From assembly GCA_030167865.1 (NCBI GenBank), contig JALAGF010004103.1, forward strand, positions 1 to 55,263: a stretch of 55,263 bases of DNA, in the 5' to 3' direction. The stretch is from Craspedostauros australis (lineage: Eukaryota). Under the pieces are notes generated by a model. That model was not told the DNA's origin. It saw nothing but the letters and a program-made list of their open reading frames with translations, and did not search any database. A program made the translations under genes and the position numbers. Positions 1 to 55,263 of the stretch are shown here, piece after piece (position 1 is the first letter of the stretch; each line of letters begins with the position of its first letter).

Positions 1-1975
1 AACATGGACAACAACAAAGCAAGCGACAGCGCTGATCCTTCTGTTACTTCTCCAAGCACTGCTGTTGGTGCACGTTGCAGACGCGTTCGTTGTGGAGCGA
101 TCGAGCAGAGGTCCATTGGCATCTTCCAGCTATGTGGCTTCCTTTCGGTCAAATTCACACGCCATGCAATCTGAGGCCGTGTGTGGCGGTGGCTTCATAG
201 CAAGGAATGCTCCACATCTACATCCACACCTGCAGCAACGTCAGCATCGGCACAAGTGGGAAATCAAGCAGAGCAGACAAAACACTCCCACGTCGCTGGC
301 AGCCACAAAACGATCACACACAATCAACGACACCGGTAGAGACAAGGATGAAAACGAGGACATACTCGGCGGCGCAACCGGCGACTCCTCATCGATGCTC
401 TTTGGGATCCCAACAGACGTGATGCAGCCCCTCGCAATCTTGCTGCTGTCGCAGTTCATCTTGTTCCTGGGAGTTGGCGCAGTCATCCCATCCATCCCGC
501 TGTACGGAAAGGAAATCGGCCTGTCATCGGCGGCAAATGGAATCGTCATCTCAGCCCCGGCCGTGGCATTGCTGCTTGCTGCCAAGTCCGGCGGCACCTT
601 CGCTGATCGTGGGCGCAGGCCAGCCATGCTGATCGGCATGGCGGTCATCGCAGCCTCAGATGTCGGCACAGCACTGGCCACATCGATCGCGCCGCTGGTC
701 GTCGCCCGGCTGGGATTGGGATTGGGACGCTGCGTGTCAGAAGCTGGCGAACGCGGAATGCTTGCAGATCTGGCGGGACGGGTGCCGGACATTCGAGGCA
801 GGATCTTGGCAGCTCAGCAGGCCGTGGTGGCACTGGGGATTGCCATCGGTGCGCCCTTTGGCGGGGTGGTGGTGGAGCAGTATGGCCCTCGGGCCTCGTT
901 TCTTTGCGTGAGTGCTGCGGCAATCGTGGCGCTGTTGATGTATTGCTTTCTTCCGGAAACGACTGGGATTAATGCATCGCGGCAGCTGGAGGGTGAGTTG
1001 CAGAAGAGCAGCGCCAGTGCCAGCGCCAGTGGAGGTGCAGGTATCGACACAGACATGGGCATGGCCACGGACATGGCCGCCGAAACGAACAAGCGGACTT
1101 CTTTCATCGAGTCCATCTTCATCGCTCCACCGGAAGCCGTTGAGAGTGCGACAGGACCCCAGCAACAGAAAAAGAAGAGAACGCAGCAGCAATCGCAGCA
1201 GCAGCAGCAGCAGCAGCAGCTGGAAGAAGAAGAGGAGGTGGGATGGGGGGAGCTGCTGCAGAATAACTCATGGAAAGGCTTGGCGCTGTGCCAGGTTGGT
1301 GCCACGTTCGGATTTGCCGCCAAGATAGCAAGCATTCCCATCCTGGCAACAGCAGTACTTCCTGGTGGAGCCGCTGGTGCGGGCGCGCTGGTATCCGCGT
1401 GTGGGTTGAGCGGGTTGCTTGGTGCGCCGTTCGGCGGCTGGTTGACAGATCGCACAGATGCCAGGTTCACCGCCCTTGTCAGCGGAGTCATCAGCAGCGT
1501 TGGATTGATGGCCATACCGCTGGCATTGAATGGCGATGTGGACGCAATACTGCACACCACGAATAGCCTCGTGCTTGATGCGCCGCTTCTGGGTGGGCAG
1601 CTGACATCTTCGGCCATCGCGTTCACATTGGTGGTCCTCGGCTGGAGTTTGGGCGCAACAGCGCAAGGACCAGCTCTGACGGCCTTTGCCCAAGAGATGG
1701 CGCCACTGGGATCAGAAGCAACGGCGCTTGCTCTGCCTCGTGCGGCCGGTGATGCCGCGTACATCGTGGCTCCGTTCCTTCTTGGTCTGGCTGCCGATTC
1801 GATGCCCACCCTTCAGGGCGTAGAATGCGCATTTGCTGGCCTGGCCTCCTTGATTGGAGTTGCGCTGTTCCTCGCTTTGAGCGATAGTGATGGCGATGGC
1901 GTTCGTACTCGTGCTCGTGCTCGTGCTCGATCCCAGAAGATGGATCCATCCTCTGGCCCATCCGCATTATCGTGA
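1..1975 (+). CDS. Major facilitator superfamily transporter with probable bipartite plastid-targeting presequence (5' truncated by window edge)
   Basis: The frame is open from position 2 (TWTTTKQATALILLLLLQALLLVHVADA-FVV: hydrophobic signal followed by an ASAFAP-like cleavage site), so the start codon lies upstream of the window. About 12 hydrophobic segments, MFS motif A-like GTFADRGRRP and GWLTDRTDAR, and a polyQ/E central loop. Confidence 0.85.
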   Translation, partial: TWTTTKQATALILLLLLQALLLVHVADAFVVERSSRGPLASSSYVASFRSNSHAMQSEAVCGGGFIARNAPHLHPHLQQRQHRHKWEIKQSRQNTPTSLAATKRSHTINDTGRDKDENEDILGGATGDSSSMLFGIPTDVMQPLAILLLSQFILFLGVGAVIPSIPLYGKEIGLSSAANGIVISAPAVALLLAAKSGGTFADRGRRPAMLIGMAVIAASDVGTALATSIAPLVVARLGLGLGRCVSEAGERGMLADLAGRVPDIRGRILAAQQAVVALGIAIGAPFGGVVVEQYGPRASFLCVSAAAIVALLMYCFLPETTGINASRQLEGELQKSSASASASGGAGIDTDMGMATDMAAETNKRTSFIESIFIAPPEAVESATGPQQQKKKRTQQQSQQQQQQQQLEEEEEVGWGELLQNNSWKGLALCQVGATFGFAAKIASIPILATAVLPGGAAGAGALVSACGLSGLLGAPFGGWLTDRTDARFTALVSGVISSVGLMAIPLALNGDVDAILHTTNSLVLDAPLLGGQLTSSAIAFTLVVLGWSLGATAQGPALTAFAQEMAPLGSEATALALPRAAGDAAYIVAPFLLGLAADSMPTLQGVECAFAGLASLIGVALFLALSDSDGDGVRTRARARARSQKMDPSSGPSALS

Positions 1976-2660
1976 TGGATTCCAGCTCGATGCAGTGCGC
2001 AGAACGAGCAGGGATGCAATCAATCGATCAATCAATCGATCAATCAAAGCATACGTAGAGTGTGGTGCTCCATTTGTAAGCGCGGACGTAATCAGTGCTT
2101 ACTCTTATGATGTGCATTGATTGCTATGGTGCTTGTTGTGGTGCATGTTGTTTGCATGTCTATGTTATGTTAGGTTGGGTGACTTCGCCTTCCACCACTT
2201 CGTGCGGCCCGTGCCATCTTTGAATCCTTCGCTCTCTTCTCATAACCTGCACGGAGTTCGAGTTTGGGAGAATCGCGCAAAAAGAGCTGCTGTGACGAAC
2301 ACAGAGGGCGACAATGGCAATGGCGATGTTTTATGGTAGGTCGTACATGGAGCTGCAGCGCTCTGCATCTATTCCCAACAGCGCAAGACAATGGGAGTCG
2401 AGTACTGCTGTGTTTGCTTTGAGCATGGGTGCAGACTTCCCTGCTCTCTAATATTATGTAATAGGTGGGAGTGTACGAGTATAATGGCACGGGTAGGTAG
2501 GTAGGTAGGCAGGGAGGGAGGTGGGTAGGTAAATAGGTAGGTAGGAACAGTGTCAAATGAACCATGCGTTGCGAACTGTTTATGCATCGGTATGCGCTGG
2601 TGTGAACCGGTATCAACTGATATACGCCTGTGAGACTGCAGGAGTGTCCTCTTGGCTAAG

Positions 2661-3835
2661 CTACACCTCTTGCCATTGCTGCACATCGCTCGTGTATCCT
2701 TCATCTCCCACACGGCTAGATGACACAACAATGTCTGCAGGGACGGTGCTGGAAGTGGTCATCGCGTCGCCGTTGTCAGTGGGGAAGAATCTCTTTCCAA
2801 GGAACGACAACTGTTCTGGAGATTCTCCATTTGTCGCGTTAGTGGCAGTGTCCGCATTCATGCTGGTATGGAGGCTGGCAACCACATCCGCAGAAGTCGT
2901 ACCCGCTGCTGTACTTGCCGTCATGTCTGTCGCCACACTGGAGTCTCTACTTGAGTGGCTTGTGAAGCTGCTACGCCTGCTTGTGTCGCAGCTGGATTCG
3001 TCACGACGGTAGCAGTTCCTACTGCCCACTGATGCATTTCCTCCGCACAAATCCTCTCTCTCGGCTTGGGCAATAGGCAATGCTAGGTATGGCTTGGTGG
3101 TTACAGTTGCGGTTGCGGTTGCGATCGTCTTTGATTGTGTGCTTGGTTGTTCTGTTGCTGCCTCCGCCTTGGAATTAGTCTGGCTCTTCTGGCGGACGAC
3201 GCGTTCGTGCAGCTCTTCCTGATCTCTCAAGAAGCTTGGATGACGATAGGATCCTCGGAATGTGGCTTTGCATTCTCTAATGAAGCCATACAGCTGCAGC
3301 TGTTGATTGTGCACAAAGATCAAGGGTAAATGGTACACGGGCAAAAGGTAAAGGATACGAAAGGATTAGGGGAAGGGGATGTGTGAGTATAAGAGGGTTG
3401 CCAGCGTGGTAGGCCACACGATCGATGGCGCAGGAGCGTGCTGTTGCGTTGGGACAATCTCAAAAGAGCACCGGGATGGCAGGTACAAATGGCATCTTGA
3501 TAGAAGTACCCTACTCGTATGGTACGTACCTGCCTGGTGAAGCTTCTGAACTTGGTCTGTCTGAAGTAGCGAGGCATGATATGTTCCACGAATCCATCCA
3601 CGCTATGCACCTTGAATGCTTTTCCGTTGGCAACCCAGGATACGATGTGCTCGTTGCCGTCTGCCGCGGCATCCCGGAGCATGCGATGGAGTTTGCATGG
3701 GAATGTCTTGTTGTGCCTGTTCTTGCGCCGAGTGGCCTGTCGCTTGGCATTGGAGATCGCCTGCTGCTTCTGAAGCTTGGCGATGTCAAGGTTGGGGAGG
3801 AAGACCCTGGGAGTGTGGTTCGTTGTCATCATCAT
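2661..3835 (-). CDS. Heat shock factor (HSF-type DNA-binding domain) protein, 2 exons
   Basis: Exon 1 3835-3530, intron 3529-3300 (GTACGT...CAACAG), exon 2 3299-2661. Splicing rebuilds FPCKLHRML..IVSW..GKAFKVH..F..IMPRYFRQTKFRSFTRQ|LQLYGF..YRHPSFLR, a canonical HSF domain. About 314 aa. Confidence 0.88.
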
Positions 3836-6800
3836 CTTGAACGAGAGCGAGATCGTCAGCGTGAGCGTGAGCGGAAACAGAGGTGAAGAAGAGAGTGAAT
3901 GCTACTGGAAGTGTTGCTGTGTTGCTGTGTTGGTACGAGTAGTGCTGAGATGCGGTGTGTGTTCTGTGGTTGTTGCGGATTTGAATATTGTGAGACCTGT
4001 TGGGTTTGTGGGTGGATCCGTAGTTCGATGTGTTTTGTCCTTGAGTACTCGCAGAGTGGGGTCAGCGTAGAGTGGAGTAGAGTGGAGTATAGGGAAGCGG
4101 GGCAATCTCAGTTCTGATCTTTCAGTGTTTTTTCTCTCTGGTCTTTTGCCGTGCTCTCCTTGGATTTGTCCGGTCTTGGCTATTGACGTGTACCGCCTAC
4201 TCCATCCTTATCTGATCTTGGTAACGTTGGATTCTTATGGTGCGTACACACTTCGCCTCTCCTCTCCTCTTCCTGCCGCTTCTTCCCTTCCCATTTCGTC
4301 TCCGGTTTGCTGTCAGGAATACTCGCAGACAATCTCCGTGTAGAGTCGAGTAGGACGCATCGGTACGGGCGCGAGCTGCGACTATGCATCGAAAGGGGAC
4401 AATCAGTCAGCCAGTTGAATGCCGGGTGAACAGACAGACATGCAGATACGCTGAATTCGTTCGTTCGTTCGTTTGGTCGTGTCGTATCGTGTCGTATCGT
4501 GTGTATCGTGTGTGTTGTCCGTTTTTGTGCCTTCCTTCACCACACTCAGACACACACGTACTTGCACAGAACTTAGAGCACACGCCGCTGCTACTGCCAT
4601 CGCCAACTGTCCCGAGAGTCACCTACTCTACAACCGCGCCTCCACAGCCATGATGACATGTACGCCTCCAGCTACAATTGCAACTATATCTACACCTACA
4701 CTTACACTTACACTTTTATCTAAGATTGCAACTCAATAGCACGAAGCACGAACATCGCTACTGATGCGACTACGTTGATTGATGGTTGAACAATCAAGGT
4801 ATTTCCGTGGACTTTGGACGTATCCAACATCACCTCCAGTTGCAACGACGACCTATTCATCTTCTTTCATCGACAACAACAGCAGCAGCGTCAACAGCAG
4901 CAACAGCAGCAGCAAGCACAGTATCAGCATCAGTACCAAGGTCACAACCTCAGATCGCCAACCATTTCGTTGGACGCACAGAACACCCTCCTCATGTTGG
5001 CTTCGTTAGCATACTGGACCCATACTTATTGGAGGTGGTCTTGGGTTGCCTGGATTGGTCGCCAAAGGTATGAGTTTACTCCTCGCAGGCCCTCCACAAG
5101 ATCCAATTGCTACCATCTCTGGTGTTGTGTGAGGGATTGCGTCTGCATGCAATCTGGTTGCCAACCAACTGTGTTCCGCAGGAGCCGATTTTGGCAGAAT
5201 GGCACAGCAGAGCAGGGTGGAGCAGATCCGGAGAGTCGAGAAGAGGAGGTCAGGGTGCAGAAGAGAACGGATCCGAACAGGGAAGGGCAGAGCGAAGCGA
5301 GCGTGGCGGAGTCCCTCTGTTTGTTGTCTCACCGACATTTGTCGTTCGATGTTGTTGCGTCGTATCTGTTGCACTTGGTGCAGCTGCCCGATGGGATTCC
5401 TTGTGGTGCTTCGCGGACACAGCTAGACCTGCATTTATGCGAGTGTGCCTGTTTGTGTGTGGAAAACAGCATTCGAAGAATGGCGAACTCTCATCCAAGG
5501 AATCCGACGACATGCTAAGCTCGGAAAGACGCGATCAGAGTGTTCGCTGGAGAATCGTCATGGTGATTCCTTGTATTTGACCAAGGGCAGAAGGAACAAT
5601 TGAGAGCTAACATCTGAGCCCCTGTGATTGTTGAACTGTGAATGAAAGCAGCGCAACGGGTCTGTAACAACGAGCAGTGTCAATAGACTCATACGATCAT
5701 ATGTTTGAGGGAAAATGATTGGTGGAAGCGCCACATTCGTGACAGGATGGCAATAAGATGATAAAATTGCTGTATCCGCCGCGAGCGTCAACAATCCCCA
5801 TTGAAGGGCTGTTGTGAAAGTGCGCAAGTGTCCAGTTCAACATGATTGAGAGGTGTTTGTGACTGTTCATTGACTCGGTAGCACTTTCGTTGATGTTGTG
5901 CTTCCCCTCTTCCACGCCGCGGTAGTACCGGGGCTGGTGTCGTTGCTCTTCGAACTGCAATCTGGTTCTGCTCTTGTGGTCATGGCATGGTGTACGGCCT
6001 GGCGTGGTGTGGCACCTCCGCTGACACCACTTCCATTCCGTCAGGCACGCAAGCAATCAACGAAACAAGGAGAGAGCAAGGAGAGAGCTGCGACAATGGC
6101 GCAGAGCAGAGCAGAACAGAACACAACAAAACAGAATCAACCGCGACAAGGCAAACCACTGGGATGGGCAGAAATGTGACAACATGCAGGATCTCAGACA
6201 TCACCCAGAGTGTGCTCGTTCAGAACAGCCCGGCGCTGGATTTGGAGACGTGCGAAGAACTGTGCAAAGAACTGTGCACAAGGGACCACATCGCCCAGGT
6301 TTTGGAACCCATCAATCAGCACACATCGGTCAAACAAACAGAGACCAGCACGCTTCGTTGGCCTTCTCGCGGTGCTCGTAGATGCGCGGGTGTGTGATGT
6401 GCGTACCTCCACAATTGTATCCAGACACCAAGCACATTTATGTTTGGCCTGGATCTGACACGACCAAACTCAGGTTGAAGTGTGATTGAGCCATCTGATC
6501 TCTGGACTGACCGCGTCAGGTTCGTCGGAGTGATACTTTCTGTACCTATCAACTGTGCCTCTCTGTCGCCTCCTTCTGCCTGCAGAACAAATGGCATCGC
6601 ATTGATGGCGACGATGTGTGATACATCACGCAAAGCAAAGCAACACGAATTGCTGTGAAGGACTCCGCACACAGCGTGGTGCGTGTCTCCACTCCTATCG
6701 GAGGTATGGCGACATCTCAATCATCTTCGTGATATGCGAGAATGGAGCAATGTGTTGTGGACGCCAGCGCTAACATCGACACGACGCCATGCATGGGGAC

Positions 6801-8641
6801 ACGCATCAACTGCCGTGTACAACCAAGGAGTAATCGCAGCAATGACATCACTATCCGCGTCGAGATCCATACCGATGCCAATCCAGTGGCGAATGAACAG
6901 GCAGGATATTGGCGGAGACTGGTCGTACCAGCGCCGGCCATTTGGTCAGCAGATGCGCTTTCGTGTTCCCGCAGCTCCAGAGCACAACCTTTATTCGTAT
7001 CCGTATTCGTTTGGTACAGGTGTCCCATAGCGGCCAGAGACAGACGGAGGCAGAGAATGAGCGAGATGCATACTCGCAGGGTACCTGCTTGGCTGAAATC
7101 AAGACAGACGAATCATGAGTACGAGCAGGATCATTCATCCGGCATCAACATTGGGAGCAGCGCAGCCTCGAGAATGAAGACGATGCCATCGCACAACTTG
7201 TGATATATTAGATGGTATTGTATTGCATTGCATTGAATTGTACTGCATTGCACTCATATTTGTACTGGAGTAGAGTGCAGTGTCCTGCCCTATTCATGCT
7301 AATGTTTCTGATGTTGCTGGCAAGCCAGGACGGCGAGAGAGCTGCTGCTTTGTGGTGTATTGTGAATGGATGTGTTTGCTGCCAGAATTGTGAGCAACAA
7401 TTTGGTGTCGTGAACGAACTCATGAACCGTGCGAACCTTCGTGTTCTCCTTGCACCGTAAATAATTATCACAGAGAATGTCACACCATTCCGTACAGAGA
7501 TGTCGAGATCACGCAATCTGGGACACGCTTGAATGTATCTCCTACTCTGTCCTTGTTGGTGATGTCGTTTGAGGAAACAGTAGATGGTGTTGGGACCATC
7601 AGGACTGCTTGGATTGCCAGTTGCGGAAATGACCCTGGTCACGCCATTCGCAGATGCAACCGGCATCTGCGCGCTCCTACGATCGCGTGGTAGGTTGGCC
7701 TGGTACAAGTTTCAATTGTGACCTGATGTGGCCTGTGGCGCCAGGACGGAAATACCGAGTAACCTTGCTGGCAACAAGAATGGCTCTGTACAGGAGGTGC
7801 TGATCGCGGTTGCTTGAGGATTACAGGGTATGCGCGCGGTACCAGCAAGGAGTCGCATAGCCTAGTTCACGCAATACTTTTCGTGCAGAGCAAAAGTGGC
7901 ATGTTGCATTCGATGCCATTTCGAACAGAGAGATGGTTGCGACACCTGTGCGTGTGTTCGGAGCATTCTCGTAGCAACATTCAAACCCATAGAGCGAAGA
8001 CGATGAGAGAACGAGAATAAGAAAAGTAGATGAGCAAATCAGCGAGCTCAGCAACGACTTCAGCAGCGAAGGCGATGGCACAGCACAGCACAGCACAGCA
8101 CAACACGGCACGGTGATGGAATTGTTTGTGCCAGTCATTTGTGAGAACATCGTGGCACTCAAGGATCGCCTCTACACTATGACACAATACTTACCTGCGT
8201 ATCGGATGTTGTTGATGGACTTCGAATCTGTAAGACCATCGCGGACTTGTGCGCAGCGTAACGAAATTGGATGCGATATGTTCCGCCAGGCTGCGCATGT
8301 ACATCTCCCGATGCAAAATGTGACGATGCAAGTGTAACTTTCTTGGCGTCCATATCAGCGCGGTTGAAAGTTACACGCCAAAAATCGGCGCATAGTATTA
8401 TATAATAGTGTGGTACGAGTAGTAGTTGTAGTACATCTCGCAAGAGTAAGATGACTGAAAGAAATTGGGATGAGTAAGACATACAATGCAGTACAGCGCA
8501 GCGCAGCGCAGTATTTGTACAGTATCCACGAAGTGGCCAACTTGTTTGTGCACGATACGAATGATCGATCGCTCGAAGTAACGGAATCAAGTGTTTCTCA
8601 CCGATACAGTCGGCCAGTTAACCAGGAAGCTAGCCAGCCCT

Positions 8642-10177
8642 TCAGGTCGGTGCTTGGGTGGTGCTCTGGTTGTCCTCTCTGGGCTTGCTGTGAGCCCCAT
8701 CGTGCGTATCCTTCTTTTGTGTTGCGGGCGGGGGATCATCTTGAACCTCATCTCGTTGTTGAGCATTCTTCTTCTGCTGCTGCTGCTGCCCATGGTGATA
8801 GTGGTGTTGGAATCCATGCTGCGCTGTCAACGGCTGTTGGATGTACTGGGCGGACTCAGGCTGGTCTTGCTGGACTGGATTGGCTGATGGTTGCAAGGTT
8901 TGATCCAAGTGAGTCAGCTGGTGTGGCTGCTGTTGTGGCTGCGGTTGCAACTGCTCCTCTTGTAGCGGCTGCTGCTGCTGCTGCTGTACTGAGACATGGC
9001 CCGTATTGCTGGGGAGCATGCTTGTACTCGGCTGCGCTTGCGCTTGCCCTTGTCCTTGGATCGAAGCAGTGGTGCCTGAAAGTGCTGTTGGCAACAACGA
9101 TGTTGCTGTCGCGAATGTTGGCGGTACCCCACCCAAGCCTAATATCTGCTGTTGGAGAAGTAGCTGGCTGACCATGACAGCCTGTGCCATGATGGCGTCG
9201 TATGCTTGCTGTGGTATCTGTGGCAGATGTTCAGGTTGTGTCGATTGTGTTAGTTGCGTGGGTTGTTGAGGTATCTGTTGCGATGGTGCTTGTAGCTGTG
9301 CCGCCTGGAGATGGGTTCGAGGTTGGATATGCTGCAGCGGCTGAAATTGAGATCGAGGTAGCAGGCTAGCAGAAGGTAGTGCCATGTTGGTCGCGAATTG
9401 GGGGTGACGTGGTAGTATTTGGCTCGAGAGCAATCCCGCAGTGGCAGGTGCCGTGGTGTGTGGAGTCTGCGTTGTATGTGCAGCTGCATCGACAGACCCA
9501 TGAGAGTGTGATTCGAGATGAGGTTGAAGCTGAGGCTGGATTTGCGGCTGAATCTGATTCTGAGACCGGGCCCGAGGATGAGAATCGATTCCTCCTTCCA
9601 GCTGCCGTGCTTTGACTTGCCTTATCGCATTCCGAAGTTGTTCATTTTCGTGTTTCAGGGCGCTGTTGGCGATCAGGAGCTCCTGCTGCTCAGCTTGTAT
9701 CATGTCGATCAGAATGCGCTTTCGGTTCCTGTTCCTCTGTGCATTCACCCGGTTCATCTCCAATCTCCTCACCTTCTGGAGCTCTTCAGACAGCTCAGGT
9801 TGGTTCTGAATTTCGGCGTTGGTGGCTGCGCACGCTGCTGCGATGTTACTCGTGTACGTCATGTCGTCGGCCGATCCTGTTGAGTCGGCAATGGAGGTGG
9901 ATCCTGTTCTTGCTGGCTGTGACATCCCTGATGCCGCGATGGCCGTTGTCGTTGTCGTTGTCGTTGCAGTCATCTGCGCCGTGGATGCGATGTCAGCAGT
10001 GCTGGATTGGTGGAGAGACTGATGGATGTTAGGGTTGCGTCCCTGTTGTTGTTGAGGAGCATGATCGGTAGTTGCTTCGCCTCTTTCATCTCTTGGTTCT
10101 GAAGCCGCGGGAGCAGGTGTAGGCGCTGCTCCTGATGTTTGTGTGGCGTTGGAGGATGACTCTTGTCGATTTGACAT
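8642..10177 (-). CDS. bZIP transcription factor with Gln-rich C-terminal region
   Basis: Basic region RRLEMNRVNAQRNRNRKR (N-x7-R) followed by heptad I/Q/N/N-L repeat (ELLIANSALKHENEQLRNAI); the rest is Q/P/T low complexity. 511-aa ORF. Confidence 0.8.
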   Translation of the reverse strand: MSNRQESSSNATQTSGAAPTPAPAASEPRDERGEATTDHAPQQQQGRNPNIHQSLHQSSTADIASTAQMTATTTTTTTAIAASGMSQPARTGSTSIADSTGSADDMTYTSNIAAACAATNAEIQNQPELSEELQKVRRLEMNRVNAQRNRNRKRILIDMIQAEQQELLIANSALKHENEQLRNAIRQVKARQLEGGIDSHPRARSQNQIQPQIQPQLQPHLESHSHGSVDAAAHTTQTPHTTAPATAGLLSSQILPRHPQFATNMALPSASLLPRSQFQPLQHIQPRTHLQAAQLQAPSQQIPQQPTQLTQSTQPEHLPQIPQQAYDAIMAQAVMVSQLLLQQQILGLGGVPPTFATATSLLPTALSGTTASIQGQGQAQAQPSTSMLPSNTGHVSVQQQQQQPLQEEQLQPQPQQQPHQLTHLDQTLQPSANPVQQDQPESAQYIQQPLTAQHGFQHHYHHGQQQQQKKNAQQRDEVQDDPPPATQKKDTHDGAHSKPREDNQSTTQAPT

Positions 10178-11150
10178 GACGATGACTGCTTGCGATCAGA
10201 GACGATGGTGCTGCCACTCTATGCTGTCTTGTTGAAACGATCTGTGGAGAGGAGAGTCTGTGCGTGTGCATGCGCATGTGCATGTATGCACATGTCTTTG
10301 GCTTTTGGTCTGCGTTTCTGCGTGTGCGAAGCTCGTACGTAGAACGTGCCTGCGATGTGCTCCGAGGTGTCAGCAATGAAGTCTGAGGTCGAGACCTCTG
10401 TGGTAGAACGATGGGACTGATCAAGAGGGAACGCTCTGTCAGAACTTGACGTCTGTGCTGGGTCTTCCCGTGTGCGCGAGAGTTGGCTAAGCAGAAGTGC
10501 GACAGGCTCTGACGGAGCTTGGCTCACAAGCCCGTGCCTCTTGTAGCCGTGATGATGGATGTCGTTTGATGATAGATGTCGTTTGATGACTGCTGCCGTT
10601 TGATGACTGCTGTCGTTGCTGCTGCTTTTCTGATCACTTCTGCTGCAAGTAGTGCACCGGGGTCACCGTTGATGCTGCCGACTGCGTTGAGCTGATCCCG
10701 CAACACCAACGGCAACACCAGCAACCGTAGTATCACCCGTGGTGATGACAGTAGTGGTAGTAGTAGTAGTATCAACGGAGCGATGGGAGCGATGACGGTC
10801 GTAGCGATGGTATTGATGATGGCAGTGGTAAGTTTTTTGTTCGTTCTTTCATGTTTGTCGTTTGTCACGTTTTCACGTGCCAGTACACCACAGAGTGCAT
10901 CACAGAGTGCCAGTTCGCACCAAGCCATCAATCAACTCGATCGGAGACTGATGTGCGTTGGAACAAGCGTATTGGGGGTGTGGTGCTGATGGGAAACGGT
11001 ATCGCGAGATCGTTGGCGAGACAATGCGTGACGCAAGTAGGAGCAAACCATTGACCGCAAGAGTACGAGTACAAGTACATACACGTACTTCAAAAGCCAA
11101 GCCAAGCCGGCTCAAGTGGAGCCAAAGAGAGAGGCCAAAGCACATCATAC

Positions 11151-11183
11151 CACATCACATCACATCACATCACATCACATCAC
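11151..11183. repeat. (CACAT)n microsatellite
   Basis: About 6.5 perfect copies read directly. Confidence 0.9.
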
Positions 11184-12833
11184 GCTAAATCACCGTGTCA
11201 GTATCGCACATCGCTGCATGTCAGATCGGATCAGGTCGCGCGACATCAGGAGCGCACCTTGGATGAATTGGAGAACAAAAGAAAATTCAGAACTCGGGCA
11301 CCAGGCTCTCCCATCAAGCTGTTCGTTGTCAGCCTCTTTCAGCCACGCAATGTTCCTTGTCGGTTCCACTTCAGGGGACTGGGCATTAGCGTCATACCGC
11401 CAGATGGTGACACCGACAGAGAAATGTTTGCGTCATGTAGCGATTGTTAAGGGCTTGGACATGGTGGAAGTCGCAAGGCTGTATCAACGTTAGTGTGAGG
11501 ATGTCCAAGACGACGTCTCATCCAGAACACGCAACTGGGTGGAATGCATCCACAAGAAGTTGCAGCTTTGGAGAATAGAGGACAATGGATCACTTAAGTC
11601 CTCCCCATCACCGTACGTTTCGCATGTGGGGTCGCAGCATCCAAGTGCTCCGAACCAAATCGAGAACTTTGGTGTCACGAAGTCGCTTCACCATCGAAGT
11701 CGAACAGAAAGGAAGCTGGTGTTGTGTTGTCGTACTCTGTGGTCCACCGTTTGCTTCTCGCCTTTGCCTTTGCCTTTGTTTCGCGCCTTTGTTTGATTTG
11801 CTTTGGTTTGTGCTCAGTTTGCCCTTGTTTGCGTGTGTCTTAACTGTGTGTGATAGCTGTGCGTCTCTCATCTTGGTCATGCTTCTTGTGCTTTGGGTTG
11901 AGTTTCGCTTCGTTGGATCCAAGACACCAAAGATACCATTCGCTTCTTCGCTTGTTCTTTTCGTTCTCCATTGACGTGTTTTGCGAGGGTACGTGGCAGC
12001 CGAAGGATTGCGACAATTTTAGTGTACAAACGCGAAGCCTCCACTGACGTGGAGAAGAGTTTTGCGGCTTCGTTTTCACCTTATGTCGGACACTCTAGAC
12101 CCGGTCACGTCCGAAATACTGCGATATGGATGTTCGTTAATGTTCGTCATGAGATCTCGTTATCGGACACACATTTTCGTTTCTTCGTGATTTGTCCCCG
12201 CGACTCGATTTGGCCCATTGCTCACATTGTGGATCAAGGGAGTCGAACTTTCTTCCACATCGCGCCATTTTCCAAAGCAGTGTTCGATCAAAAACAAGCG
12301 AACGATCGTCGATTTTCGATGGCGCACACCCCATCTATCAGACAGACGGACAGTTCACCCCAGTAGGTTTTGTACAGAGCGCTACGTGGGCGATGGAACA
12401 GACAGAGTCGCCACAATTGTTTCTCGCATCGCAGAATCGAGATTTGACCCAACATGGGAAAAACAGCATGCGACACCTTCGTTTGTGTGGAGTGGCATGT
12501 AGTGTTGGCAGATTGCACACAACCCAACCATTTGGGAAAGGACAAGCCGAAGGAGTGGCAACAACGACCTGCAGACCTTGTCAAGAATAACACCCTCTGC
12601 ACGAAGGAACAAGATCAAGACCACCAAGCTCATCAAATATCAGATCGGACACGAACAACACGCGCATAAATACCGCCTTCATTGTACAGTTTGCCAACTC
12701 CTCCTCCAACCGACTTCGACTCTGACGACGGGAGCAGAAGCACCCCTTATCCACTAGCGTCTCGATGGCACTTGCCGTCACAACGAGCAACCCCACCTGC
12801 ACCAGAATTGTGACAAGCACCCTACCCACCAAC

Positions 12834-14987
12834 ATGCCCGTCACACGTCAAAGAAGCAAGTCCAACAGAGCAGCGAAGACTGCTGCTGTTGCAAATCCAT
12901 CGCCACGCGGCGCGAAGAAGCCGCTGAGCACAGCAGCAACGCATGAAATGCAGTGTGGTGAGCATCCAGCATCCGAGGCGTCATCATCCTCGACCGAATC
13001 TTGTGTGTCTTCCTCCGTCAAAGCTGAGGATCATGCTGCGGATACCATCTCACGGGACGAAAAACCGCACTCAAGCTTGCCGAAGCGCGTGCTGAGGCGG
13101 AGCACAAGATCTTCTGCTGCGCAGACACAGAAACAGACTCAGACCAGAAGCAAGTCGAAGCGCAATGCTGGAAACACGTCAAAAAGTAGCAGAATGGGAG
13201 ATGATGTCCAAACGAAGACGATAGCGACTCGCAAACGACCTGTTGCGAGAGCCGACGCAGAGCAATCTTGCCATCTTGACATCGAAGCTGCCGAAACGAC
13301 CTCGGCGCCCAACAAGCGCAAGAAGGTTGCATCACCCGTGTGTGAGGAGGAGAATGAATGCAACGATGACTCGTTCATGGAGACGGACTCCATTGAACGT
13401 GCCAAGCGAAAGCAAAGCAGTCAAAGATGGTTATCAACGCCGCAAGTGACACCCTCTCCTAGCACCCATCGCGCAACATTTGCGAAGCCATCCTTCAGCT
13501 ACGCAACACCCAAACGTCTCAATGTGCTTGAGGGATCCTCCACAAAGAGCCCGTCGGACGAAGGTGTTTGCAACGGGAAAACCTCAGGCATTCCGCTGAA
13601 TGTCGTCGATCTGTACCCGACCGATCACAACATCCGCACGACTTGTCGTCATTGCGGATCGCATGATTGGAGGGTCGATGATACCACTGCGGCCTTTCTC
13701 AAGAGCTACGGAAAGACCTTCTTTGATCGCTTGAAGGCCGTGGAGGAACCGATCCCGTTGCCATGGTACACCAACAGCGACAGCTCGTCAGCGTCGTCTT
13801 CGGCATCTTCGAAGCAGCAGGGATCCTCGCGACGCCTGAACCTGCGCGGTTCGCCGCACTCTTCGAAGTCGTCACTCTCGTCGAAATGCAGCCAAGGCAG
13901 CAGCGAACAGACCCCGATCCAAGGCAAGAACCTGCCAAAGGTCGACAAGGTGGTCATGGAACCCAGAGTTCCGACAGAAAGCTCCGTGGGATTCCCCAAC
14001 CAGCCAGATCTCACCCCCAAGATGAGAACGATTCTCATTGATTGGATCATCGAGCTGTCCGAGCATTTCCACTTCGAAGTCTCCACGCTGCACCTCGCAA
14101 TCTCCCTCATCGACAACGTCCTTGCCTGCTGCCCATTGGATGAGGATGATGACTACCACGATGGATTGCAGGGCAGACGAAGCACACCGACGTGCTCCTC
14201 AGCATCCTCGTCTGTGTCATCGTCACGCCAAGAGACGAAAAACGGCGGCAAGACCGGAAGCCCCGATGCCGAGTCACAGGCTGCAAGCGGCTCCGGATCG
14301 GCTGCTGATGGTGGATCGCCAGCGGAAGACCTCGAAAGCAAGACGGATTGCATGGTGATCTCTCGCGAACGCTTCCAGCTCCTTGGTGCCACTTGCACGT
14401 GGATCGCGTGCAAGATCGAGATGCGGGTGCCACCCAAGGTAGAGGACTTTGCGTACGTGTCGGACAACATCTACACCGTCCCCCAGATCAAGCGTATGGA
14501 ACGCCGCGTCTGCAAGGCTCTGGGCTTCTCCCTGTGCGTCCAGACACCGTTCCCCTACCTCTACGAATTCTTGCGCGCGAGCAACGAATGCCCAGATCCA
14601 GGCTGTCCCTGCTTGGAAACTCCCCATGTTTGGAACATGGCGATGTACCTGCTGGAGTTGGGACGCCTGCCATTCGCACCGGTCACGTACAAGCCCAGCA
14701 TGCTGGCCGCCACGGCCGTTTACCTCGCGCGCGTGACGTTGGGCATCCGTGCCAAGCCACACCTCATCTCGCCTGCTGTTGATCCCAACGGGTTCTGGAC
14801 GCCGACGTTGCAGCACTACACCGGATACACGAAGGCCGAGTTGAAGGAGACGGTGCTTGCCGTGCACCGGTATCAACTGGCCGCCGAGGAATCCAACCTC
14901 AAGGCCGTCTTTGCCAAGTACAAGATGCGCAAGTACCACCGCGCTGCCCTGAGAACTGTGCCATTCAAAGAGCAGCTAGGATTCTGA
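12834..14987 (+). CDS. A/B-type cyclin with long disordered N-terminus
   Basis: Cyclin box MRTILIDWIIEL..TLHLAISLIDNVL..FQLLGATCTWIACKIE..PKVEDFAYVSDNIYT..IKRMERRVCKALGFSL, plus Cyclin_C region (YKPSMLAATAVYLAR, WTPTLQHYTGY). An alternative in-frame ATG lies at 12765. Confidence 0.92.
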   Translation: MPVTRQRSKSNRAAKTAAVANPSPRGAKKPLSTAATHEMQCGEHPASEASSSSTESCVSSSVKAEDHAADTISRDEKPHSSLPKRVLRRSTRSSAAQTQKQTQTRSKSKRNAGNTSKSSRMGDDVQTKTIATRKRPVARADAEQSCHLDIEAAETTSAPNKRKKVASPVCEEENECNDDSFMETDSIERAKRKQSSQRWLSTPQVTPSPSTHRATFAKPSFSYATPKRLNVLEGSSTKSPSDEGVCNGKTSGIPLNVVDLYPTDHNIRTTCRHCGSHDWRVDDTTAAFLKSYGKTFFDRLKAVEEPIPLPWYTNSDSSSASSSASSKQQGSSRRLNLRGSPHSSKSSLSSKCSQGSSEQTPIQGKNLPKVDKVVMEPRVPTESSVGFPNQPDLTPKMRTILIDWIIELSEHFHFEVSTLHLAISLIDNVLACCPLDEDDDYHDGLQGRRSTPTCSSASSSVSSSRQETKNGGKTGSPDAESQAASGSGSAADGGSPAEDLESKTDCMVISRERFQLLGATCTWIACKIEMRVPPKVEDFAYVSDNIYTVPQIKRMERRVCKALGFSLCVQTPFPYLYEFLRASNECPDPGCPCLETPHVWNMAMYLLELGRLPFAPVTYKPSMLAATAVYLARVTLGIRAKPHLISPAVDPNGFWTPTLQHYTGYTKAELKETVLAVHRYQLAAEESNLKAVFAKYKMRKYHRAALRTVPFKEQLGF

Positions 14988-15595
14988 ATTGGTTTGATGG
15001 CAGCACCAGAAATGCGATCTCAACAAAGAGAGAGTCGTGTGGAGGGTTGCACCTGGAGGAGCTCGCAGGCGTGGAATCGCGTCATGAAGATGAAGCAAAC
15101 ACAAGTCCAGTACGTATGAGTATGGCAATAGCGACACAAATGCATTTCAACACGATGCCATCGAGTGGAGTGGAGTCAAAAGATGCAATGAACACAAATA
15201 CAAATACAACAATGAACTGACGATGATTGAATATGGTAGAGGAATGACGGAGAAAGCGACATGGATGACGAATCGGAGGACAGAAGAAGCGCAATAAGCT
15301 AAACAAACAAGAATAGCGGCAAGTGTGTGTTGTGGGAGAGTCGATGTCCCATTGCGTTGCAATTTGGTACAAACAACAGGCAATGGAGACGTTTCAACTG
15401 GATGGTATTTCGATGTTCTCATGATTTGTGTGTGTGTGTATGTGTGTGCAAAGTTGATGTTCCCTTTGTCCTTTTGGTTGTCATGAACGTGTGCGAGCAC
15501 CAATACTATTATTCGATTAGATCGTTCCACTCCAAGCATACAGGCACTCTCCAGGCTTGTTTACTCCACTCCACTCTGCTCCACCCTACTCTACT

Positions 15596-16927
15596 CTACT
15601 TTCTGAGCTTGAGGAGCAGGTTCTTGTTTCCCTTGATCTTCTTCTGGAGTTGCAACAGTCCGAACAGCAAGGCTTCGGCGGTTGGTGGGCAGCCAGGGAC
15701 GTAGATGTCGACGGGAACGATGCGATCGCATCCTCTGACGACGGAGTATGAGTAGTGGTAGTATCCGCCGCCGTTGGCGCATGATCCCATGGAGAGGACC
15801 CATCGTGGCTCCGGCATCTGGTCGTACACCTTGCGGAGCGCTGGTGCCATTTTGTTGGTGAGGGTTCCGGCGACGATCATGACATCGGACTGACGCGGGG
15901 AGGCACGGAAGACCATACCGAAGCGGTCCATGTCGTATCGGGAGGCGGCTGCGTGCATCATCTCCACGGCGCAGCATGCCAAACCGAAGGTCATGGGCCA
16001 CAGGGAACCCTTTCTGGCCCAGTTGACGAGCTCATCCACCTTCGACACAGTGTATTCGACATTGTCCTTCACCGGAACCTGGTCCAGCCAGCGAGACTCC
16101 AACTTTTCGACGTTGTCCAAGTGTCCAAGCTGCGTTTGTTCAATTTTGGTCAATTTTGGTCAATTACGTTCAGTCGAGTTGCGTTGGTTGCGTTTCGATC
16201 AGTTCAGTGCCGATGATTACGGCGCATTTCATTGTAGATCCGTCGCATGTGACCCCGTTCCGTCGTTTTTATCGTGTTCCATGAACAAAATGGTCAAAGC
16301 ATTGTTGCGCCAAGCAATTAAGACGCCAATGTGTGAATGCGGATGCACGTGCGGATGTCCATGGCCCATGGTCAAGGCCCACAACGTTTGCGTTTGAGTT
16401 TTCGTCGATGGTGGTGTTCATGTTGTGTTTCCGCGGATGCACCAAGCGCCAACGAAGAGGAAAGAAGGGAAGTGAAGCGGAACAGATCGGGATCGAATGG
16501 AATAGAATGGAGGTGGTGCAAGTGGAGTAGATTGATGAGATGCAGGAGCAACGAAAGAGGACAGAGTGGTCTACTCTATGTGCAGTATATCATATCGCAT
16601 CGAAGGGTGATCGGAACTGGCGGCGCCCATTCTGCTGGTGTGTGGTATGTGCAGTAGAATACGAGCAGGCAGCCTGAACCGACCAAGCCGTTTGTCGAAG
16701 GGCAGCACCTGCGTGAACCGCCCATTCCAGCTGCACCGCCCATGGCCAGCGGCGCTGCTCACAACTCGGGCAGTACCATTCTGCACCAGCAGCATCTGGC
16801 GAAATTCGCATCGACGTACCGCTGATGTCCTGGATTCGGCATCCCCAGACAGAGGTCTGAGAGCAACCTGCACGCAGGGCCTTGTTGCGGCTCTCGAGAT
16901 CAACGTGCGTGAAACGGTGGACAGCAT
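15596..16927 (-). CDS. NDUFS7: Mitochondrial complex I PSST subunit (NDUFS7/NuoB), 2 exons
   Basis: Exon 1 16927-16820 encodes an Arg/Ser-rich mitochondrial presequence; intron 16819-16130 (GTACGT...ACGCAG, phase 0); exon 2 16129-15596 has [26 protein letters not shown] and YVPGCPP motifs. Confidence 0.95.
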
Positions 16928-17744
16928 GATGCGACGGTGTGTGCTATTGTTGTGTGTGTGGATAACAAGACTGATGGGATGAAGAGGGTGCTGCGTGTGA
17001 ATGCTGATGGCCTGTTGATGTTCTTTCGTTGTGTCCTTCTTGCTCTTCCTGTCCTCCTCGGTCGTCTGTCTGTCTTGGTGTTGTTGTCGCTGTCGTCATC
17101 GACCCAAACGATCGCAGAATCTCCTGTTGCGTTCTGTGTTGGCGTTGGCGTTGTGGCTCTCGTTCCTCATCTTGTCGCGGTGGTCTTGTTGACGTTACTG
17201 GGCATTCCGCGTAATGTTTGTTGTGCGCATTTGTCTCTGCGTTGTCATCGCCAGGAGCGTCGGTCAGACGCTGGAAGGCATATCCGTGATTCGACTGGTG
17301 TGAGTACACCATGACATCTCAACGGGACTTCAATGAAGCGAGACAGAGTTCGTGTGTTGTGGATCTCATGGAGATGTTTGCCCCAGGAGCAGAGACATAG
17401 CAACATGTGCATGCCTTGCTTCGACTCATGGCACAATGCTACGACTCTCTCTCTCTCTCTCTGTCGCTAGAGAGAGAGAGAGACATGGATGCGAGCTATC
17501 CAAACATCAAGAAGGCAGGCGATGTCCACCATGATGAACTTAGACGGTGTACTAGCAATGAATAATCGACAATCAAACGCAGCAAGGTGCATTGTGGTTG
17601 TGCTCGTGATGATGTGCAAGGCGAGATCGGTCTTGGTAACAACGCATGCTCGATGTCTGGGGGGTCATTCGGATGCCCTGCACGTGGAAACGGGGGCGGG
17701 ATCGTCCAAGTGGGATGCATGCATGCGCAGTGCCAGTCGAAACG

Positions 17745-18224
17745 CTACATCATCGCCCATCCGACCTTCGCAAACAGATACAAGTACGTCACGTATCCAG
17801 GAACTGTGCTCAGCATCACCGCGAACCCTTGACTGAGCGCGATCGGGTAGTACATCCTGCTGATGGAATAGATGACGCAGATGGTGAAGGATTCCTGGCA
17901 GCCGCCGGGAACGAACAGCGCGTGAATCCAAAGCAAGGGCAGGAAGACGATCGCGAATTCCATGAAGTTCCCAACGGTGCGATCCCCCACCAGCGCCAGC
18001 AGATCCGTCTTGTTGTAGTACTTGACATCAGCCAGGGAGATCCGTTTCTTGTCGCCCTTGGCCTTGGCCTCCGCCCGCTTTTTCTTCACCAGATAGAACT
18101 TGCTGAACGATTGGAAAGGGATGAAGATGGCCAGATATATGGACAGGTAGAGCCATGTTCCTTGGACGGCCTTCGTGGTGGTATGGCAGCATGACAGCAT
18201 GACGGAGCGGAGGGGGGCATCCAT
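17745..18224 (-). CDS. MAPEG-family membrane protein
   Basis: 159 aa with about 4 hydrophobic helices, DRTVGNFME (R-x3-N-x2-E) and Y-x3-R-x2-Y motifs typical of MAPEG proteins. Confidence 0.7.
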   Translation of the reverse strand: MDAPLRSVMLSCCHTTTKAVQGTWLYLSIYLAIFIPFQSFSKFYLVKKKRAEAKAKGDKKRISLADVKYYNKTDLLALVGDRTVGNFMEFAIVFLPLLWIHALFVPGGCQESFTICVIYSISRMYYPIALSQGFAVMLSTVPGYVTYLYLFAKVGWAMM

Positions 18225-19370
18225 TTTGATGGGGCGATTTCGTAAATAGCAATTGCACCATTGTGTCGAATTGCGTCACGTCGTGTGTGGAGAATCGTGA
18301 GTACATACTCGTCCTTGTGCAATATGTTCAGTGATTTGTCATTTCGGGCACCTGCGCATCTCCAGAGAGAGAGAGAGAGAGAGAGTGTGTGTGCGTGCGT
18401 TGACCATCGATAACATGGTGGGCCTCGCTCCTCTTCCTCAGTCTCAGCAAGACGCTCAAGACGCCCACGACAACAAACCACTCACCCCTTTCAATTCATC
18501 CGGTGATGGGAATGTGTCGACGAACATCTTGTCACCTCGAGCAATGAGTCAAACTAATCTCCAGTTGTCTTGTTGCCTTGCTGCTTGTTGCCTTGTTGCT
18601 GTCCCTTTCCTTTGCGCTGCGCTGCGTCGTGATTGTGCTTGTGCCTGTCTCTCCTGCTTTGCATTGTGATCAGGCAGCGATGATGGGACAGCAAGGCCAC
18701 CGACGCTCGCGTGCCGTTCCCATCTCTCTTTGTTGCCGTTGCGGATGTTGTATCCGTTCCGTACAACTAGTCTTACCGATCCCTGCCCTTCCCTTTTGAC
18801 ACAGAATCAGCCCTCTCGTGATGGTCGCTATCCGAACCAACGGCCCTTCCTGTCATCGCAGGGACATCAGAACAAGACAGAACATGACAGACAGGGCACA
18901 ACTCTGTTTGGGTGCCATCAGCCTGTCAATCGTGTCTCTCGGCAACAAATGATTTTCCGAATTTATGCACGACTAGAAGATTGACAACAAGAACAACACC
19001 TGGAAGCAATCGGAGGGTTCATCCGAAAAATGATTCTTGGAAAGACTGCATTGGCCGCGATGTGACAAAAAGCATGTGTCTCCCTCTCCAACGGAAAACT
19101 CAACGCCATGAATCGGTGCGGCGTTCCTGTTTTTTGTCGAGGAAATTGTCCGCCGTTACTCACGCTGAACAGAATGTTGAGTCGGTTGGGCCCATCTGTT
19201 GATGCCGCCAGCTTTCCGTTGTTCTTGTTCATCTGTGGCTGCGCGGAAAAATCTGCTTCGATTCTCATAGAGCACACCTCACGGAATACGTTCGACCACC
19301 GCATCACCGACGATAGCAACCGCATCAGCAACTCCATCAGCAGGGCGCAGCAGAAACGCAACGCAACACG

Positions 19371-21589
19371 ATGCCGACCATGGAGGAAATGTTCGCGGGC
19401 GCCGCCGCTGCTGCACCGGAACCGATATCGCATCCATCGGCCATGATGGGAGGTTCTGTGACGCCAATGCTGCACTCGCACACGCACCCACATCTTCGCG
19501 CAGCTCTTTCGCACGCATCACACAGCCATGTGCATGGACCTGGAGGCGGACCTGGCTCTGCACCTGGACTTTCCGCAACGCCGTTGCATGGCCACGGGCA
19601 TGGTCACCCTCGTTCCCACCCGCACAGACAGGGACCGCCGCACCAACCAGCGCACCCGTCCTCCCTTTCCATCGCCATTCCTGAATCAGACAACTGCGCT
19701 GGATGCAACGCCACGGGAGTGTCGCTGCTAGCATGCGATGACTTCGAAGGCACTGGGGGACAACGGGCACGGTGAGTTCTATCACACTCCCAGCGAAGCC
19801 CAACATGAGCTCTGAGTCCTGAATGCAAGACGCCATCGAACTCGATCCGTCCAGTGCCAACCTAATCGTACATCTTATGAAGAATACCGTCCCATGCATG
19901 ATTGCATTCGCCTCTACCCTCCCGTACTCTACTCTATGAATTCTCGATTCTCACTCTCCTGCTGTCGTCCTATCTCGTACAACCATACTTCGCTGTACTA
20001 TTGTGCCGTGCGATGTATCACATTGGTGTGCTTGCAATGCAACGCAACGCAACGGCGCATGACATGAATGGTGAACAATCGATGGCGACCTTGTCCTTTG
20101 CAGATTCTGTCCCAATTGCATGATTGGAAAGAAGGTGCGAGTGTTCTGGCCCGTGAACAACAAGTGGTACATGGGAACAGTGGAGCAGTACTCCGGCACG
20201 ACGGGGGAGCACATGCTGCGATATGACGATGACGACACAGAGTGGGTCAAGATCGGCGAGAGCAACACCACAGCACCGCAGGAGGAGATTCCAGGCAGCA
20301 TCAGGCAGGGAGGTGACGCCCCACTGTCCAACAGGGACATCGCCAAGGGATCGTTGGGAACACCAAATGCTACTGGTCGTGCTGCCTCGCCCACCGAGAG
20401 CACGTCCAGGGGTGCACCATCGCCTGTCTCCCCATCCAACAGCCACCCATCAGGGCTGCGTGATAGTCCAACGACCACCTCGGGAGGTGTCCACCCATCC
20501 CATGTCTACTCGCACGAACAGCAGGGGGCTGTTCCTGTTGACGGCAAGTGGCAAACGGGCGCATCCAGACCGCCGCCCGGTTCTGGCATGCCATCGATGC
20601 ATCCTCCCGGTGCGTTTCCGCCGTACGTTGCTCCAAACAGCCACGGCATGTACCCGCCGCACGCGGGATATCGTCCACCACACCATCAGGGCTCTCCGTT
20701 TCCAGGATACCCTCCCCAACCATCTTTGTACGGTTATCCACCGAATGCAGCGCAGTACGGTATGGGGCCTGATCGCCATGCCAAGTCACCAGGATCGTCA
20801 AGTCCCACGTCCTCGGGCGCGGGCAGCAAACGGAAGAACGGTCCGAAGGCATGGACCAAGGAGGAGGACGCGTTGCTGCTGAACATCGTGCAGAGCATGC
20901 GCATGCCCATGAAGTGGTCGATCGTAGCACAGAGCCTGCCAGGTAGAACCGGCAAGCAATGCCGCGAGCGATACGTCAACCACCTCAATCCACGGCTCAA
21001 GGTCACCGACTGGAGCCCCATCGAGGACGCGACGATATTCCACCTGTACAACACGATCGGCAGTCACTGGGCGAAGATGTCAAAGATGATTCCTGGTCGA
21101 ACCGACAATGGCATCAAGAACCGCTTTCACAACCTCCGGCGGCAGCTGGAGCGCGAGGACGAGCACAGGCTACGGTTGAGCACCAACACGGACTTCCCCG
21201 AGGAGATTCGGATGGAGCGGCTCCGTGAGTTCCCGGACAGCCTGAAGGGACGAACGGCCGATCTTTGGGATATCAACTCCGGCATCGGGGTGCTAGCCGG
21301 GCAGAGTGTGCTGGTGGGGAGTTTGGCACGCAGCGCGGGTCGTTTCGGACCATTCCGACCAGCCGACGCTGGAGACACGTGCGTGAGATGCGGTTTCCTC
21401 GTCCCCAGCGTCCACACTGGCAACGAGCTCTGCACCAAGACGGGCTGGTGCCAGACTTGCGTGCGCATCCCTCCGCACGTCAGCGGGGCGATGCTGAGGG
21501 AATGCCTGAACCTTCGACGGTCTCAGGACAAAAAGCAACGGGAGGTGGTGGAATCCTGGGAGGATCCATACCGACAAACCAAGCAATAA
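19371..21589 (+). CDS. R2R3-Myb transcription factor with N-terminal Tudor-like domain and Cys clusters, 2 exons
   Basis: Exon 1 19371-19771, intron 19772-20103 (GTGAGT...TTGCAG, phase 2), exon 2 20104-21589. Myb repeats WTKEED..WSIVAQSLPGRTGKQCRERYVNHL and WSPIED..WAKMSKMIPGRTDNGIKNRF. Tudor-like IGKKVRVFWP..KWYMGTVEQY..HMLRYDDDDTEWV. About 628 aa. Confidence 0.9.
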
Positions 21590-23389
21590 CAGGTGAATCG
21601 AATACTTCATAAAGTAAGTAGAACGCACGTACGTATGCATAATGCAGATTGTAGTCCATGAAGAGAGCACGTGCAAGTAGCTGGGAGTGCGGTCCTTGGA
21701 CAGCAACATCGTCGTGCTAGTTCTTTTGTTTCAAAATGGCTTGGTTCGTGGCAGAGCCTTTGGCCCATCCTGTTCGCACGAGTTTTCGTACGTGCGTCAG
21801 CAGGTGAAGGAAGATGCCGAGGGCGTCATTTTTTGGTTGTCCGCGATCTCTCCCCTCCAAACAGTCTCCAAACCAAGGAAACCTCACAAACACAACTTGT
21901 GCAGACGCCTTTTGCATGCGATACAGACCATTTGCACCGCATTGACTCATTTCAGAGCAGCTCCCACCACTCGACGATGTCCACACTCAAGGGGGAGGAG
22001 GACTATTATCCCCAGCGATTTCAGCTGCAACAACCTCAACGTCGCATGTGCCGCATGCACGAATACTCTCTGTAGAGTACTCCAACAGAACGGGCACAAC
22101 CTCTCTCGTGCACAGCGGAGTGATGAGTGATGCGATGCGAGAATGCTCATCAATCAACGAGAGCAGTTCAGCATCTGTCACAGAACATTGCGTTCAGCCG
22201 TGGACACACATGAGCCGGTCTCGATCGTGTATACAGTGCCACGATGTTCCACCCGAGTGAGCTTCCGAGCGCAGCGCGTACAACACAATCGTGCCCGGCT
22301 CCACGCAAACGTCCATGCAGAAGTCTCTTTTCCAACACTGCCTCCGAGTTCATGCAACCATCAAGCGATAGAGAGATGGAGGGATGGAGAGATGGCGTGA
22401 TGGAGCAACGAAGTATGGTAAGGCTGCCAGAGCTATTCTATTCAACATTGCTCGCACCATAATAGAATCGTGCACAAGAGATGGGTGGTGTGCAAGTGAC
22501 AGATCTGCTTCAAACGTTGGCACGGAGATCATTCGCTTCCCTGTTACGATGCACAACACCCATCGACGGACAAGAATGGTCCAGGATCGACTCGTGGTCA
22601 ATTTGTTGTCAGATTTATTGTCTGGTGTTTCCTCTCGATTTGTCTCGTTTGTTGGTTTCATCTCATTTGTCTTCACCTGAACATCGAAAAACTACTCACA
22701 CCGTTGCCTCTCTCCCTATCTACCATCATCTGCGACGCCTGCCATCAACACCAACATCATCGTCACCCTCGCTTTCACCAACGAGCGCAACCAAACAATG
22801 TCAAACTTCTTGGCAATTGCATTGTTGCATGTTACATTTCGTATCTCCATCTCTGATGAATCCTTCATGATCATGGTGAGGTCAGTTGTCAATCGCTCAA
22901 TCCCCGCCTGAGCTCAAGATGAGATGCATACCATCTCCTTCATGAGATATATGGTCGAGGGATTCAGATTTATGGTTCCTTCGTGAGGACCATGCCAGGC
23001 CGCTGATCTTTGGGGTGACGATGGAGATGCGATACGCTCAACTAGGAGATGCAATGGTGAAATGGTGAAGCCATCAAGCTGCGAAGGTGAGAGCGATGGT
23101 ACGAGATATTACTCTTTGGTCTGATGATAATTGCATCTGATCTGAGGGTGCGATTGTCTTCATGTCTGCGGTAGGTTGTGGTAGGTTTGCGACGTCAATG
23201 GTTGCAGGAGTGCAATTGCGAGAGAGGTTACCTGCGAGCATGCCCACTGGTTTCAGGCAGTGTGTCGATGTCATGGAGCTCATCAACCAATTCTTCTCAT
23301 AAAATCAAAGTTTCTACACTTCAATTCAAGCCTTCACACAACCACAACCGATCAGTCAAACACCACCCTCGCCACCACAAAACATCAAC

Positions 23390-24139
23390 ATGAAGCTCGT
23401 TCTTTCTTCCGCCATCGCCGCTGCCCTCATGGGCATGATGTCAAGCGTCAACGCCGTCGACCTCATTTTGGAGGACTTCGGAAACCCTAGAAACGGCTGG
23501 GAAGCCGTCACCGACCAAGTCATTCCAGGAGGAGCTTCCACGGGCAAGTTCACACCAGCCAGAGGTTTCTCCAGCTTCAATGGCGAGGTCGAGGACCTGC
23601 CCCTCTTCCGTGGCCCTGGATTCTCCAAGATCCGCACCACGAGCGGTGGTCCGTTCCGTGACATCTCGTCATGCCAGGCCATCGAGGTCAACCTTCAAGC
23701 CCTGGGCCCGTCCAACGTATTCTACGTTTCTTTCAGCGACGTCCTCCCAAAATCGGCATCGCAAGTCCCATTCCAATGGCGTGCACCCGTCATCGTCAAG
23801 CAAGGCGCCCGACTCCCAATCCGTATCCCCCTCGATATGTTCAGCAGCTCCTGGGACCCCATGACCGGCCAGATCATCACCCCCTGCCGCAGAAACCGCA
23901 GCGTCTGCCCCACTCTCGAGGGGATGCAAAACATCAATATCCTTGAGTTCTGGGCCCAAGGCGCCAAGGGCAAGTTCGAGGTCTCTCTCGCGTCCATCAA
24001 GGCAATTGGATGTCGCGGAGACGTCGACATCGACCTCGACGTTGATATCGTCATGGACGGTGACGTGGACGGCGATGCGCACTTCGTCGCTCACAACGAA
24101 GAGCACGGCAGTGCCATCAACGACATCGACACGGTCTAA
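23390..24139 (+). CDS. Secreted CIA30/galactose-binding-like domain protein
   Basis: Signal peptide MKLVLSSAIAAALMGMMSSVNA; LEDF..WEAVTDQVIPGGASTGKF..FNGEV..PGFSKIRT resembles the CIA30 (NDUFAF1-like) pattern W-x3-D-x-V-x-GG-x-S; acidic tail. Confidence 0.7.
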   Translation: MKLVLSSAIAAALMGMMSSVNAVDLILEDFGNPRNGWEAVTDQVIPGGASTGKFTPARGFSSFNGEVEDLPLFRGPGFSKIRTTSGGPFRDISSCQAIEVNLQALGPSNVFYVSFSDVLPKSASQVPFQWRAPVIVKQGARLPIRIPLDMFSSSWDPMTGQIITPCRRNRSVCPTLEGMQNINILEFWAQGAKGKFEVSLASIKAIGCRGDVDIDLDVDIVMDGDVDGDAHFVAHNEEHGSAINDIDTV

Positions 24140-24429
24140 GCTGCCAACGGCGTTGCTTTTAGCTCGATGATCCGAAGCAGGGCTGCAAAGAGCAGCTCGC
24201 TGGTAGTATCAGTGCTACACCTCATTAGAGTTGCCCGGCCCTCTTCTTTGCATGAACGAAATACACGATGGACTCTTTCAACAAAACACAAATCACCAAG
24301 AAAAACAACATAAAAACTAGCAAACAAGAAAGAGTCAACTCTCGCGTACAGCAGAACAGTATGGAGCAGCAAAGTCTCTGGCGAGAGAGGAATGTTGCAA
24401 TAGGGTTGCTTCCTCGCCGTCTCTTTCTC

Positions 24430-24430
<1 letters not shown>

Positions 24431-24458
<28 letters not shown>
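24431..24458. repeat. (AG)14 microsatellite
   Basis: Read directly. Similar tracts occur near 18363 and 39671. Confidence 0.9.
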
Positions 24459-24462
<4 letters not shown>

Positions 24463-24982
24463 GTTAGTTGGAGAGCAGCAGATCAACACAACGCCCAGGT
24501 GCTCTCTAGCTTGCACACACTTGCGTGGAGTAGGTAAGCCTAGACTGGATTGGGTAGCGTCGCATTCACGCATTGAGTCCCATTTGACTCCCGAAACAAC
24601 ACGAAGGGTACCACGTTCACACGCCACACAGACAAGATACCCCAATCCAAAATTACGCGTGGAACAACAAGAACATCAACCACGAAATGTGTTGGATGGA
24701 GTTGCAATGGCAACAACAAACGCGGACACCCATGTTGTCGGCTGGCACACCACAAATTCAATCATCGATCCAACGATCTGTCGATTCATCACTCCATCGC
24801 CCCATTGGCATCAGTTGAGCTACTCAGAAACAACTTGAGCGAACTTGGCTTGAGCTGACTTGATCTTCGTCAATCACTTCCAACCAAACACCTTCGTTTT
24901 CTTTGGGCTTTCGTCCACCTCGATTGGTCTGCGAGTCCTCACACGCGACGAGGAGTGGAAGAATCAAGATCTTTGGCCAACC

Positions 24983-27900
24983 ATGAAGTTGCCAACCAAT
25001 GCGATGCAGCTGTGCCTGAGCATTCTGGCACTGCTTGTGCTGTCGCTGCAATCATCGTTGTGCGATGGTGCGCAGCCATCACCACAGCTCCCTTTGATGC
25101 TCGGCATCTTTGGGTTTGGCGGGAACAACAGAAACAATAACGGTAACATCAAGGGCAACGCTGATCCGAATGCCAGGAAGGGGCAAGGAAATGACGGCAA
25201 TCAGCGACAACAGCAGCAAGGGCAGCCGCCGCAAGGGCAGCACCAGAGAAGAGATGGACCTGCGCAGCGAACTGGGCGTGATGGAAGCAGGTCATATCCA
25301 CCGCAACCGTATCAGTCCCGACAACACCAGACGTCCAACGGACGACGACCACCACCGCCAGCCAACATGCGACCCGGTCAGGACACTCCTCCTCGTTCCG
25401 GTCCACCTCCTGCGTGGAAGGGGAGCGGCATGTTTCGGCCACCCCCACCTCCCCCACCGCCCAAACAGACAGTCGCTGAAGCGACGCATGACAAGGAAAG
25501 CGAACGTCCCGATGCACCAACGGCTGCGGGTGGTATTGACAGTAACACCAACGACAGCCAACAAGCCGACAATACAGAAGTAGTCGCAGTAGCATCTGTC
25601 GAAGTCGAAGTCGATCAACAAGCCAAACCAGATGCTTTGAATGAAGGTGGAATCAGCGGCGATGCTGCCACCAACAACACAGCACCAGCGGCAGTAGCCT
25701 CACATGTAGTAGGTGCAGACGACATCGCAGAAGGTGATATGGCATTGGAATCTACCAATGATGCACAAAATGATGATGCACAACAGTCCCCCGCCCATGC
25801 AGCAGAACAATCCAACTCACTCTACTCCAGCGACAACAAGGTTGACATGGAATGGGGCTTACAGAGCCAGCAGCAACCTGTAGGTGCAGCATCCGGACCA
25901 GGAGGTTGGGGAGTGCCGCCACCACCACCGCAGCATCAACAACAGCAGCATGCCAACGAACAAGGCTACCCGTACCCACCGCCGGACGAATACTATATGC
26001 ACCAGTCGGAGATGATGATGCTGCATGCTGAACTCGACGATTCTCGGGCGCGAGAAGATGGTTTGGCATTTCAAATCCACAACATGACGACAGCCCTATC
26101 CATCCTGGAAGAACGAGAGCAAAGCAATCTGCACCAACTGGACATCCTCAATGAGCGTATCATCGACTTTGAATCGCGGTCCGCCCAGGATCACAACACG
26201 ATCGCAGAATACGAAGCAAATCGCACATCCTTCCTGGAAAGCATCGGGGCCCTGCAAGATGATGTGAAGGCTTGGGAGGACAAGTGCGCGGTGCTGGAGG
26301 AGCAGCTCGACGATGCGGAGAGCGAGACAAGTCAGTGGAAGAAAGACTTCAAGTCCAAGTGCCGCGAGGTCGAGGAGCTGGCAATCGCCATTGAGAATTT
26401 GAGATTGGCAGAAAAGGAGAGGCAAGAATACATGTCGCTGCGTCGGCCAAAGCAACAAGGGCTCTTTGGTTGGTTGTACAGTTCCCTTTTCGGTGTTAGC
26501 GATACTCGTTACGGTGGCTTCGACAATGCCAGCGACGAGATTCGCGATGACGCCTACGACATGGCCAAGTCGTCCTTGCTGCGCGCGTTGCAAATGGAAC
26601 GCGAGAACGTGGAAGAATTGGAGACCATGGTTTCATCATTGGAGCAGAACAATTCCGCCATCTCGGACATGGTCCAGTCCAGAGATGTCGCCATCGAGGA
26701 GTTGAACGGGCGTGTGGCGACCTTCGACGAAGACAAGATGGTCCTCAAGGCTGCGTTGCGCCAGCTGCAGAAGGAGATCAATGAGGAAGCGCCGAAGACG
26801 CAAAAGTTGATGGAGGAGCTGGAGACTGTCCGACAAGGTGAGTACAGTGCTACGCATACAAGAAGGGGTTTGCTTCCCCTTGCTCCGTTTTCCCATGCTG
26901 CTGCTGCTGCTGCTGCTACTGCTTTCCACTTTGTAGTCAAAGTGCGATGCCATGTTCTGCACTCCAGCTCTAACCGTTCACGCGATTCTGCTCTGCTTCT
27001 GCAATCCATTGGTATTCTGGTGCATTCCCAAACAAACAGAGCTGGTGCTACGCAATAATGAGATCGATGCGATCATCGGAACGCATCAGGACGAGCTAAA
27101 ATCGTTGCAGCTAACGATCGATGTCAAACAACAGGCGATCAGCGAGAAGGACTCCAACCTGACGGCCGTAGGCACCTACGTCGACCGGTTGGAAGAGCGC
27201 TTGACATCGTTCGCGATTCTGCGTCGTGACATGGAGCAGCGGGAGAAGAAGTGCAAGGAAATTGAGGCATCCATGCAAAAGAGGGAAGAGGAGATCCAGG
27301 TCGCAGAGAGCAAGGTGGAGGCGTATGAAACCGAACAGACGGAGCTGAAGACGTTGCTCGAGGAGCTCGTTGAAGAACGCACGGTGTTGCAGAAGGAGAA
27401 GCGCAAGCTGATCACGGAAGGCGAGTTCCAACGAGCTGAAGAAGAGCAGCTGCGTTCGAAGCTGGGCAAACTCGAGACTGACCTCATGATGGAACGTGAA
27501 ACGAAGATTGAGCTCGAGAAGGCGCTGCGGGCGCAGGAGCAGCAAGTCATGATGCTGCGTGTGTCCAAGGAAGAGATGGAGCTCCAGCTGCAGGGTGTGG
27601 ACGAACTGAAGACTGGCCAAGCCCAACTGCAGAAGGAGTTGACAAAGCTGAGACGGGATAAGGCTGAGATCGAGAAATCGTTGGATGTTGCCAACAGACA
27701 TAAACAGAGCCTGCTCGCGGACGTCGATAACCTCTCATCAATGGTGCAGGTCTTGCAGAGCACCGAGGATGATCGAGAGCAGAAGGTCCCGCTGCGAAGC
27801 ATTCGGAAGGAGCTTTCCAAACGCACCGGGCTGCACGGCATCATCACGCCCTCCAGCAAGATGATGGCGGGAACCGCTCCGCTATCTGCCCATGCCGAGA

Positions 27901-28094
27901 CTGAATCACTCGCGAAGAAGTCTACGAGGAAGCCGTCATCAGCTGGAAAGACCATCGAGGAAGGCAAGAGCAATGGCAGGCACATGGCAAACCCTGGAAA
28001 CGGCGGCCCTACTGCTGCCGCAACTGCAGAAGCAAAGAAGGGGTTGTCCATGACGAATTCTATCTCGCCACCGACATCCAAGCCGTCGCCGTGA
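24983..28094 (+). CDS. Signal-peptide-bearing Pro/Gln-rich, long coiled-coil protein of unknown function, 2 exons
   Basis: ATG 24983 (MKLPTNAMQLCLSILALLVLSLQSSLCDG); intron 26838-27039 (GTGAGT...AAACAG, phase 1) joins two long ORFs in frame; E/K/L/Q heptad-rich C-terminal half. About 969 aa. Confidence 0.75.
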
Positions 28095-28897
28095 CTGAAG
28101 AATGCAATATGAATATATAAAATAATATAACAGTACGCAGTTTGGTAGGAATGCAATTTGATCTTACTCCATACTCGTAAGAGTACTTGTTTGGGAATTG
28201 CGCTGTGACGATTGGTTGCAGCTCGGCTGTTCATCGAGGCATCAACGCTTTGTTGACTGTGCATCTACTCTGTGCCATCTAATTCATCATGCATCACTAT
28301 CATTCTTACCCCGCGTGCTGCTGGCTTCACCACCCCGCTCCGATGGAGAGGACTGTGGTCCATGTTGATGGCAACAGCAATGGCTGTTGTTGAGTTGGCA
28401 TCTTTGTCATGTGACCTTCTAACTGCACCCGGAGGGCAGCATTCAAATCCCTGCGGTTCTTGAACAGAGTTATTTACCAGAGAGACCTCACCACATGAAG
28501 ACTACATACATATACTCGTAAAGCAACTGACTTCTATTCGTATTCGTAACATCACCAACAGCCATCTGCGAACAGATGACGGAAGGGAGGAGTTCGCCCA
28601 AGTTGACTCTGATATGGGTGTATCGCACGAGTACGAGCTACGATCATTGATCGAACTTCGGATGTTGTCGAAGAGCGCGACACCGCACTCTACGAGCTGC
28701 GAGTGCAGTGGCAACAGACAGTGATTTCGGTTGCTGTCCAGTGGCGAGAAACTGCTGGAGTTATGACACCAACAGAGGCAGTCATGGTGGGACTGACAGA
28801 TTCTATCCCTGGCTGAGCCGACGTCGAAAGTTGACCAAGGGTGATGCTCTGCGAACCACTTGCCTTGTCGTCCAGTCGGACCAAGTATTGCTGTTGT

Positions 28898-29710
28898 TTA
28901 CATGGCGTACGCACCTCCCAAGGATTTTCCCTGCTTGGAATTGTCTGGCATTTCTCCGCCGGCCGATCTGACGCGTTTGCAGGCCTCGGATTTGGCGTTT
29001 CCGCTCTGGCCATACTTGCACAGAGCTTCATCGGAGCTGAGCTTTGGTATGCACTTTGGATCCCGCTTTGGATCGCAGTTCTTCTTGTCGGCCTCGAGCT
29101 GTGGTGCGTACGTATTTGGCGAGTAGTGAATGGGGAGCGTGTGGTGCATGAGTGAGGACAGACAGAGAGAGAGGGTACAGAAAGAGGGAGACAGGAAAAG
29201 GGCAGACTGTGAGCTGATGTTGGCCCCATGTATTTGTTGTGGAGTGCTGTCGAGTGAGTAGTGCAGAGCGGTGTAATTGTCCATGCTTGCCACTCCATGG
29301 CACGAGCACCATATCGGCACCGCACTCCATCAGTACATGGCCGCAACGGAACACGCCACAGTATGATAGTCCAAGAATCCTTGTAGCACAGCATAGTACG
29401 GAGATGGACCCCACGGCCCATTCGTATGAGACCATTCAACGATCCTTGTTTGACTCACTTCTGCATTCATGAAGGCATCCATATCCAGGGCGTTGGTGAC
29501 TGCCGGTGCGGAAACAAGCGCCGTTGCCGCTCCGCCAACGAAGAGCGTCTGCAGGAAGTCACGACGACCGTTCGCCGATGTGGTCGCTGCAGCTGGCGTG
29601 ATGGGGACGACTGGCACAACAGCCGCGACCTGACCTTCTGGTGTGGCCACGTCGTTTCTGTTCTGGCTGGTGGCCAAGGCCGACAATCCGAATGCAGCAA
29701 TTCCTCTCAT
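28898..29710 (-). CDS. Small putative thylakoid-lumen protein (twin-arginine signal, 4 Cys), 2 exons
   Basis: Exon 1 29710-29459, intron 29458-29099 (GTGAGT...CCACAG, phase 0), exon 2 29098-28898. GRRDFL + hydrophobic stretch + TNA|LDM cleavage site; mature part about 76 aa with 4 Cys, ending GKSLGGAYAM. Confidence 0.75.
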
Positions 29711-30992
29711 GGTTCGTGTGCGTTGATGTGGATGTGGATGTGGTTGTGGATGCGATTGTTTGTATTGATGTTTCGGTGCTTGGGTCCTTCGATTTACTCT
29801 ATTGTGTTGTGTACAACTGAATCGGCGGTCGTGGAGAATTATGAGAGGTCTACCGATGGGACCTGGCTGTTGGAGATCCTTGTTCCTGTCGATACAGTTG
29901 TCGTGTGTGTGATTTCGTTTTCGTACCTATTCGTGTTCGCAAGCATTCTGTTGGAAGTGCGTGTGAGTGGGTAAGGGTGGGCATCATCGCCACCCACCAT
30001 CGTGCGTGTTGCGATCCATCGATGGATGCGTCGCGGTCTTTTCCTTGTGGCGTCATCGTTTGGTTGTGTTGGCATTTTTCGAGCTGTTCTGTTCGACGAT
30101 GACTGATGTCAGCGAACCGTGGTCAGAGAACTGTTTCGCGTTCGCGCACTCATGAATCACGAAATAAACACGACCCGACGCAGTTGGAAGGAATACTATT
30201 GGAGAAGTACCAATAATGATGAAATCAATACCACGTGCTCGTTGACGATGTCACATTTGTCACGAGTGGGCTTTGTGTTGGGGACGATTGGCGCATGTCG
30301 ACATATACTGTGACGCTTGACACATACAAGCCTGACGGTTGGAAAACGAAGAAGTTTGCTTTCGCTTCATCCCTCTGTTGGTTGGGTGTGCGTTTTGTTC
30401 ATTTTGTGTGCGTTGGCTATGTTCTTGTCACGATTTGCCGGAAGGGAGAGACACAGACACGCGAGGGGTGAACGCGTGGGCTTGTTGTTTGCTCTTCGTC
30501 CAGTTTCCGTTGTGGTGCCGGTTGGCCGCGAATTCCGTTTTGTGTCCACCGCGGTTGGAGCCACAGATCATTTGCTCCACCAGACAACTCACCTCACCCT
30601 CACATCAACCAAGATAACGAAGAATACCAACATCGCCAAAATACCAGAGACGGGCAAAAGAAGCATCCGTGTTGCTGAGTATCGACAGAGCAACACAGCA
30701 CAGCACAACACAGTTCAAGTGAAGTGAAGTGAACTGGAGCGGCGTCGATTGCACTCGCACAAGAGGGAAACGTGAAGAGAGGCGAAGAAGCTGTATCATC
30801 GCACTGCCCATTGTACTGCCTATTGTACTGCCTATTGCACGATTCTGTCGAAGCTGCGCACAAGAACATCGCTGTCATCAACACAGATCTGAGACTCTCG
30901 ACCAGATCCGAACGAAGCCAAGCAACAGTGGCAGTAGCAGGAGCAGTAGCAGGAGCAGTAGCAGGAGCAGTAGCACTATCAACACAGACACC

Positions 30993-33991
30993 ATGCCGGC
31001 AAAAGGCGGAGCATCGCAGGCTCGGGCCCGCGTCTCCACAGGCTTCGTGATCGTCGCCACCGTCCTGAGCTCTCTGATTGCCTTCTTCGTTGGCAAACTC
31101 GCTCGTGAGATCCTCGTGGATGGACCGGCCAAGACGCTGCTGCAGGAGCAGAACAGGATCTTGATGGATCATGCAGCGGCCGTCGAGAGGCTCAGAAGTC
31201 AGCGGCAGCATGCGTCAGCCACCGTCATCGGCGACGGTGCTGGAGACGGCAAGGCGGCGGGCCTTCCTCTGCCGGTGGTCCCCAAGGGCAAGCGATCGCC
31301 CAACACCATCTACACATCCAAGAACTTCGACACGTCGCAGAGCTCCAGCACGAAGAGCAGGTGGGTCGTGCAGCATCAGGACGGTGCCGATGCAGTTGCT
31401 GCGAATGCGGCCGCGGCCGCTGCTGCTGCAGATCACTGTGAGGCCTCCGACGAGGATGGATCCTGCGTTGGAGAAGCGCCAACCGAACAAGCTGATGAGG
31501 CGGACGACGACGACGAAGAAGATGATGAGAACGATGATGAAGACGGCGCAGATGGCGATGAAGAAGTCCATCTGCCAGCTGGTCAGCACCTGCTCATTGA
31601 TCTCGACGGCCTCGATGCTTCCTTTCTGGATTCCGAAGAGAGATTGGCAACCGCCATGCTGGATCTGGTCAACGAGTGCGGCTTGACGTTGCTGTCGTAC
31701 CATTGTCACGGTTTGCAACCTTCGGGCGTGAGCTGCGTCGGCGTTCTCCTGGAGAGCCACGTCTCGTTGCACACCTGGCCATCGCACGGAGTCATCACGC
31801 TGGATCTCTTCACCTGCGGACCCAACTCCCTCCTGCCGGTCGTGTCATCTGCCGAACGCCTCTTTTCCGTCGCCGCATCGCCGGGCGTCAAGCCGACCAT
31901 GATCTGGGCGCACAAGACCAGAGGATTTCCGGACATGGACTCCAGCTCAAGAACCGCCGATCTCATGGCCGTCGCCGACCTCGAGTTCTTCCCCATCGGT
32001 CGCATGATGGAGTACAAGGAGCAGATCGCGTCCGAGAAAACGCCCTTCCAAACCATCGACATTTACGACGTCGTTCAGCCCGAATTCACGCTCATGGAAT
32101 CCTTCCGCAAAGCCATGCAAACCGACGTCCCGTCCTACGAATCCGAGCATCCGCAATTATTCCAGCCCGATCGCATCGTCTTCCTCGACGGTGTCCTACA
32201 GTCCAGATCCAAAAGCGACGCGGCCTACCACGAGACCCTCGTCCACCCGGGCATCTTCACGCATCCGAACCCAAAGCGAGTTGCCATCATCGGTGGCGGG
32301 GAGGGTGCCACGTTGCGCGAGACGCTCAAGCACAGAACCGTCGAGGAAGTTGTCATGATCGAGATCGATGAAATGATGGTCAACGTCTCCCGCAAGTATC
32401 TTCCGCAATGGAGCGACTGCAGCAATTTGGTGGGCAGCGCGGACAGCTGCTTCGACGATCCCAGAACCACCATGTGCTACGAGGATGCCAAGGCATGGTT
32501 CTTGAACCGCTACCTCAACACAAGCGATGGGGAACAGCAACACGAGAAGTTCGATGTCATCATCATGGACGCTCTGTAAGTCATGTATCCATCGTCGTGT
32601 GATTTTCATGCTCTTTGCATGCTACTGTACAACTGTGCATCAGCTCCTCATTGATTGCAACAAACGAAGGAACGAGTTCCCATTTGCTCACATTGCGTCA
32701 TCATGCTCCTCCAATCCATTCTCTTTCTTGTACATTCAACGGAATCACACACCAATTGCGAATAACATGACACACAACAAAATACCAAATACTGTGCAAA
32801 TAACTCGAACATTGCAAACAATGCAAATGCAGGGATCCACAAAATGATGTAGGCCTCGCCGCGGAGCTCTACAGCAACTCCGACTTCTACACCTCCATCT
32901 ACAACGCCCTATCTGATAACGGCGTCCTCATTTCGCAGATCGGTGAGACGGACCGTATCAGCGATCCGGCGGACCAGTTCACTCGGGACTCCTGCGTTGC
33001 GGACATGGTCGACAGAGCCACCGATGTCGGTTTCAAAAACATCCTCAACTACGAGGAAGGCCACTGCGGTTTCATGGCACCGTGGAGTTTCTTCATCGCC
33101 CTCAAGGATTACAATTCGCGATCCGACTGGTTCGCGAACGAGGCCACCGTCACCCTCAAGATGCGGCAGCGCCTCATGAGGGTCAAGGGCGGAGAGGCGT
33201 CGCCGCTGCTCTTCTTCGACGGTGCGACCATGAAGCAACTTCAATACCCCAGCAAGGCAATGGAGGTCGTGCACTGCCGCAGAATACCCCAGCCGGAGGA
33301 ATGCAAGGACGATCATGGATTGAATCCTGACAACCGCCATCATCCCATCGACGTCCTGGAGGTGCGGCAGAGCTCCGTCAGCGAGAACGCTGGACGTGGT
33401 GTCTTCACCAAGGTCGATCTCAAGAAGAATGAGTACGTTGGCATGGACAGGTTAGTGCATGCGGTGTACATGGAACCAGCAACCCACGACCTCATGACGG
33501 CCTGGTACGAGAACGAGCATTGGAACTGGGATTATCACAACAAGGCCATGGAGGGATACACGCACGGCTACGGCCATCTGTTCGGCGATCATGGCGGAAC
33601 GCACGCGTTCGTCGACGCCTCGCTGCATACCTTCATCAACCATGCCTGCAACGCGCAGAATAACATGGGGCACGACATCTCCGTCACGGAGACCAACGTA
33701 TCACCCGATGACCCACCGCCGGACGAAATCCAGCGCTACACCTCCAGGATTTACAGTCCATTCACCGATCGGCAGATGCATTTCTATTCCGCCGGTCACG
33801 CGCGCAGAGACATATCGGCAGGCGAGGAGCTGACCGACAACTACCTTGCACTGAGCGGGATTCAGAAAGGATTCTGGAAAGAAGAATTGAAATCCCTTCG
33901 TGCTGTCTGTGCCGGTGAGCACGTCGGTCGTGTGACGGCATACGAAAGCGGAAAAGACGAAAAAGACAACAATGAAGAGAAGAAGAACTGA
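30993..33991 (+). CDS. Membrane-anchored AdoMet decarboxylase-aminopropyltransferase-SET domain fusion (copy 1), 2 exons
   Basis: Exon 1 30993-32575, intron 32576-32832 (GTAAGT...ATGCAG, phase 2), exon 2 32833-33991; about 913 aa. AdoMetDC: GQHLLID..LLESHVSLHTWP..LDLFTCG. Aminopropyltransferase: LDGVLQS..YHETLVHP..IIGGGEG..EID..DVIIMDALDP. SET: AGRGVF..FINHAC..DISAGEELTDNY. Confidence 0.93.
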
Positions 33992-34367
33992 GGGCATTCT
34001 CGCACGAAGTCGCAGCGCACGTATCAAGGAGCACATCCTTTGCTCCACTATCGTCTTTCTGGAGGTATTTGGATCTCCGGTGCTTGGTGCGAAAGATAAG
34101 TTGAACCCGGCTGTTCCATCTATGTGTATCAAGCTGATAAGTAGTATTGTAGAATTCGCTTCAGAGTTTAGTGGAGTGGAGTACTCTCCTCAAGCCCATC
34201 ATATGAGCACGAGCATTACAGCAGTGCACTCTGCGGCGATCCCCACACAGCGCCCTCACCACCAATGCTCCCTCGAAAGAGAGAGGGTACAACGAGTATA
34301 CTGCTGTGGAAGTCTACTGTAGTCTACTAAAAGTTCCCATCTTGCTGGTGCTCGAACTCAGCATCGA

Positions 34368-37277
34368 TTAATCCATCAGATCCAACGGTGCGATGGCAGA
34401 CGTGATTGGATGCTTTGCGCTGCTTCGGGTGCTGCGGTCGTCGCTATCGTCATCGTCGTCATCAGATCTGCTCCTGCCACCGACCGTCGCGCGGAAACCG
34501 ACAGGCGTTAACTGCGAGAAGAAGCCGCCCAGTGAACGTGGTCCGTGAGCGCTGTTATGTGTGCTGCCGCCGTGCGTGCTGCCTCGGTCAAGGGATTTGG
34601 ACTTGCCGATTTCCTTGCGCAGGGATTCGATGAAGAGATTCTTTTCATCGAGCTCTTCGATGAGCTGGTCGATCTCCTTCTGATGCTGACGTTCCGTTTC
34701 ATCGCGTTCCTCCTTTAGCTGCTGGATTTCCTGCTTGTAGTGCGATGGGAACCCGTTGCTGTTGCCATCAGCAGTGGTCGTTGTGATGGCCGTGCTGGCA
34801 TTTCCTGTGCCACTGACATGGCTGGGAGATGCGGATGGGTAGGTTGTCAATGCTGTTGTTGCTGCTGCTGCTGATGATGATGTTATCGCAGATGACAGTG
34901 ACGGTGCAGCCTGGATGGCCAATGCTGGATTCTCAATGCGTTGAATGTACGCCTTGAGCCTCTGGATCTCATCATCCTGCTCCTCGATGGTGGACTGCGC
35001 AACTTCGTAGTTCTGCTTGAGGATGGCATACTCGCCCTTCAAGAATCCCTTGTCGTCATCACCGTCGTGCTTGTTGTGGTTGGAATTGTCGCGTTCGATT
35101 TCATGCTCGTGTTGCTCCATCTCCAACATGGAGACGCGGCATTGCATGGTTTCGTACTCCTGCTGGAGCTGGTGCAGCTCCTCCTCCAGCAGCTTGTTCT
35201 TCTCGAGCTGCTTCTGATGCTTGATGTAGATCCCGTCCTGCTCGCTCTGGAAATGAATGCGTTGCTGACGCAGCAGGTTACGTTCCTGTGAGAGCGCCTT
35301 CTCGATGGTCTCCACAGCATCCTGACGCTGCTGCAGGGATGCGTTGGCACCGTACTGCGTGATGGCCATCCTGGATGCACGGATTGCGCAGAAGTAGGTG
35401 TCGAGCTCCTGCATGGCCTGCTTGGATTGCGCCTCGGCTCCCTTGATCTTTTCCTCACGCTGGTTGAGCTCTGTCTCCCAGACGGCCAGACACTGCTCGC
35501 GGGCGTTGGAGACGTCGCGTTCGGCTTTCATGACTTCCATGGCGGACGTTGGGGGCTTCTGGAACGCTGCGTCGTCGTCGGAATCATCGTCGCTGTTGCA
35601 TTCTGGAGAAGCTTCGTCAGGCGTCAGGGCTGAGGGCGCGATATCTTCCGATCCATCACCCGCATCAGTCGCCCCCAGTGTTTGCGCTTGCGACTGTGAC
35701 TGCGATTGCGTCTGGGTTGCAACAATGTTGTCAGCACTATCGATGCTCGTTGGCGTTGCAGTGGTGTCCACGGAAACGACCGACTTTGCCCCCTCGGCCT
35801 TGGGAGACATGAGATACCTGCTGCGGCTGCCATCGCCGCTGTTGTCGCTCTCGTGTCCATGATCGTGTCCATGATCGTTGCCATTGTCATTGTCGCTTGA
35901 GGCCTTCTTCCCAGTTGATTTTTTGGTCTTTGAGTTCTTCTTCTTCGATTTCTTGTCCTTCTTCTTGGATCCGCTCTTGGTGGAACCGGTGCCATCGATG
36001 GTGCTGTCTCGCTTCTTCTTCTTGCCGCCCGTGGACACCTCCGCAGTCTCCGAGTCCGAATCAGCCTGCATGCTGGAGCGCTTGTGCTTGCTCTTGGTGC
36101 TTCCCTTGGTGCGCTTCTTGCGCTCCTTGTCTTTGGGCTTGGTCTTGCGGTCGGACTTCTTGTCCTTGCGGCCGGGAAGGGGGCTCTTGGACTGCTTGCG
36201 CTCCTTCCTGTTGGTGCGGATGATGGACATGGGTGCGGTGGAGGTGGAGCGGCCGCCCACAGAGTCATCGTCATCGTCGTCATCGTCGCCGTCATCGTTG
36301 TCCTGATCGCGCGGAGCGTCCGCACGCAGATTGCGACGCCGGTGGCCAGAGCCTCGCAGACCGAAGCGCATGTGCGTGGATCTGGATCGTCCCTGCCGCC
36401 GCACGTCTGTCTGCGCAGTCTGCGTGGTGAACTGGGACATGTCATCGTCATCAACATCATCAACATGGTTGTCAACATGGTTGTCAACATTGTCATTGTC
36501 ATTGTTGTCCTCATCGCTGTTGATGTCCATGTCGCTGTCAATATCCATGTCCATGTCGTAGGCAGCGATGGAGGTCCTGGACTTCCTGGTCTTGCTCTTG
36601 GAGCGCTTGAGCGGCCACGTGAGCAGGTTGGAGACCCTCTTGCGGGCCGAGGCGCTGCGGGAACGGCGTCTGCCGGTGCCTCCGCCAGAGCCGTCCTTGC
36701 CTCGGTTGCCTCCGAAGAGCGAGCTCTCCATGGTCATGCTGGAGACGACCGTGTCATTGTCGTTGTCATTGTCATTGTCGTAGAGAGGCCGCTGGCTGGG
36801 ACGCCTGCCCCTGCGCTTGGGAGAAGCAGACGAAGCATCGGAGGAGTAATTGTACTCCTTCTGCAGCAGATGCATCTTGTGCGCCGAACGCGTGGATTCG
36901 CGGCGATTCAGCTTCGATGCGAGTCTGGAGGGGAGGGCTGCCAGCGCCGACGCGCTCTTGCTGCGGTTGCTGCCGAACTGGCTGCCACGGTCCCTGTTGC
37001 GTCCGCGACCGCGTCCTTGGCTTCGGTCGTCAGCCTCAAGGTCCCCCTCGAGGTCAGCCTCAAGATGAGCCTCAAGGTGAGCCTCGATGACATGGTCTGC
37101 GTCGCCGTCGTGGCTGTTGGCGCCAACGCTGTTCCTCTTCTTGTCCTTCTTCTTCGACGCCCTGGCTGCCTTCGATCGCTTGCCGGACCTGGGAGACACC
37201 ATCTCCTCCTTCAGAGGCATCACGCCTTCCTCCATGTCTCGCATCTTGTCAATCTCGCTCTTTGTCTTCTTCTTGGG
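34368..37277 (-). CDS. Lys/Arg/Asp/Ser-rich low-complexity protein with C-terminal coiled coil, unknown function (5' end uncertain)
   Basis: About 970-codon open frame with coding-like codon usage. It begins right after a likely splice acceptor (CACTTGCAG, 37278); the first in-frame ATG is at 37244. Confidence 0.7.
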   Translation of the reverse strand, partial: PKKKTKSEIDKMRDMEEGVMPLKEEMVSPRSGKRSKAARASKKKDKKRNSVGANSHDGDADHVIEAHLEAHLEADLEGDLEADDRSQGRGRGRNRDRGSQFGSNRSKSASALAALPSRLASKLNRRESTRSAHKMHLLQKEYNYSSDASSASPKRRGRRPSQRPLYDNDNDNDNDTVVSSMTMESSLFGGNRGKDGSGGGTGRRRSRSASARKRVSNLLTWPLKRSKSKTRKSRTSIAAYDMDMDIDSDMDINSDEDNNDNDNVDNHVDNHVDDVDDDDMSQFTTQTAQTDVRRQGRSRSTHMRFGLRGSGHRRRNLRADAPRDQDNDDGDDDDDDDDSVGGRSTSTAPMSIIRTNRKERKQSKSPLPGRKDKKSDRKTKPKDKERKKRTKGSTKSKHKRSSMQADSDSETAEVSTGGKKKKRDSTIDGTGSTKSGSKKKDKKSKKKNSKTKKSTGKKASSDNDNGNDHGHDHGHESDNSGDGSRSRYLMSPKAEGAKSVVSVDTTATPTSIDSADNIVATQTQSQSQSQAQTLGATDAGDGSEDIAPSALTPDEASPECNSDDDSDDDAAFQKPPTSAMEVMKAERDVSNAREQCLAVWETELNQREEKIKGAEAQSKQAMQELDTYFCAIRASRMAITQYGANASLQQRQDAVETIEKALSQERNLLRQQRIHFQSEQDGIYIKHQKQLEKNKLLEEELHQLQQEYETMQCRVSMLEMEQHEHEIERDNSNHNKHDGDDDKGFLKGEYAILKQNYEVAQSTIEEQDDEIQRLKAYIQRIENPALAIQAAPSLSSAITSSSAAAATTALTTYPSASPSHVSGTGNASTAITTTTADGNSNGFPSHYKQEIQQLKEERDETERQHQKEIDQLIEELDEKNLFIESLRKEIGKSKSLDRGSTHGGSTHNSAHGPRSLGGFFSQLTPVGFRATVGGRSRSDDDDDDSDDRSTRSSAKHPITSAIAPLDLMD

Positions 37278-38630
37278 CTGCAAGTGTGATTGTGAGCGTT
37301 AGCGTGAGCGTGATGATGCCAATGGGATGTGAACGTGGATGTGAAGGTGAAGGTGAAGGCGAAAGGTGGTTACCTCGGATGGAGTTGCCGATGCCGGTCT
37401 GCGGTGTTGGTAACTTCGACAGTGTCAACGATTCTGAGAATTGTGTTGGCGGCAGCTCACCAAGAAGATGAAGAAAAGAAATGTTCGGGCAGCAACACCA
37501 CCAACACCAACAACAGCAACAACAACAGCAACAGTAGCTTTGCCGATGGAATTCGATGATGCCGTTGTCAGCAACGCCGAATCTCGGAGCTTGTGCTTCC
37601 TTTCGCGACAAGACCACACTTCGTGAAACTGTGCCACTAACCCCTTCTGCGGTTGCTTATTGTTCGTTGGGAGAGTTTGGTGACCCGTTTTCGTGTTTTG
37701 GGATCGAAAGTACGTTTTCATGCAGACAGCCTTGTTATTAGTATTACCGTGGTAGATCCTATTGGAGGAACCACGTTGCACGTCGAGGAGAGAAAGGCAA
37801 AGGAATCACGCTCTACGACAATCACCCAAACACAATAATTCGCGCGATGACTGCCGTTCGCACGAGACCAAACATCTAACCTGTCCTTCTCCGTGCAGGA
37901 AATCAAGTTCCTTCGTTTCTTCTTGCCAAACAGCCAACGAGTGAAAGTGTTGGTAGCCAGGCGTTGGTTTCTCCTCCTCTCAGCATTGCCGCCGTCGTCG
38001 TCGTCGTCGTTGTTGTTGCTGTTTCTCCATGCCGAATTGCATTCCTCTCCAACCGCCATCGATCGCACACGTGGGAATACGCGCAACTCTCGGACAATCC
38101 AAAACGGCACGCAGAGGCTGGTGACTGTTGTCCAAGGTCCACAACGCAGGACCTTGCGCAGAGAGGCCACAAGCAATACCAACACCGACACTGCCACCAA
38201 CACCGGCACCAATCCAAAGCGATGAGATCCGTGGGATGTGGTGCCGCTTGGTCTTCGTCCATCATTCGCGTTGGTTCACCACACTTCGTCGCATGTCATT
38301 CCACTTCCCCGATCCCGCAAAGTTCCCATCGGTGCCGCTTCCTCCAATGCGACACAGACAAGTGAGACTGATCGCCCGTTTACGAATCACGCAGGAACTA
38401 TTTCCGTATCAATGGATATCAAAACCCCGTTTCGGGATTCGTTCCGCCTGTCACTGTCAACAATCAATCACGATGTCCTGTCGCAAGACAATCCTCTCCA
38501 TTTATGCCTAGTCTTGAACTTGTCCCTTCTATCTCAGTGGAACATTATTGACATTTCGAGGAATTCTGTCGTTCTGTTTGGATTGAAATTAAGTGTATAT
38601 ATGTTGCTTTTTCGACCTCTCAGACCACAA

Positions 38631-38712
38631 GACAACGTGGCCGAGTGGTTAAGGCGATGGACTGCTAATCCATTGTTCTTTGAACGCGAGAGTTCGAATC
38701 TCTCCGTTGTCG
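38631..38712 (+). tRNA. tRNA-Ser (anticodon GCT)
   Basis: Acceptor stem GACAACG/CGTTGTC + discriminator G; D arm TGGCCGAGTGGTTAAGGC; anticodon arm ATGGA-CTGCTAA-TCCAT; long variable arm; T arm GAGAG-TTCGAAT-CTCTC. TTTT Pol III terminator follows, with TATATAT about 30 nt upstream. Confidence 0.97.
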
Positions 38713-40190
38713 TTTTGCTCAACCACAAGTACCAAACGTTTTGCTTCGGAAAACTCTCCTCGATACTGCTTGCTTTTTGCCTCTGTTGATTAGTCCCATT
38801 ATATGATTGCAACTCTACTCTACCAATACGAGTACAATGGGCTCTCATTTGCTTCCTCACATTCTTGCATCATGAGTGAGAGAAAGGCACAGAACAGAGC
38901 AGAGCACATATGAGCGTAATGAGTGGGAGATCCCGTTTGGTTCAACCGTGCTTGCGATAGTGGATTGAGGATGTCAACCCGCTCCTGATCAGTGCAATGA
39001 TTGGCATGGTGTTTGCACTCTGTTTGCTCGGATTTGCATTCAGCCATGCTCCCAGTGAAGACCCCACAAGACAGTTTCGTGACCACGGTGGCACAGTCCA
39101 TGTCGATCATTCCGCGATGCCCCGATCGTTGCTGCCTGCCCGAAGCGCGCAGATGCGACACAAGAAGAACATGCATTCCTGCAACTTCCCTCACGATGAT
39201 TTCATCCCGTCCTCCGTGTCTCTCCCAAAGTTAGGGCGCTGATCCAAAGTCTGCGATCTATGCTCCACGTTGTAGATAGTGTGACCGTGACAAGAAGTGA
39301 TCGTTTGTAGCCGATGGACCGTGGAAAGAGGACGTTGTGTCTGTCTGTTTACTATTTGTATGTTGGAACAATCAACTCCATATGTATGTCATTTTGTGTG
39401 TGACTGTTGAATATACAAACAGAGTGTCCTTAATTGATACAAATGTGTTCAATGTCAGCAATGTTATTGGTGTGTCCCGCGCTTCTGTCTTTCGTTTTTA
39501 TGCCACATCCCCTCCTCAAAATTATTAAGGACACACTAAATGATGCCAAGTTGCATGAAGCAAGTCGCATCAAGCAACGAGGGCCACACTTGTACGAGCG
39601 AACATCTCCGGCGGAAGAGTAGGTCGGACGTGAGAGCAACTGATCATAGCTCGTTAACGCATCAATGTTGAGAGAGAGAGAGAGAGAGAGAGAGAAAGTA
39701 TTGTATGATAGAAAGCCTGCTGCTCCCAACGAACGCGAAATTGTTTGTGTCGACAGTCTCGTGATTCAGATGAATGGTCGCGATTCGACCAGTACGATCA
39801 ACAACACAACGATGACCAACAGGCGTTTGTGTGAGTTTGGTTTTGTGTTGCGGCAAAAACGGCGGTGGTGGGAATGGAACTTCGACGTTCGACGTTTGAC
39901 GATCGCGCGAAGAGGAGGGAGACGCACTGTTCGATGCTGTGTCCAACGAAAGAGGCTGTATGATTGTCCCCTGATGATCACACAGAGACGCTCCGCGCCA
40001 CATCGCCCCAAGGTTTGGGATTCGTCGAAGCTGCAAACGTGAGCGTTGGGAAGAGTGAACGCTGCCGCCCCTCATCAGATCGCGCCAGCGCCGACATCAC
40101 CTCACCGTTTGGAAGAGAGCTGATCATCCAGTGACCCACCCATCCGGAGTGGCCCTTTGCTTGGCATTCATCGACCATTCGTTGGCCTTC

Positions 40191-40234
40191 AGTTGACCAT
40201 TAGTTGATCATTAGTTGATCATTAGTTGACCATG
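40191..40234 (+). repeat. 4 x 11-bp tandem repeat AGTTGAYCATT running into the predicted Spt5 start codon
   Basis: AGTTGACCATT AGTTGATCATT AGTTGATCATT AGTTGACCATG read directly. Confidence 0.9.
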
Positions 40235-43200
40235 GCGTAAGTCGAGATTGTGCATGTGCTGCAAAGCCGGCGATGGAGTGGATCTGTTGATGGATTGCAC
40301 GATGCGCAATGGTCAACGCGTTGATGAAAAGAGAAGCAAGGGGTATCATCTATCTGATGGAGTTGCTGTGTTACATGGTTGCCATGCTTCATTGACTGAT
40401 TGGATGATTGGATGATCGATCGCGGACGATCATCATGGTCACGAAACAACGGGCAGATGGTCATTCTGACACCCTTCTTCGCCTGCTTCTCTTGCTTCTC
40501 CATCTCTGTGTCCATGTCTATCTTCCTCTTCGCTTCTTTGATTGCCTTCCATTGCCTGTGATTGCCTTCCATTGCCAACTTCGCCGCTGTCTCCGCCATC
40601 GAATCGTTGGCTCCAATGCCAACGCTCATACCCGTACTCGCACCAATATCCATGCTGCACGATACTCAAACCATTTCGCAGTTCTCGAGGCGGCAAGTTC
40701 TTCCGACCGGGCAAGAAGTTCCTTCGTCCACCGCCTGCGGACGATGACGAAGATGATTCATCATCGGAGGAGGAAGACGAGCAGCAGGACACGGTGCCGT
40801 CGTCCAAGAAGAACGTCAATGCCAACCTTTCCTCCGACGATGACGACGAGGATGACGACGAAGATGAGGAGGAGGAAGCAGCCAAGTCCAAGAAGCGAAA
40901 GATGTCATCCGCCAAGGGATCCTCCAGCAGCAAGCGACCCAAGGCCAGCTCCTTTTTCGACGAGGAGGCAGAAGCATCCGAAGACGACGACGAAGATGAG
41001 GAGGCCTTCGGAACGCATCACGATCCGCACGATGTTGTCAAGAAGTACTACACGGAGGAAGACATCCGCCGCGAGCAGATGGACGAAGATGCGCAGGAGA
41101 TGATCCGTCAGCAGGATCGCCGTCGTGCGCAGGCGGGGATGACGTTCGGAGAGGAGGAGCACGAAGAACAGGGCCGACCACCGGAGCGCACCGTGGCGGA
41201 CCTCGCCAGGGACATTGAAGACCGCCATCGCATGCAACAGCGTCGTGTGGACCGCAACGTCATGGATCGTCGCGTTGTTCGGGAAGAGACCGGAGTCGGC
41301 GGCCCCGAGTCCTACTCGGCCGTGTCGCAGCAGAGCCTCCTGCCCTCCGTGTCGGATCCAAGCATGTGGATGGTTTCGTGCCTCACGGGCAAGGAGCAGG
41401 AGATGGTCCTGCAGCTCATGAACAAATGCGTTGCGTATGCCAGACGGGGCAAGCCGCTTGGGATCTGCGGTGCCGTGGCGGGACAGTCCAAGGGACGCAT
41501 TTACATCGAGAGTACCAGCGAACCGGCTGTCATGGAGGCCGTCCAGGGCATCCGTGGGCTCATGCAGTACACGATGCGTCTCATGCCCATCCAGGACATG
41601 CCGACTGTCATGACCGTGGTTCCCAAGAACAGACCAGGTACGCGCGACTTGCCACTTTCGATTACCACTGTGAATGTTATTGCCTACTGCCATTGCCATA
41701 TCCGTTGCCATTGCTATCGTTTTTCTTCGTCTCATGGTGGGGTGCATATCCGCACAATCATCATGCTGCCGTTCTCTCACTCATTTTTGCTCATACATCT
41801 CCCCATGTAATTATTATCTGGCTTCTTCGTTTACAATCAAATGCACTATCTTTGTGCACATCATGCCAAACCAAACCAAACGATCAATCGCATCACCCCA
41901 CCCTCCAACATATTGCAACCTATGACGCTCTAATCTCCATCCTGCAATCGACAACAACAACAACAATAGTGAAAAAGAATGACTGGGTGCGCATGACTCG
42001 TGGCCATTACAAAGGCGACCTCGCGCTTGTCCTGTCCGTCCGTGAATCGGGATTGAAGTGCGTCGTCCAATGTGTGCCCCGTATCGATTACACGCTGAGC
42101 GAACTGAGCCCAGAACAGGCGCGCATCCGTCGCAGGACCGTCAAACCCCCGCAAAAGTTCTTCAACCCCGCCGATGCCGCGCTGGTTGGGAACAGCGAAA
42201 TCCGGAGAATGAGATTCCCTGGCTTGGACATTTTCTGCGACGCCTACGACGGCAGTCACTACCAGGATGGTTACCTCATCAAGGAAATGACGGTGGGATC
42301 CATGGTCAAGCGTTGCACGGACGAAGATCCACCGACCCTCGACGAACTGCAGCGCTTCCGCAAACGTCCCAAGTCAGGCGAAGATGACGACGATGAAAAC
42401 GCCGGATCCAAAATGGCATCCTCCCTCTTGGATGAGCTGTCGGAGATGCAGGGCAAGACCAACCTTGGCAAGAAGAGCTCCGGGAGCGGCTTGCTGATCG
42501 GCGACACCGTCGAAGTCATCGAGGGAGACTTGGTTGGATTGAGAGGCAAGATCATGAGCATGGACGGGTCGACCGTGAAGGTCAAGCCAAACGACACCTC
42601 GATGGACATTGGTGGAACTGGCGAAATCGAATTCCTCTCCAACCAGGTGCGCAAGTTCATTGCCGTCGGTGCCCACGTGAAGGTCACGGACGGTCGGTAC
42701 GCCAACGAAACAGGTGTGGTGGTCGCTGTGGAACAGATGGATGGTGAGAGCGATTTCACCGCCGTTGTCTTGACGGATATCACCAACAAGGAAATCTCCG
42801 TCCGAACATCGCAGGTCCGAGAGTCTGCCGAGGTGGCATCCGGGCAGGACAAGTTGGCAGGCTACGAACTGTACGACTTGGTCGTCCTCAGTGGAGGTGG
42901 TTCCGCCAACGAAGTCGGTGTCATCGTTCGAGTCGGGCGAGAGGATTTCACCGTCGTCAACAATCACGGCATCAGTCGCGAGGCTCGGCCTGAAGAATTG
43001 CGAGGAAAGCGCAACCAGGCATCCAACCGCGCAGTGGCGCTGGATGTGCAGGGCAACCAGATCCGTTGCGGTGACTTGGTCAACGTGGCGGAGGGGCCGC
43101 ACAAGGGCAAGGTCGCCACCATCAAGCGCATGAGCCGGTCTCAGCTGTTTCTGTACTCGCAGACCCGTTCGGAACATGCCGGTATCTTCGTGGTCCGCAG

Positions 43201-44299
43201 CAGAAGTTGCGTCTTGTCAGGATCGCGCACACAGGGTCGCGACTCCGGATCTGGCGTCGCAGGCTCCCCGTTCCAATCGCCTCAGTCACAATCGGCCGCC
43301 CCCGTGGCATCACGCGGACGGCGTGACGACGCACTGGTCGGAAAGACTGTCAGAATCCAATCCGGCAAATGGAAAGGGTATCTTGGTGGCGTGTCTGACG
43401 CGACGGCGACGCATGTGCAGGTGGAACTGCATTCCCGTCTGAAGAAGGTGATGGTCGTGCGTGAGAGAGTTGCCGTTGTTGGAGACAAGTTCGGAGCGAC
43501 GGAGAACACCGACACAACCAATATGCCCGACGTCAACCCGATCGGGGCACCGACCACCCCATTCGTCGGCGCAGGAGCAACCCCGATGCACGGAGGTGCT
43601 ACGCCCATGCACGGCGGAGCGACTCCAATGCATGATGCTGGCGCGGACGAAGTCTGGAGGCCTGGTGCGATGGATCAGGATGCAACCTCGTCATCGGACA
43701 ACGATGGATGGGGCGTGTCCACGAAGGAAGAGACTGGATTCGGCGCATCTACGCATGACAACGATGCAGGATGGGGATCGAGCAACCAAGAAAACAGCAC
43801 CTGGGGTGCGACGGCCACCCCGAAGCAGGAGCCAGGTGTCGAGACTTCGCATCAGAATGGAACAGCCTCGATCGACACAAGCGGCGTGGGCGCCAGCGCC
43901 AACGGAACCGGCCCAGCAGGGGCTCCCGCCATCAAGGGCAGCCAAGGTGTGGCGGCAGGCCACGCGGACAATGGTGGCAGCGCGAACGTTTGGTTCATGG
44001 AGCGCGTGTATGTGCAGTTCAAGAGCGATAGCAAATCTGCCGTCATCAAGGAGGTCAACGACGACAGCACGGCCGTGGTGGAGATGGACGATGGCTCCAG
44101 ACGCACAGTTCGGGTCGACGAGGTGTCGCAGGTCCAACCGGTGGAGAAGGACACCGTGCTAGTGATCGGAGGTGCCGACGTCGGCATGGAAGGGCAGCTC
44201 ATCTGCATCGACGACAACGACGCCATCTTGAGGGATGCCAATGAGGAGTTCAAGATCGTCGACTTTGTGCACCTCGCCAAGATCAACAACGATGCGTAG
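40232..44299 (+). CDS. SPT5: Transcription elongation factor Spt5, 3 exons
   Basis: Exon 1 coding 40232-40236 (ATGGC), intron 40237-40681, exon 2 40682-41637, intron 41638-41969 (GTACGC...CAATAG), exon 3 41970-44299; about 1096 aa. Acidic N-terminus (FFDEEAE), LLPSVSDPSMW + NGN domain, multiple KOW motifs, CTR repeats GATPMHG. Confidence 0.95.
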
Positions 44300-44882
44300 T
44301 GCTAGATATTGATGTTGATGTTGATCGGAATGGTCTCTCCTCGAGTAGAGAGCAATCGTACGCACCCTGCATACTCCACTCCAGCAGGAGCGCAGTCCCG
44401 TACAATGAAGCACAACATACGATCTACGATGCTCTCCGAGTGCGATCATGATAGATGGAACATCAGGACGACAACCCTACGGATAATCATCAACATTAAG
44501 GTCTCATCAATACTATAAATGGAGTACGATACGTTCCACTTGCAACTTGCCGTGCGCAATCGTACGCGTATGCGCATGGTGATGCTCTCAGGAGCATCCC
44601 TTGCAAAGTCATCAACGCACTTGAACGCAAGTGCCAACAGTACGATGCTCCATTCCATTCCGTTCAATTTGCTTTGTTTTGGACGTAGGAAGATCACTGA
44701 TGTTAGTACTCTTGAGTCTTACAGAAGAGTAGCAGAGGATGGTAGTCGCTCTCTCAATAGCGAGAGAGAAAGAGAACGTGCCATGCATTATATCATATAA
44801 TATTATATTATACTTCACATTCGATCGTACTGGAGTATAGCATGCCACATGCACTAGTTGATAGCAGGGTGGTACCAACGCA

Positions 44883-45308
44883 TCAATCTTCCTTCTGGAC
44901 CACGACGTTCCATTCCTGAATCTTGTGTCCGGTGACGATCCCTGCGGAGACGTAGGGATCCTGCTCCACGAAGAGCTCGGCGGACGCAGCGTCGTTGAAG
45001 ACGAAGATGGCGCCCGTGGGGACCTCCATGGCGACTTCTCCGATGGGACCGCCGCTCACGCACTTGCCCTCGCCGATGAGCTTCTTGGCCAAGCCAATGT
45101 GTCCCTCGCGATACGGCCCTCGCTTTTCCAGAACATCGGGGATGTAGTCGTACGTGAGGACGAACTGCGTTGCAGACAGCGAAGTGGTGGATGAGATGCC
45201 TCTGCTGCCTGCGCGAATGCCGCTCGCGAGAGGTCGGAATGCCAACACTGACTGTCGTCCAGCCGCTGCGACGGCGACCGCGAAACCGAGTCTTCCCAAT
45301 CCAGTCAT
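44883..45308 (-). CDS. YciI-related domain protein with probable plastid presequence
   Basis: FVLTYDYIPDVLEKRGPYREGH..SGGP..GAIFVF..FVEQDPYV..GIV..IQEW matches the YCII pattern; N-terminal hydrophobic stretch with VLA-FRP site. Confidence 0.85.
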   Translation of the reverse strand: MTGLGRLGFAVAVAAAGRQSVLAFRPLASGIRAGSRGISSTTSLSATQFVLTYDYIPDVLEKRGPYREGHIGLAKKLIGEGKCVSGGPIGEVAMEVPTGAIFVFNDAASAELFVEQDPYVSAGIVTGHKIQEWNVVVQKED

Positions 45309-45863
45309 GATGTGCCTTGCCTCTCTCGAGTAATTATGTGATTGTGATTGTGATTGTGAGGATGAACGAAGTGGAGTTGAATGGGGAGATGTTATGTTGT
45401 TGCGGCAGTTCCTCTTTGGATGCTCCTTCCAGCCATAAATGTTTGGTGCTGGTCAGCGTCAACGACGCCAAGGATCCCGACGGCGTCAAAGACATGTAGA
45501 TCTTTGGATCTTTCTTGTTTCGGCTTGCCGCACAGAACGAGAACAACAACGTGGTGCTTGATTAGCCCTTTTGACAACTGCGGATATGTCGCTTTCTGCA
45601 GCAAGAAATGCGACAAACGAGTATTTGGCGGAAGCGCTTGTATTTTCCGAGAAGATTTCGCATTCCGATCAGAAATTGCGGTCAGAATCCCAATCGACGC
45701 ACACAACCTCAGCCATCAACTGCGTCGCGGCACGGAATGGTGGGAGGCCCCATTGTTGCGAATTGATCAGAGAGAGAGAGAGACAGTCATATACCCCACA
45801 TATTATACCCACATATTATACTCACATATTATACTCACGTACCCATCTGCCACAACGACCAAG

Positions 45864-47767
45864 ATGCAAACGAACGAATACGGGGCATACGACGCCTACG
45901 ACTACAACGATGTTGGCGTCCAGCAAGACGAGCACATCCTGGATCAGTCCATGCCATACCAGCAGCAGCTCCAGCCAGAGCAGCAAGCCGTGGCCTACGC
46001 CTTCGATGATCCCAAGATCGCATCGTTGCCACGCATCCTTCTGATGGGCCCTCGCAGGAGCGGAAAGACGAGTATTCAGGTCCGTTCAGTCGTCGCCAAA
46101 CGAACCAGTGTTGCGGTCTTGTTCTGCAGCGCAACATGGGATCTGATGCCCTTTCCTTTTGCTTGAACTTGAACTCGAACTCGAACTGTACTTCATCGCA
46201 TTTCATCTCGCCATGCTCGATCTCGGATCTCCGTTGTTCTACCAATATTCCACAGCATCATTATACACTATCCACATATTATATAATACCTGCCATACGA
46301 AAATCAACACTCTACTCAACTCATATTCACACCAATGCTCACCCGTATTCGACTCAACTTGACTCGACTCGCCTCGACTTGAATTCATCATCACAGCGTG
46401 TCATCTTCCAAAAGATGTCGCCCCACGAGACGCTGTTCCGGCTGGAACCCACGCAGAGGCTAGAGCGGGCAGTCGTGGACCATGCTCCGCTGTGCCGATT
46501 CACTATCCTCGACTTCCCGGGCGACTACTACGGCTATGACGACTTCGGCTACAACGACACCCAGGCGATGGGGCAGGGAGCAGGCGGTGCACCCGCGGAG
46601 CAGAATGGGATGGTCGAGATCGATCAGACCGCCACGTTCGGAGGCACCACTTCGTTGGTCTTCGTCATGGATGGGCAGGACGAGCCGTTCGCCAACGCCC
46701 TGCAGAGCCTCACGACGGCCATCCGGCGCGCGATCCAGGTCAATCCAAACATCGCCGTGGAGGTATTCATCAACAAGACGGACGGCGACCTCTTCTTCAA
46801 CGACGATGCAAAGTACGAGTGCCAGCGCGACATCATGGCACAGGTCAACGACGAGCTCAGGGAGGCTGGCCTCAGCCCGGACAGCATCCAGATCAGCTAC
46901 TACCTCACCAGCATCTACGATCACTCGATCTACGAGGCATTGTCACGGGTGGTGCAACGGCTCATCCCGCAATCGCCGACGCTGGAGAACCTCCTCAATG
47001 TCCTGGTTAACACATGCTTCTTGGAAAAGGCGTACCTCTTCGATGTGGTATCCAAGCTCTACCTCAGCACAGACGATGGCCCGGTTGACATCCAGAGCGT
47101 GGAGCTATGCTCCGACATGATCGATGTGGTGCTGGATGTTAGCAGCATCTACGGGCTGGGCCCATCGCACCTGGAGCTTGGCAATGGTCCCGCGAACGAG
47201 GGTGGAGAGGCGAATAGGCAGGACCCGATGGCGGCAGCGAGCACCAGCGCCGCGAATTCATCGGCGGATGGCCACGGAGGAGATGAACTGGTCGGCACGA
47301 TGATCAGTCAAACGCCGGGAGAAGCCCCCGACGAGGAGGAGATCGTGGACCCGGATTCTGCGTACGACAGTGAAAGTGCCAGCGTTATTCGTTTGAGCAA
47401 TGGAATGGTAAGTTCGTGCAGAGTACTACTCCGTGATATTGACGGCCGTGTTGGTTGTCATCAGTAGGAGTACTCTCCATTCTCGACTCTCGTACAGTTT
47501 TCATACTCGCACAATCTCAGCCCAGACTCATCCAGGTTCTGCCTTGCATATTTCATTCCATTCTGTTTCGTTTCACTTCATTTGGGTGATGCTCCTCGTT
47601 CGCAGGTGCTTTACCTGAAAGAAGTCGATACGATGCTGGCCTTGGTGTGCATAACTCGTGCCGAGAATTTCCGGAAGAAGAGTCTCATCAATTACAACAT
47701 CGGATGTTTGAAGAAGGCATTGCGTGCGTTGGTGCAACCGATTACGGAGAGTTCGAATTCAACGTAG
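45864..47767 (+). CDS. RRAGC: Rag GTPase C/D (Gtr2) homolog, 3 exons
   Basis: Exons 45864-46079, 46397-47407 and 47606-47767 (GT-AG, both introns phase 0); about 462 aa. RILLMGPRRSGKTSIQ|RVIFQKMSPHETLF, EVFINKTDG, YLTSIYDHSIYEA, AYLFDVVSKLY, ELCSDMIDVV, IRLSNGM|VLYLKEV. Confidence 0.93.
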
Positions 47768-48222
47768 CTCTGAGAGAATGCATGGTAGACACATTCCATG
47801 CTAATCATGATCGTGGTGGTTGTGATCATGATCGTGATCGCAATCATGTCCACCTCTGTTTCCACACTCATGGACATAGAGTGTGGCATTGACACGCCGT
47901 CCTTTCCTTTCGTCATGATGCGACATAGTGTGCTACTCCAGAGAGAAGTGAAGGCCACGAGCGTAACGCCCTTGCCTCAAAGGAAAGAGCATTGTCTTTG
48001 TTTACTGTGATCGTCTATCAGTTCTTACGTTGGCATCTGTTCTTGCGTTGCTTTTATGGTGTATACTAGTGTTTGGAAACAACAAATCAGGATGTTCACG
48101 GATGATGTGATGGCTACATCGTACGTTTCCTGTGGAACGAGACGGGGGGAGAAATGTACAAGCTTCGATGCGGGAAGCTGGTGTGCGGATCGGGGGATAG
48201 AGTGTGAAATCGTACAGACGCC

Positions 48223-51200
48223 TTATTCCTTGGTTGTCTCGTAGTATTTCACATACCCCAGATCCGTGCCATCACATTGTGCCTTGAGTCCGGCGAACTC
48301 TATCTCCCAATAACCTGTGGTCAGACCCGTCATGCCGAGGTAGTTGTCGAAGAGTTCCTCACCCTGCGCGATGTCAATCAGCGGGACGCCGCTGGAATAG
48401 AAGTGTGGCTTTCGATCCGTGCTTGGGTTGTATGCGTATGGTCTGGTCTTGACCTTCAAGATCTCAGCTGGGATATCATTGCCGGCATTCTCTGTGCTTT
48501 CGTGGACAGTGAGGTTGTGCCCGACGTTGTTGCTGCTCTTGCAGCCATGGTTGATGAATGTGTGGATGGAGGCATCCGAGTAGATGTGGATGCGACCTCT
48601 GTCGCTGAAGGCATGGCCGTACGCATCGACATACATCTCCAAGCTGTACGAATAGTGCTCGGCGTCGAAAGTGCTGTGGTTGTACTTGTACCAGCTGTTG
48701 ATGATGTCATATGTGCTCGGTTCCACGTACACGGTGTGCACCAGACGTTCCAGTCCAACGTACGAGTGCGCAGGGATATCCTCCTTCGCGAATACTCCAC
48801 GTCCAGCATTCTCACCGAGCGAGCTTGGCTTCACCTCCAGCATCGAAATGGGGAGATTTGCGCGAGTCTGGTCGAAACCTCTGTGCTCCATGCAACCTTG
48901 CGGCGTTGGTTCCCTGCGGCAGTACACCACCTCGCTCTGCTTTGATGGGAAGGCGTACGATGCCATCGTTGGACCATCGAAGTAATGCAACGGCACCTGA
49001 TTGTCCTTTGTTGGGACGACCCTGCTTCGGATCTTGTAGTTGACGACAGCTGGGTTATCAAACCAATCAGCCTTGGTGTCGTACTTCTTCATCGCGACGA
49101 TAATCTCCCATGCTGCGCTGAATCCACAATGGCTCTGCATCGTCAGAAACGAACGTTTGCAGTATATTGAATATTGTGGAGAGTTGTCGTTGGAGTGGGA
49201 ATGAATACGAATAATGACAAGGCATTGGGGTGAGGGTTCATGTTCCACGAAATGGTCGATCGGAATACTCGTAGAGTCGAGCGAAATGCAAAGTGACGCG
49301 GTGACCACAGCGTGTGCGATTGCAGTTCTGCGCAAGCAAACAATCTGACGACGATAACGATAACGACATGGCAACAAATTGGATGGTGCCTTTTGCAACC
49401 GGTCGAACATACCTCCTCGTAATTCCGCACGTGTCCGAAATCGAGATCAAGGAGCGAGAGGATGAACTTCATTCGGTTCTTGTTGATGGAGTGGTCTTCT
49501 GCCGGTTCTTTGAGATTTGGTGCCTGGCCGACCTGCGCTACCAGTATGCCGCTCTCGTCCAATGATCGCGAGATGGCCTTGAGGAACGTTCCCTCGCTGT
49601 AAAGGGCATCGACAAAGTCCACCTGGACTTGCGGATCCAACGCATCCATGATGACGACGTCAAAGAGATCAGCAAGAGGCTCTCCCACGGGGTAACGATC
49701 ATCAAACCACTTGAACGCGTCCTCGTAGTAGGTTTCCACTCTGGGATCATCCAAACAACTGTCCGCGCTGCCCATGAGGTTGCTGCAATCGTTCCACTGG
49801 GGAAGGTACTTGGTTGAGGCCTCCACCATGGTCTTGTCAATCTCAATCCAAACGACCTTTTCGACGGTGTTGTGCTTGAGCACCTCTCTGAGCGTGGCTC
49901 CCTCGCCACCACCGATGATGGCAACGCGCGTGGGATTCTCATGCGTGAACAGACCAGGGTGAACGAGGGCCTCGTGATAAGCAGCATCACCGCTTCTTCG
50001 GGATTGCAGCACACCGTCCAGGAAGACGATGCGGTCAGGTTCGAAGAATTTAGGATTTTGCATGTGGTAGGTGTTGTCTCCCTCGCCTCCCAGACCGATG
50101 GATTTTTCGTAGTCCTCGTGCGATTCCTTTCCAAGAAGGAAGGCATCATAAATCTCAATCTTCTGAAAGTTGGTCTGAACGGTTGCCACCTGTACCATCG
50201 CAAACAAATATGTGCATGCAGCGTATGCAGTGTATGCATTGTATGAGAATGGCATTGATGATACCATTAGAGAGTGAAAAGAGGGAAGAAGATGATGTGG
50301 GCACAGTCGCGTGGTTAGGTGTCGATGAGATGTCAACGAGATGGCAACTGTAGATACGCTGAATGGCAATAACGCATTGCGATATCCATCTATCTCTCCA
50401 TCCCTCCATCCGCCAATGCAAATTAGCAAGCTAGAGCATTCGAATAATCAAGAGAACAACGTACCGACTCCTTGTAATCCAAACGTTGGCCGATGGGGTA
50501 ATTGAGCACATCCGCGAGTTCCTCCGCACCGGGTTCGTTGTCTCCGCGGAATCCACGCAGCTTGTGCGCCCAAACAACGTGGGGGGTATCCACCTGCTCG
50601 CCTTCGTAGGCTGGCTCTCGTGGGATGCTGAAGAGCGCCTCCGCCTTTGGAACGACAGGCAGCAAGGAGTCGGGACCGCACGTGAAGAGATCGAGGGTGA
50701 TGACGCCACGCTCTGGCCATGTGTGGAAGGAGACGTGACTCTCGAGCAGCACGCCCGCACAGGTGACGCCCGTGGGCGTGAGCTTGTGGCAGTGGTAGGA
50801 GAGCAAGGTGAGGCCGCACTGGTTGACAAGATCCAGCATGGCGATCGCCAGCCGCTCCTCAGAATCCAGGAAGGCAGGGTCGACATTTTCGATGTCCATC
50901 AAGATGTGCTGCCCTGCTGGCAGATGCTCCTCGTCGTCGCCGTCCCCTTCGTCCAGATCAATACCGGCGGCGTCATCGGCGGTTGGCGCAGACGCTGCCA
51001 TGGAAGATCGAGAGCACTGCTGCTTGGCTCCATCTGCCGAAGCGTCATCGGAGCACACCGAAGCATCGGCAGCATCAGCATCATCACCACCTGCCTTGGC
51101 TCCCGAAGGAGTCTCGTTGGGCTTGATCCACCGCGATGAGACCGACGCAGATCTGGCGGTGTCGAAGTTCTTGGAGGTGTAGAGGGTGTGGGGGACGATG

Positions 51201-51490
51201 CGGCCGTCCTTCATGACAGGGTCCGGAAGCTCCGCCATGCGAGCTTCAGACCCCTGATTGGCGGAGGAGTGCAGAGCATCATCGAGGCTGCTGATTTGGG
51301 CCGTCAGCTGCATGCGCTCCTCCATGAGGTCTCTGAGCAGAGTCTGCTGAGCCCTGACGGCATCCTCGAACGGCGCATCGACCAGCAGGGTCCTGGCCAC
51401 TCTGCCAACTCCGAAGGCGCACAGGCACGTCGCGATCACCGACAGCACGACGAACCGCGACGATACAGCCACCTTGAATGCGTCCGTCAT
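48223..51490 (-). CDS. Membrane-anchored AdoMet decarboxylase-aminopropyltransferase-SET domain fusion (copy 2), 3 exons
   Basis: Exons 51490-50465, 50189-49413 and 49134-48223 (GT-AG introns, phase 0); about 904 aa. LLESHVSFHTWP..LDLFTCG; YHEALVHP..IIGGGEG..DVVIMDALDP; AGRGVF..FINHGC..DIAQGEELFDNY. Confidence 0.93.
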
Positions 51491-51501
51491 TGTTCTGCAC
51501 T

Positions 51502-51540
51502 TGTGGATCTGTGGATCTGTGGATCTGTGGATCTGTGGAT
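51502..51540. repeat. About 5 x 8-bp tandem repeat TGTGGATC immediately upstream of the copy 2 start codon
   Basis: Read directly. Confidence 0.9.
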
Positions 51541-53113
51541 TGATGCTGGATTGTGTGCTGGCACAATAGACTTCTCTTTGTTGAAATCGATTCAATTCGA
51601 CTCAGTTCGCTGGAACCCAATGCAACTCAACTCGATCTGCTCTCGGGTTGGTTGATGGTGTGGTTGTGGGGAGCAGTCGTTGATGTGACCATGATCGTGT
51701 GAGGGGGTTGCCACGAAGTTCGCGAATTTCGTCTTCTTGGTGTTCTCGGTGGTCTCGGTGTTCTTGGTGGTCTCGGTCTGCCGAGAAATCCGTTCGTGTT
51801 GTTCGGCGCAACTGCGTGAGTGGCCACAGATCGTGTGCTTGTGCATAAAACAGTGATTCTGTGGGCGCATAATAATTTCGGCCACGTGCTTCTCCTGTTT
51901 GCGCGCGTTCGCTGCGCCATGCAGACGTCGCAAAAATAACGGGCGCACGAAAGCAATGCGTGCTGTGAGAGAACAGATGTCCGTTGGGTGATTCCTTGTA
52001 CGTTGGGGAAGGTCACCAGTTAGGTGACAACCTCGACAGTCTGTCCGTCCGCACCATTTCAACACCGCATCCACAACGTCCACACAATGATAGTCACGCT
52101 TGTGATGTGCCCACGCGCAGTTTTTGACAAACAAACAAGAACTGCGACGAGCGGGCCGATGACCACATCGCGACGGAATGGCCAACACAGGAGCAAGCCA
52201 ACAACCAAACATGCGTCCGACCGGTGAAAAAGGGACACCAATGACAATCGTTCCTGCAGGATCCGTCACTTTCTCTCTGCGATAGTATGCTCGGTGCCGC
52301 AATACGTGTACTCAAACAATAATAGAATAATATTGTTTTTCGTTGTTGCCCAACTTGATTGCTGAAGCTCAAGGCTCAAGCTCGACTCTGCTCTACTCTC
52401 ATGTGCGCTTCGGCTTTCTCTCTTTCGGTGCACGCTCTGCCAAAAAACGAATTGGCATCTCTGCTCCGATGCGCTGCACTTGTTGTCAACCTTCACGACT
52501 TCCCGAACCCTCCTTCCACAACATCAACGGCACGTGCAAGTGCAATTTGTTCCCGAAATCACACCACACCGCATAGTTCACCGAACTGGATTTCCTTGGA
52601 TAGGGGCCAGGTAGAATTGAGTGGAGTGGTGTGGAGAGTGGAACAGGGCCTCGTTCTCGAGGCGGTTGACTAACCAATGGAGGGAACGAAATCCGAACGC
52701 GACATGGCGTTTGCGAACTTGGCTGCGTTCGCAGCCTGGGTGGCGAGGCAGCAACGAAGAAAGAACATGAGGATCCACGTCTCAAACGAATTGTTGTATG
52801 TCATCATCGCATGCCGGACAGACTCCACCAAGAAGAACACACGACCAATACCAAGACACAGGGAATCCAACAAGCGAAGCAAAACAGAGGAACACCCGAA
52901 GCAGCACCATCCACACATGATCCAAGTCTCCTGTCGTTTCTCCACCCACCCATCCATCAAGAAGACAAGGGATCCAACAAGGCAACGAAAGGAAAGGAGA
53001 GCTCTGCGGGTACTCAAAGCGCAATCCTCCACTGTACGGAAGCACTCCATTATTGTCTCCAGTACTGCCCTGACATGCTCGTATTCTATAATATATAGTA
53101 ATGCAATACGACA

Positions 53114-54094
53114 ATGGGAAACCTCTATGGATACACCGACTATGATGGACCGAACCTCGAGGCGGCTGCGGACCATCGGAGGCAGCAGTCATCGCACGTG
53201 ATGCCCATGACGTCCTCCCAATATACTCAGCAGCAACAGCAACAGCAGGATCGCAACGACCGGTACTTCGAAGAAGAGGACGACGACGAGAACGATCCAT
53301 TGCGAGCGGGAATGTGGATGGAAGGCGACTCGCTGGCACCACCGTGCGGCAGCTCGATCCCGCTGATCCACTCCATCCTGGAATTTGGCAAGGTGACGGA
53401 CGATGATGTGATGTACGACTTTGGCGCCGGCGATGGGCGCGTGTGTTTGGAGGCTCTGGTGCGCAAGCAATGCCGCCATTGCGTGGGCGTGGAGCTGGAG
53501 GAGGATCTGGTGGAAAAGGGGAACAAGATGATCGAGAACTTGCCGGCTGAGTACAAGGCGATCAAGTCAGCAGCAGCAGTAGCAACATCTGCGTCGACTG
53601 AGGTGGAACCTGGTGATGCAGACAGACCATCCCCACAAGATGCGGCCCAGCGAACGGCGCCGAGAATACAGCTCGTGCAGGCTGATCTACGCACGGTGTT
53701 GGACGCTCTGGTGAAACAGGCTGCCACTGTGAGAAATGACGAGGCCAAGCTGGACGAGCTGAACGCCAAGACTGATGAGGCTGGGGGCAAAGGCGACGAA
53801 GACAAGGGTGGAGGTGTGGAGTGCGAGAAGCTACCGCTGCCCACAGTGATCGTGCTGTACCTGCTGCCGGACGCCATCGCGGAGATCCAAGCCGAGCTGC
53901 TGTACCTGATGAAGAAGGATTGCCGCATCATCTTCAACACGTGGGGATTTCCTTCATCTTGCGAGCTGAAACCGATCGACGTGACGGAGGTGCACGAGCG
54001 GAATGGCGCCAGTACGAGCCTGTTCCTGTACACGCCGGAATGCTACGAGAGGTTGGCGGGGTTTGAGTACATGCTGAAGGTGTACAACTCGTAG
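53114..54094 (+). CDS. Class I SAM-dependent methyltransferase, FAM173/DOT1-like
   Basis: APPCGSS..ILEFGKVTDDDVMYDFGAGDGRV (motif I), VGVELEEDLV, IQLVQADL, TVIVLYLLP, RIIFNTW; single 326-aa ORF. Confidence 0.8.
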   Translation: MGNLYGYTDYDGPNLEAAADHRRQQSSHVMPMTSSQYTQQQQQQQDRNDRYFEEEDDDENDPLRAGMWMEGDSLAPPCGSSIPLIHSILEFGKVTDDDVMYDFGAGDGRVCLEALVRKQCRHCVGVELEEDLVEKGNKMIENLPAEYKAIKSAAAVATSASTEVEPGDADRPSPQDAAQRTAPRIQLVQADLRTVLDALVKQAATVRNDEAKLDELNAKTDEAGGKGDEDKGGGVECEKLPLPTVIVLYLLPDAIAEIQAELLYLMKKDCRIIFNTWGFPSSCELKPIDVTEVHERNGASTSLFLYTPECYERLAGFEYMLKVYNS

Positions 54095-54309
54095 GCCGAG
54101 GAAGCGTTATTGGAGGAACAAGAACGACGTGACGATGCATTGAGCCAGCAACAGACACACTGCAGGAATAGTCTGGCGTTCCTTTATTCAATCCAATCCG
54201 GTTCAATTCAACTCTATTCAATTTTAATGAATCGCATTCCATCGTATAATGTGACAATAGATAAAATACATACGAGTACGAGCTATGTAGCCTGGTGAAG
54301 TAGAGTACT

Positions 54310-55263
54310 ATTATACACAATTTCCAAAAGGAACCAAAATTCCGGAAGAAATTGTCGCAGCAAACAAACACGAATAAACAAATAAAAGAAAGACAACAGA
54401 CAGCAAAAATAACCAGTAAGACAACGAACCAACGATGGCGACACCGAGGAGCAAGATGACGAGACCGTCCGGCCAAATGCCGATGGAAGCGTATATCCGA
54501 GGAGCAATCAACAACAACAAAACAACAGGAGTAGAGAGAAGAGAGGGAGAGGCGCAAGAGGGATTGAGCAGGAGAAGAATTGGGCAAGAAACGGGCAAGA
54601 ACGATGGAAAGCAAGGGAGAGGGGCACGAAAAGTCGAGTGCGCAGCAGGGAAGTATTGCAAGGGAAGAGGAAGGGCGGCAGCAGCAGTCAGATGCATCGC
54701 GTGCGGAGAGCCGGCACACAGAGAGTGTAGGGCATGGATTAAGCCAGAAGAAGGGCTGACAACACCGAGAGGGTTCCCGGTGGTCTGCAAACAATGTATC
54801 GCAAAAGAAGGCATCAACGTCCAAGAAGAAAAAACAGGACAGCAATACGTGGGGTCATCGGAAGACGCCATCCGAAGAGCACTGAGCAAGAAGTGGGGAA
54901 AGATGAAGAATGCGAAAGGCAACAATGAAGGTACGGCGAAGGATGATGGAGAAAAGCAAGGAGAAGAGAGCAAGCAGGCAACGCGGGTACAGGAACCGAC
55001 AGCAAACGACGAGGACGAGGGTGCAGAGGCAGAAACACGAGACAAGACGGGGGAGAAGAAGAGGGACGAAGAGGGAGCGGACGACAGCAGTGAAGATGAG
55101 AACGAATGGGACGACGAATGGGAAGAGACTACGAAAGGAGGAGGAGACGACGCGCAACAAGAGAAAGGAGGTGCAGAAGGAGGGAACAAGAAGAGGACGA
55201 CAAGGAGCCCGCGACACGCGATGCAAGAGGAACAACCACACAAAAGGACGGACCTGCGTAGAA
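54310..55263 (+). mobile_element. Putative 5' end of a LINE-like element (boundary approximate)
   Basis: Abrupt switch to a strongly A/G-rich, T-poor plus strand unlike host genes; A-rich leader; PHD-type ORF1. No reverse transcriptase is visible in the window. Confidence 0.55.
54435..55263 (+). CDS. PHD-finger-containing ORF, open to the window end; probable ORF1 of a non-LTR retrotransposon
   Basis: Manual translation from ATG 54435 has no stop: MATPRSK...VECAAGKYCKGRGRAAAAVRCIACGEPAHRECRAW..VVCKQC (C4-H-C3 spacing), then an E/D/K/G-rich linker. Absent from the ORF track because no stop codon falls in the window. Confidence 0.7.
   Translation, partial: MATPRSKMTRPSGQMPMEAYIRGAINNNKTTGVERREGEAQEGLSRRRIGQETGKNDGKQGRGARKVECAAGKYCKGRGRAAAAVRCIACGEPAHRECRAWIKPEEGLTTPRGFPVVCKQCIAKEGINVQEEKTGQQYVGSSEDAIRRALSKKWGKMKNAKGNNEGTAKDDGEKQGEESKQATRVQEPTANDEDEGAEAETRDKTGEKKRDEEGADDSSEDENEWDDEWEETTKGGGDDAQQEKGGAEGGNKKRTTRSPRHAMQEEQPHKRTDLRR

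Follow-up and report, generated by a model that had tools for sequence, protein, structure and literature searches.

We identified, in a 55,263-nucleotide stretch of the Craspedostauros australis genome (contig JALAGF010004103.1; hereafter the window), two genes, here called A and B, that almost certainly belong to the diatom family of anchor-AdoMetDC-aminopropyltransferase-SET fusions. The family is already known, and A and B are two intact new members of it. Taking the evidence as a whole, they are probably an intact family pair whose closeness goes back to an old local duplication and does not reflect a biosynthetic cluster.

Gene models and conservation of the two fusions

Gene A lies on the forward strand and encodes 913 amino acids in two exons, with the intron read from the sequence. 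Exon 1 (30993..32575, residues 1-528) carries a hydrophobic N-terminal helix, an acidic linker, a class 1b AdoMetDC and the N-terminal part of the aminopropyltransferase (APT). It is followed by a 257-nt GT..AG intron (32576..32832), which interrupts the DAL|DP motif, and by exon 2 (32833..33991, residues 529-913), which encodes the remainder of the APT and the SET domain. At loci L064 and L083, homolog matches to gene A break at the same residue, 528/529. Pfam matches cover the AdoMetDC (31587..31823, forward strand, E 8.6e-23), the APT (PF01564, E 4.3e-28) and the SET domain (33392..33844, forward strand, E 1.1e-07, with NHAC and GEELTDNY); from the LLESH motif, self-cleavage is predicted at E254|S255, with the Ser codon at 31755-31757. 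Gene B lies on the reverse strand and encodes 904 amino acids in three exons, separated by GT..AG introns of 275 and 278 nt that were also read from the sequence. Its exon 1 (50465..51490) encodes the hydrophobic N-terminal helix, the linker and the AdoMetDC (Pfam match 50672-50908, E 7.2e-23, predicted cleavage E250|S251), exon 2 (49413..50189) the APT core with GGGEG, EID and DALDP (PF01564, E 2.6e-31), and exon 3 (48223..49134) the end of the APT and the SET domain (Pfam match 48340-48804, E 5.5e-07, with NHGC and GEELFDNY). No intron position is common to the two genes.

These models bear out the preliminary description, which had reported two full-length fusion genes with the same domain order, facing each other about 14 kb apart: A and B are convergent, with a stop-to-stop gap of 14,231 nt. 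The HMM check it proposed placed AdoMet_dc (PF02675), Spermine_synth (PF01564) and SET (PF00856) above their cut-offs in both genes, and all of the motifs it quoted are present in both, namely LLESH (A252/B248) and TCG, which we take to mark the self-cleavage serine and the active-site cysteine of class 1b AdoMetDC, together with GGGEG, EID, DALDP, NHAC/NHGC and GEELxDNY. The AdoMetDC domain has PDB sequence matches in 2iii, 1vr7 and 1tlu. In an AF2 model of the C-terminal half of gene A (pLDDT 86), the best fold matches were the SET folds of SET8, EZH2 and SET7/9 (Foldseek E 3.6e-05; Z 9.8, rmsd 3.8, 114 aligned). Each protein has a single hydrophobic 19-residue window, at about residues 13-36 (Kyte-Doolittle 2.24 and 2.13), with none downstream, and in a structure model of a B ortholog it continues as a helix over residues 30-89; the segment may be either a cleaved signal or an anchor. 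Michael is said to have listed an N-terminal signal peptide or secretory targeting among the features of such fusions.

The two copies are also well diverged, as had been claimed: they share the residue at 430 of 881 aligned positions (48.8%). Both frames are open, with one terminal stop each, and GC3 is 0.73 in A and 0.70 in B, compared with 0.71 in the nearby SPT5 gene. Of the 182 columns with 90% conservation or more across 60 homologs, 173 are preserved in A and 175 in B, and the 9 and 7 departures are mostly conservative. A pseudogene reading is ruled out by the open frames, ordinary GC3 and kept conserved columns; as far as the sequence can tell, the data support that selection has kept both copies. 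The genes differ in the loop after DALDP, where A (QNDVGLAAELY) is nearer to S. robusta and centric rows and B (QVQVDFVDALY) nearer to Bacillariaceae. In addition, Ser408 of A is Gly in every homolog with a residue at that column in the 60-homolog comparison.

Linkage and descent of A and B

The fusion has 1046 homologs at E<=1e-40, and those with a named organism among the 120 matches listed are all diatoms; full-length identity of diatom homologs to A or B is 38-67%, and motif survival in 60 homologs is 59/60 for LLESH and 60/60 for GGGEG. In the C. australis genome we found six fusion genes of the A/B type (type I), four of them on contigs other than that of A and B. Another pair of relatives is on C1746, spaced 5.4 kb. 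Of the six genes, A and B alone retain the three motif sets in full, and it is therefore plausible that they divide labour between them; whether that division is real we regard as an even question. Under a uniform model, the chance that a given pair falls within 20.5 kb in the 65.9-Mb assembly is ~6e-4, and it rises to ~0.009 when all 15 pairings of the six type I genes are considered. The closeness of A and B exceeds random placement.

Between the two genes lie a low-complexity ORF of about 960 aa (34368..37244, reverse strand), which has no Pfam family and for which Atlas gave only weak leads to coiled-coil or golgin-like proteins (scores 0.83-0.88), the transcription elongation factor SPT5 (40542..44299, forward strand, with NGN and KOW; two ORFs, ends approximate) and a RagC/D (Gtr1/RagA family) GTPase (45864..47467, forward strand, ends approximate), the latter a conserved neighbour of the gene B co-orthologs. 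Named matches to SPT5 and RagC are diatoms. A scan of 30 ORFs in the window found an MFS transporter, bZIP, cyclin, Myb, CIA30, Oxidored_q6 and a DOT1-like match elsewhere, and no polyamine enzyme beyond A and B. In a whole-window self-BLAST, matches between A and B were confined to coding stretches (self-blastn 67-77%), while the numerous short rows from tblastx amount to sum-statistics noise; a recent or segmental duplication is ruled out, since only the coding stretches match. The 1-kb regions upstream of A and B showed no significant similarity (best E 0.12) and the genes converge, which excludes a shared promoter.

In a tree of 28 rows, A is sister to a group of B, Stauroneis and Bacillariaceae (support 99/96), and a tree of the C-terminal half with 30 rows gave the same placement (support 97). 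An AU test rejected a grouping of A, B and Stauroneis at p=0.031, a marginal result for a clade that was chosen after the first tree, with an outgroup that is not monophyletic. The Stauroneis constricta protein P0044 (EP00538_P000422) is a B ortholog, 67.5% identical over 922 columns and its sister at 100/100, as against only 45% identity to A; its neighbours are not visible because it is a transcriptome record. No close A ortholog was found among 83 of 139 matches listed (full-length identity <=47%), nor in 150 of 150 representatives, taken as one protein per 50% cluster (C-terminal half <=42%). On these sequence comparisons, A is an earlier-branching paralog without a close sampled relative. 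That A falls outside B, Stauroneis and Bacillariaceae, and has no close ortholog, indicates an old local duplication.

The linkage that recurs in other diatoms is that of one fusion gene and RagC, which we found in Nitzschia inconspicua, Nitzschia Nitz4 and Cylindrotheca fusiformis, with synteny in N. inconspicua and C. fusiformis taken from accession or gene numbers and not from DNA. In N. inconspicua, RagC (KAG7350360), a fusion (KAG7350362) and SPT5 (KAG7350368) have nearby accessions, with contigs all of 4,067,401 bp, and in a second set RagC (KAG7357512) is near a fusion (KAG7357510). On Nitz4 scaffold42 the RagC-fusion pair is NITZ4_003393 (52794-54142) and NITZ4_003394 (58165-61027), and on C. 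fusiformis scaffold1120 the linked genes are numbers 9 and 6. Two JGI proteins, fusion P0021 and RagC P0157, are each on a 15,031-bp contig, which suggests that the contig is common to both. The block of three genes is not universal, since Nitz4, S. robusta and F. solaris have SPT5 on a separate scaffold. In a metagenome set of 80 loci, kept out of 395 confirmed relatives and most of them transcript-sized, none had SPT5 or RagC beside the fusion (9/80 had at least 3 kb downstream and 16/80 at least 3 kb upstream) and a comparison with 19 neighbouring window ORFs gave no match at any locus; a second family copy was likewise seen at 0/80, with 21 loci of at least 5 kb and flanks that end at 10 kb.

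Taken together, these data make it likely that the A-B linkage is historical. The adjacency would have arisen by an old local duplication within a slowly shuffling housekeeping block that includes RagC and SPT5, with B as the copy at the RagC-adjacent position common to Bacillariaceae. Family, gene models and retention under selection hold from the preliminary interpretation, but its suggestion of a loose biosynthetic cluster is not supported: housekeeping genes separate A from B, their upstream regions are unrelated, four relatives are on other contigs, and other diatoms link a single fusion to RagC.

Competing accounts of the pair

It has to be asked whether A and B form a functional mini-cluster, in which selection for co-regulation keeps them together and they build long-chain polyamines either in sequence or as a hetero-oligomer. 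Their non-random adjacency (~0.009 for any pair of six), their status as the sole fully motif-intact type I genes found in the genome, their deep split, the loop after DALDP and Ser408 would all fit such an arrangement. We nevertheless consider it improbable, given that three unrelated genes separate A from B, that convergent orientation and unrelated 1-kb upstream regions leave them without a shared promoter, that the RagC linkage is comparably long-lived without a functional tie, and that the two full-length fusion copies found in N. inconspicua are not neighbours, the second being 291 accessions away or on another contig. As an example of sequential action, A might prime or cap and B elongate. 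There is likewise only a slim prospect that A, with an older acceptor-site loop, survives as a relict paralog that Bacillariaceae have lost or that has not been sampled there, and works with B in a two-enzyme assembly line whose linkage is kept for valve-phase co-regulation. In such an assembly line the enzymes would differ in starter, chain length or methylation, with a mixed oligomer possible, and comparing A with B would be a natural way to find which residues determine the long-chain polyamine structure of a given species. A has been near B since their deep split, and this counts against an old duplication without a cluster, in that selection on linkage would also give it; their standing as the only motif-intact pair among the six type I genes weighs on the same side.

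A second copy might also merely raise or buffer flux during valve formation, with A and B making the same product. Both do have the same domain order, intact motifs, few departures at conserved columns and AdoMetDC domains that are 72% identical; between A and B, however, identity falls to 50% in the APT and 46% in the SET domain, where B and the Stauroneis ortholog share 76% and 74%. Furthermore, an N. inconspicua duplicate is without SET motifs (NCHI, no DNY), which suggests that duplicates diverge in role, and pure redundancy between duplicates rarely persists so long. Dosage alone is an improbable explanation. A further question concerns the product, and its answer is compatible with the duplication history: the products could be short polyamines (norspermidine, thermospermine or spermine) formed within a membrane compartment, or wall proteins whose lysines receive aminopropyl and methyl groups. 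Assayed bacterial AdoMetDC-APT fusions do give spermine or spermidine in E. coli (PMC12803844, in excerpt) or norspermidine (PMC6356823, in excerpt), and SET folds normally methylate protein lysines. Yet C. australis has stand-alone spermidine/spermine-synthase-type genes (C2605, C2762 and C6334) that would serve short polyamines, and the family is expanded and confined to diatoms among named matches, in line with a wall-related role. We regard such products as unlikely, and somewhat favour a putative long-chain polyamine function for A and B.

Relation to known enzymes and a possible route

The proposal that such fusions build long-chain polyamines, attributed in the preliminary description to Michael 2011 (FEBS Lett 585:2627), is real, and is cited in the excerpted texts of PMC12803844, PMC12029483, PMC3820600 and PMC6356823. 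The architecture proposed for diatoms there is AdoMetDC-aminopropyltransferase(-histone N-methyltransferase/SET). As represented in these excerpts, A and B match the fusions of Michael 2011 in domains, order and multiple copies per genome, with no architectural difference, and differ from that class by the 14-kb pairing of intact copies. The excerpts term the diatom family uncharacterised (PMC6356823) or state that it 'requires further study' (PMC12803844), and count 32 APT fusions in N. inconspicua (PMC12803844). Literature searches that covered few subscription journals found no account of fusion genes in pairs or clusters and none of an assayed diatom fusion; word look-ups in PMC5501833, PMC4742977, PMC12206195, PMC13572501 and bioRxiv 2022.09.09.507052 gave no mention of these enzymes.

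Bacterial class 1b AdoMetDC-SpdSyn/SpmSyn fusions resemble A and B in joining an N-terminal pyruvoyl-type AdoMetDC to a bacterial-type APT, but the excerpts of PMC12803844 describe for them neither the N-terminal hydrophobic helix nor the SET domain of A and B. The top PDB sequence matches of the APT are SpeE enzymes of thermophiles, from T. thermophilus (1uir/3anx) and P. calidifontis (7xif/7xih), at E 2.4e-29 and 1.2e-25, and a B ortholog has a fold match to 7xih/1uir (E 5.9e-21, TM 0.81 on target, 26-28% identity). These are stand-alone soluble enzymes, and their likeness to the APT of A and B does not establish chain length. Among archaea, promiscuous APTs produce chains as long as caldoheptamine (PMC6356823, in excerpt).

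Of the proposed mechanism, the domain order and motifs of A and B are established. The next step starts from self-cleavage: class 1b AdoMetDC proenzymes cleave themselves at E|S to form the pyruvoyl group, so the putatively anchored N-terminal chain would have to retain the large AdoMetDC/APT/SET chain non-covalently, holding it at the membrane. AdoMet would then be decarboxylated locally, the APT may add aminopropyl units to a growing amine, and the SET domain could N-methylate the amines to give long-chain polyamines for silica formation. A and B may both have been kept because they differ in acceptor, chain length, methylation or timing.

These fusions are the foremost candidates for the as yet unproven diatom route to silica-shaping long-chain polyamines. 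The closeness of A and B adds little by itself: a duplication whose copies stayed where they arose is the simplest account of it, and similar candidates could be taken from many diatoms. What the locus provides is two intact, equally constrained and half-identical versions in one genome, a handy pair for comparing product specificity, within a family whose history is one of repeated duplication with domain loss.

Two intact fusion genes from a known enzyme family

Gene A (30993-33991, forward strand) and gene B (51490-48223, reverse strand), with two and three exons and products of 913 and 904 aa respectively, were read from the sequence as open models, in which each of the three introns is bounded by GT..AG and restores the frame. 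The genes are convergent, with 14,231 nt from stop to stop, and an HMM scan of the kind proposed in the preliminary description placed AdoMet_dc, Spermine_synth and SET above their Pfam cut-offs in both, confirming two full-length fusions of the same domain order facing each other about 14 kb apart. The proteins share 430 of 881 aligned residues; taken separately, AdoMetDC is 72% identical, the aminopropyltransferase (APT) 50%, SET 46% and the N-terminal region 34%. Since A retains 173 and B 175 of the 182 columns that are at least 90% conserved among 60 homologs, neither is decaying; the two copies are indeed both intact and diverged.

Of 6051 candidates compared with the AdoMetDC-APT part, 1046 are homologs at E<=1e-40, and among the 120 matches listed all those with a name come from diatoms. 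Michael (2011), as cited in the available extracts of PMC12803844, PMC6356823, PMC12029483 and PMC3820600, proposed the AdoMetDC-APT-SET architecture for long-chain polyamine synthesis, and as far as these extracts describe it, the architecture of A and B is the same. The extract of PMC6356823 reports multiple, uncharacterised fusions of this kind per diatom genome, and that of PMC12803844 (2025) gives a total of 32 APT fusions for N. inconspicua and calls for further study; hence neither the architecture nor the multi-copy state is new. Genes A and B are members of a known enzyme family of putative function, and their main value is as a handy pair for testing an open biochemical question.

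Predicted folds and proposed activity

An AF2 model of the C-terminal 290 residues of A (pLDDT 86) matches SET structures (Foldseek E 3.6e-05; Z 9.8, rmsd 3.8, 114 aligned). B's ortholog from Stauroneis was modelled over its full length (pLDDT 78, pTM 0.73); the best fold matches are the thermophile aminopropyltransferases 7xih and 1uir, which are likewise the best matches in a sequence search with A.

The domain order, motifs and folds are established, and on this basis a mechanism can be proposed. Class 1b AdoMetDC cuts itself in two and in doing so forms its pyruvoyl cofactor. By analogy, cleavage at E254|S255 in A and E250|S251 in B would yield the cofactor and two chains, the hydrophobic N-terminal one then tethering the catalytic chain non-covalently. 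Decarboxylated AdoMet would be handed to the adjacent APT, which may add unit after unit to an amine, in the way that the extract of PMC6356823 describes for promiscuous archaeal APTs, and the SET domain would methylate the amines. Long-chain polyamines are the somewhat favoured product; that the enzymes make short polyamines, or modify protein lysines, seems rather doubtful. A and B differ in the loop after DALDP and at Ser408 of A, where Gly is conserved, and we would guess from sequence that these are candidate specificity differences.

Relatives in the genome and duplication history

The assembly comprises 65.9 Mb in 6734 contigs, and the window spans one of these from end to end. Genome searches with the two halves of A and with PF02675 gave at least 22, 5 and 6 matches, respectively. 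Besides one weak match (contig C5823), these represent six type-I genes (AdoMetDC-APT-SET order, including A and B), three synthase-type genes that stand alone and eleven ORFs of a class with another domain order. Only A and B, of the six type-I genes found, carry all three motif sets, the result that most favours the preliminary description.

Judged from ORF translations rather than full gene models, each of the four dispersed type-I relatives (L021:4877-7725, L027:3243-5874, L024:4462-7771, L044:3984-6107) apparently lacks a different module: SET on contig C4517 (AdoMetDC and APT, with DAIEP, present; NHxC absent), APT motifs and SET on C3286 (AdoMetDC present; GGSEG, no DxxDP; no SET match), AdoMetDC on C5216 (no AdoMetDC match; SET region partial), and AdoMetDC and APT motifs on C5105 (SET motifs present; APT degenerate; no AdoMetDC match). 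Such complementary losses could point to mixed complexes or split roles. The second class, of 977-1095 aa (contigs C1672, C4384, C147, C3404, C6644, C6672, C1309, C3605, C370 and C1746; loci L011-L020 and L045), is a large expansion within one genome. Its APT precedes a degenerate AdoMetDC-like domain in all three ORFs scanned with Pfam and, by eye, apparently follows an exon that resembles SET and begins with hydrophobic sequence. Two of these genes lie in tandem on the same strand of C1746 (L045:871-10000), about 5.4 kb apart, forming a second local pair of the superfamily.

Three trees were built: a quick one of 68 rows (A, B, three own paralogs and 63 of the 120 matches, those of at least 700 aa or named), a careful one of 28 hand-picked rows without the long-branch own paralogs, and one of 30 rows for the C-terminal half. 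B groups with Stauroneis constricta P0044 (67.5% identical) in all three with support of 100, and A is joined to B in none. Where the trees are rooted, A branches as the sister of a clade made up of B, Stauroneis and Bacillariaceae (99/96; 97), a deep split. A clade of A, B and Stauroneis was only marginally rejected (AU p=0.031; the group was set after the first tree, and the outgroup is not monophyletic). Bacillariaceae underwent a separate, later duplication (89/96, 28-row tree), and SET motifs have been lost from one of the copies in N. inconspicua. Neither the full-length homologs compared nor the representatives of the C-terminal half include a close ortholog of A. A and B share no intron; breaks match the position of A's intron in homologous loci L064 and L083, and that of B's second intron in loci L050 and L077 and in C3286, a pattern consistent with differential intron loss following an old DNA-level duplication. 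Because inversion can leave inverted copies flanking a rearranged segment, the facing arrangement could be its by-product.

A housekeeping neighbourhood and other window features

Random placement would bring any pair among six this near with a chance of about 0.009, so the closeness of A and B has a cause. The preliminary description raised the possibility of a loose biosynthetic cluster. However, unrelated genes intervene, namely an ORF of about 960 aa with no Pfam match (34368-37244, reverse strand; Lys/Asp/Ser runs, a Glu/Gln-rich C-terminal half, Atlas leads below 0.9 only), SPT5 and a RagC/D GTPase; the 30 ORFs scanned with Pfam across the window include no further polyamine enzyme, and the kilobases upstream of A and B are unrelated to each other. 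Moreover, the linkage conserved across diatoms is that of one fusion with RagC (window 45864-49134), as read from source names and accession numbers: in Nitzschia Nitz4 scaffold42 the fusion (58165-61027, gene 3394) adjoins RagC (52794-54142, gene 3393), in C. fusiformis scaffold1120 they are genes 6 and 9, and in N. inconspicua the order suggested by accession numbers is RagC KAG7350360, fusion KAG7350362 and, also near, SPT5 KAG7350368, with RagC KAG7357512 and fusion KAG7357510 in a second allele pair. Synteny across diatoms thus upholds a fusion-RagC linkage in three species and not a linked pair of fusions, the other N. inconspicua copy being either KAG7350653, 291 accessions off, or KAG7360295, on a contig differing in size from its partner allele's. 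SPT5 and the fusion are on separate contigs in S. robusta, F. solaris and Nitz4, and neither RagC nor SPT5 was near the fusion in any of 80 metagenome loci, few of which have useful flanks.

Rag GTPases signal amino-acid status, and we know of no functional tie between RagC and the fusion gene. Since a single fusion gene has kept a neighbour of unrelated function across these lineages, the lasting closeness of A and B needs no functional explanation: the pair is most likely an old duplicate that selection has retained among housekeeping genes, and not a biosynthetic cluster. In one allele set the N. inconspicua paralogs P0007/P0121 and P0015/P0122 have the same contig size (4,067,401 bp), but in the other their contigs differ in size, which may reflect a rearrangement or a break in assembly between haplotypes.

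Elsewhere in the window, Pfam scanning identified an MFS transporter (2-1975), a below-cut-off bZIP-like match (8642-10195), a cyclin (12726-14987), Oxidored_q6 (15596-16159), Myb (20075-21589), CIA30 (23303-24139) and two ORFs without a family (24854-27058, 26937-28094). In the spacer that separates SPT5 from the no-Pfam gene (37.3-40.5 kb), a tRNA-like sequence, presumably of serine type by consensus, was seen by eye. A weak DOT1-type methyltransferase match (53102-54094, forward strand; E 8.7e-05, 22.6 bits, just below the cut-off of 23) lies some 1.6 kb upstream of B and is divergent from it. Finally, the hydrophobic helix of both genes (30993-31100, 51390-51490) ends in AFxVGxxAR, conserved across the fusion family, whose Ala-Phe resembles a diatom bipartite-targeting cleavage site, although the residues that come next are acidic.
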